Shown here: in pieces, positions 1-64,000 of the stretch
Layout: every line of letters starts with the position of its first letter
Position numbering within the stretch: the first letter of the stretch is position 1
Source: a virus
Taxonomy: Duplodnaviria > Caudoviricetes
Strand: one strand, 5' to 3'
Virus record (IMG/VR): IMGVR_UViG_3300025000_000055
DNA: 64,000 nucleotides
Translations under genes and position numbers: made by a program
Notes under the pieces: generated by a model
What the model was told of the DNA's origin: nothing
Databases searched by the model: none
What the model saw: the letters and a program-made list of their open reading frames with translations, nothing else

Positions 1-10700: not shown

Positions 10701-10867
10701 TAGATGATTATCAAAATCATGTAATAGAAGAACTAAAAAGAGTTCAAAGAGAACAAACTAATATGACTAATGCAAGTGGGATGTTTAAACCAACAACCTA
10801 TGCTGAACAATATGAAGATAATGAAATTGAAATACCATTAGACTTCTTTGATGAATTAAATAGTTAG
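7786..10867 (+). CDS. terL: Terminase large subunit, spliced join(7786..8430,9449..10867), about 687 aa
   Basis: Walker A PRQKGKT. Splicing restores GRG|STQPVHLYDE (Walker B). Nuclease motifs VDVSKG..D and HDD. Confidence 0.9.
8431..9448 (+). mobile_element. Group I intron (IA-like) in terL
   Basis: Core elements AATTGTCGGG, AATCCGCAGC, GTTCAACGACTA, AAGATATAGTCT. P1: exon GGGGU pairs with GCUCC. Ends ...GTGAATATATCG. Confidence 0.93.
8632..9247 (+). pseudogene. Degenerate NUMOD4/HNH homing endonuclease in the terL intron
   Basis: YIISNYG..KTG, then a stop at 8806-8808 after an A6 run. The shifted frame has VHRLVA and NLEWVT, but the usual NHKD core is missing. Confidence 0.8.
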
Positions 10868-10957
10868 TTATAAAATAATATAATGTATATTAATATACAT
10901 TATATTATTTTTTTACTATTATACTAACAATGTTTTAATTATGAATAAAAAAGGAGA

Positions 10958-11740
10958 GTGAAAAAGTTGCTATTTGATGATGAAGAATATATGAGAACTA
11001 GTGATTTAGATATAGAATTACTATTAGCAGAATTACCGTTTAATTTAACAAGAGAAAATATAATTGAACAAATAAATGACCCAATTTCAATTCAAGTTAA
11101 TTATATAACTACGTTATTGGATAAATGTGATATTGTTAAAAATCAATTTGTTGATAACTCTGAAGTTATTAAAGAAATTGATACAAATTTGCGTTCAATA
11201 TTCGAACTTATTTTAAGAGAAATGAATGAAAAATTTAGATTGGGTGTAAGTGTAAATGAAAGTGATGATGATATTATTAAATTGGGTGAAGCCTTATACA
11301 CATATTTAATTTTAAGATATAAAAAAAATGTTAGTCGATTTATATATAGATACATTTTAAAAAATAAAAAAGAGTTTATTGAAAAATTTGATACAACTAA
11401 GAAAAAAGATATTACATCATTGGCATTAAAGAAACAATTTAAAAATAAAGATGATATAATTCTAATCACATCATTACCTAAAATTATAAAACATATTATG
11501 GGTCTTGATATAGAACCAATAGATTTTTTAGATATTATTTCAAAAGGTGAACACTATGAGGCTTCTATTATTAAGGAAGCTATTTTATCAGGACAGATTA
11601 TAGGTAATTTTATACCAAGATATTTTTATTTAATGATTGACGAATATGAACATGTTATGGATGAGATTCAAACAGATATAAAATTAAAGTTAATAAATAA
11701 AATAAAAAGTAATGAAGGGAAGAGGATGAAAAATGAATAA
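10958..11740 (+). CDS. Hypothetical protein (structural block)
   Basis: 260 aa ORF, AGGAG RBS, AACA-N6-TA at 10926-10937. Confidence 0.75.
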   Translation: MKKLLFDDEEYMRTSDLDIELLLAELPFNLTRENIIEQINDPISIQVNYITTLLDKCDIVKNQFVDNSEVIKEIDTNLRSIFELILREMNEKFRLGVSVNESDDDIIKLGEALYTYLILRYKKNVSRFIYRYILKNKKEFIEKFDTTKKKDITSLALKKQFKNKDDIILITSLPKIIKHIMGLDIEPIDFLDIISKGEHYEASIIKEAILSGQIIGNFIPRYFYLMIDEYEHVMDEIQTDIKLKLINKIKSNEGKRMKNE

Positions 11741-12704
11741 TCCAGTACAAAAAATTAATCAATTAGAATGTGGTGTTGATGATATTATGTTTACTAAGAA
11801 TAATGAATTTGGTAATGACGGTAAAATTTTAAAAATGTTAAGAATAAAATCTAAATTAGAAGAAGTTACTAATATGAAAAATAAAATTAATGAGCAGCAA
11901 AATAAATTTATTGATAATGAAGATGTGATAAATATTTTAGATGAGCGTACTAAAAATATAACTGTCTTTGGAATAAAAAGATTAACAAATAAACAAATAG
12001 AAGAAATTTATACTATTAATAATGAAAAAGTTGAATTGCTTATTGAAACTGATAGTGAAGAAAGAAAGATTAGTTTCATGAGGGACTTTTTAATATTCAA
12101 AAAAGAAAGTTCTGTCGCATTAAAACAAATAGATGATTCTATGGAAAAATTAGAAAAAGAGTTAAAAGAAAATGAAAAGCAACTTAATAAGATTATTGAA
12201 GAATGCGGTGATATTAACTCACTTATTAAAAATCGTCTTATTAATAATATTAATAATTCAGCTAATGAAAATATTAAAAAACGTAACACTGAAATTCTTA
12301 AAAATTTTAATGATGCATTGACATTAAATATAATTTTTGAACACTATAGAAACCAAAATATTTTAAATACTTTGCATGATTATAAAATGAGATCCGAAGC
12401 TATATATAAAAATTATGTTAAAACTTGTAAACAACTAGGTATTAAATCAGATATAACTGTTTTTGATGGTTTAGAAAAATTCTTACCTGAAAAATATCAT
12501 ACTTATCCCAATTTATTCTTATTTTCAATTATTAAGTATTTTGCTTATAAGAAGAACAATTGTGATAAACATATTGAAGGTATTTTCTTATCTCAATTCC
12601 TAGTAAATGTACAAAATCTTTTCTGTGACAAATTTAAAGATAAAGGAGAAAAACAAATATTTATTGAAGCTATTATGAAAGTACTAGATTTATTTTATTC
12701 ATAA
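11733..12704 (+). CDS. Hypothetical coiled-coil protein
   Basis: 323 aa ORF overlapping the previous stop. Confidence 0.75.
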   Translation: MNNPVQKINQLECGVDDIMFTKNNEFGNDGKILKMLRIKSKLEEVTNMKNKINEQQNKFIDNEDVINILDERTKNITVFGIKRLTNKQIEEIYTINNEKVELLIETDSEERKISFMRDFLIFKKESSVALKQIDDSMEKLEKELKENEKQLNKIIEECGDINSLIKNRLINNINNSANENIKKRNTEILKNFNDALTLNIIFEHYRNQNILNTLHDYKMRSEAIYKNYVKTCKQLGIKSDITVFDGLEKFLPEKYHTYPNLFLFSIIKYFAYKKNNCDKHIEGIFLSQFLVNVQNLFCDKFKDKGEKQIFIEAIMKVLDLFYS

Positions 12705-12782
12705 AAACATTAGGATAAGGTTGTGAATTTTAAATTCACTTCCTTATCCTAATTTTATTTTTTAAAGGTAGGTGTAAATAAA

Positions 12783-13517
12783 TTGATTGAAAATTTTTTA
12801 AGTGATAATGGTACAGACATAATATTTAATGGGGAACAATTAGAAGCTTACATACCAGAATTTTATTTTAAAAATAATAAATTAGGTGAGCAATTAGGTT
12901 CATCTTTAAAAGTTTTTGGTTTATTCAACATTAGAATGATTAATAAAGGTAAACCGTCTAAACTTGAGACTTTTATTCTACCATCAATGATTATGGTGTT
13001 CCCTTCAACAATTGAATATAAGAAATTAAAATTAATAGATGAACAGGAAGAAGAAGAATGTTATATGGTATTAAATTTCTTTAAAGGTGGAAAGATTACA
13101 CCTAATAGTGTTTCACAAGATGCAACTAATGTGGAATTATTTTTAGATCTTATATGTGGTGGGAAATTACCAGAAACTATTCCTTATAACCAAATAATTC
13201 AAATATGGCAAAAGAATTTAAATCTGAATAATATTAATTTGAACGTAACATCAACTGTATTAGAAGTTATTGTAAGCGAAATTTATCGTAATAAAAAAAA
13301 ACCAGAAGAAACATTTGCTAAATTATGGGGAAGAAATCCTAATATATCGCAATATGAATATAAACGAGCGAATATTAGAGAAATTTGTGCTAGAAATTCT
13401 ACTTTTGCTGCATTAACATATGAGGATATGGATGCTATGATAACATCTTCTCTTAACATTAGGAACTATAATAGGGAAGAAACTGAATCTCCTATAGAAA
13501 AAATAATAAAGATGTAA
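12783..13517 (+). CDS. Hypothetical protein upstream of tail sheath
   Basis: 244 aa ORF; AACA-N6-TA at 12706-12717. Confidence 0.75.
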   Translation: MIENFLSDNGTDIIFNGEQLEAYIPEFYFKNNKLGEQLGSSLKVFGLFNIRMINKGKPSKLETFILPSMIMVFPSTIEYKKLKLIDEQEEEECYMVLNFFKGGKITPNSVSQDATNVELFLDLICGGKLPETIPYNQIIQIWQKNLNLNNINLNVTSTVLEVIVSEIYRNKKKPEETFAKLWGRNPNISQYEYKRANIREICARNSTFAALTYEDMDAMITSSLNIRNYNREETESPIEKIIKM

Positions 13518-13558
13518 TAATCAATGAGAACAATTAAATAAAAAAATTCACAAGGAGG

Positions 13559-15409
13559 TTGAATACATTGCCTGCAATCGGACAAATCATTCCTAAATAT
13601 ACACATCCTCATTCCGAAACATATATAAATGATAATACTATATTTGAGGAAATAGTTTCCGAACCAGAAAGTGGTGTGCGTTTTATTAACGTATTCACCT
13701 CGTCCAAAGGACGAGATGGTGTTGTTTTAAAAAAAACAAAACACACTGATTTTATTGAAGAATATGGTAATCCAAATTATAAACTATTTGCTCAACCCGG
13801 TTATATGCCATATGCAGCATTAAAAACGTTTCAGGCTGAATGTCATTGCATGAGAGTGATGCCGGATGATGCATCTTATTCTAATGCTATAATTATAGCT
13901 AAGATTAAAGTTGATACGACTGTGGTTGGTAGTCCTAAATTACTTATTAGACACCAATCTGTATTTCTTACAAACTTTACAGATAAGACTGAATTTTCAG
14001 TTAATGTTGAGTTATTAAAAGATACTGACCCGGATGAAGATGGATGGTTAACATTTCCTTTATTCGGTGCATATGTGTTGGGTAGAGGTATTTATGGTGA
14101 CACAACAAGACTAAGACTGAGTGCATCACCACAAGCTGATTTAGAAAATGGATATAAAAATTATCGTTTTGAGGTTCTTGATAGTGAAGGTGGATTAACA
14201 CGTAAAGAACTTTTTACTGGTAGTTTATATACTGATGCTATTATTAGTTCAAATACTCTTTATATTGAGGAATTAATCAATGACTCTGACGGTAGTACTA
14301 AAATTGGTTTTTATGTATCTGAAAATTCTCTTAATGAAATTCTTACTATTTATAATGAACAAGTTGCAGATGAAGATGCTCAATTAACATTACAAACATT
14401 TGATATTATTACAGCTCGTAGTATGATAGCCACTACTTTAACTGATATTGTGATTTCAAATACTGCCAGCGATGTTTCTTTAGATAGAGTTGAGGGTATT
14501 TTATTTTCTGGTGGAAACGATGGTTCCTTTTCAGTTAGTGGTGATGCTGGTGTAAGAGAAACGGCTATTGATACTGCTTACATCAAAGCATTCACGGAAG
14601 ATAAAGTTCTTTTAAGTAAGAGAAGAACTCCGGCAGATTTAATTCTTGATGCAGGTTATTCTGATGATGTTAAACGTGCTCTTATCAGTTTTATTACTAA
14701 TAGATATGATGCATATGGTTTTATTGATGGTGGTATACTTGAAACACCATCTGATGCTATCACATGGGCTGAATCTATGACATCTTTAGCAGATAGAGTA
14801 TTTTCTAAAGAATGTAACCATTACTATATAAAAGATCCATTTTCTGGTAAATCTATACCTATGACGATAACATATTTCTATGCCGGACAGTTACCACTTC
14901 ACTTTAAAACTAATGGAAACAACACTCCATTTCAAGGTGAAACATATGCTAAACTTACTGGCTTTGTTAAGAATTCTTTGAAACCAATTATTGATGCTGA
15001 CGATAATGATATTAAAGAAACGCTTTATAATCTTAGAGTAAATTATTTTGAGTGTATTGCAGAAAATACATTTATAAGGGGGGTTCAAGGCACATCGCAA
15101 AATGTTTGGTCTGATTTATCAGAAGAACACAACATGCATGTGCTATTGGAACTAAAAAGAAAAGTTGAGGCGTTAGTCGCATCAAAATCATATAATTTTG
15201 CTGAAAAAGAAGACAGGATTGAATTTACAGAAACAGCTGAACGTATTTTTGGACCATATCGTGGGAAAAAAGTAAGAGAAATTTCAGTGTATTTTGATAT
15301 GAGTCCATTTGAAGAAGAAAGAAGTATTTTACATTGTTACATGGAGATTATATATAAGACAATAGCTAAGCGGGGCATTATTGAAATTGATATTAATAAA
15401 CGTGTTTAA
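13559..15409 (+). CDS. Tail sheath protein
   Basis: 616 aa; sheath-like C-terminus (RVNYF...Q.TSQ...S.LSE.HN..VL) and position directly before a tube-sized gene. Confidence 0.75.
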   Translation: MNTLPAIGQIIPKYTHPHSETYINDNTIFEEIVSEPESGVRFINVFTSSKGRDGVVLKKTKHTDFIEEYGNPNYKLFAQPGYMPYAALKTFQAECHCMRVMPDDASYSNAIIIAKIKVDTTVVGSPKLLIRHQSVFLTNFTDKTEFSVNVELLKDTDPDEDGWLTFPLFGAYVLGRGIYGDTTRLRLSASPQADLENGYKNYRFEVLDSEGGLTRKELFTGSLYTDAIISSNTLYIEELINDSDGSTKIGFYVSENSLNEILTIYNEQVADEDAQLTLQTFDIITARSMIATTLTDIVISNTASDVSLDRVEGILFSGGNDGSFSVSGDAGVRETAIDTAYIKAFTEDKVLLSKRRTPADLILDAGYSDDVKRALISFITNRYDAYGFIDGGILETPSDAITWAESMTSLADRVFSKECNHYYIKDPFSGKSIPMTITYFYAGQLPLHFKTNGNNTPFQGETYAKLTGFVKNSLKPIIDADDNDIKETLYNLRVNYFECIAENTFIRGVQGTSQNVWSDLSEEHNMHVLLELKRKVEALVASKSYNFAEKEDRIEFTETAERIFGPYRGKKVREISVYFDMSPFEEERSILHCYMEIIYKTIAKRGIIEIDINKRV

Positions 15410-15443
15410 AAAATAATAAAAAATAACAAGGGAGTGATTATAT

Positions 15444-16265
15444 ATGGCCGATGTTAGTACTCTTCAATCCAATATTAAAAGCAATACTAAAGATATGACC
15501 CTATATTCCCTATTTTTAGGTGGATTAAATGTAACTTCTAAAGCATTAGCGCAGTACGATCCATTAAAAACTGGTTATGCTAGAATATTTTTTACAAAAA
15601 TGCCACCTTTTATGAAAACTATTGTACCTGAAAAAACGAAACAATTTAAACATTTACTCGAATATGGTTTTGTTGGGGTTGATGGTCTGCAAAACATTAC
15701 TTTAGAATTTGAACAAGTTGGTGGTGGATATGCCGGTAGACAATTCGAAATTCCAACAGTAGCTAAAGATGAAACTAACAGTCTTACTGTTAAAGTTTAT
15801 GAAATGGCAGGTTCACCTGTTCGAGATTATGTTGATATGTGGATTTCAGGTATTTCAGATCCATATACTGGCCTTGGTCATTATCACGGAGCATTAGATA
15901 TAGCTAATGCAGGTCTATCATATTCTCAAGTAAACCATTCAGCGGAAGCATTTTATGTTGAAACTGATCCAACTGGTCGTAGTACTGGTATTGAGTATGC
16001 TTGCCTTTTAACCAATTTGGTTCCTAAAGTTGTAAAACTTGATCATTTTAATTACGAGGCCGGTAATCATCCAATTGTTCAAACAGATATTGAATTTACT
16101 GCAACTAAATATCAATCACCACAGATTAATGATATTGCGGTAGCATTAATTGCTAAATATAAAATTCTTAGAGATTACCTTAAATTTGATTCTCAGTATA
16201 CCACTACTGATATTGACAATATGACAGTACCAAATATTAGTGATTGGGGTTCTTCTGCAACTTAA
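15444..16265 (+). CDS. Tail tube protein
   Basis: 273 aa following the sheath gene; E.AGSPV...W..GI.DP.TG motif of jumbo-phage tubes. Confidence 0.7.
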   Translation: MADVSTLQSNIKSNTKDMTLYSLFLGGLNVTSKALAQYDPLKTGYARIFFTKMPPFMKTIVPEKTKQFKHLLEYGFVGVDGLQNITLEFEQVGGGYAGRQFEIPTVAKDETNSLTVKVYEMAGSPVRDYVDMWISGISDPYTGLGHYHGALDIANAGLSYSQVNHSAEAFYVETDPTGRSTGIEYACLLTNLVPKVVKLDHFNYEAGNHPIVQTDIEFTATKYQSPQINDIAVALIAKYKILRDYLKFDSQYTTTDIDNMTVPNISDWGSSAT

Positions 16266-16272
16266 AAATAAA

Positions 16273-16306
16273 TATGTCTATACTGATTAATTTCAGTATA
16301 GACATA
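16273..16306. terminator. Bidirectional terminator between convergent tube and portal genes
   Basis: 14-bp stem TATGTCTATACTGA / TCAGTATAGACATA. Confidence 0.8.
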
Positions 16307-16309
16307 AAT

Positions 16310-18936
16310 TTATTGTTCAGTTGAACTATCATCAGGATTTTCTGTTAAAATTTTCTGATATTCTAATTTAGCATCTTCTACAGCTGTATCAAACATCCTC
16401 CAAGGTAACATTGGTAAAATTTCTCTAGTTGCCTTATTCATAATTAAATCTTTAATTTTATTATCCTTATCTGTTGGAGAAGCATTTTCTCCCGATACTA
16501 TTTTAAGCATAAATGCTAGCAATTGATCTGCATTTGAAATTAAATCACTCATATTCATAGTATTTAGTGCTTTAGGTAAATTTAAACTATATACAAATGT
16601 TTCAATTATTTCTTTAGGTATTTCTGTACCAGAAAATTTCATTATTTTTTTATAGAATTCAGTTATATTAGGGTTAAAATCAAGTTGATCACTTACAACT
16701 CTCCCTGTAAATTTGGCATTAGCCATGACAAGAGTCTTTGCATACGGTATATTCACATAGGTCGTTAATCTATGCAGTTCTCTTATGAACTTCCCTAACT
16801 TTCATTAGGATACTAGACTATATCTTCATCTTTTATTAAGTTAATTAATCCTAATAAAAGAGCTCTCCATTTCGATTTAAGGGATTTTCACCCACCTACT
16901 TAGGCCCTACTCCTATTGATCATTTCAGATCCAAAGGGATAGTCGTTGAACTTTATTCCTTATTATATAAGGAATCTTAGCTGCGGATCACCTAATCTTA
17001 AACATTATTACCTTACTCAGGTTAATTACTCCTGACCACTATATCATTGCTAATATAGTTTGGTAGTTTAAGATTTAAAGACTTCCCCGACAATTAAAAG
17101 AGAATTGGTATTATAGATCACTCTATAACCTGACTAATAATTATCAGCTTCATTGATATAATTCATTATTACAGATGGGACACCAGTACCATTAATGTAA
17201 GATGTTTTTAACATCTCCATTAAATCAGTATTTAATTGTATATCCTGACCTGCCAATATATCAAACTCTATTCCTTTTTCACCAGTTCTACCTACAGGTA
17301 CAAAAACACCTTTAGCATGACCAATTTTAGATACCATTGTATTATAATTTAATAAATCCATAAAATTTATATCTCTTTCTTTAAGAGTTCTAGCTACATC
17401 TTGTAATTTATTAATAATATTTGTATCTATACCAGAATTTTTAATATAATTAATTCTAGTATCGTTAGATTTACTAATAATAGAAACCATCTTAAATATT
17501 AAAAGAGCTAAATATAATTTAGCATAAAATAATGACTTCATTAGTATACTAGTTCCTTCACCATCTTCATTTTCATTAACAGTGAATTCAGTTATATAAT
17601 CAACTGGTATAAATTGAAATTTTATTTTCTTTTTATATAGTTCATTATAAGATAAGCAATTGAATATTAATTCTTTAAATTTAATATTTTCTTCTAAGTA
17701 TTTTTTATTAAATGATTTAACGATTTTTTCAGTTAGTTTAGTTAAAAACATATTTTCAAGTTCGGGTGTATTAAGATTAACAGTATTAATTCGTATTGTA
17801 TTAATAAATGGGGATTTACTAATAGGTGAAGCTTCATGTATATAATAGTATCCTATAACATGATCCATTATTTTAACAGGTATGATCTTTTTAGGACTAA
17901 TTAATTTAATAAAACAATCCGTTATATTATCAAAATTATTAGTCTTATCTTTTTCTGTAGATATAGTTGCATCATTAAAAAATGTTGAAAATGAATTAGT
18001 TTTATTTTTAGATTTATTACTATTTTTAATAGCATCTTCAACATCTTTTTTAAATTTTTCATCAGTAATAAGTTCCGATACATCAACACCTTCTAGTATA
18101 GGTATATGTACAATATCATTTTCGACTTCAATATCTTTAACTAAATCTTTTATTTCTTTTTTTAATATTGAGGAAACCGATTTAATTTGCCCGTCATCTT
18201 TTAATTCTCTTATAAAATTATCATCAATATTTTCAGTTATAGAAATTGTTTTTAATTCTCTTACCTTTTTATCATAGAAATTTTCAAATAATTTTGAATA
18301 AGGTACAGTGTAAACATAATATTTACCGTATTGAAGAGTTTTCGGTATAATATGATTTTTCAATTTACTTGATAATTTAAATTTAGTCTCTAAATTTTCT
18401 ATTAATGATATATAACTCTGTTTATCTTCTTCACTACAATTAGAACTTTTAAATTGTAAATTTCTTGATATAGATTGAGTAACATCATCAGCTGTTACTA
18501 TCGCATCTCTAGTTGCATTAACAGCTTCTTCTAGCTCAAATAGATGACTACAAATTAAATCAAGGTCTTCATACAAAAGATTTTGATTTCTATATCTTTC
18601 ATTAAAAAATTGAAATACAGCATTGTCTTCTGATGAAAATATATCTTCAATTTTTTTTATATTTGAAAATTGTTGACTCTCATAATCATTAAATAGTTTT
18701 ACTAGAAAAGTTGATATGTCATCTCCACCAAAATCAGTTAATTTTTTTATCTCCTGAAAAATAACATCATCAACCTGATCTGATAATTTTTTAATTTCTT
18801 TCTCTCTTTTAGTATCACTTGCATTAGTATTAAAAGAAATTTTATCCAATACATCATTAAATAAAGCATTTAATTTTATCAACGGTCTTTCTATTTTTTT
18901 AACAATTACTCTTTTAGTTTGTTTCTCAGCACTCAT
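16310..18936 (-). CDS. Putative portal protein, spliced join(18936..17143,16744..16310), about 742 aa
   Basis: Splicing restores NYINEAD|YAKTL. The portal identity comes from recalled similarity to phiKZ-like portals (RDAIVTAD, IIPKTLQYG) and is not verified. Confidence 0.65.
16745..17142 (-). mobile_element. ORF-less group I intron in the portal gene
   Basis: Same core as the terL intron. P1: exon CUGAU pairs with GUCAG. Ends ...GTGAATATACCG. Confidence 0.93.
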
Positions 18937-18994
18937 TTATATTATTCACTTCCTTCGGTATTTTTTATTTAAAAAATACTAGAATAATAATATT

Positions 18995-19642
18995 CTAGTA
19001 TTTAATACACATGTATCTGTGAAATAAATTAAAGTATTCGGTTTCAAAAATTATTAAACTTTCAAATAAATTACTATTATTTATATCTTTAAAACTAATA
19101 CTGATATTATTACTTTTTTTCAATAACGGTATTAGTTTATTTGCTAATCTTACTTTATAATCATTCATTGAAAAAGTAACAATATTTTTAGCATTTAGCT
19201 TTTCTATTATATCATATGATATTATCTTTTTATCAATATTATCAAAATCATTTATTTTATTTATAGCTAATTTATACAGATCATATAATTCTTTTGTTAT
19301 AGACTTAATATTAATTATTCTACCTATTTGAAAGCTATTTTCATCTTTATCATCTGTTAAAAATAAAGTATTATTTAAATAATTTATATGTTTTATACTC
19401 TTTTTATTCTTACTAATAACTTTAAATACATCATTGGAACTTATACAAAATATTTGATCATTTTCAATATTAAATATAGGTGTAAATACTTTACCAAAAT
19501 GTTCTCCATAACTCAAATGTTTGTTATCGATAGTGAATATTATAGTACCATCAGAAAATAAAAGATATTCTGTAGATAATTTTTTAGCCAATTGATTAAA
19601 ATCATTTAATTTTTTTACTTCAAATTTATACATATATTTCAT
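18995..19642 (-). CDS. Hypothetical protein downstream of DNA polymerase
   Basis: 215 aa ORF starting 3 nt after the polymerase stop. Confidence 0.75.
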   Translation of the reverse strand: MKYMYKFEVKKLNDFNQLAKKLSTEYLLFSDGTIIFTIDNKHLSYGEHFGKVFTPIFNIENDQIFCISSNDVFKVISKNKKSIKHINYLNNTLFLTDDKDENSFQIGRIINIKSITKELYDLYKLAINKINDFDNIDKKIISYDIIEKLNAKNIVTFSMNDYKVRLANKLIPLLKKSNNISISFKDINNSNLFESLIIFETEYFNLFHRYMCIKY

Positions 19643-19645
19643 CCT

Positions 19646-22117
19646 TTACACTATAATTTTATTAACATAATAATTATTAACATCATTAATATCAATAATT
19701 AGTTTCTTGTTCTTTTTAATATTTAACTTTTCTTTTATAACAGAATCTATTTCTTCTAATTTGGGAAGATTAAAAAAATCATGACCTAAACTATTTAAAT
19801 CACCTATTAACATATTATCTATAAAGATTTTACCTATATCTTCTTTTTTATCTTTATCATCAATATCTTCAATATAATTTGGCAATTCCTTATTATTTTC
19901 TATAATTAATTTACCGATCATGGAATTAGGTTCAATATTAAAACAAATAATAATACTTGGATACATACTGGAAAACGTAATATTCACATAGATCGTTATT
20001 CTATGCAGTTCTCTTATGAACTTCCTTAGCTTTCACTAAGATACTAGACTATATCTTCATCCATTATATAATCGGTATAATGGAGCCTCCTATTTCGATT
20101 TAAGGGATTTTCACCCACCTACTTAGGCCCTACTCCTAATGACCATTTCAGATCCAAAGGGATAGTCGTTGAACTTTATTCCTATAACTAGGAATCTTAG
20201 CTGCGGATTACTCAATCTTTTTATTATAAATAAAAAGCTCTAAGAGCTTCCCCGACAATTAAAGAAGTTATTCAACATACATTACTATATGAGGGAACAA
20301 ATTCATCCATATCAATAACATTGTCAAATATAAATTGACTTTTTTTACCTAAAATTTCAATACCAACATGAGAATTTAATAATGGGTTGGCAACTAAAGC
20401 TCCTGCAAATTTTTCATCTTCATCATCTTCGTTATTCTTGATTGTTTCTACACCATACTGAATATTAATGTTATTAGCTATTATTAACCCTTGCTTATAA
20501 AATTCTATATATGCACGATTTTTTAAAAACGTTAAGTTCACATAGATCATTAGTCTATGCAGTTCTCTTATGAACTTCCCTAAGCTTTCCTTAGGATACC
20601 AGACTATATCATCATCTCATAGAGATGCTTCCTATTTCGATTTAAGGGATTCTCACCCACCTACTTAGGCCCTACTCCTAATGACCATTTCAGATCCAAA
20701 GGGATAGTCGTTGAACTTTATTCCTATAACTAGGAATCTTAGCTGCGGATTACTCAATCTTTTTATTATAAATAAAAAGCTCTAAGAGCTTCCCCGACAA
20801 TTAAAGAAGTTTACAATACATATTACTATGTAAAGGGTCTAATTATTAAACCGTTTGTCTAAATACTTTTTTATAAGTTGTAGCATTAGTATATGAACGT
20901 TGATATACATTATCAATATCATTAACTTTTCTTTCAATACCTAATTGAAGTAAGACGTCTTTAATATTATACATAACAAATTTTTTATAATTTCTATATG
21001 GTAAAGTTTTAATATTACCATCTTCACTATAATCTAATTTAGTATCACTAATTTCTTTTTCTGCAACATAAGTAAGAGCATTAGAACGTAATTCCGAAGC
21101 TCCTTTTCTTAAAGCACTGTATACTATCATTTGATCTAAAAAAACTGTATAAGATGATATTTTAAAATAATCACCTTTATTTGCTACTTTAAAATTTCTC
21201 ATATCTTTTACAAACATTAATTCTTTTATATTAAAATCAGGATGACACATTATTTCTTTTGGATCTAAATTTAACTCTTTCATACGAGCTATTAAATATG
21301 GGACATCAAATCCGATATTCCAAATCATTAAGAAATCACGTTTAAGAGTATTTATTAATTTAAATGTATCTATCAACATTTCACTTTCATCTTCATACAT
21401 ATAAATATTATATTTTAATACCCCATATGATTCATCAAATACTTTATGAAGCTCTTCTACAAAATTATCTATATCTTTTTTAAACTTTTCTATTTGAGGA
21501 TTATTTTCATTTTCTAAAAGAAAAGTAAAACATGTGTTACTAGTTTCATCAATTAAAGTAATTGCATTAACTGGACATTCACCATCTTTAGGAAATCCAA
21601 TTACTTCTATTGAATCAACTTCAATATCAAGATATGTCTTAGTTATAGGTTTAGGTTTATCATTATGATAATTTAATAACCATTGTATTCTATACCAATT
21701 TTCAATATTATAATCTGAACCAAATACATATCTATATTTATGCAAATTATTAATAGCATACCTATTTCTAGTTTCCAACTTTTGTTTAATATAAGTTAAA
21801 TATTCTTCACCTGCTTGTTTAGCTATATAAAAAGGTAAATCTTTATATTTAGTTCGGTGACACTCAGTTTCACTTAAAGGACTAAATGATTTATTATGTT
21901 GAAAATTTCTAAATTCTTCTTTTGTAAAATAAATATCCATCTCAGGTTCATCTATAGTTAATATGTGTTTTTCACCAGTATTTAAATCTTTATAAATAAT
22001 ATCGAGACTATCTTTATACTTTCTTTCTTTATTAGGAAAATGGTAAATTGTTTCTAAAAACATTATGTTATCACTTTTCATCTTTCCAAGAAACTTCATT
22101 CTATAAATCACCACCAA
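19646..22117 (-). CDS. polB: Family-B DNA polymerase N-terminal subunit (exonuclease + motif A), join(22117..20849,20529..20305,19975..19646)
   Basis: ExoI LDIEV, ExoII WNIGFDVPY, ExoIII YNIKDV. Splicing restores RQTV|FLKNRAY and DMD|FSSMYPS. No motifs B or C. Confidence 0.88.
19976..20304 (-). mobile_element. ORF-less group I intron 2 in polB (inside motif A)
   Basis: Family core; ends ...GTGAATATTACG. P1: exon GGAU pairs with GUUC. Confidence 0.93.
20530..20848 (-). mobile_element. ORF-less group I intron 1 in polB
   Basis: Family core; ends ...GTGAACTTAACG. P1: exon GGUU pairs with GACC. Confidence 0.93.
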
Positions 22118-22231
22118 TTGAAATATTTTTTTATTTAAAAATTTGTTATTAGAATAATTGAAAACTATATCAAAGCCTATTTATACTATATGAAATAATT
22201 AACAAAACACAATAATAAAGGGGGTAATAAT

Positions 22232-23341
22232 ATGAATGATAAAAAATTATTTAATGTAAATATTAACTTACCAATAAAAGATAGTGAATTACTAGAAGGA
22301 ATTCGTTCTTTAACCACATCAATACAACAAAAGAATGAAAAAAATAATTCATTTACTTTATCTTCAATAAATAATACTAAGAAAGAGAAGAAGAAAAAAA
22401 AGAATAAATTACATGATATAGAATTAATGGATGGTGGAGAAATAAAAAATATATCAGATAATGAATCTAATGAAAGAAATGAAGAAACTAATTTAATAGA
22501 TTTAGATGAATTACTTAGGGATGACGACGATGATGATATAGGAAATATAATTATTAGTGAACAAGGGAGAAATTATAAGAAATTAAAAGAAAAGGAAGAT
22601 TATAAGAAAGAATTTGCTGAAGAATTGACTCTATTATATAAATTATTAGATGAAACTAATGTATTTGGTAAAGAATTAGAAAAAAAATATAAAAGTTTAG
22701 ATGGGACTAAAGTTAGAGGTATTAATAAATTCGTTTTTGATTTAGGCTTATTAGTATTAAACTCTAAACAAAGTAAATTAAATATATTAAAAGAAATTTC
22801 ATCAGTGAAAAAATCTATTATTGATCTTAAAATTAAAGCTGATGGTAAAAAGGATGCTATCCAAAATACTTTATCATCAGAACATTTAGCCTCAGCTTAT
22901 CTTAAAAATGTTGTTAATTTTGGACGTTCTGATTTTATAAAAGAATTGAATAATAAAGATACTTATAGTGGAATAGTAGAATCAATAAATTCAGATGATA
23001 ATCATATAGAAGGTTATAATGAAAATGAATTTAAAACTTATAATGATTATATTGCTTCTAGATTAGAAAATGAAAATAATCCTTTTAGAAGTAGTGATGG
23101 TAGTAAATATATTGAATATGAAAATTTAGAAGTAAAACTTCATATAAAAAAATGTGTTGATACTGGGGAATGGGAATTCATTGCATTAGATAAGGATAAA
23201 CAACAAATATTTGATTATCCAGTACCAACTAAAAGAGATGTAGGTAAGATGAAATTTAGTCCTGATGGGTCATATGCAACTGATTCAAGAGGAAGGAGTT
23301 ATAGAGTAACAGAGTATTTTTCTAATATGAATGAAGATTAA
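22232..23341 (+). CDS. Hypothetical protein
   Basis: 369 aa ORF, GGGGG RBS, AACA-N6-TA at 22206-22217. Confidence 0.8.
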   Translation: MNDKKLFNVNINLPIKDSELLEGIRSLTTSIQQKNEKNNSFTLSSINNTKKEKKKKKNKLHDIELMDGGEIKNISDNESNERNEETNLIDLDELLRDDDDDDIGNIIISEQGRNYKKLKEKEDYKKEFAEELTLLYKLLDETNVFGKELEKKYKSLDGTKVRGINKFVFDLGLLVLNSKQSKLNILKEISSVKKSIIDLKIKADGKKDAIQNTLSSEHLASAYLKNVVNFGRSDFIKELNNKDTYSGIVESINSDDNHIEGYNENEFKTYNDYIASRLENENNPFRSSDGSKYIEYENLEVKLHIKKCVDTGEWEFIALDKDKQQIFDYPVPTKRDVGKMKFSPDGSYATDSRGRSYRVTEYFSNMNED

Positions 23342-23343
23342 AA

Positions 23344-23387
23344 AAATAAGATAACTGTGATGACTTATCATCACAGTTATCTTATTT
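23344..23387. terminator. Bidirectional terminator
   Basis: 20-bp perfect stem AAATAAGATAACTGTGATGA / TCATCACAGTTATCTTATTT between convergent genes. Confidence 0.8.
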
Positions 23388-23408
23388 ACTTATATAATAA
23401 ATAAACTT

Positions 23409-24305
23409 TTATTTATTCATTTTTTCTAATAAATCAAGTAGGTGATTTTCACATAAAACTTGTTCACAATTATCACCACCATTATTATAGAAAACTTCTA
23501 CGAATGCATTATTATCACAAAATGAATCATTATTACAAACCCAACATTTTGGATTACTTTCATTAACCTTCAGAATTTTACTTAATAATAAAAATTTATT
23601 AGTATTAGGTACCATTATTCTAATAGGCCAATTAGCAGTTGGTTCTTTTTTTATATATTTTATTATGCATTTATTACATAAATCCCAACATTTTTTAGTC
23701 GTTGACATTACACTTTTTATTGGTTGTAAACAACAAGATCTACAAACAACAGTAGATTTATTAGTTTCAATAGATTTAGGATTATTCTCAATAAAAGCTT
23801 CTAATAATTGACCGGAATTTTCTCGTATATAATTATTTACATTAAAATATATATCTTCAATAAAACCATTATCAAGACTCCTAAAACCAGTCCTTATTGG
23901 ATAGACATTGGAGGTATTATCACCTTTTTTAATAAAAGTAAATTTCCACCCAAATGTGAGAATAAATAAATTTAACCAATCAAATAAACCGAGTTTAATA
24001 AATTGGTCCCAATATTTACATGAATCTTTATCCATATCTAAACTTCTTTTATCATATATAAAACTTATTTTTAATTTAGTATATTCTTGATTTAAAAATC
24101 TAGTAACTTTCTCATAACCTTTAGTGTTACTTTCTTCACTAAATCCCCTGTATTTAACTCTCTGTGGATATACTTTTGTTATCTTTTTGTCATCATTAAC
24201 ATTAACAACAATAGCCCAACCAAATACATGAAGATTCATATTAGTATACCAAAGTAATCCACTATCTCTAAATTCCTGCCAAGCATTTTGAACTTGTTTA
24301 TCCAT
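23409..24305 (-). CDS. Hypothetical protein with Cys-rich C-terminus
   Basis: 298 aa; several CxxC motifs (CRSC, CNKC, CWVC). Confidence 0.75.
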   Translation of the reverse strand: MDKQVQNAWQEFRDSGLLWYTNMNLHVFGWAIVVNVNDDKKITKVYPQRVKYRGFSEESNTKGYEKVTRFLNQEYTKLKISFIYDKRSLDMDKDSCKYWDQFIKLGLFDWLNLFILTFGWKFTFIKKGDNTSNVYPIRTGFRSLDNGFIEDIYFNVNNYIRENSGQLLEAFIENNPKSIETNKSTVVCRSCCLQPIKSVMSTTKKCWDLCNKCIIKYIKKEPTANWPIRIMVPNTNKFLLLSKILKVNESNPKCWVCNNDSFCDNNAFVEVFYNNGGDNCEQVLCENHLLDLLEKMNK

Positions 24306-24320
24306 TATTAATAACCCCCC

Positions 24321-24914
24321 TTATTTATAATAAATATTAAGTTTTACATTTTTTGGATTAACTGGGTAATTATATAATAATTTTAATGAAGTTAACCAAT
24401 TATTCATTTTCTTTTCGTTAATTTCATTGATAATATCCCTAAGATTATCATCAATAAAATAGTAATTAAGTCCATATGTCTTAATTCTAATTGGTATAAA
24501 CAAAATATTATCTTTATTATAATAAATAAGTTCCCAACCAAAAGTTTTTAATATTGTATTAATATAATTTAGAGTTCCATCAAAAATAAAACTATACCAA
24601 TAGTCCTTATCATCTAATTTTGACTTTTTCTTGGTTACGAAAACTTCAAATAAATTTTTATTCCATTTATATTTTAATTCATAATTAAAAATATTTTTAT
24701 TTACTATTTGTAACATATTATTTTCTATGAATTCATCCCAAAGAGTATTAATTGTTAGATTATCATATTTTGTTTTTTCATAAACTTTACATACATATTC
24801 TGGTGATTTAAATTCATTAAACTTTTTTATTATGGAGTTATACCATAATTTATTATATTTTTTAAGTGACTTAATTTCACATGTTTCTGTTCGTTTATAA
24901 AATTGTAGTCCCAT
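24321..24914 (-). CDS. Hypothetical protein
   Basis: 197 aa ORF with RBS. Confidence 0.7.
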   Translation of the reverse strand: MGLQFYKRTETCEIKSLKKYNKLWYNSIIKKFNEFKSPEYVCKVYEKTKYDNLTINTLWDEFIENNMLQIVNKNIFNYELKYKWNKNLFEVFVTKKKSKLDDKDYWYSFIFDGTLNYINTILKTFGWELIYYNKDNILFIPIRIKTYGLNYYFIDDNLRDIINEINEKKMNNWLTSLKLLYNYPVNPKNVKLNIYYK

Positions 24915-24934
24915 AATAAATCACACCCCTCCCA

Positions 24935-25348
24935 TTATTCCAAAGTCTTTAAAAAATCAATTAATTCATTAGTATATTCACCTCTTGTATAAATCATTAA
25001 TTGACCAGTTTCATCATTTCTAAGCCAAATATATCCTTTTTTACCTATTATTCTAGATAATGTATCATAATATTCTTGACATTTATTAAGCATTTCAATC
25101 TGTACATCTTTCATATTATTCATTTTCTCATTTACATTAAGATTTGGTTCGTGGAAGTATAAAGTATCATTTTCTCTACAATACCCACATATACACCCCC
25201 ATGGTTTTTCTGTTAAATTTATTATTGACGATTTATATTTTATAGGTAAATGTAAATTAGGTCCTATTCCACCATAACAAATATTATCAATATCTTGTTT
25301 ATGAACTAAAACGGTGTTTTCATTTGTTGAAACCAATTCATAATTCAT
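24935..25348 (-). CDS. Hypothetical protein with PWGCICGYC motif
   Basis: 137 aa ORF. Confidence 0.75.
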   Translation of the reverse strand: MNYELVSTNENTVLVHKQDIDNICYGGIGPNLHLPIKYKSSIINLTEKPWGCICGYCRENDTLYFHEPNLNVNEKMNNMKDVQIEMLNKCQEYYDTLSRIIGKKGYIWLRNDETGQLMIYTRGEYTNELIDFLKTLE

Positions 25349-25352
25349 GTTT

Positions 25353-25744
25353 TTACCTTCTTTTATAATTTATTTTTATATCATCAGTTATTTTTCCAAG
25401 ATAATTTCCTAACTCTTCAACACTCATATTTGAAATAGATATTTTATCTAATTCATCTTGTATTATTTTTATTACTTGAGAGAGATTAAAACCTTCATGA
25501 AAATATAAAGTATCATTTTCTCTACAATACCCACATATACACCCCATGGTTTTTCCGTTAGAAATATGGGGAATGAAGTAGATTTATTATTATTATTTAT
25601 TCCTATTAATAAATCTTCATCTTTTTTAGATAGTAAATCAGTATTCTTAACTTTAAATTTTATTAATTGTTCATTAATATCTGTCGATTTCTTTTCAATC
25701 TCAACTGCATAAATTTGATTTTCTGGTATTTTAAAATAATTCAT
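25353..25744 (-). pseudogene. Paralog of the preceding gene, frameshifted in a G run
   Basis: ORFs 25472..25744 and 25353..25547 join if G4 (plus-strand C 25542-25545) becomes G5, as in the paralog (25196-25200). Confidence 0.75.
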
Positions 25745-26133
25745 AATAAAACAAACCTCCTTTATATTTTTTATCTACTTCTATAATATATATTTATTTT
25801 TATTTAGAGAAATAACCACCGCATTTTATACATTTATAAATATTTATATTACCATAACTTTTATGTTCTTTTTTAATGATATTATGAATTTACGAAATTT
25901 TGAACATTCACACTGATTAAAATTTTTCAGTAATTGTAATTCTTTTTTATAGAATTTTAAACGGTCTTCTTCTCTCATAATCAGATCAATTCCTGAATCT
26001 GTTATATGACACCAAGGATAACTAGATATTCTATAGTGAGCATTTAATGAACCCCCTGAGTTATTTTAAGTTTATTATCAAATATACTAATAATTTTATT
26101 CAGTTAATAAAACCCCCTATCACTAAAATTTTA

Positions 26134-28794
26134 TTATTTAAAAATTATGTTTTTATTCTTATAATTATCTAATTCAACATCAGATGTTAATATTAAATCA
26201 ACTGGATAACTATCAAACATGTTATTATGTGTTATCATGAATATTTGTTTAGCATTTATAGTATCAAGTTGTTTCTCCAATATATTAAGAAACATAATTC
26301 TATTTTTTTGATCTAAAGTAGCATCAATTTCATCTAATAACATAATATTATATTTCTTTATAGATTGCTCAATTAAAGCAAAAGATAAAGCTACTGAAAC
26401 AAAACTTCTTTCACCCTGAGATGTATATATAATATCATTAATTCTCATACTATTTTTAATATAAGGAATCTTAAATTCCTTTTCATTAATTTCAAAATCA
26501 TCTATTTCTAATTCACCCTTATAAACTATATCTAATAGATTATTAACAATCAATTTAGTATTCTTTAAATATAATTGAATGAATAATAAAGGTATACCTT
26601 TATTAGATGATAACGATTCTTTAATTATTGAAATTTCATCAAATTGTTCCTCAAGAATATTTCTTTCTTTATTTAATGATTTAAATTCTCTTAATTTAAA
26701 CTTAGTATTGTTGATTTCATCTTCTATCTTTTTTATCTGTTTATCATATTCAATTATCTCTCTTTTATAAGCATTTATCTTATTAAAATAAACTTCAGTT
26801 TCTTGAAGTTTATTTCTTTTATCTGTAACATATTTATTAATATCAGTATATCTATTTTCTAATATTACTAATCCAGTATTTAATCTATCATAAGATATAA
26901 ATAATTCCTTACTTATATTATATCTTTCAATATTATTATTCAATTGAATATTTCTATCTTTTAAATTATTTATTTGATTATCTAATAAAAAAATTTCTTC
27001 ATTAATCTTATTTATTTCTTCTTGTAAAACTTTTAATGATTTAGAATTCTTTTCTATAAATATCATTTCTCTTTTAATTTCTTTAATTTTATCATTAATA
27101 GATAAATATTCTTCATAGTCTTCTAATACACTAATATATTCAGTAATTTTCTCTTCATTATAAAATGTAACATACTCTTTAATACAATTAAGAAGATTGT
27201 TAATATTAAAAAATTCTTCTGGTAATTTATCTAATAAATCTTTATTAGTTTTAATTAATAAATAAATATAATTCATATTCTTACCAACAGCATCCATAGC
27301 TAGATAATACTCTCTTCTAGTTTCAAGTTTAATATTTTCTTGATTAATTTTTTCTATAGGTGTTTCTGTCTTAGATGAATATCTATTATAAAAATTGATA
27401 TAAGAACATTCTTTATTTTTACAACCAGGAACTTTAAACATAATAAATAATCCCTTATTAGTTAAACCATTTTCATTAAGACTTATGAGTTTAATATTAT
27501 TTTTAGTCATTTTATCATCAATTCTAAGAATATTTTCTTTAACTATAACATCTAAATTACTTTTATTTATTATATAATTAATTACTTCAATTACAGCATT
27601 AGAGTTAAAAGTATATATATTAGAAATAATATTATTAATTTCTTGCATTAGTCTTAAAGCTCTTAATAATTCTTCTTTAGTACATTTAGGTTTAAAACCT
27701 TTAAATATTTTTTCATATTTAATTTGTTTATTATTTAACTCTATATAAAAATCATTTAACTTAATATATTCAACTTCAGATATAAGATATTTTAATTCAT
27801 TATTAAAGTCTTCTCTTTTTAAATAAAGTTTATCCAATTGAGTAATATAAAAACTAATCATATTTTTATTAGATTCAACTTCATTATTAGATTTAGATAT
27901 TTTATTATCTAAATCTTTTATATTATCAGAAATATCTCCTATTATAATAAGATTAATTTTATTCTTTTTCTTTTGAATAGATTGAATTTCACTATATATA
28001 TCTTTTAATAAATTAATATGATAATTTAAATCATCATTAAATAAATCTATAGAATCTGGTATTATAGATTCTATTATAGTATTATATTTCCATACTAACC
28101 CTATATTATTCTCTCTACGTTCCTTTAACTTATTTAGTTCTAATTCTAACTTATTTATTTCATCCTTTAAATCACTAATGTCAATAACTCTTAGTTTATC
28201 TATTTTATCAACAACTGACTTTAACATAATTCTTAATATTTTACTATCTTCATTTATCTTCTTAAAGAATTGAGAATATATATCAATATCAGATAATAAC
28301 TCTGATGTAAATCCTTTTCTTTCAGTTGCTTTCATATCAATAAAATTAGTTACATTAGAACCTAATCTAATTAACTTTAAGAAATCTAATTCTAATAAAA
28401 ACTCCATTAAAATATATTCTTTAAATGAATTAATATTACCGTTAGGATTTAATTCAATACCATTTTTAGAAATAAAACTTTTAACACTAATTCCATTTTT
28501 AGAATTAATATAGTGGTGTTTAATTATATATAAAATATTATCATCTTCTATATGAATTTCTTTATAACCATTTTCACCTTCTATTATTAAATTACTATTA
28601 TTTCTAACATCCATATTACCAGGATATGGAAAAGGATGTAAATGACTTATTAAAGAGGTTTTACCTGAACCATTATTACCAACTAAAAGAATAACTCTAT
28701 TTTTTGATTTAGATAAATCAATTTCAATAGTCTTTCTTTTCATAGCAGAATAAATACTAGCCATATTTTTTAAACATAAATAAACTATTCTCAT
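26134..28794 (-). CDS. sbcC: SbcC/Rad50-like SMC ATPase
   Basis: Walker A GNNGSGKT, long coiled coil, SQGE signature, Walker B LLDEID. Confidence 0.9.
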   Translation of the reverse strand: MRIVYLCLKNMASIYSAMKRKTIEIDLSKSKNRVILLVGNNGSGKTSLISHLHPFPYPGNMDVRNNSNLIIEGENGYKEIHIEDDNILYIIKHHYINSKNGISVKSFISKNGIELNPNGNINSFKEYILMEFLLELDFLKLIRLGSNVTNFIDMKATERKGFTSELLSDIDIYSQFFKKINEDSKILRIMLKSVVDKIDKLRVIDISDLKDEINKLELELNKLKERRENNIGLVWKYNTIIESIIPDSIDLFNDDLNYHINLLKDIYSEIQSIQKKKNKINLIIIGDISDNIKDLDNKISKSNNEVESNKNMISFYITQLDKLYLKREDFNNELKYLISEVEYIKLNDFYIELNNKQIKYEKIFKGFKPKCTKEELLRALRLMQEINNIISNIYTFNSNAVIEVINYIINKSNLDVIVKENILRIDDKMTKNNIKLISLNENGLTNKGLFIMFKVPGCKNKECSYINFYNRYSSKTETPIEKINQENIKLETRREYYLAMDAVGKNMNYIYLLIKTNKDLLDKLPEEFFNINNLLNCIKEYVTFYNEEKITEYISVLEDYEEYLSINDKIKEIKREMIFIEKNSKSLKVLQEEINKINEEIFLLDNQINNLKDRNIQLNNNIERYNISKELFISYDRLNTGLVILENRYTDINKYVTDKRNKLQETEVYFNKINAYKREIIEYDKQIKKIEDEINNTKFKLREFKSLNKERNILEEQFDEISIIKESLSSNKGIPLLFIQLYLKNTKLIVNNLLDIVYKGELEIDDFEINEKEFKIPYIKNSMRINDIIYTSQGERSFVSVALSFALIEQSIKKYNIMLLDEIDATLDQKNRIMFLNILEKQLDTINAKQIFMITHNNMFDSYPVDLILTSDVELDNYKNKNIIFK

Positions 28795-28868
28795 AAGTTC
28801 ACCTCCAAAAAGATAAAAAAATAATAAACTAATAAAATTAGTCTATTATTTTGTTAATTTAGTAATAA

Positions 28869-29843
28869 TTATTTAATTCTTTTTACTCCAGATTCTATAA
28901 ATATACCTGTTATTATATTATTAGGTTTTTCTTTTGCTTTAATATATCCGTATTCTTTCTTTTCAGAAATTTTATGATTAAGTCCAGCATAAATACCATA
29001 ATCATTTCCAGATTTAATAATACCTTTAGAATCTATAAATCCACCAGATTTAATAAAATTCTGTGCTATGATATTACCAAATGAAATTATATTTTGTTCG
29101 GTAACAATACTTTCTTCAGCTTCAATAAAATCATTAGCTTTTATAAAACATTGCGAATAAATACCCCCTTCAGTAGTTCTAATAAAACCAGTAGATAAAA
29201 TTGCTCCCTTTATAGTTCTAATTCCTTCATCTGCTTCAATATTATTACACATAATATCATAATTTACATCTATATCTAATTCAGATTTTATATTCTTTTT
29301 AGAAAAAAGAGTGCCTCCACATTTAATATCAATAGATTCAATATTACCAAATGAAATTATATTATTGCTAACATTGAGTTCATCAAGACACATAATATTA
29401 CCTAAAGCAAATACTGTCCCTTTACAAATAATTTTTTCTGCAATAATATTTCCAGTAACAAAAATATTTTTAGATACATTAATTTCATCAATAACATTTA
29501 AATTCCCATTAACAAAAATATTATTATCAGTTATTAAATTTTGTAGTTTATTATTTCCATTATTATTAGTAATAACATCTTTAAAATCATACATAAGTTT
29601 TATAAAACAATCTAATGGATCTATTAATTGATGTTCTTCTTTAAATAAAATATTAAATATATCAGAAAGTTGACCACCTTCAGGAAATCTATCCATAAAC
29701 CATGAAAGAAAATTATTATATATTTGAACATGTTGTAAAACACCAAATATTTCATTTTCTTTATTAAATCGTATTTTTATAAAATATTTAAGAAAATCAT
29801 CATACTCAGTTTTTTCTTTTAACATATCAATTGTAATTTTCAT
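28869..29843 (-). CDS. Beta-helix repeat protein (bactofilin/polymer-forming-like)
   Basis: Repeated 6-residue units such as GNIIAE, GNIMCL, GNIESI, GFIRTT in the C-terminal half. Confidence 0.55.
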   Translation of the reverse strand: MKITIDMLKEKTEYDDFLKYFIKIRFNKENEIFGVLQHVQIYNNFLSWFMDRFPEGGQLSDIFNILFKEEHQLIDPLDCFIKLMYDFKDVITNNNGNNKLQNLITDNNIFVNGNLNVIDEINVSKNIFVTGNIIAEKIICKGTVFALGNIMCLDELNVSNNIISFGNIESIDIKCGGTLFSKKNIKSELDIDVNYDIMCNNIEADEGIRTIKGAILSTGFIRTTEGGIYSQCFIKANDFIEAEESIVTEQNIISFGNIIAQNFIKSGGFIDSKGIIKSGNDYGIYAGLNHKISEKKEYGYIKAKEKPNNIITGIFIESGVKRIK

Positions 29844-29869
29844 TTTAATTTAAAACCCCCATATATAAA

Positions 29870-30190
29870 TTATTCAATTGGAATCAAAATTATGGCAGGT
29901 ATACCTCTAGGTTTATCGGGACATAAATCTTTTTCAGAGAATCCTTGCGCTATTAATTTATCAGATAATTTCCTGATATAAGTTTGACCTGCACGTTTAT
30001 TATGAGGATGTGCTAAATAGACACATTTCTTTATTTTCCCTAATGGTTTTTTATCACCAGTACCATCAGAATCTTTCTGTAATACAATGATGTCATTATC
30101 ATTATACGGTTTCAATAATTTAATTAAATCTTTTTTTCTTATATACATTAAAAAGAATCCCTCCATAAATTTATTTTTTATATATGTCAA
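29870..30190 (-). CDS. Hypothetical protein
   Basis: ORF track; probable start at MYIRKK after GGAGG. Confidence 0.65.
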   Translation of the reverse strand: MTYIKNKFMEGFFLMYIRKKDLIKLLKPYNDNDIIVLQKDSDGTGDKKPLGKIKKCVYLAHPHNKRAGQTYIRKLSDKLIAQGFSEKDLCPDKPRGIPAIILIPIE

Positions 30191-30464
30191 ATTTATTAAT
30201 CAAATCTCTTGCAATTTTATTAACTGTAGGAGAATTAATTCTATTACAATTAAATTCAATGTTATATTCATCGGCAATTGGTTTTTCTGTAATATAATAA
30301 TATCTACAAATTTCATAAATAGGACACACTTTATATATTTTATTCTTATAAAAATAAACTATTAATTCTTTTTTACAACGTGGACAATATATAGAATTAT
30401 TTGGAATTCTTGCACTTGGTTTATCATTTTTAATAATACTGAATAAATTTATAAATCGTCCCAC
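30171..30464 (-). CDS. Small zinc-finger-like protein
   Basis: CPRC...CPIYEIC. Confidence 0.55.
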   Translation of the reverse strand: MGRFINLFSIIKNDKPSARIPNNSIYCPRCKKELIVYFYKNKIYKVCPIYEICRYYYITEKPIADEYNIEFNCNRINSPTVNKIARDLINKFDIYKK

Positions 30465-30483
30465 CTTATCTTAAATATGTTAT

Positions 30484-30636
30484 TTATATTTTAATATCAA
30501 TAGTTAAACCACCACTACTATTTCCAGGTGATTTTTTATCTTTTTTCTTACCTTTTTTTTCTACTTTCTTTTGAAACTTTTCTAACATACTAAATACATC
30601 ATCAATACAAAAATTATCAATGTCTATTTTAGCCAT
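30484..30636 (-). CDS. 50-aa basic small protein (missed by the ORF track)
   Basis: AAGGAG RBS; MAKIDIDNFCIDDVFSMLEKFQKKVEKKGKKKDKKSPGNSSGGLTIDIKI. Confidence 0.6.
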   Translation of the reverse strand: MAKIDIDNFCIDDVFSMLEKFQKKVEKKGKKKDKKSPGNSSGGLTIDIKI

Positions 30637-30750
30637 ATAAAACACTCCTTTTTTATTTTATTTAAATAATAATATATATTTATATATGATTTTGTTGTTG
30701 AAATAATAAAAAATAAATCTAAGAAATCATTCTTAGATTTATTAAATTAA

Positions 30751-31245
30751 TTATTTGTTATTTAAAATCCGTAGTAGATATAAAATCACATTAGCAGTAA
30801 GTTCAGGATCTTCAATATTGAATTCAGTAAATAATTCTACTGTTTGCATAGGATTTTTAAAATAGAAATATTCTAAGAATTTAATAGCTTTCTTAGTAAA
30901 TTCCTCATCATTTAATTTAGTTACATTTTTCCAATTACAAATAATGTTTTCAGCATTACGTTCAAATTGAAGGAGAACATCGTTCTCGTCTTCTATTTCA
31001 AAATTAATATATGTTTTTGAAGTTAAAAAAGCTACAAATCTAGCGAATGAAATAATTTTAATATTTTTAATTCCAGGATATTTTGTAATTAAATAATAAA
31101 TTGCATTGTTAAAAACATCACCATATTTTTTATAATTAGTAACAGTAACATTAAAATACCCCTTACTTTTTATTAGATCTATTATTTTACTTTCATCATC
31201 AGGATTATTGAAATATTTTAAAACAATTTGTTTATTTAATATCAT
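30751..31245 (-). CDS. Hypothetical protein
   Basis: 164 aa ORF with AGAGGG RBS. Confidence 0.7.
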   Translation of the reverse strand: MILNKQIVLKYFNNPDDESKIIDLIKSKGYFNVTVTNYKKYGDVFNNAIYYLITKYPGIKNIKIISFARFVAFLTSKTYINFEIEDENDVLLQFERNAENIICNWKNVTKLNDEEFTKKAIKFLEYFYFKNPMQTVELFTEFNIEDPELTANVILYLLRILNNK

Positions 31246-31267
31246 TATAAAAACCCCTCTTTTTATT

Positions 31268-31606
31268 TTAAAATAATTTTAATTTCTTTAATAAATTTTC
31301 AACATCACATACTATATCCTGTTTCAATTTATTAAAAGCACTGTTACGACCTAGGTTATACATATGTAATAATTCGGCTATAACTTTGAGTTTATTTAAA
31401 TGGTTTTCACTATTTAAATTTTTAATAGATGTTTCTAAACTTAAAAATAATTCTTCATATTCTGGATTATTTTTAGCTGTTATTTCAATAAAAATATCCT
31501 TATTTAATTTCCAAATAGCCCCATCTAAGTCATATTCATAAGGAATATAAACATATAAGTATTCGTCAATCCCATCAATTTCTTTATACAATATTAATTC
31601 GTCCAT
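31268..31606 (-). CDS. Hypothetical protein
   Basis: 112 aa ORF with RBS. Confidence 0.65.
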   Translation of the reverse strand: MDELILYKEIDGIDEYLYVYIPYEYDLDGAIWKLNKDIFIEITAKNNPEYEELFLSLETSIKNLNSENHLNKLKVIAELLHMYNLGRNSAFNKLKQDIVCDVENLLKKLKLF

Positions 31607-31743
31607 ACTTTAACCCCCTATACTTTTATCTAATAACATTAATAAATTCCCTTTCTTCTTTATTTAATGATATATATTTATAATTAAACTTATTTATTAT
31701 AAAAAAATAGGGTGGATAAAATTAATCCACCCAAAAAAGTATT

Positions 31744-32682
31744 TTATTTTAAAACATGTTCTCTAATTTTTTTGTTATAAATAACTTTTATCCCCTCATT
31801 CCCCATGATTTTTCTGATTTTTGGAATAGTCCATTTCCAAAAATCCTTATCAGCATTGGTTAACCAAGCGTTGGTATCTTTTTCTTTCTTATATTCATTT
31901 AGAAGTTTTCCTATTATTGACATAGGAAAACTTCTTCCCTCTACTGCACAAATTGATCTATAACCACTACCAATAAATGGAGTTGTTTCACCCCAACTAC
32001 CTTCTATAGTAGGAAGAAGTGCATTATCATATGTTACAGTGTTGAGTTTTATTTCCATTTCATTTAACCATTCTTGGTTGAAAAGAACAATATCTTTTTC
32101 AAAATAATAGATTAAATTGTTATCAACGTATGTCCAAATAACTTTATTTGAATTGAAAATATGTTCTTGATATTCATCAGGAACAGAATTTAAATTCCAA
32201 GGTTTAGAATTTTTTTTAGTAAGAAATTCTTTGTAATTAAAATAATTACTTTCACCTTCTCCAACCACAAGATTACCTTGCTCTCCTTTCAATGAGGCGA
32301 GCTGAAAAGAAGCATTCATTATTTTATCTGATAGTCCCGATGCTTTAACAGGACTATACATATACATATTATTTGGAAAAATGTGAATTGATAATGGTCT
32401 AAAATTCCAAATTTTGTTTTCTAGTATTGCGGACACGGTTTCAGTTTTCTGTAATTCATGAGGAAAAAATTTCATAGTATTTCCCTCAGATGACCTAGCA
32501 AAATAATTATTCCTTGTAACAGCAATATGAAAATCTTTGCTGTCAAAATCTTTTAGACTATTAATACAACCAAAGTTTCCAGCATGTCTTAAAACTAATT
32601 GGTTGTGTATATTTTTAGTACATCCATATGCTGCAATGTGAAGATTTCTAGAAGTTGTATCAATCAATAAAATATTAGACAA
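31744..32682 (-). CDS. Hypothetical protein
   Basis: 312 aa ORF, AAGGAGG RBS. Confidence 0.75.
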   Translation of the reverse strand: MSNILLIDTTSRNLHIAAYGCTKNIHNQLVLRHAGNFGCINSLKDFDSKDFHIAVTRNNYFARSSEGNTMKFFPHELQKTETVSAILENKIWNFRPLSIHIFPNNMYMYSPVKASGLSDKIMNASFQLASLKGEQGNLVVGEGESNYFNYKEFLTKKNSKPWNLNSVPDEYQEHIFNSNKVIWTYVDNNLIYYFEKDIVLFNQEWLNEMEIKLNTVTYDNALLPTIEGSWGETTPFIGSGYRSICAVEGRSFPMSIIGKLLNEYKKEKDTNAWLTNADKDFWKWTIPKIRKIMGNEGIKVIYNKKIREHVLK

Positions 32683-32874
32683 GTTTCCTCCTTAAAATAA
32701 ATCACTAATGATTTAATCCAATAAGTACATTTATTTCCCCTTATTGGTGGGAATATTATTTAATTCTACTATAATAATATATACTTGAATATAAGGAATA
32801 TACCATTTCATCATAATTTAATTAAAGTCTTTTTACCAGTACCAATATAATCAATTTTACAATTTATTTGACTT

Positions 32875-33072
32875 TCAAATATTTTTATATTCTGATTCTT
32901 TATATCTTCTATCATCATCTTGATATCTTATACCAAAATAAGGTTTTCCTTCTCTCTCAGCTTTATCCTTTTCCATTTCATTTTTTAAATCTAATAATTT
33001 GAATCTATTTTGTTTCTCATTTTCAGTTTCAATATCAACAAAAGATTTTAAAAAGTTTAACAAAAGTTCCAC
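32875..33072 (-). CDS. Hypothetical small protein
   Basis: 65 aa ORF. Confidence 0.55.
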   Translation of the reverse strand: MELLLNFLKSFVDIETENEKQNRFKLLDLKNEMEKDKAEREGKPYFGIRYQDDDRRYKESEYKNI

Positions 33073-33078
33073 CTCACA

Positions 33079-33729
33079 TTACATTTTTATTTCCCTCAAA
33101 AGAGATGATATCGGAGGGTTTGGAGGATTATTTTTATTACAATTTTCTTCACAATATTCATTTTTCTTGTAAAGTGGTAAAACTTGTTTCAATAAAAAAT
33201 TTTCAATAATGTGTTGATAAGTATAAGTATATAAATTTTTACTTATCAACACATGTTTTTGACTATTTGTAAAATGGAATTTAGTTTTTTCTTTTCTACA
33301 ATTTCCAGCACATTCTTTATCAATATCATTATAACCCTTACTAATAATTACACTAATTGTTCCATTGTTACCAATAGTATCTAAATTTGTACATAATAAA
33401 TATTTGAATTCTCTTTTAAAATAAATTGGCGATATAAATTTATTAATAAGTACACCAAAATCTATATCTTCCATATTTTGAGGAATTACTTTATTAATAA
33501 CAAAGTAGTTTCCTTTAATATATTCTAATAATCGTTTAAAAATATTCTTTTTACATTCAATATAATATTGACCAGGTGTTGTCCTATCTAAATGATAAAA
33601 AGATACACCATATTTTTTAAAAGGCCATCTGAAAAATATTCCTTTTTCAATACCCTCTTCTGTTATAATATGAAACCCATTTTCTACCGTACTATTAAAA
33701 CCTTGTGTTTCTTTACTAAAAGTTATCAT
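33079..33729 (-). CDS. Hypothetical protein
   Basis: 216 aa ORF, AGGAGG RBS. Confidence 0.7.
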   Translation of the reverse strand: MITFSKETQGFNSTVENGFHIITEEGIEKGIFFRWPFKKYGVSFYHLDRTTPGQYYIECKKNIFKRLLEYIKGNYFVINKVIPQNMEDIDFGVLINKFISPIYFKREFKYLLCTNLDTIGNNGTISVIISKGYNDIDKECAGNCRKEKTKFHFTNSQKHVLISKNLYTYTYQHIIENFLLKQVLPLYKKNEYCEENCNKNNPPNPPISSLLREIKM

Positions 33730-33751
33730 TATTTCTCCTCCTTATAATTTT

Positions 33752-34123
33752 TCAATATTCTTTATTTTTAAAACCTTTTATACATTCAGAAAATAAATTT
33801 ATAACTTTATTAATATCATTTTCATCATAAATTAAAAATTTAATATCTTCTTCATATAAACCATCTCTATAAGAACTTTCCATGTCTAATTCAAAATTAA
33901 AATTAGAATCCTGTTCAGCTTGTTTAAATACTTCTAAACATTCTTCATAATTATTACAATTAATAGGTTCTGGTTGTGTTAAACATAAGTATGACCAATC
34001 ATTATCTCCGATAGTTTCATTTTTAATACACAGACTTTCTTTTACCCCTTCATTTAATTTATATTTAGAATATAGTATACCTTTAGGTAATTTTAAAAAT
34101 TCTATTCTATTAACGATTCTCAT
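33752..34123 (-). CDS. Hypothetical protein
   Basis: 123 aa ORF, GGAGG RBS. Confidence 0.7.
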   Translation of the reverse strand: MRIVNRIEFLKLPKGILYSKYKLNEGVKESLCIKNETIGDNDWSYLCLTQPEPINCNNYEECLEVFKQAEQDSNFNFELDMESSYRDGLYEEDIKFLIYDENDINKVINLFSECIKGFKNKEY

Positions 34124-34138
34124 TTTTTATAAAACCTC

Positions 34139-34741
34139 CTAATCAGTAACTCTAAAATCATAAAACATAAGATATTTATCGGTATAATTTATATAGTCAT
34201 TTTTAATATTCATACCATATGACCATTCTAAACTAACATATTTACCTATTTCAATAAAACCTTTTACTTTACAAATAATATGACCTAAATATCTAATTAA
34301 ATCATTAAAAAGAGCTACTGGGATATTAGGAAAAAATGTTTTAGGTACTAACATAGTTCCAATAAATTTTTTTACCACTAAAGTAATATTAAAATTATCA
34401 TTAGGAAAATGAACAGAAAAGAATGGGTGGTATTGATATTCTGTCCCATTAATAATTATTAAGTTAGACATAATATCTATAGTTCCATTAAAAAGAGTTT
34501 TAAAATATGGATAATAAATAATTTTAATATTTAGATTTTTAGAGAATTCCAAATATTTTAATTTTACTTCATCAGAAGTTAAAGCAATATCTAAATTAAT
34601 ATATTGGTTTTTTTCATTAACACATTTTACAGTATATAGAAGATTATCTTCTAATATAGTGTCTTCTGTCATATATTTCATTGAAACATATGGTAAACCC
34701 AACTCTTTAATTATACTAACATCTGATTGAAAATTATACAT
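34139..34741 (-). CDS. Hypothetical protein
   Basis: 200 aa ORF. Confidence 0.7.
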   Translation of the reverse strand: MYNFQSDVSIIKELGLPYVSMKYMTEDTILEDNLLYTVKCVNEKNQYINLDIALTSDEVKLKYLEFSKNLNIKIIYYPYFKTLFNGTIDIMSNLIIINGTEYQYHPFFSVHFPNDNFNITLVVKKFIGTMLVPKTFFPNIPVALFNDLIRYLGHIICKVKGFIEIGKYVSLEWSYGMNIKNDYINYTDKYLMFYDFRVTD

Positions 34742-35116
34742 TTATATCCACTCCTCATTAATATTAATCTTTTCTGTAATTTGTTCAAATACAATACCAG
34801 TTCCGGTTATTTTAATAACAAATAAACTAAAAATTCTGTTACCAAATTGGATTCTAATTACATCTTTAACATCTAATTTACCTGCTTTTCTAATAGAAGT
34901 AATAAAGGTAGGATTAAATATTTCTTGCATTTCCTCATCATCTCTTTTAACAAATAAAAGTTTATCTTTAAAATCTAATTCTTTAACTTCTTCATAAAAA
35001 TCTATTACTCGTATACAACCCCCACCAATACAACTATTTCTACATGCTTCAGAAATAGTTATACCTCTAATCATCTCCACTTTACCATCTTTCCAATGTA
35101 ACCTATAAATATTCAT
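34742..35116 (-). CDS. Hypothetical protein
   Basis: 124 aa ORF. Confidence 0.7.
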   Translation of the reverse strand: MNIYRLHWKDGKVEMIRGITISEACRNSCIGGGCIRVIDFYEEVKELDFKDKLLFVKRDDEEMQEIFNPTFITSIRKAGKLDVKDVIRIQFGNRIFSLFVIKITGTGIVFEQITEKININEEWI

Positions 35117-35132
35117 TCAATTAACCTCATTT

Positions 35133-35399
35133 CTAAAATATTTTTACTGAGATATATGTGTTTCTAAAATTCCTTTTATCTTTATACCAATCTTTTTTTC
35201 TTAGAAATCTTTTATCAATTAGAGCTGAATTAAACTTAAGTTTATCAGCACATGTTTTATTATCAATCTCCAATTGATGACAATTACAATGTTCGTAACA
35301 TCTATTCATTGTCCATGGTTGACCATTTTCATCTAATCCTAAAAACATTGTACCTTCATCAGTGTACAATAAAACTCCAGTTGATTCCTTTATAGTCAC
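35133..35399 (-). CDS. Hypothetical protein
   Basis: 88 aa ORF, GGAGG RBS. Confidence 0.65.
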   Translation of the reverse strand: MTIKESTGVLLYTDEGTMFLGLDENGQPWTMNRCYEHCNCHQLEIDNKTCADKLKFNSALIDKRFLRKKDWYKDKRNFRNTYISVKIF

Positions 35400-35434
35400 A
35401 GTAATAACCTCCGCTTTATTTTATTTTTTATATA

Positions 35435-36082
35435 TTAAAAATCTTTACTATCAATAATTATACTTTCTTTTAGTGGATTCATTTTATCTGCCCCACTATC
35501 AAATATCTCCAACCTCCAATCTATACCTAAAACTTCACACCATATCTTAAAATTAGATACTGACATTTTAGTATTATTATTTAATCCAGATTTTCTATTA
35601 TTGAGAGCATAATTATCTAAAAATTTACTCTTATAATTTTTTAAATTTATTTTCTTTTCAGTAATAATCTTTTTAACAGCAACTTTTAAAAAATCATCCG
35701 TTGGTCTAATTGTTGGTGTGTATGTTTCTGTATTATTATTAATAATTTCAACATCTTCAGGGTTAGTAAAAGCTTCTTTATTTTCTTTTACTTTATCAAA
35801 CAGCCAATCAATATTTAATTCAGTAATATTATCTATATTATAAATCTTTCTTTCTTTCTTACTTGGTTCAATAAATTTATATGTTCCGTTTTCAATATAA
35901 ATACCTGGTTCTAATTTACTTTTAAGATTATTAATTTTACCATGAAATATATAAACTAAATCACCTTTTATATAAGCAAACCCAATTTTCAATTTACTAT
36001 CATTAAAAAATGGTTTAACCTCATGTATTTCATCATCTTTTGTAAAGATACATCTTCCTAAAAATACTTTTACTTTAGACAT
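35435..36082 (-). CDS. Hypothetical protein
   Basis: 215 aa ORF. Confidence 0.75.
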   Translation of the reverse strand: MSKVKVFLGRCIFTKDDEIHEVKPFFNDSKLKIGFAYIKGDLVYIFHGKINNLKSKLEPGIYIENGTYKFIEPSKKERKIYNIDNITELNIDWLFDKVKENKEAFTNPEDVEIINNNTETYTPTIRPTDDFLKVAVKKIITEKKINLKNYKSKFLDNYALNNRKSGLNNNTKMSVSNFKIWCEVLGIDWRLEIFDSGADKMNPLKESIIIDSKDF

Positions 36083-36196
36083 GTTAACAACCCCTTGTAG
36101 ATTTTTATTATATAAATAATATATATTTATATAATTAATTATTATAAAAAAATAAAAGGAATAATATAAACAATCCTTTTATTATATATCTTCCCA

Positions 36197-36832
36197 TTAT
36201 TTACTTTCTTCATAAGTAAGGGCATTTCTCACAATACGTTTTTTAAAATCAAATATTGGTACCTCACCATATCCATCTGGATGTGATCCCTGAAATAACC
36301 AAATCCCATTTTTAATTGCTCCTTGAAGTCTTTTAATACCAATTCCTTCGGGCATTGTATCACATATTGGAGTGCCTACTTTTCCACTAGCTATACCACA
36401 TGAACCAGCACATGAATAACCTCTCCAAGCAGCACAATCAGCACATCTTGGATAAATAAATTCATCATTATTATTACTAAATATTTTTATTCCCTGAACC
36501 AATATCTTAAAACGATTTTCTAATTCAGGTCTATTTTTATAAGCTCCCCGAATAAGATTTTCCTGTATTTTAATACGAGTAATTTCTTCCGAACTCTTTT
36601 CAATACAACCATTTTCAAAAGGTGATGCTTCAGGACCTTCTAGATTCATCAATGGATATGGTATATTACCACTGGGGAATTTAACCAACCAGTAGTATGA
36701 TGCACCCTCTGGTGATTTAAATTCTACTGTATCTTCATCGGTGATAATTTTCTCTACTATACATATTGGTAATTCATTTGCTAAAATAGTTTTCATTCTT
36801 TCTAATATTTTTTCAAAATTTATAATTTTCAT
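36197..36832 (-). CDS. Hypothetical Cys-containing protein
   Basis: 211 aa; CADC...C...C...C cluster. Confidence 0.7.
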   Translation of the reverse strand: MKIINFEKILERMKTILANELPICIVEKIITDEDTVEFKSPEGASYYWLVKFPSGNIPYPLMNLEGPEASPFENGCIEKSSEEITRIKIQENLIRGAYKNRPELENRFKILVQGIKIFSNNNDEFIYPRCADCAAWRGYSCAGSCGIASGKVGTPICDTMPEGIGIKRLQGAIKNGIWLFQGSHPDGYGEVPIFDFKKRIVRNALTYEESK

Positions 36833-36940
36833 CTCCCTATAAATTTATTTATTTCTAAGATAATAATATATAAATATAGATTACAAATATACTAAAAAAA
36901 TAAAAGGGTTATTTTATTAACCCTTTTATAAAATATTAAA

Positions 36941-37135
36941 TTAAAAATCTGTTTTCATTATTGTTTCTCTAAGCCAAAGCACAGTTTCATCTAATTTTGT
37001 AATAGTTATTGATTTCTCTCTAGAGTTTGGTAATTCATTAAGCTTTTCATACAACTCAACTAAAACCTCATCAAATTCATCTAACTTATGGTTTATAGAA
37101 GCATTAGTTGTGCAACCATTATTCAATCTCGGCAT
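36941..37135 (-). CDS. Acb2/Tad1-like small helical protein (candidate anti-defence nucleotide sponge)
   Basis: LPNSREKSITITKLDETVLW resembles the P.SREKS.A.TKL.E..MW pattern of the Acb2/Tad1 family. Confidence 0.5.
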   Translation of the reverse strand: MPRLNNGCTTNASINHKLDEFDEVLVELYEKLNELPNSREKSITITKLDETVLWLRETIMKTDF

Positions 37136-37274
37136 TTTTTTATCCCCCCTTTATTTATTATTCATTTTAATAATATATAATTATATTTTTGATTAAAAAT
37201 TAAAAATATAAATTTTACTCTTTTAATTTTTTTGTAATATATGTAAACATTCATTAATATCATCTGTATTAAAA

Positions 37275-37493
37275 TTATAAAATACGACTAGCTAATTCCC
37301 AAAAATTACAATCTGTTAAAATATTCTTAGACTTAAGAAATTGGGAAAATTCATTAGAAATACCATATAATTTTATTTCTTCTCTAAGAGTCGATAAATC
37401 ACAACCAGAACATTGTCCTGGAAAATTAATACTATAGTTACGAATTACATGATCACACCAATTATAAAGATTTTTACTCATAAATAATATCAT
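37275..37493 (-). CDS. Hypothetical small protein
   Basis: 72 aa ORF. Confidence 0.5.
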   Translation of the reverse strand: MILFMSKNLYNWCDHVIRNYSINFPGQCSGCDLSTLREEIKLYGISNEFSQFLKSKNILTDCNFWELASRIL

Positions 37494-37520
37494 CCTATTT
37501 TTTATATTTAAAAATACTAA

Positions 37521-38246
37521 TCAAAAATTAAAAATTTCTTTATTTGATTTTGGTTTAAATATAAAACCTTTAACTTCTTCTTTATCCTTATCATTAACAT
37601 CTGAAATAGGATGATATTTTTTAATGCTAACATTAATATCTTTTAAATCACCATCTTTATCTAAACAACTCACATAATAATTTAATAATTGTTGTGAATA
37701 TGTATATATGTCAATTTTACTTAATGTATAAAATAATGATTCAAAAGCATCAATAGGTAATTCAATAAAATTATCACTATTATTTATATACATAATAACA
37801 CCTTCATATGAAACTTCATTTTCATCATATACAATTGCAGGTTTTATTATCATTCTTTGATTTAAACCTAGATTATAAATCTTTAATGTATATTTAACTA
37901 TCATATCAGAATATATTACAATTTCACCTTTAGAATTTATTGCAAATATTTCATCTCCATATAAGTTAGTTAACATAGTTTTAAAATTCTTTATTAACTG
38001 ATATATATTACGTTGGGTGATCATAATAGATCTACTCTTATCCCATTCTTCTTCTTTATTATTAATATCTAATGACAAATAAACTGATGGGTTTAAAGTA
38101 AGATATTTTACCTTATTAAATTCAAATTCTTTATGATAACTTTCTAACTTATTATTTTTCTCTTGATATAATTTAACATTAATTTTTAAATTAAGATTTT
38201 TAACTGGTTGTAAAATAATTCTACTAATTCTTTGTACTTTATTCAT
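37521..38246 (-). CDS. Hypothetical protein
   Basis: 241 aa ORF. Confidence 0.75.
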   Translation of the reverse strand: MNKVQRISRIILQPVKNLNLKINVKLYQEKNNKLESYHKEFEFNKVKYLTLNPSVYLSLDINNKEEEWDKSRSIMITQRNIYQLIKNFKTMLTNLYGDEIFAINSKGEIVIYSDMIVKYTLKIYNLGLNQRMIIKPAIVYDENEVSYEGVIMYINNSDNFIELPIDAFESLFYTLSKIDIYTYSQQLLNYYVSCLDKDGDLKDINVSIKKYHPISDVNDKDKEEVKGFIFKPKSNKEIFNF

Positions 38247-38349
38247 TTTATCACCCTAACAAATAAAATGCTTTATTATTAAGTTGAATGGGAAATAAAA
38301 AAATAATAAAGTGATAAATATAAATAATTTATCACTTTATTACTTAATA

Positions 38350-38811
38350 TTATTTAGTTGAAATAGGTGGGTATATTGAAGTAATTGGTGTATTATAAAA
38401 ATAAAAATAATTTGCTAATTCAGGTGAAAGTTCATAAATTTTTTCTATTATTTTTTCGCATACTTCAATATTTTCATCAGAATTAGCAGATACTCCAATA
38501 ATACGCCGTTTTTTATTTTCAGTGATAAAAATAGTGTTATTAATTTTTTTGTTGAAAACTATACTAATTCTTAATTCACCCAAAACCCAACTGTAAGATA
38601 TTATAGGAACGTCTTTAAAATTACCATTTTCCTGTTTAGATGTATAAAAATCATTTAAGTCACATTTAATTAATTTATCCCAATCAGGTAAATCAATAAC
38701 ATTCTGAATACAAGTATAATATTGTTTTAAGATATTATTATAATCATCATCAGATATTTCATCACTAATTATAGGTCCATTTAAAAAGTTAAATTGTTTT
38801 TTATTTGCCAT
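38350..38811 (-). CDS. Hypothetical protein
   Basis: 153 aa ORF, GGAGG RBS. Confidence 0.7.
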   Translation of the reverse strand: MANKKQFNFLNGPIISDEISDDDYNNILKQYYTCIQNVIDLPDWDKLIKCDLNDFYTSKQENGNFKDVPIISYSWVLGELRISIVFNKKINNTIFITENKKRRIIGVSANSDENIEVCEKIIEKIYELSPELANYFYFYNTPITSIYPPISTK

Positions 38812-38902
38812 TATAAAACCTCCAAATAAATTTATTTATTTCTAATTAATAATATATATTTAGTATGTGTAATGTTTTTATTACACATACTAAATTATCA
38901 TA

Positions 38903-41900
38903 TTAAATATCTTCTTCTATACCATTCATTTTAATTTTAATATAAAAAAGATTTGTATTTTCATTCTCTTTCCTTTTAACTTGGAATTTATTATTAATTT
39001 CTCTTATAGTATTAATTCTATCTAAATATTCTTCTTCATTATCATAGTCAATTGAAACAAAACAACTATTAGGTTCATCTTCCTTACAATATTTAAATAA
39101 ATCTTTCTCAAATAAACATTTAAAACTTTCTGGTTCTCTTGAATCATCAAAGAATAAACCATGAGTTTTACAAAAAGGAGTTATAATACCACTAGTGCCT
39201 GGATCTGTTATGTTCACATAGGTCGTTAATCTATGCAGTTCTCTTAAGAACTTCCCTAAGATTTCCCTAGGATACCAGACTATATCATTAACCTAAATTT
39301 ATTAGGTTACTTCCCACTTCGATTTAAGGGATTCTCACCCACCTACTTAGGCCCTACTCCTATTGCTTATTTCAAAGCCAAAAGGGATAGTCGTTGAACT
39401 TTATTGTTATAATTAATAAGTGTAATCTTTTGATATGTGTACCCATGAAGTTCTTTTTCTTAAATGTTTAACCAAACCCCTATAAGATTCATTTTGTTTT
39501 TTGTCTTTAACTATCATATTCATCTCCTTTCTTATCTCATATTCAGAATAACCTTTTTCTAATAAAATACATATCCCACGAATTAATGTTTCTGAATATT
39601 TATTACATCCATGTCTTTCACCTTTAACTGGTTTTTGTAACCCTTCTCTCCATGAATGATCAATATTTTCTTTAGGAGTACTCCATTCTAAATTTTTATA
39701 AAAATTATTAGTTTTATTAGTATCTTTATGATTTATATGAATATATTTTTCATTAAAAAACACTTTTAATGGTAGAAAATAATATCCGACTAATCTATGT
39801 ATATAAAATTTTCTTTGTTTTTTGTATCCTTTTAGCGTACATCTTAAATAACCATCCTTATCAGTAAAAGGACTTAAAAATCTACCAGTTAATTTATTTC
39901 TAACCTTACCATAATTACTAATTTCGTATATATTTTTAACATTATATTCTATAATATCTTTCCATTCTTCTTCATGGGGTTTAATAAATATTATCATTTA
40001 ATACACACCTCTTAACATATAACAATCTTAGCTGCGGATTACTCAATCCTAAAACCTTGTTACCATACCTTAGTTGATTAGACTAAGCCACTATATTGTT
40101 TCCGATATAGTTTGGTAGTTTTAGGCTATAAGAGATTTCCCGACAATTAAAGAAGTTTTCATCATAAGTTACCCTATAATGCTCCAATCCAGTAGAGTTA
40201 CCGCATACGTTAATATCGAGCTTCCCAATGTAAGATGGATGAATATCACGATATTTTTTTGATATCCTATTGTCATTCTTACCACCCAAACTATTCGGAC
40301 CTTTAATAGTATATCTTAGTTTACTAAAAAAATCCATATCATTTATTTTATCCGTTGTGTTCACATTACTCGTCAAATAATGCAGTTCTCTTATGAACTT
40401 CCCTAAGTTTCCCTAGGATACCAGACTATATCTTCATCCTTAATTAAGTTAATTACTCTCATTTAAGGAGCTCCCCGTTTTAACTCACCATTATAGACTT
40501 GTGAGATTACTCTACTTCATATGTTAATTTCTATAACATATTTTTCGATAGTCTTTGAACTTTCACCTTTATATAATTTTTTCCAAGATCTCCCTGATTT
40601 GATATTACTCATTAAAGTATAAAGATTTCTAATTTCCCTTTTTGATAAATTATTTAAACCTAGTTTATCAATTATCTTTTTATGTTTTAATCCTTGTTTC
40701 ATAAACTTAATTATATTTCTTATTAATTCTTCATCATATCTTTTTTGTTTACATTTATTCAAATCAATATTTTCGGTTAAATAAATTCGTGTTCTTTTAG
40801 CTCTTAAATCATTTATAAATGTACGTATATTTTTTTTATTTTCTAAATTTAATTCATAAATTATAATATCAGTACTTTTATTTTCTTGTAATAAAGATAC
40901 TATTTGTTTAGATAATTTATCCGAGAATTTACTTAAAGGATGTTTTTCTCCAATAGGTTTATTTCCTTCCTTATATGAATACGCAATATTTTCTTTCTGA
41001 GTACATTTTTCTAAAAGATCTAATTTATTAAATTTATTTATACTATCTTTATGATGAATTATCATTGATTTATCAGATATATTAAAATCTGACATAAAAT
41101 AATAAGCTAATAATCTATGAATTAAAAAATTTCTAAATTTACCATCTATACATGATAATTGAATATATTCGTATTCTTTAGTATTTTTAGAATTTTTTAA
41201 AATCCTATTAAATTTATCATTTCTAATAAATCCATCAGAATTTATAGAATAATTCTTTTTAACTTGGGGCAAATCTATTTTTACCCAATCTTCTTTTTTC
41301 ATATCTTTCTCTTTTCTTTATATAATTTTTATTTTTCTTGGAAAATATATCTTTATAAAGGTTATTAGCTGCGGATTGTCCAATCCTTACTGTTATTACT
41401 ATACCAGGTTAATTACTCCTGCCACTATAATATCACTATTATAGATTAGTAAGTAAGGCCCTAAGGAGTTCCCCGACAATTAAAGAAGATTCTTTACAAT
41501 ATTACTACTGTAAAGGACAGTATCTATCAAATCTTAATAATCCTGAATCATGTAAATTCTGAATTAGCATATCTCCAGGAAATTTAAATATTTCTTCAAT
41601 ATTTTCTAAAGTCATTTTTTTACCTAAACTAATAACTCTATTCATTCTTTTACTAAATGCTTTAGTTAATAAAGAAGCAATATATTCATTACATCTTAAT
41701 CTTTTATTATCTATAGACATATTATCTTTCTTTCTTAATTCATCAAAATTTTGAATCATCCATCTGATAACAGAATAAACATTCTTTCGATGTTCATAAT
41801 CTATCTTTAATATATTCTTAGTTGTTTCATCTATTAATCTATCAAAGAAGATTAAAGTATTTAATCCTTTCTCATAGTAGTTATAAGCCATAGTAGCACT

Positions 41901-42758
41901 TAAACTTCCAATACGACCAATCCAATATTCAATATCATTTAAAAATTCAAAACTTAATCTATTATTAGAAACATTCATAATCATGAAAACTATACTCTGC
42001 ACATATAGATATTTGTTAAAGAAGAATCTATTTACTTTTATTAACATTTTCTTATTAATACGAAAATATATATATTTGTCTAAATCTGTTTCATTTTCTG
42101 TAAATTCTATAATAGAATCAACTGAAAAATATTTAAGTGTTTTTTCAACACCCATTTTAGCAAAATAAAATAAAAGTACATCGACTTCTTTTCTAAACAC
42201 AAATACCCCATAAGTATTAGCAATATAAGTTTCTCCCTGAGTATCTGGATATTCCTTTTTGTTTCTTTTTAACGACAATGGCATTAATGATTTTAAAATT
42301 AAATTTTGTTTGGTTGTATAAGTTGAACTATCAACAAGTTGATATATTAAGAAGTATTTTTTACCTTTAATAGTGTAATATCCATTTTCATCTGGAATTG
42401 GTACTAATAATTTCTTAGTATATAATTTGCTTTTATTTTTACAATTTAGATTAAATTTTAATTTTAGTTCACCATAGCGACTATCTTGTAAATACATATA
42501 TTTTTCTGTAACTTTTTTATTATCAGCATCCTTAGTCTGTTTAACTTTTTGTCTTGTTGATATATAGTCATTAATATCAATTTTAGATTCATCATCAATG
42601 AATTCATATCCAAGAAACTTAATATTTTTAAGAATTTCTAATGACTTACAACTATTGACGATATAATTAATCAAATTATCATCATGAGTATGATTAATTA
42701 TATCATAGTTGATTCTTTCTTCATTAGGATTCCTATAATGTTTTATAAACTTTTTCAT
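38903..42758 (-). CDS. rpoB: Phage RNA polymerase beta-like N-terminal subunit (probably non-virion), join(42758..41526,40352..40194,39205..38903), about 564 aa
   Basis: YFLIYQLVD, restored LLRFD|DKIND..KGPNSLG and CGNS|DPGTSG, typical of phiKZ/AR9 split beta subunits. Confidence 0.85.
39206..40193 (-). mobile_element. Group I intron with HNH ORF; terminal nucleotide A instead of G
   Basis: Family core. P1: exon CUCU pairs with GGAG. The 3' end is GTGAACATAACA|GAT. Confidence 0.88.
39413..39997 (-). CDS. Intron-encoded NUMOD4/HNH homing endonuclease
   Basis: YEISNYG, IHRLVG, INHKDTNKTNN..NLEW. Confidence 0.9.
   Translation of the reverse strand: MIIFIKPHEEEWKDIIEYNVKNIYEISNYGKVRNKLTGRFLSPFTDKDGYLRCTLKGYKKQRKFYIHRLVGYYFLPLKVFFNEKYIHINHKDTNKTNNFYKNLEWSTPKENIDHSWREGLQKPVKGERHGCNKYSETLIRGICILLEKGYSEYEIRKEMNMIVKDKKQNESYRGLVKHLRKRTSWVHISKDYTY
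40353..41525 (-). mobile_element. Group I intron with HNH ORF in the beta-N gene
   Basis: AATTGTCGGG, AATCCGCAGC, GTTCAAAGACTA, AAGATATAGTCT; ends GTGAACACAACG. Confidence 0.9.
40517..41302 (-). CDS. Intron-encoded HNH homing endonuclease
   Basis: YSINSDG, IHRLLA, IHHKDSINKFN. The ORF 3' end overlaps the ribozyme P7 5' strand. Confidence 0.88.
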   Translation of the reverse strand: MKKEDWVKIDLPQVKKNYSINSDGFIRNDKFNRILKNSKNTKEYEYIQLSCIDGKFRNFLIHRLLAYYFMSDFNISDKSMIIHHKDSINKFNKLDLLEKCTQKENIAYSYKEGNKPIGEKHPLSKFSDKLSKQIVSLLQENKSTDIIIYELNLENKKNIRTFINDLRAKRTRIYLTENIDLNKCKQKRYDEELIRNIIKFMKQGLKHKKIIDKLGLNNLSKREIRNLYTLMSNIKSGRSWKKLYKGESSKTIEKYVIEINI

Positions 42759-42801
42759 ATAATACCACCTTTCTAGAAAAATATAATACTTTAAACATTA
42801 T

Positions 42802-42841
42802 ATATCCAATAGGAAACCAATTAAGGTTTCCTATTGGATAT
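42802..42841 (-). terminator. Hairpin terminator
   Basis: 17-bp stem ATATCCAATAGGAAACC / GGTTTCCTATTGGATAT. Confidence 0.8.
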
Positions 42842-42851
42842 TATATATTTT

Positions 42852-43211
42852 CTATTCTTCTTCGTCTTCTGTTACTCCATCATCCTTGACCATAAGCTTA
42901 AATTCTTGACCAGGGATTAAAAACGGTGTAAAATTACCTACTTTCTCACCTTCATCGTTTTCCCTGTATGAAATACCCATGTCAAAAAGCTGCATCAAGT
43001 TGATAGAAATATCTTCACCAGCAGTTTTCTTTTCGTTTAAATAAGCAATTGCTTGCTGTAAGAAACGATAAGAAATTGTTGCAATTGCCGGTGCATGTGT
43101 AACATTAATATTGTGCTCACTGATAAGAGCTTTATTTGCTCTGTCACAAATCTTAGCAATTTCCTTCTGATTCTCTCTGATTTCCAAAAATACTGCGTCT
43201 TCTTTAGCCAT
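42852..43211 (-). CDS. Small protein, possibly HU/IHF-like DNA-binding
   Basis: C-terminal PFLIPGQEFKLMVK resembles HU PAFKPGKALKDAVK; AACA-N6-TA at 43253-43242. Confidence 0.4.
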   Translation of the reverse strand: MAKEDAVFLEIRENQKEIAKICDRANKALISEHNINVTHAPAIATISYRFLQQAIAYLNEKKTAGEDISINLMQLFDMGISYRENDEGEKVGNFTPFLIPGQEFKLMVKDDGVTEDEEE

Positions 43212-43269
43212 AATAATTTAACCTCCCTTATTTTTTAATACTAATATTTTGTTATTAGCATATTAGTTT

Positions 43270-45423
43270 TTAATTATTTTTTTCATACTTAAATATCTTA
43301 TAGGCATTTTCTAATGTAACTATACGTATGTTATCTTTTTTAGCTTTTTCAACTTTAGATGATTGAACATCTAATTCTCTTACAATTAATAAAGAAATAT
43401 CTTTATTGTAATCAGAAACTAATATTCCTTTACTATCAAGGAACTTTTCAAATTCCCTATCACGAACTTTTGTAAAACATACCTTACCGATATATTTACG
43501 TAAATCTTCTTGTATATCTAGCTCGGAACATAAGAAATTTATAAGTTCAATATTACTATTTACTCCTTTAATTATCTTTTCAGCTGTTTTATTTTTTATT
43601 CCCCCTATCATAGTTAATTTTTTTACATCATTATCTAAACAAATGTCTTTTAATTCATTTAAATAATATATATTTAAAATCTTTTTAAATATTTTTCTCC
43701 CTATATCTGGTATTCCTAAAGAACCTAATACCTCATAATTATAAACTTTCTTACGACTTTTAATACTTTCAATTATTTTATCAACTATTTTTTTACCAAA
43801 ACCTTTAAATAATAAAATATCCTTTATTCGATCTTTAATAAAATATAAGTCTTTAATACTTTTTAAAACATTGAGTTTATATAGTACTGTAATAATACCA
43901 ACAGAAATATTAGGTATAGACATTTTTTCAACATAATTAATTATTTTACCTATTTGTCTAGAATCACAATTTTCATTAATACATTTTAATATGGGGTCTT
44001 TAACTAATAATTCTTTACAATATTCACAAGTAGTTGGTGTTTTAAATATCTTACCTTTTTCATTTCTTTTACAAGTTTCATTTATAATCAAATAAGGTAT
44101 TATATCATATTTGATTATAACTTCATCACCTTGTCTCAATCCAATTTCTTCAAATCTATCTATAGAACCTAAAGAAATATTAGTTATAGTGTTTCCATTT
44201 ATTTTAACAGGTTCAATTATTACTACAGGAGTTATTGAACCTAAAATCCCAGTTGACATTATAACATCTTTAACTATAGTTCTTTTTTGTTCAGGTGGTA
44301 ATTTATACGCAACTTCAAATTTATTAATACTATTCTCTCTCCCAAGTTGTTTAATGGTATTTTCATTTGCAAGTGTTATAACAACTCCGTCAATCGGGAT
44401 ACCATCTTTTCTAACTGAACGAACCATAGTTTCAATAACTCGTTCAATATAATCGAAGTCGGTAATATCTTCAATTAAACTAAATCCTATTTTACTATTT
44501 AAAATTGATGTAGCAAATTCATCATTTACTTTCTGATATTGAAGTGGTACTATTGTTAGATATTTTAAAAGATTTTTATTTATATCTTTACTTGTATTAA
44601 GAATTGAAGAAACAGCACTTCTTGAATTTTTTAGTATTCTTTCATTTTTACAAAATTTTTCAAAATCAAAATCTTTCATAATAATTTCTGTTTTTACACC
44701 ATAATCCTCATTAAATATCATAAATTCGTATTTATTATCATCACACATCATAACCTCTTTATAATATGTAATATCTACAAGACCGAAATTAAATTCGATT
44801 CCACTAAATAAATCAGTTATATCTATTGCCTCATTATTATCAACGTCACCTCTGGTTAAAACTTTATCAGCTATTTTTAAATTAGATTTAAATTCAAAAA
44901 TACCAGATATACCATCATATTTTGGTGTCATTCTAGCAACTTTCTCAACATTATTTAACTTTCGCCCCAATTTATTTTCAACACTTTTTATCCATTCTTC
45001 TAATGATTTTCTATTATCTTTCCCTTTATCCTCTTTTCTAAGAAAATGAACTTTATCTAAAGTTCCTCTTAAAGCTGGATATCTATGATATCCTATTTTT
45101 CTATCTTTAACTTTATTAATTGGAGCACCAACAATATCTTTCATCTGTAAATCTTTATTTAATTCATATAGTCTATCATAGTCTTCATCTGTAACAGGAG
45201 AAATAACTTCACTATTATTATAAATATCTTGTAAAATTCTTATTATTAATTCAATTATAACTAAATCATCTGAATCATAATTTTCAGTTCCACTTAATAA
45301 AATATTAATAATTCTATTAATACCAATTACATTTAATTTTTCTACAACTACTTCATAGTCATCAGTTAATCTTTCAACAAAAATAACTGATAAAGAATCA
45401 ATAATATTTTTTTTATCCATCAA
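43270..45423 (-). CDS. ligA: NAD-dependent DNA ligase
   Basis: KYDG adenylation motif, LTRGD, DGVV, zinc finger CEYC..C..ENC, HhH repeats, BRCT-like tail. Confidence 0.93.
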   Translation of the reverse strand: MMDKKNIIDSLSVIFVERLTDDYEVVVEKLNVIGINRIINILLSGTENYDSDDLVIIELIIRILQDIYNNSEVISPVTDEDYDRLYELNKDLQMKDIVGAPINKVKDRKIGYHRYPALRGTLDKVHFLRKEDKGKDNRKSLEEWIKSVENKLGRKLNNVEKVARMTPKYDGISGIFEFKSNLKIADKVLTRGDVDNNEAIDITDLFSGIEFNFGLVDITYYKEVMMCDDNKYEFMIFNEDYGVKTEIIMKDFDFEKFCKNERILKNSRSAVSSILNTSKDINKNLLKYLTIVPLQYQKVNDEFATSILNSKIGFSLIEDITDFDYIERVIETMVRSVRKDGIPIDGVVITLANENTIKQLGRENSINKFEVAYKLPPEQKRTIVKDVIMSTGILGSITPVVIIEPVKINGNTITNISLGSIDRFEEIGLRQGDEVIIKYDIIPYLIINETCKRNEKGKIFKTPTTCEYCKELLVKDPILKCINENCDSRQIGKIINYVEKMSIPNISVGIITVLYKLNVLKSIKDLYFIKDRIKDILLFKGFGKKIVDKIIESIKSRKKVYNYEVLGSLGIPDIGRKIFKKILNIYYLNELKDICLDNDVKKLTMIGGIKNKTAEKIIKGVNSNIELINFLCSELDIQEDLRKYIGKVCFTKVRDREFEKFLDSKGILVSDYNKDISLLIVRELDVQSSKVEKAKKDNIRIVTLENAYKIFKYEKNN

Positions 45424-45519
45424 TTTAATACATCCTCCTAATATTTTTTATAATATACATAAGTATATAATATATAAATAAAAAATAAAGATTATTATCA
45501 ATCTCTATTTTTTATGTTT

Positions 45520-46563
45520 TTAATATCCTCGATACCCATCTTCAATTTTTTCTATAAATTTAATCTCATATTTATTAAGTTTAAAGGTTTTTATACCCAT
45601 CCATGAAGAATATGTTGGTTGAATTTCTTTTTTATATTCCATCGCAGGAAATCTAAAACCTGTTTTAGTTATACAAGTTAATAACTTACTATTTCTTTTT
45701 ATAGATTCTTCTTTAATATTAGGATATCCACCTTCAAATAGAGAAAACCCATCAACTACAATATAATTTCTATATTGTAGTTGTTTTGTAGTATAATAAA
45801 CTCTCATTAATAAACCTGGAACTAATTTAGATTTAGGGGAAGATTTATATCTATCATAATAAAACTCTCTGGTTTTTCTATGAAGAATAAGTTTCTTTCC
45901 ATTATCCATAAAAGAAACAAACTCTCCATTTTCAAGTACAAATAATCTAATTTCATATTTTCTAGATGGATTTATAGTAAACTTTGGAGTTGAACCTGAA
46001 ATAATATGTGTGTTTATAATCTTTCTATTAATAAAATCTAAAACAAAATCATATCTACCATATTTTTTATTACAATTAAAATCAAATTTTGCAATGTTAG
46101 TTAAAGTAACTTTACATGTTTTATTAGCATAAAACATAAAACGATCTGCTGAATTACTGACAGAATCAATTCTATGAATAAAAACTTGTGGATGTTTATT
46201 TAAATCACTAGTTCTAGTTATTAATGTTTCATAATATTTAAAAATTATTATATGATAACCTGGTTTAATCATAACTTTAGCTTGTTCGAATTGATTAAAA
46301 GATTTTGTATTAACATCTTTATATTCAATATCAGAATATCCATCACGAGTTATACCAATTGGCCTATTAAACTTTTCGTCTGTTATTACCATAACATATT
46401 CATTTGGTATCACAAATTCAGATAAAAAACAATTCTTTAAATTTTTATTCTCAAAATAAATATTATACTTTTTACCAACTTCTGTTGTATCAAGTTCATA
46501 TGACTTAAAATCTGTAGGTTCAAACGCATCGACTTCATTCCTAACTACAATCATAAAAAACAA
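45520..46563 (-). CDS. Hypothetical protein
   Basis: 347 aa ORF. Confidence 0.75.
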   Translation of the reverse strand: MFFMIVVRNEVDAFEPTDFKSYELDTTEVGKKYNIYFENKNLKNCFLSEFVIPNEYVMVITDEKFNRPIGITRDGYSDIEYKDVNTKSFNQFEQAKVMIKPGYHIIIFKYYETLITRTSDLNKHPQVFIHRIDSVSNSADRFMFYANKTCKVTLTNIAKFDFNCNKKYGRYDFVLDFINRKIINTHIISGSTPKFTINPSRKYEIRLFVLENGEFVSFMDNGKKLILHRKTREFYYDRYKSSPKSKLVPGLLMRVYYTTKQLQYRNYIVVDGFSLFEGGYPNIKEESIKRNSKLLTCITKTGFRFPAMEYKKEIQPTYSSWMGIKTFKLNKYEIKFIEKIEDGYRGY

Positions 46564-46680
46564 CTCCTCTAAATTATAAATATTCTTATATAATATAAAC
46601 TTTTCAAAAATGTTTATTTGTTAATACAATAATATATAAATGAAAAAAAATGAGGAATAAATATTTCCTCATTAAATTTA

Positions 46681-47871
46681 TTAAAATCTTGCACCTTTAT
46701 ATAATTTTCTTAAATATTCATCTGAAACAAATACATCACCATTGTCTTTTATTTTCTTATCACCATTTTCCTTTTTATCTATTATATCTTGTTGTTTAGG
46801 AGGATTGGAAACAACTATCAATTTCTTATTTTCAACTTCTTTCTTTTTAAACTTTTCATACTCAACTATAAATATAGCTGGTAAACCTGAAATACAGGTA
46901 TCATTGAACTTAGTTCTAACTGTAGCGTACCAGGCCAATGCATCACCATGTAGAGTTTGGATACTACTATTAAATAAATTATCATTTACTTTAAAGAAAT
47001 TTAATAGTTGTAATCGGTCAGATTCTTTTGAATTACTTAGAAAATCATTTATGGATTTTTTAAGTAATTTTACACTACCAACATTACAAACAATTAGTGA
47101 ATTATTTTGTTTCTTAGAAGAAATAACATCTTCAAGAATAACCCTTTTCATAATCATTATAATTGGTTCTTCCGATAACCCATCAAGCAATTTTCTTATA
47201 TCTTCATCTTCTTTCATAATATCATCACTAAATGAACTAAGCTTATTATTAACTGTTTTAATAACTTCATCATCATTCAATAAGGATAACGTTTTTATTA
47301 AATCAGTGTATTTAGCACCAAGCTCAATCTTGAGCTCTACTCCTATATTTCTAATACAAAAAGTTATCAGCTGGTCTTTTACTAAATCTAACGAGCAATT
47401 ATTTAAAAGCTCATTTTCAATAAGACCAATTTGAATTTCCGGATTAATATTAACTTTTCTATCTTCTGTATTATCTGGGGCTGGAGAAGTTGTTGATCTT
47501 TCTTCTAGCACTTCCTTTAATACTTTTTTACTGTTTTTTGATAACAAAAATTCATTAGATATATCATTAATGAATTTATCTGTATCGATAACTAAACCAT
47601 TAGCATGTTCGTTAACAAGTTCACTCATATTTTTGAATTCATCAATAACATTGTTGTCAGTGCTGCTTTCTTCATCTAGAAAATTTTCTTTAAGAAATTC
47701 TACGACATTATCTTTTTCCCATATTCCTCCAGGAACATGAATATCAATAAGATAAGATTCATGTTCTTCAATATATTTTTTGAATTCTTCCCTGGTATTA
47801 ACATTTGTCGGGAGATTGTCAAAAAGTTCTTTTAAAATCTCCATTTTTTTCTTACCTAAATCCCCAGCCAT
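46681..47871 (-). CDS. Hypothetical protein
   Basis: 396 aa ORF with RBS. Confidence 0.75.
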   Translation of the reverse strand: MAGDLGKKKMEILKELFDNLPTNVNTREEFKKYIEEHESYLIDIHVPGGIWEKDNVVEFLKENFLDEESSTDNNVIDEFKNMSELVNEHANGLVIDTDKFINDISNEFLLSKNSKKVLKEVLEERSTTSPAPDNTEDRKVNINPEIQIGLIENELLNNCSLDLVKDQLITFCIRNIGVELKIELGAKYTDLIKTLSLLNDDEVIKTVNNKLSSFSDDIMKEDEDIRKLLDGLSEEPIIMIMKRVILEDVISSKKQNNSLIVCNVGSVKLLKKSINDFLSNSKESDRLQLLNFFKVNDNLFNSSIQTLHGDALAWYATVRTKFNDTCISGLPAIFIVEYEKFKKKEVENKKLIVVSNPPKQQDIIDKKENGDKKIKDNGDVFVSDEYLRKLYKGARF

Positions 47872-47995
47872 CGTACTACCCCCTAAATTTCATATTTTTT
47901 TTTACATAATAATTACAAGGAACATAGATAAAATTAAATCTTTTATTTATCTATTATAATAATATATATTTATAATGCTAAAAATACTAAAAATG

Positions 47996-48027
47996 AATAT
48001 ACCGACATATTAATATGTCGGTATATT
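47996..48027. terminator. Perfect 32-bp palindrome, probable terminator
   Basis: AATATACCGACATATTAATATGTCGGTATATT immediately after the RNAP gene stop. Confidence 0.7.
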
Positions 48028-48035
48028 TTTATTAA

Positions 48036-50922
48036 TCATACTTTAATATCAATAACGAACATTTCTTCTTTAATTCTTCGTCTCTCAACTTCTTCATCTA
48101 AAAGTTTTTCGAAATCTTTTGTAGTACCAACAAATACTTTATTTTCCTTATATTCATTAATAATGTCTATTCGTCTTTTAATATCTTTAAATTCTTCATT
48201 ATTACTTATAAAGAATTTTCCATCATAAAATTTACCTTCAAGAAACCCAGTATTAATATCTATATCAAATAATTCATTATTAAATTCAATTTTTAAACCC
48301 ATAGATTTCAAAAAGGCTCCTAATATTTCAATATTTCTATTTTTAAAATTTGGTTTATATTTAAAATCTTTTATAGGGTTTAATCTTGTCATTAAATTTT
48401 CACCTAAATTACGTCTACCTATAACAGATGACCTATAAAATAAATGTAGTTGAGCTATTAGTTCAGTTGGAACACCTATATTAGTATTAAGATTTTCATC
48501 AATACCAATTCTTATAGGAGTCTTAGAATATAATTCCTGATGAGTTTTAGCCTTATTAGATTTTTCAGGTAAACCTTTTCTAGATAAAGTTCCAGTTGAT
48601 CTAGCTGAAAAACCTTTCTTAGCTGTTTGCATTAATTTCATTACATACATATCACCAACTACTAACTTTTTCATCATTTTAATTTTCCTACCAAATCTAT
48701 TTGTATAAACATCATATTGTTCAATCCAATCATGTTCTTCATATAATTGAATAAGTTTATCAAATAAAAATTCTTCTTCCCATAAAGGAGGTATATGAAT
48801 AAATACACCTTCTTCAACTAAATTATTAAAAAATTCTTCTTTACTAATAACACTTAATCTCTTTAAATATTGTCTTAATTTTTCTTCTTGGTCTTTATTA
48901 AAATAACTTATTATATTAAGAAATAAATCTTCCTTTTCTTTTATGTCAGTCATTGTTTGAATACGTTCTACAGTTCTATTACAAATAAAAGTAATTGATT
49001 GTTCAAAAAGCTGGTATGAGTTTACAATTGTTTTAGACCATATCTTCATCTCAAATGAGATGCCTCCCGTTTCGGGTTTCCCCTACTCTACTTACTTCTT
49101 CAGTTATAAGTAAATTATAACCTATGCTTTCGATGGTCGTTGAGCATATTTCAAATATTAATATTTGAAACTTCGCTGCGGATTATTCAATCTTAAACCT
49201 TTTTACCATACCTGAGTAATTACTTCAGCCCTTATCTATATGTCACCATGATAAGTTGGTAGATTAAGATTAGCGAACTTTCCCGCAATTAGAGAGGTTT
49301 TAAATCGCCTAAACCTTACCAGTCCAGCGATTGATCACAGATAAACTGTTAAACAGAAGGTCTACACGTTCTCCAGTTTCTAAAAATGGCATCTCATCAT
49401 CAGGTAATATCTTTGATATAACACCTTTGTTACCATATCTCGTTGTATTCACATAGAACGTTAATCTATGCAGTTCTCTCATGAACTTCCCTAGTTTTCA
49501 CTAAGATACTAGACTATATCATTAACCTAAATAAATTAGGTTACTTCCTATTTCGATTTAAGGGATTCTCACCCACCTACTTAGGCCCTACTCCTATTGT
49601 ACATTGCAGTACCTAAGGGATAGTCGTTGAACTTTATTCCTTATATAAGGAATCTTAGCTGCGGATTACTCAATCTTTTAATAATATAAATATTATTAAA
49701 AGCTCTAAGAGCCTCCCCGACAATTAAAGAAGTTTTCTATATATGTCACCACATATAGGGGCTAAGCTATGTAACCCGTTACTTTCTGACCCACTTCTAA
49801 ATAGGCATCTTTTTCAACTAAAAATTCTATTACTATATTGGAAAATACTGAGTTATTTTCTTCTCTCCATTTATATTTTTCGTCTAATATATTTTTTGCT
49901 TTTCTCATATAAAAACTTATTTCTCTAGAATATTTAGAACCAGAATCAATTATCTGTTTACATCTTTTAAATATTCTTTCATAATAAACTAATTGCATTT
50001 TATAATATTTCATTATCTGTCTATTAAAATCATTCTCTTCCAATTCATCTAAAGTTTTATTACAATATATATCTATATCAATAATTTTACCTTTACCTTC
50101 AATAAAGAATAATACATCAGAAGTAAAATCAATCTTTCTAAGATTAGATTTCTTTAAATCATATAATAATTGATTATTATGAATTCTCCTCTTAGCACAA
50201 ATTATTTTATCCTTAACATATTCGTTTATATCAGGAAATGTCTTATAATTATTACCATTCCCATATATATTACAAAAGATATCATTATCATTTAATGAAA
50301 CTTTAACTCTCTCAACTTCTGTTGAAACCATTCTTCTTGATAATGATTCTGAACATACAATAGCATCTTCAATAGTATTATTCTCTAAAAGATACATAAA
50401 CTTAACATTAGCACCATAACAATAATTCATATCTTCATCATAAGAAGAACTCTTATAAAGAACTTCTCCTTTATATATTGAAGTCCCAACTTCTTTATTA
50501 TCAATATTATCAGTATTATATTTGAAACCATATCTTTCTGTTAAATCTTCAACGTTTTTCTTTTCTATAATATCATATTGGTCATTTTCTTTATCATATA
50601 TGAATAATAAATATATTTGTTCTTCATTTTCACCATCTGTAAACTTACTAATTTTATCAATAATAACACAATCATTTTTAACTTTTTTATAACCAGTTGA
50701 ATTCTTACCAACTATATTTTCATAATTAGTAAAAATTCTTGGAAATTCGGGATTATTTAGAGTAACACATTGCTTCAAGTGAGCTGTAAACATAATATTT
50801 CTTGATGAACTAATATAACCTGGATTTGTTAAAAGAGTCATCCCAAATATATCATCTTTACCTTTAAACTCCTTTTCTTTTTCTTGTAATATTTCTTTCA
50901 ATGACATTGTAGTTTTATACAA
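48036..50922 (-). CDS. rpoB: Phage RNA polymerase beta-like C-terminal subunit (probably non-virion), join(50922..49774,49440..49326,49024..48036), about 750 aa
   Basis: Splicing restores KVTG|RYGNKGV (GRHGNKG motif) and INRL|NSYQLFE (SRMN.GQ..E motif; phase-1 junction T|TA). VGDMYVMKL...ARSTG follows. Confidence 0.9.
49025..49325 (-). mobile_element. Divergent ORF-less group I intron, apparently lacking P9
   Basis: AATTGCGGG, AATCCGCAGC, CTCAACGACCA, AAGATATGGTCT. P1: exon AAUCGCU pairs with GGCGAUU. Only 10 nt separate P7 from the terminal G. Confidence 0.85.
49441..49773 (-). mobile_element. ORF-less family group I intron in the beta-C gene
   Basis: P1: exon GGGU pairs with GCCC; ends GTGAATACAACG. 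Confidence 0.93.
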
Positions 50923-51013
50923 ATCTGTGTACCCCCTTATTTAGAAATTATTATTGAGAATGTATATTCATATAATATATAAATACACATTCTCTAGTTT
51001 TTATTATAAAAAA

Positions 51014-52970
51014 TTATATAGCTTTTTGAAATTGTTTTTCTTGTGATTTTTCTAACCTATCACATAATTCAAAAATATTTAATAATTGACCATTTTCTTC
51101 TGGTTCAACATGCGATAGTTGTTTTTCTAATATAGGTAATGACCTATTAAATAATTCGTATCTTAATTTTTCATTAGTAAGAAATTCTTTTCTAAATTTT
51201 CTACTATCAAATTTAATATCTTTTACACCTTCAATATATTTATAAGGATTACGACCAGCAATTAATTCATTATCTTCAGCAAATCTTAGTTGAGTTAAAA
51301 TAGGGTCAAAACCAGTGGATTGGTCATAAATAAGATTTACAAATTGACCAGCTTTATTTGTTCTAGATTTTAGAAACTCAGCTCTTACACCAAATCCATC
51401 AAAACCATTTTCTTCTTTCTTAAATTTTTCTGAACCTAAAGCTATAAAATTAACTAATAAATTAGCATAATAGATCGATTTATTCACATTGGTTGTCAGT
51501 CAATGCAGTTCTCTTATGAACTTCCCTAATTTTCATTAGGATACTAGACTATATCTTCATCCTTAATAAATTTTATTAAGGAGTTACCCATTTCGTAAAG
51601 AACTCTGAAAAGTTCACCTCACCATTATTGACTTGTGAGTCTACTCCTACTTTACTTTTATTAAAAGTAACGTCATCAGATAGTCGTTGAACTTTATTCC
51701 TTATTAATTAATTAAGGAATCTTAGCTGCGGATTACTCAATCTTTTTATTATATAATAAAAAGCTCTAAGAGCTTCCCCGACAATTAAAGTAATGCTAAC
51801 ATAATATTACTATTATGCCACCCTAAATTTAGGTGCATTCCCACCCGTTAAGTTCACATAGTTCGTCAAACTATGCAGTTCTCTTATGAACTTCCCTAAG
51901 CTTTCCTTAGGATACCAGACTATATCATTAACCTAATAAGAATTATTAGGTTACTTCCTATTTCGATTTAAGGGAATTTCACCCACCTACTTAGGCCCTA
52001 CTCCTATTGATCATTTCAGATCCAATGGGATAGTCGTTGAACTTTATTCCTTATTAATTAATAATAAGGAATCTTAGCTGCGGATTACTCAATCTCTTAA
52101 TAATATTAATGTATTAAAAGCTCTAAGAGCTTCCCCGACAATTAAAGAAGTTATTCAACATACATTACTGTATGAGGCCCCACAAATCTCGAGTTTAGGG
52201 ATACTCTGATCCATCTTCATATATAATAATTGTGGTTGCGTTTTATGCATAGGGTTAATTTCAATTTTTTGATTAATATGATTTATAGCAATAACATTTA
52301 TGTTATAGGCTTTTATAATTGGCATTAGTCTCTTATAAAATTGGGCCAAAGCTTTAGCAACTCTGTTAGCATAAGTCCCACCTTCCATTTCATTAGAAGC
52401 ATCTTTTGAAGCAACAGTTGGAATTGAATCTATAATCATAACTGTTGGAACAAAGGTTTTAATGGGTCTATTAAATTCATCAACTAATCCTGTATCATAA
52501 GTATAATCTTTTCTATTAACTTCTTTCTCTTGAGCTATTTCAACTATACTATTAAATATATCTTCAATATAATTTTTTTCTTGTTTCAATAAATATTTAT
52601 CATCAAGTTCTTGCTGAGTCATAGATGTTACATTTTTTATTCTGGTATAAGATAATACTTGTTCTAAGTCGTAATGTTGAACAAATGCATTATCAACAAA
52701 TTTTCTAACAATATTGGCTGCAATTTGAATAGCAAAAGTAGTTTTAGCAGTACCAGCCTTACCTATAATTGTCATAAACGTACCACCAACTATACCAATA
52801 GAAGAATAAGTAGTTATAAGTTTCTCATCTAAATCTCTAACTTCCACCATATACCCATTTCTATAATCAAATGGTACAAAACCTGTTGGATAACAAATGG
52901 ATGTTTGTGTTGGACTAAATAAACCCTTTTTATCTTTTTCTCTTAATCTTGAGAGCATTTTATTAGCCAT
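51014..52970 (-). CDS. recA: RecA/UvsX-like recombinase, join(52970..52197,51845..51831,51475..51014), about 416 aa
   Basis: Walker A GKAGTAKT, Walker B IIDS, INHI. Splicing restores QSIP|GGNAP|IYYA (RecA TPGG.ALKFYA). Confidence 0.88.
51476..51830 (-). mobile_element. ORF-less group I intron 2 in recA
   Basis: P1: exon CACCU pairs with GGGUG; ends GTGAATAAATCG. Confidence 0.92.
51846..52196 (-). mobile_element. ORF-less group I intron 1 in recA
   Basis: P1: exon CCCU pairs with GGGG; ends GTGAACTTAACG. Confidence 0.92.
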
Positions 52971-53103
52971 TTTTATTTTTCATCTCCTTATAAAATTTTA
53001 TTGACTTTCTTTATATGATAGTTGTTCTAAAGATAGAATTCTAAAAAATATAAAAAAAATAAAGAATGGAATTAACCATTCTTTATTTTATTAAAAGTAT
53101 ATT

Positions 53104-54039
53104 TTAATATTTCTGTTTTATGATTTGACCATTATTCAACATAATGAAGAATACTTTAAAATGATGTTCTAGCTGAGATAGGGCATTTGAATAAGTCCTC
53201 TTAACCCTATTATTATAATACTCTGAATTAACAAATAATGTTACTGCATTAAATCTTTGTGCCTTTAGTTCTTCAATAACATACTGCAATTCAACATTGT
53301 TAAATTCAACGATGTTGAAAGCATTAGTATTACTATATTTTTGATGCAAACTTTTTAGTATACTAACTTCCGAACGCATTGACAAAATAGTATGAGTTGG
53401 TCTATTAGGTCTATAATTTGATATAATGTATGGTGTATATTTATCACCATTTTTAGATTCTACAATTTTTTTAGAAAATAGAAGTCTATTTATTTTATTA
53501 GTAATTTCTATTTCATCCCCGTTAGATTTATCTACATCCGTACTAATTAAACTATCCTCAATAATAGTGAATGTATAATCAATATCTGATTTAGTATACT
53601 TATCGTACAATTTAATCTCTAAAGGATTATCTTTTTTATTTATACTTGCAATAATCGTTAATTCACCTTCAAGTGAATAATTCTCTAGTAAACAAATAAA
53701 TTGTTTACTAATATTGACAAGCATTCTTTTACCAATATTTAATGTAATTAGCATGATATCAGTATTATGCTCATTTTTACTTTCAACTATAAATGGGTTA
53801 AAGTCTTTCTTCCCATAAATAATACTTGTTGGTGTACTGGTAAGAATACCAGGTTCTTTCATTTTAATAAATTTTAACAAACCATCATTATCCAATGGCG
53901 GAATTATATTCCCCATACATCTAATGAAACAATTCACAACAATTACAGGGGAATCTTTTCTTTTAAAAAAGGCACTAGTCTTACTATTAAGAGTATTAAT
54001 CTCCCACGGTCTTGGACTTTCGTTAAAAATTCCTATCAT
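53104..54039 (-). CDS. Hypothetical protein (paralog of the next gene)
   Basis: Shares FNE..PWEI, NPFIV.S and RP.RPT with 54088..54996. Confidence 0.75.
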   Translation of the reverse strand: MIGIFNESPRPWEINTLNSKTSAFFKRKDSPVIVVNCFIRCMGNIIPPLDNDGLLKFIKMKEPGILTSTPTSIIYGKKDFNPFIVESKNEHNTDIMLITLNIGKRMLVNISKQFICLLENYSLEGELTIIASINKKDNPLEIKLYDKYTKSDIDYTFTIIEDSLISTDVDKSNGDEIEITNKINRLLFSKKIVESKNGDKYTPYIISNYRPNRPTHTILSMRSEVSILKSLHQKYSNTNAFNIVEFNNVELQYVIEELKAQRFNAVTLFVNSEYYNNRVKRTYSNALSQLEHHFKVFFIMLNNGQIIKQKY

Positions 54040-54087
54040 AATAAATCTCCCCCTATTTTATTATTTTTATTTTATAAATACAATTTT

Positions 54088-54996
54088 TTAATACTTATAT
54101 TGTATTATAGAACCATTGTTCAATAAAATAAACACCGCTTTAAATTTTGATGTAAGTTCTTGTAATATTACTTTATATTTATCTTCTAATCGTTCAATTG
54201 ATTCATTAGAATCAACAAATAGAGTTATAACACTGTATCTATTACTCTTTAATTCCCCAATAAGGTCTTTAAGATTTTCCTCACTAAAATAAGTAAACAA
54301 ATTATGGTATTGTAAGTTATTCTTAACAACCTTTTCCATAGTCCGTTCCATTTTTGAATACACATCATTGGAACATATAACTATTTGTGTAGGTCTTTTC
54401 GGCCTGTTATTCTTTATTTTTATAACAACAGGTTCAAATAGTTTATTTAATTTCTGTATAGATTTTTTACATCTTAAATTAAAATTTTGATTATACATAA
54501 TTTTATATTGAGTTATCTCTTTGTCTTTTTCATTATAAAGAGAGATATAACAATAAGAATCTGTATTTGCTTCCATCGAGATTACTATATTTAACTCATT
54601 TTTATTAAGACTATTGTCAATAATAAAATTTCTATCCATCTGAATATCAAATAAGATTTTATCTCTAACATCCAAACTTAATAGTATAACGTTTCTGTTA
54701 TTTCCACTTCTTGATTGTACAATAAATGGATTCAAATCTTTATATCCAAATAAAACATTTGTATCAACATCACATATCTTAACAACATCTATGGTTTTAC
54801 CAATGTTATTAACAGTTGTTTTAATTTTATTTATAAAATCTTCTTCCGGGGATGTTAAATAAATCCCACAATTATAAGTACGAATTTTCTCTTCATCTTC
54901 TTTGAAAAAATCATACTTTTTAGAAATCTGTAAATATTTACTACCCTCCCTTGATATTTCCCAAGGCTTTTCTGTTTCATTAAATAAATAAATCAT
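54088..54996 (-). CDS. Hypothetical protein (paralog of the previous gene)
   Basis: 302 aa; same motifs as 53104..54039. Confidence 0.75.
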   Translation of the reverse strand: MIYLFNETEKPWEISREGSKYLQISKKYDFFKEDEEKIRTYNCGIYLTSPEEDFINKIKTTVNNIGKTIDVVKICDVDTNVLFGYKDLNPFIVQSRSGNNRNVILLSLDVRDKILFDIQMDRNFIIDNSLNKNELNIVISMEANTDSYCYISLYNEKDKEITQYKIMYNQNFNLRCKKSIQKLNKLFEPVVIKIKNNRPKRPTQIVICSNDVYSKMERTMEKVVKNNLQYHNLFTYFSEENLKDLIGELKSNRYSVITLFVDSNESIERLEDKYKVILQELTSKFKAVFILLNNGSIIQYKY

Positions 54997-55158
54997 AACC
55001 CGACCTCCTATCTCTATATCTCATCTTTTCTATTTAATATTTCTGTTTATTTCCAAATTATTTTTAATTAATCATAATTTTCCATTTCCTATCATTCCTT
55101 TAAATAAATTAATATAAAGTTGATTTAATAAATCAACTTTATATTATTTTTATTAATT

Positions 55159-56031
55159 TTATAAAAATTTTTTATTTTTCATATCAGAAATAACATCTGA
55201 TACTTTAGGATATGTTTCAGCACTTACCTGTGTAAATTGAATCCGACGAGCACTATCTTTACCTCGTTTATCATCTCTTTCACGACGGTCAATAAAATAG
55301 GCTAGTCTTTCTTTAATTTCTTTCTTCTTACCTTCTTCAAGATAAGATAAAACAAAGTTAGTTAAAATATTCCAGATTATCATCTGTTTGTCATCTAAAT
55401 GACGGATGATATCTTTTCTTTCAAGGGCGATTTCCATAATAACTGCATTCAAAAAATCTTCATTAAATAAAGACATAAAAAGTTTCTTTAAAATTTTATT
55501 GTCTAGTTTTAATTCAGATTCTTTACTCAAAGCATAAAGTTTACGAATAAGTCTCTGCACATAAATTCCAATTATCCTCTCATTTTCAATCATAGATTTA
55601 TCAGGTATAATAGCTAGTAATTCCTTAATTGTACTTTCATCTAAATCAACTTTTTTCTTAATTTTCTTGACTTTCTTTTTAAGCAATTCATCAATAATAC
55701 CACAGTATATATCATTAACATCAGTTTCAATCTTATCATGATTTCTTTCTAAAAAGTTATAAAGTAAAACAACCAATGCGGGGTCGTTGTTTTCTTTATT
55801 TTCTTTAACAACCTTCTTCAGAGTTTTAGCAAATTTTAAATCCATCATTTTTTCAAATATAACAGTTACAATGTCCTGCTCCTTAAAACCTCTGCGAATA
55901 TAAAAGGTTGTAAGGTCTGAAAGGTTATCTGAAATCACACGAAGCCTTTCATCTTTATTCATTTTCTTAGGTTTCCATTCTTTTAATAATTCTTTTACTG
56001 ACATTAAAAATTCCTCCTTTAAAATATACAA
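55159..56031 (-). CDS. Hypothetical protein
   Basis: 290 aa ORF; AACA-N6-TA at 56054-56043. Confidence 0.75.
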   Translation of the reverse strand: MYILKEEFLMSVKELLKEWKPKKMNKDERLRVISDNLSDLTTFYIRRGFKEQDIVTVIFEKMMDLKFAKTLKKVVKENKENNDPALVVLLYNFLERNHDKIETDVNDIYCGIIDELLKKKVKKIKKKVDLDESTIKELLAIIPDKSMIENERIIGIYVQRLIRKLYALSKESELKLDNKILKKLFMSLFNEDFLNAVIMEIALERKDIIRHLDDKQMIIWNILTNFVLSYLEEGKKKEIKERLAYFIDRRERDDKRGKDSARRIQFTQVSAETYPKVSDVISDMKNKKFL

Positions 56032-56208
56032 TAAGTTTCTAATATTAATTTGTTGTTTATTTACAAATTAATTTTTATAATTCTCAACTCCTTAAAATTT
56101 AATCTTTATACTTTAAAAATAATATATATTTATAAAGTAAATATAATTTTTTATATAATAATAAAAAATAAACATAGATAATACACTATCTATGTTTATT
56201 TGCCATCA

Positions 56209-57036
56209 CTAATTAAAACAATCTAAAGTATAAATTCCATCTTTATCTGGACTATTAAATATTATTGATGTTTCATCAGATATATTTAGAGCTGGACGAA
56301 CACCAAATATCATATTAATAAAACATGATCTATACGTCACCCCTAAATAATTAACATAGGTGGGTGATGGTATAAGAAATGATCTACTTCGTAACCACCA
56401 CATCCACCCATGATTTCTTTCTCTTTTTTTCTTATTAATTTTAATATTATCATTATAACATTCTTTTGATAAAGTTGTTATACGTTTTTCAATATTCCCA
56501 ACAAAAATAGGCAAAATATCAGAACCTTCAATATTATTAACTTCTGCTCCAACTTCCACTAATGATAAAAGAAACACTTTATCTATTAAGTCATCAGTTA
56601 ATTTGGTGTCATGTTCATTTTTTATAACCTTAATATTAGTATCTAAAATCTTAGAAAATTCATTAGTAGTAAAGTGACTTAAAAATCCTGAAACTGTATT
56701 TAACCAGTAACGTATATCGGAAGTACCATATGATTTTATTTTATCTTTTGAAAAAGGGTGTAAATCAATAATTTCATCTGTCAATAAAGTAACAGAATTC
56801 TCAGGATAACCCGGATGGTTCTTAGCAACTATTCTCCAAATAACAGGTGTTATTTCATTGTCACCAACTTTATAACTACCAAATCTAACTTTGTCACTAA
56901 TATTTAATTCTTTAATTAATTTAGACATATCACCACTCCTTTTATATTTTTTATTTAAATATAATATATAAATATAATCTTTTATATTTGTTTCTAGATA
57001 TATAAATATATAATAAGATGTGTTTATTAAACACAT
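56209..57036 (-). CDS. DUF6273-like protein
   Basis: SDIRYWLN..FL..F, DKVFLLS..E, WWLRS, GVRPAL; the true start is probably MSKLIK. Confidence 0.65.
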   Translation of the reverse strand: MCLINTSYYIFIYLETNIKDYIYILYLNKKYKRSGDMSKLIKELNISDKVRFGSYKVGDNEITPVIWRIVAKNHPGYPENSVTLLTDEIIDLHPFSKDKIKSYGTSDIRYWLNTVSGFLSHFTTNEFSKILDTNIKVIKNEHDTKLTDDLIDKVFLLSLVEVGAEVNNIEGSDILPIFVGNIEKRITTLSKECYNDNIKINKKKRERNHGWMWWLRSRSFLIPSPTYVNYLGVTYRSCFINMIFGVRPALNISDETSIIFNSPDKDGIYTLDCFN

Positions 57037-57225
57037 CTTATTATATATTATTTACTTAAATTATCTAAATTAGTTTTTACAGATGACTCAATTAATGTCT
57101 CTAAATCATCCTTTTTTTTAATCTTTTTCTTTGTTGGGTCCTCAATATCTAATTCCCCAAATACACCAACTTCAGTTAGTAAACATAGTTCTTCATTATT
57201 TTCTAACATATTTTTCAACCTCCTA

Positions 57226-58935
57226 TTATTTTAAAGATTTTTTAACTAGTAAACCCTTTGTAACTAAGTCACTATTTATACCCATACTCGTCAAATGCAC
57301 ATCAATTAAATTTAATGTTACTTTATTTTCAACATTATTAGTCAAACTATTTAGAGAAACAAATCCTTTTTGTGCTATAGATGCATACATTTCATTCTTC
57401 ATAACCATATCATCGGCTCTCGGCGATAAGTTCATATTGTTCGTTAGACAATACAGTTCTCTTATGAACTTCCCTAGGGTTTCCCTAGGATACCAGACTA
57501 TATCACTAACCTAAAAATATTAGGTTACTTCCTATTTCGATTTAAGGGATTCTCACCCACTCACTTGAGCCCTACTCCTATTGCTTATTTCAAAGCCTAA
57601 AGGGATAGTCGTTGAACTTTATTCTTATTTTTTAATCATAATTTTATATTTTTTCGAAATATGACCCCATTTACCATATTTTATACCATCTATTAAACTA
57701 TAAAAACTATTATTGTTCTTTCTTTTTTTATAACCATATATATGCATTATTTGCATTTGAGTAAGCCCCTTCTCAAGATATTCGCATATTTCAGTAACTA
57801 ACGCTTCTGAATATTTAGCATAATAATTTAAACTACCATTACAACCAAATCTACTTTTACCATGAATTAAACTAAAGTCATTATTTTCTTTAGTTGTAAC
57901 CCATTCAAGATTTTCGTAATAATTATTAAATGAACATGTATCTTTATGATTCACATTGATTATACATTGTTCTTTATTATAACCATTAATAAATTCCCAA
58001 GCAACAAGTCTATGTATTGCAACATTTTTAATTTCTTTATTTTCACCCATTAATCTTAAATGTAAATATCCTTTTTTATCATGAAAACATTTTAAAAATC
58101 TATCAGTTTTTATATTTTTTATTTTACCATAGTTACTTATTAAATAAGTATTCTTTTTAATAGATGGATATGTAATATTTCGAAAAATTTCTTTATCTTT
58201 TTTAATAACTATATACATTTTTTATCATCCTTTTAAAATAAATTAAAAAAATGTATAATAAGATATTAAAAAATAATATAACTTATAAATAAGAATCTTA
58301 GCTGCGGATTACTCAATCTTTTTATTTATATAAATAAAAAGCTCTAAGAGCTTCCCCGACAATTAAAGAAGTTTTCTATATATGTTACCAATATATAGGG
58401 GCTAAGCTATGTAACCCATTAGCTCTCTTAGTGCATCATTGGCTCCAACAGATAATAATGAAAAGTTTTCTTGATCTGATTCTCTAGCGTTTTTATCTTC
58501 ACCAACGACCTGACCAGTCATTGCAGAACGACTTGAACTTTTTGTTGATAAAGTATTTTTTTTACTCAATAATTGTTGCATTCTTTTAATATGAACATAA
58601 CCAACAGGTACTTCGTATTTAGTAACAACGGGATTATCAATATTATTATTAACAAAAGGTACTACTATTTTTTCGAATAAAGGTATATCTAATACTTTAG
58701 CCGCTTTTTCTATATTGTCAATATTTAAATCTCTCTCATAATCAACCATATCTAAAATAAGATATTGGTCATCATCTTTAAAAAATTCTTTAAAAAAAAT
58801 ATCGAATTGTTTATCACTCATTGGTTGAAATAGTTCTTTATATTTTTTAGTGTTTATACTTGTTGGGTCTAAAGCATCAAACGTATCATAAATTAGTTTT
58901 TCCATCTTTTTTCTTTTATTTTTAATAAGATTCAT
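57226..58935 (-). CDS. rpoB: Second RNA polymerase beta C-terminal fragment (probably virion RNAP), join(58935..58414,57423..57226), about 239 aa
   Basis: VGYVHIKRMQQ...RESDQENFSL...ALRELMG|PRADD aligns by eye with the bacterial beta C-terminus GEME..AL...TVKSDD. Confidence 0.8.
57424..58413 (-). mobile_element. Family group I intron with HNH ORF
   Basis: 5' end TACATAGCTTAGCCCC is identical to that of the 49441-49773 intron; ends ATGAACTTATCG. Confidence 0.92.
57625..58218 (-). CDS. Intron-encoded NUMOD4/HNH homing endonuclease
   Basis: YLISNYG, IHRLVAWEF, VNHKD..NN..ENLEW. Confidence 0.9.
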   Translation of the reverse strand: MYIVIKKDKEIFRNITYPSIKKNTYLISNYGKIKNIKTDRFLKCFHDKKGYLHLRLMGENKEIKNVAIHRLVAWEFINGYNKEQCIINVNHKDTCSFNNYYENLEWVTTKENNDFSLIHGKSRFGCNGSLNYYAKYSEALVTEICEYLEKGLTQMQIMHIYGYKKRKNNNSFYSLIDGIKYGKWGHISKKYKIMIKK

Positions 58936-59032
58936 CCTCCTTTACTAAAAATATATACATCTTTCTTAAAAATTTGTTCTGTAAATATGAAAAAACAATT
59001 ATTTAAAATAAAAAGGAGGTTGATTTTTTATT

Positions 59033-59464
59033 ATGGAAAAAAATATTCTTATTATTAAAAGAGAGCTTAATATAATAAAAATAGATTATTTAGATAAAAA
59101 TAAAAATACTATAGACAAAGTATCTTACCAAATAAAGAATATGGGATATGAAGCATTTGATGATTTCAAAAATACAGTTGTCCCTTTCTTTAAAAAATAT
59201 TTTAAAGAATCTCAAATAATTTTTTTAAATGAACGCCATTTATTAACTTTATTTGTAAAACTATTAAAAATTTGTATTAAAGATGATAAAATCCCTCCAA
59301 TTAGAGCTAATATTAATGAGAAAAAAAGACATTACATTATAAATATATTTAAAGAGATTGATGATTCAAAAATTGAATCAAATAGAAATATGACATTTAA
59401 TTTATTTAAATATTTTGATTATTTAGTATTAAATTATTGCTGGTTGGATATAGGAAGGAAATGA
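59033..59464 (+). CDS. Hypothetical protein
   Basis: 143 aa; AGGAGG RBS; AACA-N6-TA at 58994-59005. Confidence 0.7.
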   Translation: MEKNILIIKRELNIIKIDYLDKNKNTIDKVSYQIKNMGYEAFDDFKNTVVPFFKKYFKESQIIFLNERHLLTLFVKLLKICIKDDKIPPIRANINEKKRHYIINIFKEIDDSKIESNRNMTFNLFKYFDYLVLNYCWLDIGRK

Positions 59465-59767
59465 TAAATATGATTTATACAATTGGCCATACAAAATCTT
59501 ATTTACAAGGATTTAAAGAACACAAAAATAATCCTGAAAAATTTAGAAAATTGGGAAGAAAAGATAATTTTGAAGGTAAGTATTATCCTGGTGGAAGTGT
59601 ATTTAAAACATATGATGACGCAAATAAATATTTAACTGAACATAACAAAAAATAATTACTCAGTGTTTGGTGTATTAGCTGATTGGAAAAAAGATACAGA
59701 GTGGGATGGTAAATTAGAATATAATGATTTATTAGTAAGTGCTCAATTAATTTTATTAAACGAATAA
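59461..59767 (+). pseudogene. Small gene apparently frameshifted at an A6 run
   Basis: Frame stops at TAA 59653-59655; the +1 frame continues NYSVFGVLADWKKDTEWDG...LNE to 59767. Confidence 0.5.
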
Positions 59768-59770
59768 ATA

Positions 59771-59812
59771 TAATTTTACTAATGTAGAATAATAACTACA
59801 TTAGTAAAATTA
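59771..59812. terminator. Bidirectional terminator
   Basis: 17-bp stem TAATTTTACTAATGTAG / CTACATTAGTAAAATTA between convergent genes. Confidence 0.8.
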
Positions 59813-59843
59813 TTTTATGAAACTAACGCACAGAAACTGAATG

Positions 59844-61083
59844 TTAATTGTTAGCCAAAAACCAAGAAATATAGTCACCCATACGAGCAAATAATGCATT
59901 GGTTGGATGTAAGTCATAAGTAACAGACTCAATATCACCTAAATAAATTGATTCGTTTAAGCTATTTATACCAATGTTGTTATACCAGTCACACACAGGA
60001 CACCCATACAATTCACCAACAGTCTTAATCGCGTTTACATAGTCAACACTTAATTTACCTTCATTATTGTACGTTGCTGTCGTATCAAAATAATAACCCG
60101 GAATCGGTGTTACTAAATAAACCCTCATTGTCGGTTTAGTGGTTAGAATTTTTTCAATGCTGGCCTGTAATGCCCCATAAAATGTATTAGTATTAAACAC
60201 TGAACCAATTGGTTGTATTGTGCCTAAAGCAATTGCTTGTAAATGGTCATTTGCCCCCACTTGTTATTGTTACAGCATTACCATCGTAAATATGAGTATT
60301 TATTATTGCGTAAATTTCTGGCATAGTTTTACCACCAGAGCCTTTATTAAGGATGCTACAACCTAAAATTTCCCTCATATACGTTTGATATCCCTTTACT
60401 GATTGTCCTGATTCTATGTGTGTTGCTGCAAAAACACCACCATCATAAGCAGTAATAGAATCACCAAATGTTACGAAAGTTTTTCCTGCCCATTTACTTT
60501 TTGTTGATGGGTCAACACTTTCACTACTCACATAACTTCCAGCTATACCTAAATACGGTATAAATTGACTAATGGGTGTTAACTCATGCCCTCCAATAAT
60601 CAGGGTTCCTTCTCTGAAATACAGATTATAAAAATCTACCATATCATCAACCATTATATCAAGAAGAACATGTAGATACCTATAGTTATTGGGGTTGCTC
60701 CACTCAACAGATACCAAAGCGTCTAACTGCTGTTTTACTCCTATATTGTATGTTCCATAGGAGATATACGGAGGGGTTAAGGCTTGACTGGTTCCTAATG
60801 TTCCAGCTACAGCGCTGCTTGTTAAATACAACTCAGCCAAAACAGTATTTATCCTTGGGTCACTACTATACATTTTTGCTTTATGTTGAATTGTTATTGT
60901 TCCACTTAATTCCTCCAAAACAGACGCTAAGTCATAGATAATAGTTACATAAACAGTAGTCCCACTAGATCGTTTTGTGTGTATAAAATCCCATGTAACA
61001 GAATTATTTTCCAAGGCACTTACAGCGGTCTGAAGTATTTTTATGTTTTTTCTTGCTTTACTATCTACTGGTAGTATCAACAT
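59844..61083 (-). pseudogene. SGNH hydrolase module protein B3, frameshifted by one extra G
   Basis: FGDSIT...TITSG then GANDH in another frame; G5 (plus-strand C 60254-60258) where G4 restores the frame. Paralog of 5423..6646. Confidence 0.85.
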
Positions 61084-61515
61084 TTATACTGCCCCCTTCC
61101 AGTAAACACCTTCTCCATCATTATCGGCATCAATTTTGAGAGAGTTTAGGTTGGAAACTGACCAAACGGTTATATCATCGGCTAAAAGCGGCTTGGCATC
61201 TGTTTTTAATCCGTCCTTGGGATAAATGTAAATGTTCCCAGTGTTAGTTGACATTGCTTCAATTATTACTCCCTCACCACATCCTTGGTCTATTGCGAGT
61301 AATTCAGGTGTACCTGCTACTGTAACAGTTTTTATCCCAGCTATTGCAACTGTTCTACCAGTTAGTTTACTATTAGTTTCTAGTGTTCCATCACTACTAT
61401 GTTTCTGAGGTATAATTAACCCAGAAGATAATACTGAATAAGGAATTTGTTTTATAGCCATACTATTAGCAGGATCTGTATAAAACACTTTCTTTGGTAA
61501 ACCAAACATTAACAT
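61084..61515 (-). CDS. Constant-N/variable-C module protein A3
   Basis: Shared N-terminus to NSKLTG; TAAATG coupling to B3; AACA-N6-TA at 61553-61542. Confidence 0.85.
   Translation of the reverse strand: MLMFGLPKKVFYTDPANSMAIKQIPYSVLSSGLIIPQKHSSDGTLETNSKLTGRTVAIAGIKTVTVAGTPELLAIDQGCGEGVIIEAMSTNTGNIYIYPKDGLKTDAKPLLADDITVWSVSNLNSLKIDADNDGEGVYWKGAV
61358..61416 (-). repeat. Module-head repeat copy 3 (59-nt identical core)
   Basis: ATTATACCTCAGAAACATAGTAGTGATGGAACACTAGAAACTAATAGTAAACTAACTGG is identical in all three copies. Confidence 0.95.
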
Positions 61516-61626
61516 ATATATCTCCTTTCTTCTTTCATATTTATTTATATGTTTTAATTGGATATTAGCTACAAAGAATGTAAATAAAGATGAATAAAAA
61601 ATAAAGATGGTGGCCCCTAATTAATT

Positions 61627-63057
61627 TTATAATAACAGATTACCCACAATTTTCCCCCTATGCTTAATTCTAGTCAATGCTATTTCTGGCATTTCCCATA
61701 CACTATCAAAATCCCAATTTTCATAAGTTGATTGAGAATACATCTCTAATGTAGTTTTAGGAATACCTTTCATTGTATCATCTTGATAAGAGGTCTCCAT
61801 ATTATAATAACAGTTTGTTACAATCCCTGTACCTACCCATGCTAAATATTGCCAACCAATAAGACCACCAACATTAATTCCAGAACCATTAACTTTACCT
61901 ATTGAATAGCAATTTTTTAATGCACAATCACCCATACCCATAAATCCGCCAACACTTTCATTAGTTTCACTTGTCACACTACCTAGAGCATAACAATCTT
62001 CTATAGGTGCTTCCCAACCAGTACCAGTAAAACCACCAACATATCTTTTTCCTGTAACATTACCAGTAGAAAAACATTGTTTTATATTAGAAGTATAATC
62101 AGTAAAAGCTATAAATCCTCCAGCATGTTCTGCATTTCCAGTTATATTCCCTCTTGCAAAAGACCTTAAAATAGGGCATTGTAAATAACAAACTAAACCA
62201 GCCGCATACCTACCATTGGACATTACAGCTCCAGTTGCATAGCAATCTTCAATACTTCCTTCAGTTCCAGTATGAACTATAAAACCACCAGCGGAAGCAT
62301 TATCTACAGTAGTACCAGTAGAAGTTACGTTACCTGTTGCATAACAATTTTTAATTGGTATAGATGAATAAGAGTTAGCTATAAAACCGCCAGCTTTATA
62401 TTTAGCAGTAACATCACAATTAGAAAAACAATTATGAATATTACTATAGTTACCAACAACTAAACCACCAGCATCACCATTAGTTATATTTATACTTCCA
62501 ATAGAATTACAATATTTAATTTCAGCATAATTGTCTGTACAAATACCACCAGAGTTATATTCTGAAACTATATTCACATCCACAGTACAATAACATATCT
62601 CCCCATTTTCCCAGTTTCCTGGGGATATACAAGAATTACCACTTACATAGCAATTTATTATTTTACCTTCATGATATTGTTTAATAATAGCACCATTACC
62701 ACCAGTATCAGCATTTACTACTCTTAAATTTTTTATTATTCCAGTAGAATGAGTACCAGTAAATATTCCTTCACCAGTTAGACCAATAATTGCATAACCA
62801 TTACCATCATAAGTATTATCAATTAAACCATTTGGTGGTCCTACTAAAGCTGTCCATTCACCACTGTTGGTTAAATCTAAATCATTCATTTGAATATAGT
62901 TTCCAGCCATATTATTAGCTACTGCAAGTAAATCATCTAGATTATAAATTCCTATATACCCTTCAGGAACCTCTGTCAATAATATAACTTCTTTATAACC
63001 AATAAGAGAATTATCTATATTAAATAATTTTCTCCATTTTAAAAATGGGTATTTCAT
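61627..63057 (-). CDS. GLUG-repeat beta-helical protein, module protein B2
   Basis: Repeated AGG(L/F)(V/I)...I.NCY(A/S).G.V units. Confidence 0.75.
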   Translation of the reverse strand: MKYPFLKWRKLFNIDNSLIGYKEVILLTEVPEGYIGIYNLDDLLAVANNMAGNYIQMNDLDLTNSGEWTALVGPPNGLIDNTYDGNGYAIIGLTGEGIFTGTHSTGIIKNLRVVNADTGGNGAIIKQYHEGKIINCYVSGNSCISPGNWENGEICYCTVDVNIVSEYNSGGICTDNYAEIKYCNSIGSINITNGDAGGLVVGNYSNIHNCFSNCDVTAKYKAGGFIANSYSSIPIKNCYATGNVTSTGTTVDNASAGGFIVHTGTEGSIEDCYATGAVMSNGRYAAGLVCYLQCPILRSFARGNITGNAEHAGGFIAFTDYTSNIKQCFSTGNVTGKRYVGGFTGTGWEAPIEDCYALGSVTSETNESVGGFMGMGDCALKNCYSIGKVNGSGINVGGLIGWQYLAWVGTGIVTNCYYNMETSYQDDTMKGIPKTTLEMYSQSTYENWDFDSVWEMPEIALTRIKHRGKIVGNLLL

Positions 63058-63094
63058 ATTTAAGTAGCTATTAATATTAACACCCTCTTCCTCT

Positions 63095-63616
63095 TTATAA
63101 ACTATACCCCCAAATATTTAATTCAGTAATTGTGTTAGAACCACCGGCAGATACAACAAGACTAATAGAAGTACTTATTGTTCCTTTTAAAATAGGAACA
63201 GAAGATAAAAGACCAACTCTTTCTCCCGATAATGAATCTTTTCCAATAATATCATAAAATTTTTCAATTATTCCATCTTTCAATTTAATAAATATGTCAT
63301 TGACAGCTGTAGCATTACGTAAACACACAAGATAACCTAAAACATAATGAACTTTTTCTTCAATTGCGTCTATAATAGAAATTTGTTCTGAATCAATAGA
63401 GCTTGTTGTATGAGAAATGAAAGGAATTGCATTCAATGGTAATGGTATACTATTAGTTCCAGTTAGTTTACTATTAGTTTCTAGTGTTCCATCACTACTA
63501 TGTTTCTGAGGTATAATAATACCTGATGGTAATATAACATGTGGTATTTGTTTTATAGCCATATTCATATTAGTATCCAAATGAAAAACCTTCTTTGGTA
63601 ACCCAAACATTAACAA
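63095..63616 (-). CDS. Constant-N/variable-C module protein A2
   Basis: N-terminal 53 aa nearly identical to A1. Confidence 0.85.
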   Translation of the reverse strand: MLMFGLPKKVFHLDTNMNMAIKQIPHVILPSGIIIPQKHSSDGTLETNSKLTGTNSIPLPLNAIPFISHTTSSIDSEQISIIDAIEEKVHYVLGYLVCLRNATAVNDIFIKLKDGIIEKFYDIIGKDSLSGERVGLLSSVPILKGTISTSISLVVSAGGSNTITELNIWGYSL

Positions 63617-63652
63617 ATAGTATCACCTTCCTTTTATATTTATTTAATTGTT
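63459..63652 (-). repeat. Module-head repeat copy 2 (inverted relative to copy 1)
   Basis: 188/194 nt identical to 4889-5082. Confidence 0.95.
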
Positions 63653-64000
63653 TTGTTGAATACTAAGTACAAAAAATGTAAATAATGCCCTTCTAAAATT
63701 ATTTATAGTAGCAAGTCTTTGAGTCTTTTTATATGTTCCTAATTCTTCTAACCAACCATCAAGAACTTTTTTAATTTTAATAATGTTTTTATCAGAAGTA
63801 TTAGATTTTTTATATAGTTCTAGACAATAAACTAAGAATTCATTACTACCAATTTGTTGAATTGTATTTTGCGAATCAAATAAAAATAAAAATAATATAC
63901 TATCAACAATAGTTCTTATTTCATCCCTTTTTTCTTGTACTAACAAAGTTTCTATATAATTTCTTAATTCACTTACACTAACTTGACATAATTTAGCTGA
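63644..64000 (-). CDS. 3' part of a gene starting beyond the window
   Basis: Frame open from 64000 (SAKLCQVSVSELRNYIETLLVQEK...FFVLSIQQNN). Confidence 0.75.
   Translation of the reverse strand, partial: SAKLCQVSVSELRNYIETLLVQEKRDEIRTIVDSILFLFLFDSQNTIQQIGSNEFLVYCLELYKKSNTSDKNIIKIKKVLDGWLEELGTYKKTQRLATINNFRRALFTFFVLSIQQNN

What the first reader, a model, noticed from the sequence alone, without database searches (positions are those of the whole stretch)
39196..39225. Group I intron ending in A rather than the universal omega-G inside an RNAP gene
Seen: nine siblings end GTG/ATG-AAY-NNN-NCG, whereas this one ends GTG-AAC-ATA-ACA followed by GAT CCA GGC. The conserved NS|DPG motif needs splicing after A39206; using the next G would frameshift to a stop within about 8 codons. 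The P7 strands look unaltered. Established: omega-G is nearly invariant, with rare omega-A exceptions (e.g. some hexacoral mitochondrial ND5 introns). Inference: non-canonical 3' splice-site use, deliberately inefficient splicing, or a sequence error.
Basis: partly seen in the sequence, partly recalled or inferred. Interest (0 to 1): 0.7.

Follow-up and report, generated by a model that had tools for sequence, protein, structure and literature searches.

The report
Phage self-splicing intron ending in A
A mobile self-splicing (group I) intron in an essential RNA polymerase gene of an uncultured groundwater giant phage really ends in A, not the almost universal G; this rare exception was known before only from coral mitochondria and Coxiella.

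Summary

- **The intron.** It spans window 40193..39206 on the minus strand, is 988 nt long, and carries a NUMOD4-HNH endonuclease gene in its P6 loop. It interrupts the AR9-type RNA polymerase beta-N gene inside the invariant motif CGNS|DPG.
- **Junction from proteins.** Twenty-three uninterrupted homologues and two intron-less sister alleles require ligation at TCT|GAT. That makes A39206 the last intron base.
- **Junction from RNA.** The internal guide pairs with the ligated exons over 11 contiguous base pairs (P1 4 bp, P10 7 bp). A covarying pair between J7/9 and the base before the terminus puts the terminus at A39206. It argues against G39205 and C39207, but not against G39215.
- **The base is real.** Four other assemblies and a depth-14 unitig also show the A.
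- **Family context.** Of 38 distinct tails in this intron family, 36 end in G. The second exception is this intron's closest relative, at another site of the same gene in a sister phage.
- **Core and exon.** The G-binding pair in P7 is unchanged. The downstream exon is under purifying selection (dN/dS 0.16).

Splicing itself is not shown, because no RNA data exist. This is a new member of the rare omega-A class and, to my knowledge, the first from a phage.

The parts
41526..42758 (-). Exon 1 of the RNA polymerase beta-N gene (411 codons from ATG 42758)
   Evidence: It is 91-95% identical to L002, L003 and L042, where it continues directly into exon 2. Homologue P0017 matches the AR9 RNA polymerase beta subunit, PDB 7S00 chain c, at E 1e-68.
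40353..41525 (-). Sibling intron i41 with its own NUMOD4-type endonuclease ORF; it ends in a canonical omega-G (G40353)
   Evidence: It is absent from L002/L003, whose sequence TTT GAT GAT AAA fixes the junction at GAT|...ACAACG|GAT. NUMOD4 is a weak Pfam hit.
40194..40352 (-). Exon 2 (53 codons, DKINDM...CGNS)
   Evidence: Translation and alignment to 23 homologues.
39206..40193 (-). The group I intron in question (988 nt), ending in A39206
   Evidence: The boundaries follow from the intron-less alleles L002 and L041/L042, and from protein colinearity. Its core aligns with the Rfam-positive siblings.
40182..40197 (-). P1 hairpin. The 5' exon CUCU (40197-40194) pairs with the guide GGAG (40185-40182), with the wobble U40194.G40185 at the 5' splice site. 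The P10 strand CUGGAUU is 40192-40186.
   Evidence: Read directly from the sequence and scored: 4 bp of P1 plus 7 bp of P10, contiguous, duplex energy -16.6 kcal/mol.
39199..39205 (-). First seven bases of the 3' exon (GAUCCAG). They form P10 with intron bases 40192-40186.
   Evidence: The P10 of the eleven other family introns scored is 0-3 bp.
39413..39997 (-). Intron-encoded homing endonuclease ORF (194 aa) in the P6 loop
   Evidence: Pfam NUMOD4 at E 4e-12 and HNH_3 at E 3e-5. The P6 stem AUUGUUAUA/UAUAACAAU flanks the ORF. It is 69% identical in protein to the endonuclease of intron L002-A.
39387..39399 (-). R element and 5' strand of P7. G39392 is the G of the guanosine-binding G-C pair.
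   Evidence: Identical to the siblings. The mapping of the G-binding pair follows established group I architecture and was done by eye.
39275..39286 (-). S element and 3' strand of P7 (C39278 pairs with G39392), followed by J7/9 (GG, 39276-39275)
   Evidence: G39275, the second J7/9 base, covaries with the base before the terminal nucleotide across the family.
39206..39207 (-). C39207 (omega-1, paired with J7/9 G39275) and A39206 (the terminal omega nucleotide)
   Evidence: The A is also present in L037-L040 and in a Logan unitig spanning 39128-39240.
38903..39205 (-). Exon 3 (100 codons plus stop, DPGTSGIITPF...)
   Evidence: The frame is open. dN/dS is 0.16 against two sister alleles, and none of 20,000 random 100-codon strings of local composition lacked a stop.

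Best explanation
The element is an intact, mobile group I intron with a phage-type core (P, Q, R and S elements, and P7.1/7.2-like inserts). It carries a NUMOD4-HNH homing endonuclease gene in P6. Its 3'-terminal nucleotide is A (omega-A), and exon ligation takes place after A39206.

**Step 1** should be ordinary. Exogenous G, bound at the unchanged G-C pair of P7, attacks after U40194, which is held in P1 by a U.G wobble.

**Step 2** must place A39206 in a pocket built for G. I infer that two things position it there:
- the P9.0-type pair C39207:G39275;
- an unusually long P10, in which seven 3'-exon bases pair with the guide and stack directly on P1. This also keeps the neighbouring G39205 out of the pocket.

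Ligation is therefore probably slower than in the omega-G siblings, or helped by a protein. It still yields the in-frame ...CGNS-DPGTSG... polymerase subunit.

**Shown here:** the base is real, the junction is fixed, the core is intact, and the downstream exon is under selection. **Inferred:** that splicing occurs at all, that P10 and P9.0 compensate for the missing G, and that the second step is slow.
For: 1. **Junction.** L002/L003 read ...GGC AAT TCA GAT CCT straight across the site, and L041/L042 read GGT AAC TCA GAT CCT GGA. All 23 homologues keep CG[NT]-S/T-D/S-PG with no insertion or deletion. AR9 beta has ...AGDPGASG in the same register.
2. **Guide pairing.** The guide 5'-CUGGAUUGGAG pairs with the ligated exons CUCU|GAUCCAG over 11 contiguous bp at -16.6 kcal/mol. 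Eleven other family introns give -1.2 to -8.5 kcal/mol and 0-3 bp of P10.
3. **Family alignment.** A39206 lies in the omega column. Of 38 distinct tails, 36 have G there.
4. **Covariation.** The second J7/9 base pairs with omega-1 in 35 of 36 omega-G introns (C:G 31, A:U 1, U:A 2, U.G 1; permutation p 7e-4). In this intron the rule is met with omega = A39206 and also with G39215 (a U.G pair), but fails for G39205 and C39207.
5. **The base is real.** The same A appears in contigs from JGI 3300025010, JGI 3300001242, ENA ERZ27254731 and ENA ERZ909591. One of these differs from the window at three other positions. A Logan unitig of depth 14.4 spans the site with no differences, and no alternative letter is listed at 39206 in four runs.
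6. **The lineage is viable.** In the same samples the omega-A strain is about as deep as the co-occurring relative in one sample and deeper in the other: 9-31x against 12-15x.
7. **Selection on exon 3.** dN/dS is 0.16, and 0.17 on the window's own branch. The frame is open over 100 codons at 24% G+C.
8. **Single copy.** The complete 250-kb relative has one detectable copy of the gene.
9. **A second case.** The closest relative intron, L002-A (identical at 77% of 995 aligned columns over the full length, near-identical P3-P6, homologous endonuclease), sits at AAA GGT|CCG AAT in a sister phage. The window is intron-less there and Pro is invariant in 23 of 23 homologues, so its last base is also not G.
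10. **Precedent.** The omega-A intron ND5-717 gives perfectly ligated exons in vivo (PMC6545197, PMC8146996).
Against: - There are no RNA data, so neither splicing nor the exact junction has been observed.
- The G-binding pair is unchanged. From memory of the Tetrahymena work (G414A mutants; Michel 1989; Been and Perrotta 1991), a terminal A in a G pocket should ligate very poorly.
- A G follows immediately (G39205) and could compete, giving a frameshifted mRNA.
- Intron L002-A has only a 2-bp P10, so a long P10 cannot be the general compensation.
- All the assemblies come from one aquifer campaign, and probably from overlapping read sets.
Confidence: 0.65

Rival explanations
1. The A is a disabling mutation. 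The intron carries out step 1 at best and ligates poorly or not at all. The allele would then persist only because co-infecting intron-less strains supply the beta-N subunit.
For: - The G pocket is unchanged.
- Related strains that lack this intron co-occur in the same samples.
- Omega-G is required for efficient ligation in model ribozymes (from memory).
Against: - The allele is in five assemblies. In the two samples laid it is about as deep as the sister strain in one and deeper in the other.
- Exon 3 is intact, and its constraint is the same on the window's branch as on the others.
- The endonuclease ORF, the intron core, P1 and P10 all look fully maintained.
- A second intron of the lineage shows the same feature at another site.
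Confidence: 0.12
2. The ribozyme uses the conserved G of GUG nine bases upstream (G39215) as its terminal nucleotide. That would give an in-frame product with three extra residues, CGNS-NIT-DPG.
For: The nine bases AAC ATA ACA are in frame with exon 3. U39216 could form a wobble pair with the J7/9 base.
Against: - All 36 omega-G siblings have the same (G/A)UGAA block and do not splice there.
- P10 would begin nine bases away from the splice site.
- The motif shows no length variation in 23 homologues or in AR9.
Confidence: 0.08
3. G39205 is the true terminal nucleotide. The product would then be either frameshifted and truncated after NSIQALVVL, or rescued by a shifted 5' splice site (AAC T|AT giving NYPG, or TCTA|AT giving NSNPG).
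For: It is the nearest G. P10 would still have 6 bp (AUCCAG/CUGGAU).
Against: - It breaks the invariant SDPG motif or the reading frame.
- A39206 would then be omega-1 and cannot pair with G39275, whereas 35 of 36 siblings pair there.
- The alternative 5' sites do not fit the guide, whose position just before P2 matches the siblings.
- Exon 3 is under purifying selection.
Confidence: 0.05
4. Both splice sites lie one base to the left: 5' exon ...AACTC|, last intron base C39207. The product AAC TCA GAT would be identical to the intron-less alleles.
For: The intron-less alleles read TCA GAT, so this reading reproduces them letter for letter.
Against: - It needs C at -1 (no U.G wobble) and a terminal C, so two non-canonical features instead of one.
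- A39208 would be omega-1 and cannot pair with G39275.
Confidence: 0.03
5. The A is a sequencing or assembly error.
For: None found.
Against: The same base is in four other contigs from different assemblies and in an independent unitig assembly at depth 14.4. No variant is listed at 39206.
Confidence: 0.01

Closest known systems
Hexacoral mitochondrial ND5-717 group I intron (omega-A)
   Same: It ends in A with an otherwise canonical, compact catalytic core, lies in an essential protein-coding gene, and gives correct exon ligation in vivo (PMC6545197, PMC8146996). The explanation proposed for it, that omega-A suppresses 3' splice-site hydrolysis and circle formation, could apply here too.
   Different: - ND5-717 is obligatory, vertically inherited and immobile, carries host genes in P8, and probably depends on host factors.
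- The phage intron is optional between strains and carries an intact homing endonuclease gene.
- The phage intron has dozens of omega-G siblings in the same genome.
Coxiella burnetii 23S rRNA group I introns (Raghavan et al. 2007, J Bacteriol 189:6572)
   Same: This is a bacterial-world group I intron which, by the paper's title, self-splices although it 'lacks the canonical omegaG'. I saw only the title, in the reference lists of PMC11270868 and PMC3428280.
   Different: - It sits in rRNA rather than a protein-coding gene, and in a bacterial chromosome rather than a phage.
- I could not read the paper here. Which base replaces G, and how well the intron splices, are not verified.
Phage group IA2 introns (T4 td, nrdB and sunY; Twort orf142 introns)
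   Same: They share the core elements P (AAUUG.CGGGAAA), Q (AAUCCGCAGC), R (GUUCAACGACUA) and S (GAUAUAGUC). They also share 3'-terminal P9.x extensions, an endonuclease ORF in a peripheral loop, and multiple introns in one gene. HEG-less siblings match Rfam RF00028 at 62-76 bits.
   Different: To my knowledge all of these end in omega-G.
PhiPA3 gp210 intron-encoded HNH endonuclease in a jumbo-phage RNA polymerase gene (PMC11620839)
   Same: A mobile group I intron with an HNH endonuclease inside a multisubunit RNA polymerase gene of a jumbo phage. Related co-occurring strains differ in intron occupancy.
   Different: That work concerns the endonuclease's role in competition between phages, not the 3' splice site. 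No non-canonical terminus is involved, to my knowledge; I read only its abstract here.

Membership tests
Group I intron (Rfam RF00028) | Conserved core elements P, Q, R and S, which form P4 and P7, plus P3, P6, P8 and P9 | tested here: met
   TTAATTGTCGGG (40150-40139), AATCCGCAGC (40040-40031), GTTCAACGACTAT (39399-39387) and GATATAGTC (39286-39278) are all present. The core aligns without breaks to the siblings.
Group I intron (Rfam RF00028) | Score above the Rfam gathering threshold | tested here: inconclusive
   The intron itself gives only a 13-bit fragment, because about 630 nt of endonuclease gene sit in P6. HEG-less siblings with the same core score 62-76 bits against a threshold of 50.
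Group I intron (Rfam RF00028) | U at -1 paired with G of the internal guide in P1 | tested here: met
   The U40194.G40185 wobble lies within CUCU/GGAG, and the guide lies directly before P2 as in the siblings.
Group I intron (Rfam RF00028) | G-C guanosine-binding pair in P7 | tested here: met
   G39392 and C39278 are retained, and both strands are identical to the siblings. The pair was assigned by homology to the Tetrahymena G264-C311 arrangement, by eye.
Group I intron (Rfam RF00028) | Terminal guanosine (omega-G) | tested here: not met
   The terminal base is A39206. This feature is nearly universal but not strictly defining, since natural omega-A introns are accepted members (PMC8146996).
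Group I intron (Rfam RF00028) | Self-splicing by two transesterifications | not testable with these tools
   No RNA run is listed for this sequence.
Natural omega-A group I introns (ND5-717 type) | Terminal A with an unchanged G-binding site | tested here: met
Natural omega-A group I introns (ND5-717 type) | Correct exon ligation after the A | not testable with these tools
   Only inferred, from protein colinearity and selection on exon 3.
NUMOD4-HNH homing endonucleases | NUMOD4 motif plus HNH nuclease domain | tested here: met
   PF07463 at E 4e-12. PF13392 at E 3e-5, scoring 23.8 bits, just under its 24.8-bit cut-off.
AR9/PhiKZ-type split multisubunit RNA polymerase, beta N-terminal subunit | Sequence homology to a solved beta-N subunit, including the ...HPSY.G....DPG... 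motif | tested here: met
   Homologue P0017 (77% identical to exon 2) matches PDB 7S00 chain c at E 1e-68 over residues 6-490. PHROG 2943 'polymerase' matches at E 8e-32. The window's own exons gave no Pfam hit.

The most novel reading that the evidence does not exclude
A lineage of mobile phage group I introns, with two members at two sites of one polymerase gene, has given up omega-G while keeping a G-specific pocket. In this reading it defines its 3' splice site by P9.0 and, in this member, by an 11-bp guide-exon helix. The terminal A would be selected for, either to block 3' splice-site hydrolysis and circularisation or to throttle the ligation step, so that polymerase subunit supply or endonuclease expression is tuned. 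It would not be a tolerated defect.
Probability: 0.2. Interest if true: 0.75.

Novelty: new member of a known kind. Interest (0 to 1): 0.55.

Why it matters
**A natural experiment.** Omega-G is one of the very few near-invariant nucleotides of group I introns, and it is central to the single-G-site mechanism. Here a natural omega-A intron sits among at least 36 close omega-G relatives in the same phage genomes. Swapping one base, shortening P10 or breaking the P9.0 pair should show what lets a G-specific ribozyme ligate after an A.

**Annotation.** Tools that look for a terminal G would put the splice site one base off and frameshift an essential polymerase gene.

**Persistence.** The feature recurs in a sister intron at a second site, which suggests it can persist through intron movement.

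Tried and rejected
- **Exact junction patterns in viral contigs**: no match.
- **Degenerate junction pattern in metagenome contigs**: three matches in unrelated 36-48% G+C contigs, taken as chance.
- **RNA evidence:** no RNA holder is listed, so expression and the spliced junction could not be checked.
- **Read laying** used Logan contigs, not raw reads. Many joints and loose ends come from cross-mapping between intron copies and were not interpreted.
- **Rfam on the intron itself** fails because of the endonuclease insert.
- **Exact look-up of P0001** found nothing; cluster members P0025, P0026 and P0027 were used instead.
- **Sub-lineage P4/P5 sequence in viral contigs** returned only intron L002-A again.
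- **Distant endonuclease homologues** (38% identity or less) gave one sub-threshold group I hit and were not pursued.
- **The Coxiella papers** could not be opened (PMC2045182 and PMC3187410 are not held). 'Cbu.L1917' is not in the searchable library.
- **Whole genome:** none is held for the window.
- **A reading considered and rejected:** that exon 3 is translated on its own from the GTG in the intron tail, as gene callers did for P0025 and P0027. The GTG is part of a structural block shared by all siblings in varying frames. No Shine-Dalgarno sequence precedes it, and the split would fall inside an invariant active-site motif.

Full report
**What is at the site.** The window is 24-30% G+C and phage-like. 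Searches with the conserved group I elements found ten introns of one family. Three or four of the shorter members pass the Rfam RF00028 threshold at 62-76 bits. All ten family 3' ends were laid side by side. Nine end (G/A)TGAAY-NNNN-CG followed by exon. The intron at 40193..39206 (minus strand) ends GTGAAC-ATAA-CA followed by GATCCAGGC. A39206 occupies the column of the terminal G, and a G (39205) follows it.

**The host gene.**
- The three exons are 42758-41526, 40352-40194 and 39205-38906. Together they give a 564-residue protein.
- Its homologue P0017 matches the beta subunit of the Bacillus phage AR9 RNA polymerase (PDB 7S00 chain c) at E 1e-68, and PHROG 2943 'polymerase'.
- The intron splits the motif RDIHPSYIGKLDINVCGNS|DPGTSG. 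By eye this is the counterpart of the bacterial beta motif RDVHPSHYGR....ETPEG.
- A complete 250-kb relative has only one detectable copy of this gene.

**Where the exons must be joined.**
- *Homologues.* Twenty-three homologues recovered with exon 2 all read ...KGP[NS]......CG[NTS][ST][DS]PG... with no length variation.
- *Sister phages.* Three IMG/VR contigs carry the same gene at 91-94% identity. In L002/L003 the sequence runs uninterrupted across the site as GGC AAT TCA GAT CCT. In a third strain (L041/L042) it reads GGT AAC TCA GAT CCT GGA.
- *Consequence.* The window must be ligated as AAC TCT|GAT CCA GGC. Using G39205 gives a stop eight codons later.
- *One formal alternative.* Shifting both sites one base left gives TC|...C|AGAT. 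It encodes the same protein but needs C at -1 and a terminal C.

**RNA-level evidence for the same junction.**
- *P1.* The last exon bases CUCU pair with GGAG (40185-40182), which lies directly in front of P2 as in the siblings. The canonical wobble is U40194.G40185.
- *P10.* The seven guide bases just upstream, CUGGAUU (40192-40186), pair with the first seven bases of exon 3, GAUCCAG. The guide therefore reads the ligated exons over 11 contiguous pairs at -16.6 kcal/mol. Eleven other family introns give 0-3 bp of P10 and -1.2 to -8.5 kcal/mol.
- *Covariation.* Thirty-eight distinct 3' domains were collected from the window and three related genomes. In them, the second base after P7 (J7/9) covaries with the base before the terminus. 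In the 36 omega-G introns the pairs are C:G 31, U:A 2, A:U 1, U.G 1, with one mismatch (permutation p 7e-4).
- *What the covariation selects.* In this intron the pair C39207:G39275 forms with A39206 as the terminal base. It does not form if G39205 or C39207 is terminal. G39215 would also satisfy it, through a U.G wobble.

**Is the base real?** Gene calls that begin in the intron tail (P0025, P0027) led to four further contigs: JGI 3300025010, JGI 3300001242, ENA ERZ27254731 and ENA ERZ909591/SRR1658472. All read ...GAACATAACAGATCC. One differs from the window at three other positions. In Logan's independent assembly of the groundwater runs, a unitig of depth 14.4 spans 39128-39240 without a difference. 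No alternative letter is listed at 39206 in four runs from two samples. The strain is covered at 9-31x. That is similar to the co-occurring sister strain (12-15x) in one sample and higher in the other. Sequencing error is excluded as far as contig-level data allow. All these data come from one aquifer study.

**Is the gene still in use?** Exon 3 is open for 100 codons at about 24% G+C. None of 20,000 random strings of the same composition lacked a stop. Its dN/dS is 0.16 against both sister alleles, and about 0.17 on the window's own branch against about 0.14 on the others. The endonuclease ORF (NUMOD4 plus HNH), P1, P2, the P6 stem around the ORF, P7 and the P9 domain all look intact.

**A second case.**
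- The closest relative of this intron is L002-A (L002:7285-8253). The two are identical at 77% of 995 aligned columns (blastn gives 80% over 952 nt) and almost identical from P3 to P6. The endonucleases are 69% identical in protein.
- It lies 105 nt upstream in the same gene of the sister phage, at AAA GGT|CCG AAT. The window is intron-less there, and the Pro codon is invariant in 23 of 23 homologues.
- Its tail GTGAATTAAAAA|CCG has the same length as this intron's. So its last base is A, or C if both sites shift by one base.
- Its J7/9 base is U, which pairs with the preceding A but not with the C of CCG.
- Two of 38 family members thus lack omega-G, and they are each other's nearest relatives. 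Whether the A is inherited or convergent cannot be decided, because the family's peripheral domains are mosaic.

**Mechanism (inference).** Step 1 should be normal. Step 2 has to place an A in a G pocket, which in model ribozymes is strongly disfavoured (my recollection of the Tetrahymena G414A and G264:C311 work, not checked here). I propose that the P9.0 pair and the exceptional P10 hold A39206 and the scissile phosphate in place and sequester G39205. Ligation would then be correct but probably slow, or protein-assisted. L002-A has only a 2-bp P10, so this cannot be the whole story. ND5-717 shows that an omega-A intron can ligate correctly in vivo. [quoted passage not shown] The same benefit is conceivable here.

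**What is known, and novelty.** Natural introns without omega-G are on record. ND5-717 of hexacorals has omega-A. One of the two Coxiella 23S rRNA introns lacks omega-G, but I could see only the paper's title. Mobile HNH introns in jumbo-phage polymerase genes are also known (PMC11620839). I found no report of a phage group I intron lacking omega-G, though the library search is limited. I therefore file this as a new member of a known rare class. It has the added value of many omega-G siblings in the same genome, a sister omega-A intron, and an outlier P10.

**Earlier notes of this scan.** Another first-stage note records the same terminal A, and a further one places the HNH genes in P6 loops. 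Neither changed my reading.

**Verdict.** An omega-A 3' splice site is the best reading (about 0.65). The main rivals are a poorly splicing or complemented allele (about 0.12) and use of an upstream in-frame G (about 0.08). Only RNA or in vitro splicing can settle it.

Noticed in passing
L002:7285-8253 (also in L003, L047 and L049): A second intron of the same sub-lineage, in a sister phage, also lacks a terminal G (tail GTGAATTAAAAA|CCG, at site AAA GGT|CCG). It has no P2 hairpin, and its guide GGGCCU reads AGGU|CC.
   Followed up: partly
window introns plus L002-L045 (38 distinct 3' domains): The first base after P7 (J7/9 position 1) pairs with the base after GAA in the conserved (G/A)UGAA-N tail in 38 of 38 introns (A:U 20, G:C 15, U:A 2, G.U 1). 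Together with the position-2:omega-1 pair, this topology cannot be a single antiparallel helix. It suggests two separate long-range contacts that anchor the 3' tail.
   Followed up: partly
window 40194-41525, compared with L002:7231-8763 and L042:2270-2716: Within about 170 nt of the beta-N gene, four intron sites are occupied differently in co-occurring strains. The window has i41 and i40. L002 has introns at GGT|CCG and at GAT CCT|GGA, the latter 6 nt downstream of the i40 site. L042 has i41 only. Silent differences cluster next to the sites, as expected for co-conversion.
   Followed up: partly
G003 (IMGVR_UViG_3300025000_000053, 249,853 bp, rated complete): Eighteen matches to the family's P9.1 motif in one complete phage genome, eight in a 75-kb fragment (G001), and ten in this 64-kb window. 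This is an unusually high group I intron load.
   Followed up: partly
window 49025-49325 (-): A divergent short intron (S element GATATGGTC at 49044-49036) lacks the family's P9-P9.2 tail. Another note of this scan already flags it.
   Followed up: no
window 36941-37135 (-), = L037:4583-4777: A 64-aa ORF with a weak precomputed Pfam hit to PF24729 (Acb2/Tad1 hairpin), which would make it a possible anti-defence sponge.
   Followed up: no
window 39215-39217 (-), proteins P0025 and P0027: Public gene calls start exon 3 at the GTG inside the intron tail (V/M-NITDPG...). So this polymerase gene is annotated in public collections as several unrelated small ORFs.
   Followed up: yes

Follow-up and report, generated by a model that had tools for sequence, protein, structure and literature searches.

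The locus raises the question of whether a group I intron that ends almost directly after P7 can be a working ribozyme, and how it would then choose its 3′ splice site. Reviews count P9 within the catalytic P3–P9 domain (PMC3984707), and selection of the 3′ site normally falls to P10 and P9.0, both usually weak (PMC6155759). The intron studied here (301 nt, positions 49025..49325, phase 1, with no ORF, no P2 and no P9) lies, like its parts and the flanking features mapped below, on the minus strand of a 64,000-nt stretch of DNA from an uncultured jumbo phage, the whole of which is called the window. Its delimitation is based on a reading frame restored by exon joining, a gapless match to intron-free homologs and covariation in the core. 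Our preferred reading, to which we assign a probability of roughly 0.78, is that it represents a functional group I intron with an IA2-like core and a re-arranged periphery, whose 3′ splice site would be defined by the terminal G and P10.

The host gene is the ortholog of g089 of phage AR9, where it carries no intron, and encodes the C-terminal half of the non-virion RNA polymerase beta subunit. Across the two junctions, the minus strand reads ...AUCAAUCGCU|GGACUGG...GAAGAUAUGGUCUAAAACAAUUG|UAAACUCAUACC. Joining of the exons yields an open frame, and the spliced product ...SVINR|LNSYQLFEQ... aligns without gaps to its uninterrupted counterparts in Staphylococcus phage SA1 and AR9 (g089), and alleles lacking the intron in four more viral contigs match it as well. 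Excision restores a collinear host gene, as expected of a group I intron, and the terminal G does restore INRLNSYQLFE, as the first-pass annotation of this DNA had claimed. Because the gene encodes an RNA polymerase subunit and is presumably essential, we infer that the intron is spliced in vivo; a search of sequencing runs for the window returned groundwater DNA runs only and no RNA run. The intron had also been described as the only one in phase 1, which could not be confirmed: another, with its S element at 39277, likewise looks phase 1 as judged from its 3′ exon frame alone.

Both splice sites show the pairings typical of group I introns. P1 comprises 7 bp (AAUCGCU/GGCGAUU) with a U.G pair at the junction, its 5′ strand being the last 7 nt of exon 2 (49326..49332) and ending in the splice-site U. 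The internal guide sequence (49303..49315) consists of the P10 strand GGUUUA (49315–49310) followed directly by the P1 strand GGCGAUU (49309–49303). P10, which adjoins P1 in this guide sequence, is formed with UAAACU, the first 6 nt of exon 3 (49019..49024), and comprises 6 bp; the terminal G is at 49025. An automatic P1/P10 finder worked on this intron and was too noisy in its AT-rich siblings in the window, whose P10 pairings, judged by eye in only a few introns, are weak compared with these 6 bp.

Between the splice sites, the conserved core P3–P8, the P3/P7 pseudoknot and the P, Q, R and S elements that characterize group I introns are all present. Our hand model is paired throughout, and the minimum-energy fold recovers P3, P4, P5, P5a–c, P6a, P7.2 and P8 (z −2.64). 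In an alignment of 11 related introns, 82% of cells were paired, compared to 36–47% when the partners were slid; 34 pairs had changed on both sides, and the observed score was reached in none of 500 shuffles. The P3 5′ strand is followed by a P4–P6 domain with a P5a/P5b/P5c-like three-way extension and a long P6a (49144..49297; hand model, free-energy fold and covariation), which includes an A-rich bulge at about 49203–49200 and a P5b with a GUGA loop. A canonical 11-nt GAAA receptor was sought by eye, and only a UAUGG half-site in P5a was found. The P7 5′ strand GACCAU within the R element (49133..49138) pairs with AUGGUC within the S element (49036..49041), as supported by the pairing model and covariation, and contains a C-G pair where relatives have U-A. 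Between P7 and P3′ lie the P7.1 hairpin (49121–49103 in hand model and fold), the conserved module GUAGAGUA and P7.2 (GGG-GAAA-CCC, 49082–49074), together spanning 49074..49121; its exact 18-mer recurs in introns on 12 stretches of viral and 40 of metagenome DNA. The P3 3′ strand GGGAGG and the P8 hairpin (49047..49068) complete the core. P2 and P9 are missing. The earlier description of a “minimal” or reduced ribozyme does not fit this picture: at 301 nt the intron is close to the 333 nt of its neighbour, and it has a P5abc-like extension, a long P6a, P7.1 and P7.2.

Subgroup IA2 is characterized by P7.1 and P7.2 hairpins between P7 and P3′ and by an extended domain 9 with P9.0, P9.1 and P9.2 (PMC4227781). 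The first feature is present in this intron and the second is absent. Its entire 3′ domain (49025..49035) consists of the 10 nt UAAAACAAUU, which lie between the P7 3′ strand and the terminal G (omega-G), and of this G itself, without P9, P9.1 or P9.2. The 10 nt do not fold (0 kcal/mol), and at most a 2-bp AA/UU P9.0-like contact can be drawn. The P9 hairpin 3′ of P7, which the literature on group I introns treats as mandatory or assigns to the catalytic domain (PMC3873408, PMC3984707), is lacking, in agreement with the first-pass annotation.

No other intron in the window lacks P9, P9.1 and P9.2, and in one sister phage, whose complete genome contains about 18 introns, it is again the only one. 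After the element corresponding to the P7 3′ strand and S, the ten other window introns all continue for 70–72 nt, close to the approximately 70 nt originally estimated, and form three hairpins (P9 with the GAAA loop already noted, P9.1 and P9.2) closed by a short P9.0-like helix; a 74-nt sibling segment comprising the last 4 nt of P7 and a 70-nt tail folds into three hairpins at −17.6 kcal/mol. The tails end in UGAAYNYANCG, a type of motif that IStron IA2 introns are reported to carry downstream of P9.2 (PMC4227781). This ten-member family, with about 17 copies in the sister genome, shares with our intron the genome, the P/Q/R/S elements (e.g. UAAUCCGCAGC) and P7.1/P7.2. However, its members have P2, a simple P5 and the P9/P9.1/P9.2 tail, whereas our intron lacks P2, has an extension on P5 and ends in a tail of 10 nt, so that only core elements are shared. 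The reading as a sibling that simply lost its tail is not supported, given this different architecture and given that the nearest relative found is another P9-less intron, located in a gyrB gene. The 11-mer GGUGACAUAUA shared with the neighbouring family member was rejected as a sign of common descent, since the GUGA-capped AU hairpin that it forms belongs to P5b in our intron but to P2 in the neighbour. The Rfam model RF00028 gave no match to our intron in 46000–54000 even at E≤10. As only 3 of the 11 window introns reach its gathering threshold, the model is insensitive here.

The intron is present at this very site, with an identical tail, in three sister phages, whose exon protein is 87% identical. 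Compensatory changes among these copies include a rewritten yet fully paired P8, a C-G to U-A change in P5a and A-U to G.U in P7, and one copy contains an intact homing-endonuclease ORF of 341 codons in the P6 loop. These comparisons indicate that the P9-less intron is maintained by selection in the sister phages. Furthermore, we found six further P9-less intron lineages, in genes for gyrB, polB, beta′, two ribonucleotide reductases and an AAA_24 ATPase. In them, 5–10 nt separate P7 from the terminal G, P1 contains the U.G pair and P10 measures 4–8 bp, and Pfam domains continue across their junctions (e.g. NRDD profile positions 414|415). The phages concerned differ strongly in G+C content and presumably in host. 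Most of these introns have no neighbouring intron; their flanking exons reach 406 and 330 codons without a second intron in the sequence examined, as for the 264-nt gyrB intron at L038:5345–5608 (406 and 199 codons) and the intron of L010 (353 and 156 codons). Sister phages thus retain the P9-less design, and at least six more phage introns share it, so that it is probably a working variant and does not stem from a mis-drawn splice site.

How might such an intron work? In our model, the 5′ splice site would be set by the 7-bp P1 with its U.G pair and the 3′ site by two things only, the terminal G, which 10 unstructured, A-rich nt link to the end of P7, and an unusually solid 6-bp P10 adjoining P1. 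The classical inter-domain tetraloop contacts are L2–P8 and L9–P5 (PMC2813881); without P2 the first cannot form in this intron, and without P9 the second cannot. The core is probably braced instead by the P5abc-like extension, with its A-rich bulge and GNRA-capped P5b, and by the highly conserved GAAA-capped P7.2, which together would compensate for the lack of P9. Neither module is confined to P9-less introns, as both are also present in P9-bearing relatives (the AR9 g189 intron and L013–L015).

Comparison with known introns places this design in context. The introns of the Bacillus jumbo phages AR9/PBS1 (g189: KU878088 152761–152962) and vB_BpuM-BpSp (three in the beta-C gene) resemble ours in the phage multisubunit RNA polymerase host gene set, the core motifs, the GUAGAGUA/P7.2 region, the P5 extension with a GNRA-capped P5b and a GGUAAAAA bulge, and the A-rich segment before the terminal G. 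In contrast to ours, they have retained a P9, capped by a GAAA or GUAA loop and mostly accompanied by P9.1 and P9.2; BpSp intron 2 keeps P9 only, and BpSp intron 3 lies 13 nt upstream of our insertion site. The jumbo-phage RNA polymerase intron Intron_gpI of Goslar (MK327938 169269–169645) shares the P5 extension but keeps P9, with an endonuclease ORF in the P9 loop, whereas the endonuclease of our lineage is in P6, so that P9 was not lost together with an ORF. All cultured phages with the same P5 extension (rV5 terL, Staphylococcus EW3, SBSphiJ5, Goslar, AR9 and BpSp) keep P9, and no example of the tail-less form was found among cultured phages. The classical phage IA introns of Staphylococcus phage Twort and of T4 td, nrdB and sunY share the P7.1/P7.2 insertion between P7 and P3′ and the location in essential genes with our intron, but have P9 and further P9.x helices; in the Twort structure, the L9 loop docks on P5.

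Ribozymes with shortened 3′ ends have been engineered, for example from sunY. Moreover, an engineered Tetrahymena cis-splicing system splices with P9.0 and the terminal G as sole 3′ recogniser (PMC11417360). In such ribozymes a very small 3′ recogniser suffices for the chemistry, but they are man-made, usually less efficient and in need of high Mg2+, whereas the phage design is natural and apparently kept by selection. A literature search on P9-less, minimal or small group I introns returned, besides engineering papers, only the trans-spliced IB4 intron Pr.rnl.1 of Prasinoderma coloniale mitochondria, which has too few 3′ nucleotides for P9; its authors called the lack of P9 “very unusual” and P9 “essential”, and suspected a missing third piece or a cofactor (PMC3873408). 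That case is organellar, split in two, of another subgroup and single, while the phage introns are cis-spliced, conserved and recurrent. A paper on Jug phages reported many introns of ~206 nt without an analysis of P9 (PMC12880540).

The most serious alternative, which we consider unlikely, accepts splicing in vivo but has folding or the second step rely on a phage or host protein replacing P9, such as a maturase-like factor, an RNA chaperone or the translating ribosome. Loss of both helices that give the tetraloop contacts is consistent with such help, as many group I introns with lost peripheral RNA use proteins (PMC2813881), and the same suspicion was raised for the Prasinoderma intron (PMC3873408). 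However, the intron has no linked gene that could encode such a cofactor, the ORF is found in only one of the three sister versions and belongs to a nuclease family without a known maturase role, and a large RNA periphery is retained. Moreover, the spread of the tail-less design over phages of such different G+C content argues against one dedicated partner. Far less probable is a dependence on the family intron upstream (49441..49773; 333 nt, phase 0, with P2 and P9–P9.2, its junction GQKVTG|RYGNKGV matching homologs), whose P9–P9.2 domain or folding would supply the missing part. The distance of 115 nt given in the first-pass annotation, which had raised this idea, is correct and is kept in the window and all three sister phages. 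Yet equally tail-less introns in other phages, including those of L038 and L010, have no second intron beside them in the sequence examined, no complementarity was seen between our tail and the neighbour, and the neighbour's 3′ domain leaves with the excised neighbour; our intron probably splices without its help. We regard it as similarly improbable that the intron is decaying, splicing poorly and being tolerated or lost. A core-associated helix has indeed disappeared and the window copy has no ORF, but the presumably essential polymerase gene is otherwise intact, the substitutions in the sister phages keep the helices paired, and the endonuclease ORF of one sister copy is intact. Finally, a 3′ splice site further downstream that would include a P9 hairpin, the outcome named beforehand as fatal to the P9-less reading, has nothing in its favour and can practically be dismissed, since it would delete LNSYQLFE..., residues that align one-to-one with intron-free homologs in the gapless spliced frame, P10 pairs exactly with the first 6 exon nt, and the fold of the tail with 50 nt of downstream exon is no more stable than those of shuffled sequences (z +0.44).

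Beyond this locus, the recurrent cases may belong to a widespread phage class of group I ribozymes without P9 or P9.0, with the terminal G 4–10 nt after P7, a 3′ site defined by this G and a long P10 alone, and bracing by other modules, namely a P5abc-like or P3–P4 insertion and a near-invariant GAAA-capped P7.2. We propose this joint reading tentatively, at somewhat below even odds; to our knowledge, no such class has been described before. If it holds, no shorter natural 3′ domains would be known than those found in this class, which would evade the Rfam group I model, as seen for the one case tested, our intron, and it may add to the “fragmented” essential genes of phages.

In the 64 kb of the window, the Rfam model missed our intron and seven others, a failure by which essential phage genes come to be annotated as fragments. 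The intron offers a clean natural system for studying how the terminal G and P10 alone could define the second step, and its compact 3′ end suggests itself for engineered splicing or circular-RNA ribozymes. Overall, a design that occurs in nature, is conserved and recurs without P9 or P9.0 would mean that this part of the group I ribozyme is dispensable, given other periphery.

The AT-rich window derives from an uncultured, AR9/PBS1-like jumbo phage of groundwater origin, and the target intron interrupts the phage's ortholog of AR9 g089 (50940-48036, minus strand), which codes for the non-virion RNA polymerase beta subunit's C-terminal half (beta-C). A UvsX/RecA-like gene lies upstream, an order shared with AR9 and Staphylococcus phage SA1. 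Two minus-strand introns are present in the beta-C gene: a 333-nt, phase 0 member of the family common to the other ten group I introns of the window (49773-49441) and the 301-nt, phase 1 target (49325-49025). The exon between them measures 115 nt, in agreement with the first-pass annotation. Both introns share an 11-mer, GGUGACAUAUA (49237-49247 and 49740-49750, minus strand), which forms a GUGA-capped AU-rich hairpin in each; this hairpin is P5b in the target but P2 in its sibling. Two family introns lie in the UvsX/RecA-like gene with an exon of just 15 nt between them (GGUGGGAAUGCACCU; 51831-51845, minus strand); the first ends at 51846, and the second starts at 51830 with P1 CACCU/GGGUG. 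That the target is the only phase 1 intron is doubtful, since a family intron whose S element lies at 39277 (39277-39286, minus strand) also seems to be phase 1, its 3′ exon reading AU and then CCA GGC ACU; no convincing P1 was found for its 5′ splice site.

The predicted splice sites of the target are fixed to the nucleotide, because P1, P10, the terminal G, the open joined frame and intron-free homologs coincide. The 5′ exon end AAUCGCU pairs with GGCGAUU (intron positions 17-23) with U.G at the junction, and GGUUUA, directly 5′ of the P1 guide, pairs with UAAACU, the first six nucleotides of exon 3. The last intron base is G, and across the junction into LNSYQLFEQ every residue has its aligned counterpart in the uninterrupted genes of AR9 (g089; ...LNPLGVFNRLNPSQLIEQ...) and SA1; the joined exons also match alleles without the intron in four further viral contigs. 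A more distal 3′ splice site enclosing a P9 hairpin fails against this alignment, which pins the site. As originally proposed, a P9 domain is absent and the frame is restored at LNSYQLFE, with only UAAAACAAUU between the 3′ strand of P7 (AUGGUC) and the terminal G. The tail is predicted to be unstructured, and when 50 nt of exon are added its fold is no more stable than those of shuffled sequences (z +0.44). In the neighbouring intron, a 74-nt 3′ segment comprising the final 4 nt of P7 and the 70-nt tail has a predicted fold of -17.6 kcal/mol, with P9 (GAAA loop), P9.1 and P9.2 enclosed by a P9.0-like helix of 4 bp. Each of the ten other introns in the window has a tail of 70-72 nt ending in UGAAYNYANCG, bearing out the earlier description of the siblings. 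Among about 18 introns with the shared Q element in the complete genome of a sister phage (249,853 bp), the tail is absent only in the ortholog of the target.

The label of a minimal ribozyme does not hold, as the intron is neither small nor generally reduced and has a P5 extension, P7.1 and P7.2. P1 is followed by UAAAA and directly by P3, leaving no P2. P4 (UGCGGG/UCCGCA) and P5 lead into a long P5a with bulged AAAA, which terminates in a three-way junction with P5c and a P5b that has a GUGA tetraloop, a layout resembling the Tetrahymena P5abc domain. P6/P6a is an 11-bp AU hairpin, and P7 is followed by P7.1, GUAGAGUA, P7.2 (3 bp with a GAAA cap), the P3 3′ strand, P8 and the P7 3′ strand. 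The unconstrained minimum-energy fold (-72.3 kcal/mol, z -2.64) recovers P3, P4, P5, P5a-c, P6a, P7.2 and P8. When the target was aligned with ten related introns (sister phage, AR9 g189, Bacillus phage vB_BpuM-BpSp, Goslar and six metagenomic), model pairs were 82.2% paired, versus 36-47% with 3′ partners slid by 1-3 columns, and P3, P4 and P7 reached 92-97%. Changes on both sides occurred at 34 of 56 model pairs; none of 500 shuffles attained the observed values.

Three viral contigs from one habitat, with 87% identical beta-C protein in exon 3, carry the intron at the identical site, with S element, tail and P10 all identical. About 8% of intron positions differ from the target, and these differences respect structure: P8 is nearly wholly rewritten yet still 7 bp (CAUCUCA/UGAGAUG vs CAGUUCU/AGGACUG), a P5a pair changes from C-G to U-A and a P7 pair from A-U to G.U. 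In one of these sister contigs (L006:1824-2849; IMGVR_UViG_3300025000_000078), the P6 loop of the P9-less intron holds a 341-codon ORF on a rebuilt P6 stem, which matches the phage homing-endonuclease families PHROG 559, 9084 and 7140 and is absent from the copy in the window and the other sister copies. Since the helices are kept through change, the host gene encodes a polymerase subunit and one lineage carries a homing endonuclease, the target is very probably spliced.

The target exemplifies a design that recurs among phages. An 18-mer spanning GUAGAGUA and P7.2 is present in 12 viral and 40 metagenomic stretches; many of these introns retain P9, some of them P9 only (L013-L015, L021, L043). 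In six further lineages, each checked for 5′ exon, P1 with U.G, P10 and host-protein continuity, P7 leads to the terminal G within 5-10 nt. They interrupt gyrB in L038 (264 nt; between EG and DSAAG; tail CAAAUUG; P10 of 8 bp), family B DNA polymerase in L029 and L009 (VV and DTDS; UACUG; 7 bp), RNA polymerase beta′ in L035 (GKKGS and LRQLFGGRF; UACUAAUAG; 6 bp), ribonucleotide reductase in L037 (NPCG and EIG; CAAAG; 8 of 9), an AAA_24 ATPase in L057 (UAAAAUUUUG; 4 bp) and nrdD in L010 and L045 (Pfam NRDD positions 414 and 415; GAAAAAACG and GAAAAACG; 6 bp). The tails of the two related nrdD introns (L010:3123-4005 and L045:7485-8369) differ by one A, and therefore tether length is not strictly fixed; both introns have an ORF upstream of P7. 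L038 is the nearest relative of the target in the alignment (67% identity versus 58-63% for the others) and shares its architecture, without P2 or P9 and with a P5abc-like extension. L057 and L010 are built differently, with a P3-P4 insertion and a short P5, and therefore the tail-less state is not bound to one scaffold.

In known group I introns, P9.0 joins nucleotides just after P7 and just before the terminal G, and places the 3′ splice site jointly with P10 (PMC6155759). With this pairing, the P9 hairpin has its base next to the G-binding site in P7, and from this topology a short loop in place of the hairpin would keep the terminal G tethered beside its pocket. A P9.0 mimic could comprise at most two A-U pairs (AA/UU) in the target and none in 5-nt tails, and the choice of the 3′ site would be left to the 6-bp P10 adjoining P1. 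In five siblings with readable 5′ ends (49773, ~58400, 51830, 52206, ~8440), P10 was judged by eye not to exceed about two contiguous pairs. In an engineered Tetrahymena system, splicing still proceeds when P9.0 and the terminal G are the sole 3′ recogniser, indicating that splicing chemistry tolerates such reduction (PMC11417360). The L2-P8 and L9-P5 contacts, which normally join the three domains (PMC2813881), cannot exist in the target; obvious substitutes would be the P5 extension with its A-rich bulge, the P5b GNRA loop and the near-invariant GAAA-capped P7.2. Because these modules are also present in P9-keeping relatives, they may permit P9 loss rather than having evolved as compensation. 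Assistance by a protein helper is possible. The suggested reliance on the neighbouring intron is countered by most tail-less introns, which stand without a second intron in the flanks examined (e.g. 406 and 199 codons around L038).

In a re-search of 46000-54000 at E<=10, the Rfam group I model (RF00028) still missed both beta-C introns, the target among them. Only three of the 11 group I introns in the 64 kb (Q elements at 8584, 16980, 20200, 20742, 40031, 41368, 49175, 49658, 51725, 52077 and 58301) reached the gathering score. With such insensitivity, automatic annotation would split the intron-bearing genes of the window into fragments. In phage BpSp (KT895374, ~116.8-118.5 kb), the separately annotated gp155, gp157 and gp158 look like exons of one beta-C gene, to which a further exon of only 17 nt (GNKGK), without CDS annotation, brings the number to four. 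The gene is split by three introns: one follows TGR (phase 1), one follows GNKGK (with the gp156 ORF inside and a 29-nt tail that forms P9 only), and one follows LNPLG at a position 13 nt upstream of that of the target. Several jumbo-phage introns of the P5-extension type also interrupt the catalytic NADFDG(D) motif in RNA polymerase beta′ (L016, L019 and L061 (Goslar)).

Reviews count P9 among the mandatory helices or as part of the catalytic P3-P9 domain (PMC3873408, PMC3984707), and an extended domain 9 is described for IA2 introns (PMC4227781). In the searchable literature, the sole natural P9-less case found was the trans-spliced mitochondrial intron of Prasinoderma, termed ‘very unusual’ by its authors (PMC3873408), and all inspected cultured-phage introns with the same P5 extension retain P9. 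The target is best described as a conserved and probably autonomous group I intron that lacks a 3′ domain and has its periphery re-arranged. It has an IA2-like core and, because it lacks the P9 and domain-9 features of the group I and IA2 definitions, represents a new structural variant.

Follow-up and report, generated by a model that had tools for sequence, protein, structure and literature searches.

Two split RNA polymerase genes and their introns

The window (W), the whole 64-kb stretch of phage DNA that was analysed, contains two RNA polymerase (RNAP) beta-type genes on its minus strand, both interrupted by introns. Gene A codes for the C-terminal half of the non-virion RNAP (nvRNAP) beta subunit and showed 36-38% identity (tblastn) to nvRNAP beta of AR9 (g089), PBS1, Listeria LPJP1 and Staphylococcus jumbo phages. 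Its exon 1 (49774..50922), which ends with AAAGTAACGGGT (KVTG), is followed by intron A (49441..49773), a group I intron of 333 nt with no ORF that scored 76.4 bits (E 1.9e-18) against the Group I catalytic intron model (RF00028; gathering threshold 50 bits). Exon 2 (49326..49440; 115 nt) was placed by reading frame, homology and spliced translation; it starts with AGATATGGTAACAAAGGT (RYGNKG), a region that presumably corresponds to the GRHGNKG...NPL motif of E. coli beta. The second intron of this gene, intron C (49025..49325; 72.9 bits with RF00028), is a divergent group I intron with P1 AAUCGCU/GGCGAUU and a core outside the family of introns A and B. Its removal restores the frame at INR|LNSYQLFEQ, and L045, a relative, has the uninterrupted reading ...DLIFNSL. 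After splicing, the frame stays open through exon 3 (48036..49024), which includes a beta-like motif, to the stop codon.

Gene B codes for a C-terminal piece of virion RNAP beta and was 40-43% identical (tblastn) to AR9 g078, Goe21 and phiR1-37 g203 (structural protein / RNAP beta). Exon 1 (58414..58935) ends with GAGCTAATGGGT (ELMG) and exon 2 (57226..57423), supported by the spliced translation, starts with CCGAGAGCCGATGAT (PRADD). They are separated by intron B (57424..58413), a group I intron of 990 nt whose core aligns to the A/B family over P3-P9, column for column. Its P6 loop holds an ORF of 197 aa (57625..58218) for a putative HNH/NUMOD4 endonuclease, with Pfam scores of 27.7 bits for NUMOD4 (cut-off 23.4) and 24.5 bits for HNH_3, just under the 24.8 cut-off. 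The ORF product was 41% identical to that of intron I5 and 31-41% identical to paralogs in other family introns. It is intact and 78% identical in the close relative G002 (G2) and absent from the B intron of G001 (G1), a complete 250-kb relative. As the initial annotation stated, one of introns A and B has such a gene and the other has none.

RF00028 did not report intron B in the window, since the 600-nt ORF interrupts the intron there; the ORF-less ortholog from G001 scored 78.2 bits, so that intron A and the G001 ortholog of intron B both belong to this model by score. Both introns have a U.G wobble in P1 at the 5' splice site, since exon GGGU pairs with intron GCCC and the last exon U therefore faces G, and both end with G (49441 and 57424). 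Precise removal of either intron restores the host reading frame, and the spliced ORFs are open. Intron-less alleles were found at the A site in G002 (ACGGGT|AGATATGG) and in L046-L048, and at the B site in L038, L039, L040 and L043, where G-PRADD is contiguous; both junctions are thereby confirmed. The empty A site in one close relative, G002, points to a recent gain. Judged by their sequences, introns A and B are group I introns.

They are 2 of the 11 group I introns of the window, and at least 19 introns of the A/B family occur in G001. This is a large IA-type group I family with P7.1/P7.2 and a conserved tail of ~50 nt after P9, and it has colonised many essential genes of this AR9-like groundwater jumbo phage. 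The introns within positions 1-48000 were seen by the Rfam gathering scan and motif scans; an E-value scan came out empty, which we took as a filter artefact.

Three to four close genomes were compared. The window is collinear with both G001 and G002, and pairwise identities were mosaic (W-G1 86.4%, W-G2 84.9%, G1-G2 82.6%), W resembling G1 more in the region of gene A and G2 more in that of gene B. Because of these mosaic distances, a clean species tree of the three phages that could polarise gain and loss was not possible. An exact-pattern scan of genome contigs gave zero matches, and the same kind of scan of metagenomes gave matches only in the records behind G001 and G002. The viral contigs L032 and L035 had 17-mer matches by chance; their sequence is unrelated.

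A common P1-P2 module at non-homologous sites

The first 21 nt of introns A and B are identical, and this 21-mer occurs only twice in the window (49753-49773 and 58393-58413), where the chance expectation is none; the common start at 49773 and 58413 that had been noticed from the sequence is therefore real. In intron A, exon GGGU (49777..49774) and intron UA pair with UAGCCC (49764..49759), and P2 lies at about 49757..49737. The same P1-P2 module spans 58413..58376 in intron B, with the internal guide sequence (IGS) UAGCCC at 58404..58399. P1 in both introns thus consists of exon GGGU and intron UA paired with UAGCCC around a 7-nt loop, followed by P2; both helices were the predicted minimum-energy folds (in intron A, -16.1 kcal/mol, z -3.6). 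Between A and B, three positions differ in the P2 hairpin (~22-25 nt), and identity is 92% over the last 50 nt before P3. No other intron of the window carries this module, and family members with a different P1 matched it at 83% or less, the best of these matches sharing P2 only. Among the five modules of W_A, G1_A, W_B, G1_B and G2_B (introns named by genome), mutual identity was 88-98%.

The P1 loop and the 2-bp intron extension of the stem are free to vary, and they differ in other introns that read GGGU (W_I1, G1_I1 and intron 1 of AR9 g078). G1_I4 carries an A/B-type P2 on its own P1, so P2 moves independently and only ~11 unconstrained nucleotides of P1 link A to B specifically.

The two exon contexts, KVTG|RYGNKG and ELMG|PRADD, had been correctly described as non-homologous positions in two different RNAP genes; both genes are of the beta type. 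Introns A and B have the same IGS and both targets are complementary to it, which gives an identical P1 hairpin on 5' exons ending in GGGU. The exons had been said to share their last four bases only; in fact 7 of 8 nt are common (TAAYGGGT), and the 8-mer GATATGGT is present in both 3' exons (A, +2; B, +13). Among random GGGT sites such a likeness has a joint chance of ~0.003, a value calculated post hoc. GGGT is a frequent motif, with 778 occurrences in W and G001 combined, and four nucleotides alone therefore cannot account for the site chosen. That TAAYGGGT and GATATGGT are shared is a hint that recognition at the DNA level may have contributed.

Guide sharing is recurrent in the family, with three such groups. 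For example, G1_178406 and G1_228199 agree in 46 nt at their 5' ends; both follow ATGGT, but upstream of this pentamer their sites differ. A P1 of the I10 type is found again after CCCT, at G1_135470 and G2_64210. G2_I10 carries a compensatory change (ACCU/GGGU vs CCCU/GGGG), which shows selection on P1.

Intron cores and gene conversion

Outside the 5' module, A and B are not each other's closest relatives. Their cores are 84% identical, compared with 86-88% to I10, I4 and I3, and in the maximum likelihood tree W_A groups with W_I10 (96/93), an A+B clade costing 35-44 lnL units (AU p about 0.055). Their description as sister introns is consequently not supported over the whole length, and since the cores are not sisters, copying of a whole intron is not demonstrable.

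It had been proposed that a failure of the remaining intron sequence to group would imply gene conversion of the 5' end. We found that this rule fails once the intron phylogeny is run, since orthologous A introns of two related phages also do not group (core identity 82%, AU p 0.08). Instead, cores cluster by genome: besides W_A with W_I10, G1_A groups with G1_73382 (98/94) and G1_I4 with G1_I10 (100/97). Introns at orthologous sites also differ in P5 architecture; P5 is, for example, short in W_I4 and long, with an ORF, in G1_I4. This same-genome clustering, together with the P5 differences, shows conversion of cores. With cores sorted by genome and orthologous A introns apart, the tree test cannot decide how A and B are related. 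On the sequences compared, conversion acts on the cores and is not required for the 5' end.

Origin of the shared guide and comparison with known systems

A shared module, non-homologous sites, empty ancestral sites and mosaic cores were directly observed. We lean towards a history of one P1-compatible ectopic colonisation followed by homogenisation of the cores. An intron with the A/B guide would have sat at one of the two sites, perhaps at B first by weak parsimony, as B is present in all three close phages. A copy would then have entered the other RNAP beta gene, where TAAYGGGT lets the same guide form P1; with a compatible P1 at the new site, the intron could be removed from an essential mRNA by splicing and so persist. 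Thereafter gene conversion with other family members of that genome would have overwritten the cores repeatedly, P1 being retained with its site. Relatives at 51-67% amino acid identity have no intron at either position, and at least one of the two sites must therefore have been newly colonised by an intron with this guide. That this was a single event, its direction, and a role of P1 complementarity in choosing or filtering the site are what we infer.

A candidate P10 was considered as a marker of direction and rejected. The loop CAUAGCU pairs at 6 of 7 positions with AGAUAUG in the 3' exon of A, and two G1_A transitions keep wobble pairs, but the duplex energy is unremarkable, being matched by 12% of random 9-mers, and in two of the three genomes B can form a 4-bp pairing that is just as good (GCUU/GAGC, +5 to +8); no direction can thus be read from P10.

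Candidate routes of insertion are reverse splicing with reverse transcription, or an illegitimate DNA event stimulated by an HNH nick. A search of G001, the complete relative, for an RVT_1 (PF00078) reverse transcriptase found none, and the reverse-splicing route is less likely for it; a host enzyme is possible. The ectopic transposition that the initial annotation suggested is supported by the shared guide, the non-homologous sites and their empty alleles; kinship over the whole length is not supported, and the IGS may have guided the insertion. As a tentative generalisation, which we hold less firmly than the history of A and B itself, introns of this phage clade may reach essential protein-coding genes via their P1 guide in a reverse-splicing-like, IGS-limited manner, the guide remaining bound to its site and ~20 intron bodies being kept uniform by gene conversion.

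A possible but less probable history is that A and B were colonised independently by introns with guides of their own and that a later conversion tract copied P1-P2 from one to the other. Such a transfer would be tolerated since both exons end in GGGU, and the 7/8-nt TAAYGGGT might be the end of the tract. Exchange of modules is frequent in the family (P2 of G1_I4, P5 classes, cores by genome), A and B do not form a group in the core tree, and with ~25 sites per genome several pairs with a common U-ending 4-mer are expected by chance, according to our estimate. However, neither site was seen with another 5' module in any genome compared, and P1-compatible ectopic insertions would still be required to found each intron. 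As the outgroup sites are empty, this model needs two colonisations and one conversion, against a single colonisation.

Ectopic homing driven by the HNH enzyme seems unlikely. The enzyme of intron B, or a paralog, would have nicked the A site off-target and DNA repair would have copied the intron, P1 deciding its survival only. The likeness of the sites does exceed the IGS match (the post hoc ~0.003 given above), the HNH ORF inside B is intact and conserved in two of the three phages, related HNH enzymes of jumbo-phage RNAP introns nick near the insertion site (PhiPA3 gp210, PMC11620839), and ectopic movement through relaxed endonuclease specificity has been proposed (PMC3984707). Yet intron A has no ORF, and the GATATGGT copies lie at unequal distances (+2, +13) from the insertion points. 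Use of both microhomologies would give a loss or gain of 11-12 nt; none was seen, and the shared 8-mer was for that reason also rejected as a recombination anchor. Chance, convergence or an assembly artefact is very improbable as the source of the identical 5' end: the P1 stem is forced by the exon and repeated intron cores may confuse metagenome assemblers, but the exon does not force the loop, the 2-bp extension or the 22-nt P2, which nonetheless match exactly or almost exactly, and independent assemblies of other samples (G001, G002 and L034/L044) show this arrangement too.

The spread of group I introns to new sites is a long-standing problem, and to our knowledge their ectopic transposition has never been directly shown. 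If the tentative generalisation above is true, P1-guided spread would offer a natural system for testing it, with three guide-sharing groups, empty sites and polymorphic occupancy. A practical warning also follows: because concerted evolution affects the cores of a genome but leaves the guide module at its site, intron trees of multi-intron phages can mislead on insertion history. Phages Twort and K, in the work of Landthaler and Shub, reportedly have several related self-splicing IA2 introns per genome, some in tandem in one gene; the intron core here is 78-80% identical (DNA) to phage K-family introns.

AR9/PBS1 and the MarsHill-like Staphylococcus jumbo phages are of the same AR9-like type with two multisubunit RNAPs, and their RNAP subunit genes are likewise split by several introns of the same family, as seen in core and 3' tail. 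In MarsHill, a family intron interrupts virion RNAP beta after GGGAT. Two introns are present in AR9 g078, which is homologous to gene B, one after TCGGGT|TA and the other 9 nt downstream of the B site and carrying a homing endonuclease; unlike in the window, the A and B sites themselves are unoccupied in AR9. Intron positions are reported to vary between AR9/MarsHill-type relatives (bioRxiv 10.1101/2020.12.14.422802). In the AR9/MarsHill-type literature consulted, we found no report of two introns with one guide module at non-homologous sites, and introns look denser here, with 11 in 64 kb and no fewer than 19 in the 250-kb relative, than in those partial descriptions.

The PhiPA3 gp210 intron lies, like intron B, inside a jumbo-phage virion RNAP beta-type gene. 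This group I intron encodes an I-HmuI-like HNH nicking enzyme that can play a role when related phages co-infect and compete (Birkholz et al. 2024, PMC11620839); the ORF of intron B is a candidate for an enzyme of this type. The PhiPA3 intron differs from A and B in belonging to nucleus-forming Pseudomonas phages, in its insertion site and in standing alone, since no paralog with its guide is described from another site (PMC11620839).

A parallel is provided by cases of proposed IGS-guided reverse splicing in rDNA (2005, PMC1299323; Roman and Woodson; Birgisdottir and Johansen), in which related introns occupy targets that share only the 4-6 nt paired with the IGS. There, as with A and B, the evidence is circumstantial and phylogenetic. 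In contrast, the targets here are protein-coding mRNAs of a DNA phage in whose complete relative G001 no RVT_1 reverse transcriptase was found, and the rDNA type of phylogenetic argument is inapplicable since recombination has scrambled the A/B-family cores. Introns A and B are thus a comparable circumstantial case in phage protein-coding genes, to which natural intron-less alleles in close and distant relatives, and the recurrence of the pattern at other sites of the family, are added.

Two RNA polymerase genes and the shared 5' end of their introns

We found that introns A and B, which the initial annotation had described as sisters, share a 5' guide hairpin by descent. Both introns and their host genes are on the minus strand. 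Gene A (exons 50922..49774, 49440..49326 and 49024..48036) corresponds to the C-terminal half of the beta subunit of the non-virion RNAP. Joined, its exons give an open frame with beta motifs, and the AR9 homolog, g089, is uninterrupted. Intron A (49773..49441) splits KVTG|RYGNKG, within the GRHGNKG-type motif. Only 115 nt downstream, the same gene is interrupted again, by the divergent group I intron C (49325..49025; 72.9 bits), whose P1 was misplaced by the Rfam alignment; the junction INR|LNSYQ suits a 7-bp P1 (AAUCGCU/GGCGAUU). Gene B (exons 58935..58414 and 57423..57226) specifies the C-terminal portion of the beta subunit of the virion RNAP, homologous to AR9 g078 and phiR1-37 g203. Intron B (58413..57424) interrupts it at ELMG|PRADD, in a region that aligns with E. 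coli beta LQEMLT/VKSDD. Since a counterpart of this later region exists within gene A as well, the insertion points are non-homologous, as originally proposed.

The common 5' end was also borne out: the window contained its first 21 nt only at the starts of A (49773) and B (58413), two occurrences where 0 were expected by chance. Intron A scored 76.4 bits against Rfam RF00028. Intron B escaped the same search of the window because of a 594-nt ORF within its P6 loop; an ORF-less ortholog in a relative scored 78.2 bits. This ORF had a NUMOD4 match and a marginal HNH_3 match, and no ORF was found in intron A, in agreement with the reported presence of an HNH gene in one intron alone. In the predicted fold, exon GGGU and intron UA pair with UAGCCC around a 7-nt loop to form P1, and a 9-bp P2 hairpin follows directly. 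P1-P2 modules of five copies (A from the window and the relative G001; B from the window, G001 and a second relative, G002) showed 88–98% pairwise identity. Outside this set the best match, G001 intron I4, reached 79–83% only because the same P2 sits on a different P1. The exon does not dictate the loop, the 2-bp extension of P1 into the intron, or P2; in these parts A and B matched exactly or almost so, and other introns reading GGGU differed, so the two guide hairpins have a common descent.

Flanking exons were more alike than the four terminal bases noticed initially. The 5' exons have TAAYGGGT in common (7/8 nt), and the 8-mer GATATGGT is present in both 3' exons, at +2 (A) and +13 (B) and in different reading frames (49785-49415 and 58425-57398). 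The joint chance of such similarity was ~0.003 among random GGGT-site pairs, a post hoc figure. The shared elements may represent an endonuclease recognition element or chance.

Site occupancy in related phages

The window (G+C content 25.7%) derives from an uncultured groundwater jumbo phage, with AR9/PBS1, Listeria LPJP1 and MarsHill-like Staphylococcus phages as kin at 35–43% protein identity. G001 (249,853 bp, rated complete) and G002 (74,946 bp) are IMG/VR contigs from one groundwater sample, collinear with the window at ~85% nucleotide identity. Site B was occupied by an intron with the HNH ORF in the window phage, by an ORF-less intron in G001, and by an intron with an intact HNH (78% amino acid identity) in G002. 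It was not seen in a fourth assembly (L034/L044) and was empty in more distant relatives (51–67% amino acid identity; L038, L039, L040 and L043). Site A contained an intron in the window phage, G001 and the fourth assembly; it was empty in G002, where ACGGGT is followed directly by AGATATGG, and in more distant relatives (51–67%; L046-L048). These empty alleles confirmed both splice junctions to the nucleotide and showed that both introns were gained inside a small clade. In no genome compared did either site carry a different 5' module. Besides, AR9 g078 (L003) has two introns (3406-3733 and 3846-5055): one follows TCGGGT|TA, a position that is empty in the window, and the other, which contains a homing endonuclease, is found 9 nt 3' of site B (GPRA|DNSV). 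This region of the site-B gene is a recurrent target.

A comparison over window positions 40700-59400 showed that the window phage, G001 and G002 are mutual mosaics. The window was nearer to G001 at ~40–51 kb and to G002 at ~52–59 kb, and the presence of intron A and of the intron B HNH ORF followed local similarity. Around gene A, the window and G001 formed the closest pair.

Guides and cores across the intron family

Motif and HMM scans of the 64 kb window revealed 11 group I introns. Ten of these make up a single family, recognisable by cores that are almost identical and by conservation of the tail downstream of P9; at least 19 members were counted in G001. In addition to A, B and C, introns were located at 8440-9448 (plus strand) and, on the minus strand, at 17153-16745, 20290-19976, 20830-20530, 40175-39205 (I5), 41520-40353, 51830-51476 (I9) and 52200-51846 (I10). 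A gene for a RecA/DnaB-like ATPase is split by I10 and I9, which follow one another with a 15-nt mini-exon of five codons between them, GGTGGGAATGCACCT (51845-51831, minus strand), an arrangement kept in G001 and G002. I5 and the G001 intron at 73382-73030 interrupt the same gene ~6 nt apart (after AACTCT and GATCCT, respectively); the 3' boundary given for I5 is tentative, as the frame requires a terminal A, not G.

Sharing of guides was not limited to A and B. For example, G001 introns at 178406-179143 and 228199-228491 (both plus strand; L011) begin with the same 46 nucleotides; ATGGT precedes both, and the two sites differ upstream of this pentamer. One of these introns interrupts the catalytic motif of beta-prime (NADFDGD-type; GGDYDG|DQ). 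Similarly, an I10-type P1 recurred after CCCT at other sites. The exon/IGS pairing of I10 is CCCU/GGGG in the window (52200 region) and G001 and ACCU/GGGU in G002 (12040), a compensatory change showing that P1 pairing is under selection. Taken together, these patterns fit P1 compatibility as the factor that would decide where family members settle.

The cores (from P3 through the final G, leaving out the P6 insert) behaved differently from the module. A and B were 84% identical, compared with 86.5–88% for A-I10, 85–86% for B-I10 and 85% for B-I4. Individual elements formed a patchwork: P5 of A resembled I10 and that of B I3/I4; P7.1 and P7.2 of B resembled I5 and I1, respectively; and P9 was like I3 in A and like I5/I6 in B. 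A maximum likelihood tree of 31 cores clustered copies by genome: window A with window I10 (96/93), inside a clade comprising four introns of the window (98/96), G001 A with the G001 73382 intron (98/94), and G001 I4 with G001 I10 (100/97). AU tests gave p = 0.055 for all five A and B copies constrained together, 0.056 for window A and B, 0.08 for the A orthologs of the window and G001, and 0.55 for the three B orthologs. P5 architecture and ORF content varied even between introns at orthologous sites. Same-site introns (window 20830-20530 and G001 52721-51651; window I9/I10 and G002 11640/12040) kept the site-specific P1 and differed in P2, P5 (short versus long, P5abc-like) and ORF content, a pattern suggesting that the ribozyme body was exchanged while the guide stayed in place. 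Clustering by genome and these ortholog differences show that cores evolve in concert within a genome, so that the core tree is unable to test whole-intron copying for A and B. The proposed sisterhood thus applies to the P1-P2 module and not to the core; A and B cores did not group, and the tree is uninformative either way on the 5' gene conversion that such a result had been expected to imply.

History of the pair and known systems

Because both sites were ancestrally empty and neither ever carried another guide, the most economical history is that the second site was colonised once, by a copy that would have carried the A/B guide. The main rival, independent colonisation of the two sites followed by conversion of P1-P2, draws on the demonstrable mobility of P2 on its own, and we regard it as rather unlikely. 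Parsimony weakly favors B as the older site, since B is found in all three close phages and A in the window phage and G001, the locally closest pair. Of the ectopic transposition by IGS match proposed initially, descent of the guide and the empty sites are supported, and whole-intron sisterhood is not. As to route, the extra similarity between sites A and B leaves room for endonuclease stimulation. P1 may be only a survival filter after DNA-level insertion, or it may be a targeting device in reverse splicing; against the latter, the complete relative G001 lacks an RVT_1 reverse transcriptase.

Jumbo phages with several introns, among them introns in RNAP genes, are already known, including AR9 and MarsHill-like phages (bioRxiv 10.1101/2020.12.14.422802), as are HNH introns within jumbo-phage RNAP genes (PMC11620839), and IGS-guided ectopic spread has been proposed (PMC3984707, PMC1299323, PMC2504315). 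To these, introns A and B add a case in which two introns of protein-coding genes share a guide and their sites occur naturally empty, and the family adds recurrence of guide sharing among introns whose cores are clearly in concerted evolution.

Follow-up and report, generated by a model that had tools for sequence, protein, structure and literature searches.

A recombinase-like gene in three exons

On the minus strand of the window (the whole stretch of viral DNA that was analysed, 64 kb from an uncultured AR9/PBS1-like jumbo phage of a groundwater metagenome), a UvsX/RecA-like recombinase gene is laid out as three exons separated by two introns. Exon 1 (52197-52970, minus strand), as given by the list of open reading frames and its translation, comprises 258 codons, includes the Walker A motif GKAGTAKT and closes with the codons GAT CAG AGT ATC CCT, which specify DQSIP. 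It is followed, on the same strand, by intron 1 (51846-52196), which is 351 nt long, holds no ORF of its own, has an in-frame stop at 14 codons and ends in a terminal G at 51846. Next comes a micro-exon of 15 nt (51831-51845, minus strand) with the sequence GGTGGGAATGCACCT, whose codons GGT GGG AAT GCA CCT specify GGNAP. Intron 2 (51476-51830, minus strand), 355 nt long and likewise without an ORF, has an in-frame stop at 6 codons and a terminal G at 51476, and leads into exon 3 (51014-51475, minus strand), the 153 codons of which begin ATC TAT TAT GCT (IYYANLL...) and run to the stop at 51014. Read by codons at the junctions, both introns are phase 0, and the expected splice junctions are CCT-GGTGGGAATGCACCT-ATC, with exon 1 ending in ATC CCT, the micro-exon in GCA CCT and exon 3 starting with ATC TAT.

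Exon 1 matches the UvsX-like recombinase family PHROG 97 (E 8e-26), the C-terminal part of which is matched by exon 3 (E 1.4e-5); the Pfam RecA model, run on exon 1 alone, scores 19.9, under its cut-off of 27. An intronless homologue from a metagenomic relative (L007) matches structures of E. coli RecA with E 2e-15 and that of T4 UvsX (3IO5) with E 1e-4. On the basis of the Walker A motif and this homology, the gene product is predicted to be a recombinase of the RecA/UvsX family. The nearest isolated relatives found by tblastn are AR9/PBS1-like jumbo phages of Bacillus, Staphylococcus and Listeria, and a megablast search against isolated phages returned no match. The recombinase gene is uninterrupted in AR9, PBS1, BpSp, Madawaska and LPJP1, and the gene for the beta subunit of the non-virion RNA polymerase lies downstream of it both in the isolated relatives and in the window (49762-50922, identified by PHROG). 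For annotation the arrangement matters in a practical way: gene callers split the recombinase into two or three pieces and miss the five-codon exon altogether.

When the three exons are joined they encode a protein of 416 aa, which aligns without a gap across the junctions with the recombinases of AR9, BpSp, Madawaska and LPJP1, the spliced window protein reading ...QSIPGGNAPIYYANLL... where AR9 reads ...ESIPGGTSCIYLANTL... in the alignment over both junctions. Uninterrupted homologues read SIPGGNAPIYYA at the place where the window has its micro-exon, and exactly GGNAP is present in the closest uninterrupted metagenomic relatives (L007, L010 and L018), with the identity of uninterrupted metagenomic relatives that have GGNAP lying at 57-79%. 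The 5' splice site of a group I intron needs a U at position -1, and the 3' splice site needs a G. A single in-frame combination provides both, so that the exon boundaries are unambiguous. The preliminary description had proposed a 15-nt coding exon between two group I introns in a recA-like gene, and this is confirmed by the gap-free spliced protein together with the Rfam matches given below; the exon-intron anatomy is far beyond chance. That both upstream exons end in CCU and that both introns are phase 0 was likewise read correctly from the sequence. The shared CCU arises because both exons end on a proline codon (P-GGNAP-I) and a U is required at -1; in the intronless relatives both prolines are encoded by CCA.

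The alignment also supports the proposal that the exon encodes a conserved GG segment of loop L2, here placed at the junction of loop L2 and helix G, since its GGNA falls on the GGNA of RecA: PGGNAPIYYA of an intronless relative aligns with TGGNALKFYA of E. coli RecA. Glycines G211/G212 of RecA and G209/G210 of T4 UvsX touch the DNA backbone (PMC10144138), and mutations in the segment of RecA that holds these glycines abolish function (PMC3164682); by this alignment, the micro-exon would therefore encode two glycines that contact the DNA backbone. As a separate observation, one uninterrupted lineage (L009/L024) has PCGHAA in place of PGGNAP in its recombinase, which shows that not every member of the family keeps the motif's first glycine.

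Both introns score above the gathering score of 50 bits set for the group I model, Rfam RF00028: intron 1 reaches 73.4 bits (E 9.6e-17, match 52206-51894) and intron 2 reaches 62.0 bits (E 2.6e-13, match 51841-51524), the second match beginning within the micro-exon because P1 takes in the last exon bases before the splice site. In P1 of intron 1 the exon sequence CCCU is paired with the guide GGGG (52181-52178), and in P1 of intron 2 the last 5 nt of the micro-exon, CACCU, are paired with the guide GGGUG (51823-51819). The terminal G residues of the two introns are the sole positions that restore the frame. The predicted P10 is negligible in both introns, at -2.3 kcal/mol for intron 1, whose partner would be the start of the micro-exon, and +1.6 kcal/mol for intron 2, against -9.3 kcal/mol for an intron with a real P10 in the relative L014. 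P10 is dispensable in many group I introns. A weak P10 thus does not bar membership of the group, to which both introns belong by their predicted core, P1 and terminal G. A twintron was considered and rejected: the introns lie side by side, each is complete, and they are split by coding sequence that is needed in the homologues.

Sister phages, related introns and an insertion hot spot

Two sister phages in IMG/VR (L005 and L006) carry the same two introns and an identical micro-exon. Their exon 1 protein is 94% identical to that of the window, and all three exons are open, at 93-95% protein identity. The two introns of L005 score 68.3 and 67.9 bits with RF00028 and intron 2 of L006 scores 60.8, which places three of the four sister introns above the cut-off and leaves intron 1 of L006 below it. 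P1 of this last intron reads ACCU/GGGU in place of the CCCU/GGGG of the window (exon position -4 changed from C to A, guide from G to U), and this compensatory change in exon and guide supports P1 of intron 1; it also means that both upstream exons of L006 end in ACCU. Over the 3' part, the orthologues of intron 2 are 96% (L006) and 87% (L005) identical to it. The double-intron state is confined to a single protein cluster at 90% identity, consisting of the window protein, L005, L006 and one further variant. Elsewhere in the L005 genome (177368-178145, which corresponds to L034:769-1545) there is a further pair of group I introns with a gap of about 20 nt (at most 26) between them, apparently within an RNA polymerase beta gene.

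The recombinase introns have many relatives close by. A 21-nt motif of the intron tail has 10 matches in the window against 0 expected, and this motif together with a profile search identifies at least 10 introns of one family in the 64 kb, the recombinase pair included. The others found by motif or profile lie at 8422-9448 on the plus strand and at 16745-17155, 19976-20310, 20530-20850, 39207-40199, 40353-41560 and 57424-58396 on the minus strand, and a further copy sits in the next gene downstream of the recombinase, that for RNA polymerase beta (49441-49760, minus strand; nhmmer E 2.7e-73). The RF00028 gathering score is reached by only 3 of 10 family introns in the window. Three of the four long family introns carry NUMOD4 ORFs, two of which also match HNH_3 just under the Pfam cut-off; the ORF of the fourth (8831-9247) had no Pfam match. 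In its 3' part, intron 1 shares 84-91% identity with most other copies in the window and just 72% with intron 2, and tandem duplication of one intron is ruled out on the grounds that intron 1 is nearer to most of these copies than to its neighbour.

In the contigs of the source metagenome the summed depth across the intron stretches (51476-52196) is about 5-30 times that of the flanking exons, as would be expected if the community holds many intron copies that are nearly identical. The contigs of many relatives end inside an intron, which indicates that such introns break assemblies. The DNA contigs of the source study are fragmentary. In two strain variants they run from exon 1 into intron 1 and from intron 2 into exon 3; none shows an intronless joint, and the joints listed connect paralogous intron copies and are uninformative.

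A protein search with the exon 1 ORF returned 164 relatives, and the best 120 clusters were used for a census of interruptions. Of these clusters 88 extend over the full length; the other 32 terminate between residues 240 and 269, and their C-termini place the break after INP in 5 clusters, after DESL in about 9, after PG or PGG in 5, after the proline that ends exon 1 in the window (site 1) in 9 and after GGNAP (site 2) in 3. About 26 of these best 120 clusters break inside the seven codons L-P-G-G-N-A-P, and there are at least four insertion points within 21 nt, plus the one after INP some 18 codons upstream. Individual contigs document the alleles. In two of them (L039 and L043) an intron occupies site 1 only and GGNAP... 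follows directly after it, the intron holding a NUMOD4/HNH gene in L043 and an ORF in L039; in another (L037) an intron with an HNH gene occupies site 2 only; in L040 the intron lies between GG and NAP; and L014 has another HNH-bearing intron, with a NUMOD4/HNH ORF, 4 nt upstream of site 1. Viral contigs were scanned with an exact pattern, which used the intron start found in the window, for an allele holding intron 2 only; there was no match.

At L014:4786-6026 the intron guide forms 14 contiguous pairs with the ligated exons GAGUCCCU-UCCAGG, and guide and protein alignment together would place the 3' splice site after an A (...CCUACA), not after a G; splicing at a canonical G that lies 9 nt upstream is the other candidate and would lengthen the protein by the three residues YLH. 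At L039:3254-3300 the site-1 intron follows a CCC proline codon, so that a C would be paired with G at the 5' splice site, not the usual U.G.

Origin of the micro-exon, splicing order and exon skipping

The reading that we favour, to which we give a probability of roughly 80%, is that two ORF-less group I ribozymes occupy two neighbouring sites of the hot spot and splice independently, the 15-nt exon being the remainder between them. The hot spot and its single-site alleles suggest how this came about, the micro-exon being what remains once two sites are filled. Two ribozymes of one phage-wide family would have filled adjacent homing sites within the P-GGNAP-I codons, probably arriving by homing and losing their endonuclease genes later; such genes are absent from both introns in the double-occupied clade. 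With its own guide and its own terminal G each intron would splice alone, and presumably with good efficiency, and full splicing would restore the normal recombinase of 416 aa. We would expect no obligatory order of splicing, and exon skipping as at most a minor side reaction that gives an inactive protein.

The alternative that survives best, although we regard it as unlikely, is an obligatory order, under which the two ribozymes could not share the 15-nt exon at once and one intron would have to leave before the other folds. The active sites are indeed just 15 nt apart, and intron 1 is transcribed first. Steric clash, competition from a GGUG/CACC hairpin within the micro-exon and long-range pairing with intron 1 are the causes that could be proposed. 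The preliminary description had gone further and held that the exon must serve both ribozymes and thereby imposes an order, a claim that we find unsupported: only intron 2 pairs with the micro-exon, and it does so over 5 nt. Its P1 takes up nt 11-15 and the P10 of intron 1 is negligible, so the ribozymes use exon ends that do not overlap; these ends would be used independently, and no order is forced by the sequence. Tight spacing is moreover tolerated elsewhere, as in the 23-nt and 41-nt internal exons of phage Twort. A kinetic order may exist.

Two pairings within the precursor bear on this question. The micro-exon hairpin (-5.6 kcal/mol) and P1 of intron 2 (-6.8 kcal/mol) have about the same stability, which would favour competition; as a special feature of this locus the hairpin was rejected, since GGUG and CACC result from the Gly-Gly and Ala-Pro codons and the hairpin is also found in some intronless relatives. 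The second pairing emerged from a thermodynamic fold of the whole precursor, in which 51972-51995 (the P7.1/P7.2 region of intron 1) pairs on the minus strand with 51822-51842 (the micro-exon and the start of intron 2) over about 19 bp and engages the 5' splice site of intron 2, the pair probabilities being close to 0.9. Its energy is -24.2 kcal/mol, and 1 of 500 shuffles was as good. The same fold does not show the native P1 helices, and for whole group I introns a minimum-energy fold is not a reliable guide. In principle the pairing could act as a kinetic trap and so create an order. It is probably fortuitous, to judge from the copies of the family, in which the intron 1 element is kept beside unrelated exons, and from the sister phages. 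Between the window and L005/L006 the local hairpin of the element covaries (CCU/AGG to CUC/GAG), and the cross-pairing drops to -17.7 and -20.4 kcal/mol in L005/L006, uncompensated by the invariant micro-exon.

Exon skipping was the second proposal of the preliminary description, and its arithmetic is correct: with 15 nt and two phase 0 introns, loss of the micro-exon keeps the frame. For pairing with the end of exon 1, the calculated energy is -5.6 kcal/mol with the guide of intron 2 and -5.3 kcal/mol with the cognate guide of intron 1; the two are about equally good, so that ribozyme 2 could occasionally join exon 1 to exon 3. Alternative splicing is in this sense mechanistically possible, and skipping is perhaps not negligible. 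A route through a chimeric ribozyme, with its 5' half from intron 1 and its 3' half from intron 2, is disfavoured, since the P3 strands of such a hybrid are mismatched and their pairing is worth only -1.2 kcal/mol compared with -6.4 kcal/mol.

It is a much larger step, and one that we consider very improbable, to regulated alternative splicing, in which splicing from the 5' site of intron 1 to the 3' site of intron 2 would deliberately yield an in-frame isoform without GGNAP, for example a filament-poisoning or otherwise regulatory recombinase. The 15-nt length, the phase of both introns and the cross-recognition by guide 2 fit such a scheme, as do the two ACCU ends of the 5' exons in L006, and skipping between similar group I introns has been reported for orf142 of Twort (reviewed in PMC3073962). 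Against it, the lost residues include two glycines that contact single-stranded DNA in RecA and UvsX (PMC10144138), the P3 of a chimeric ribozyme is poor, double occupancy of the hot spot explains the layout without any function, alleles with a single occupied site have nothing to skip, and the arrangement is limited to one 90% protein cluster. The absence of the DNA-contacting glycines makes a side reaction likelier than a regulated isoform, and a protein lacking GGNAP would most likely be inactive. Slimmer still are the chances of the full proposition that some transcripts join exon 1 to exon 3 and that the resulting recombinase polymerises without the DNA-gripping GGNAP. If that were true, the product would be an intrinsic modulator, or a poison, of recombinase filaments, in an amount governed by the folding of both ribozymes, and a virus would regulate at the level of protein by means of competing group I ribozymes.

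Least probable of all is a decaying gene, with dead relics for introns and a recombinase pseudogene in this clade, as could be suspected from two introns without an endonuclease gene; both ribozyme cores score like other copies of the family, P1 is preserved by compensatory change, three exons remain open at 93-95% protein identity across the sister phages, and the micro-exon codes exactly for the residues of intronless relatives.

Comparison with known systems

Double occupancy of the recombinase hot spot provides a clean natural case of two predicted self-splicing ribozymes separated by 15 bases, within the DNA-binding motif that is the most conserved in a recombinase; the same seven codons are interrupted in roughly a fifth of the related genes. 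The locus could serve as a test bed for the limits to packing of group I ribozymes, for splice-site cross-recognition versus skipping, and for the way in which endonucleases share or compete for overlapping targets.

Group I mini-exons are known from fungal cox1. In organelles a 'mini-exon' of 1 nt lies between two group II introns (PMC12308204). These cases resemble the present one in having a very short exon between adjacent self-splicing introns, and differ in that the organellar introns are often protein-assisted and, in the example just cited, belong to another intron class.

Group I introns in recA itself have been described in the Bacillus cereus/anthracis group and in phage 0305phi8-36, and according to PMC2504315 they too are self-splicing introns in a gene of the RecA family whose endonuclease gene is mostly lost, with phage introns as the likely source. 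As presented there they comprise one intron at one site, unlike the two introns 15 nt apart in the UvsX-like gene of a jumbo phage. For nrdE of the B. cereus group the same source gives four intron sites, with different introns at several close positions of a conserved coding segment in different strains; this resembles the recombinase hot spot, except that nrdE has one intron per strain in that account, whereas the recombinase packs at least four sites into 21 nt, two of them filled together.

The AR9/PBS1 and MarsHill-like jumbo phages, a lineage to which the window is tied both by the homology of its recombinase and by the synteny of that gene with the one for non-virion RNA polymerase beta, are described as intron-rich in bioRxiv 10.1101/2020.12.14.422802 and PMC12350094, with many essential genes split by group I introns, often with HNH-type endonuclease genes. 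The recombinase is absent from the intron-bearing genes listed for AR9 and the MarsHill group.

The closest parallel is orf142 of phage Twort, which has three group I introns and for which exon skipping has been reported (Landthaler and Shub 1999, as cited in PMC3073962). From its record (AF132670) and a K-like homologue we derived exons of 345, 41, 23 and 20 nt; the ending GCAU is common to exons 2 and 3. In both genes several related ORF-less group I introns adjoin within a short stretch of a phage gene and leave tiny internal exons, and in both the successive 5' exons share an ending, GCAU in Twort and CCU here, as skipping requires. The exon here is 15 nt long and lies in a recombinase, whereas those of Twort lie in a tail tube gene; its loss would keep the frame, which loss of the 41- or 23-nt exon of Twort would not; and skipping has been reported for Twort, whereas here it is a prediction from sequence. 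Since Twort orf142 had already established tiny internal exons and skipping between side-by-side group I introns of phages, the recombinase locus brings no new mechanism and stays conceptually within that system and the known intron hot spots; what is new is the host gene in this lineage, the size of the exon, the fact that its loss would keep the frame, and how densely the hot spot is packed.
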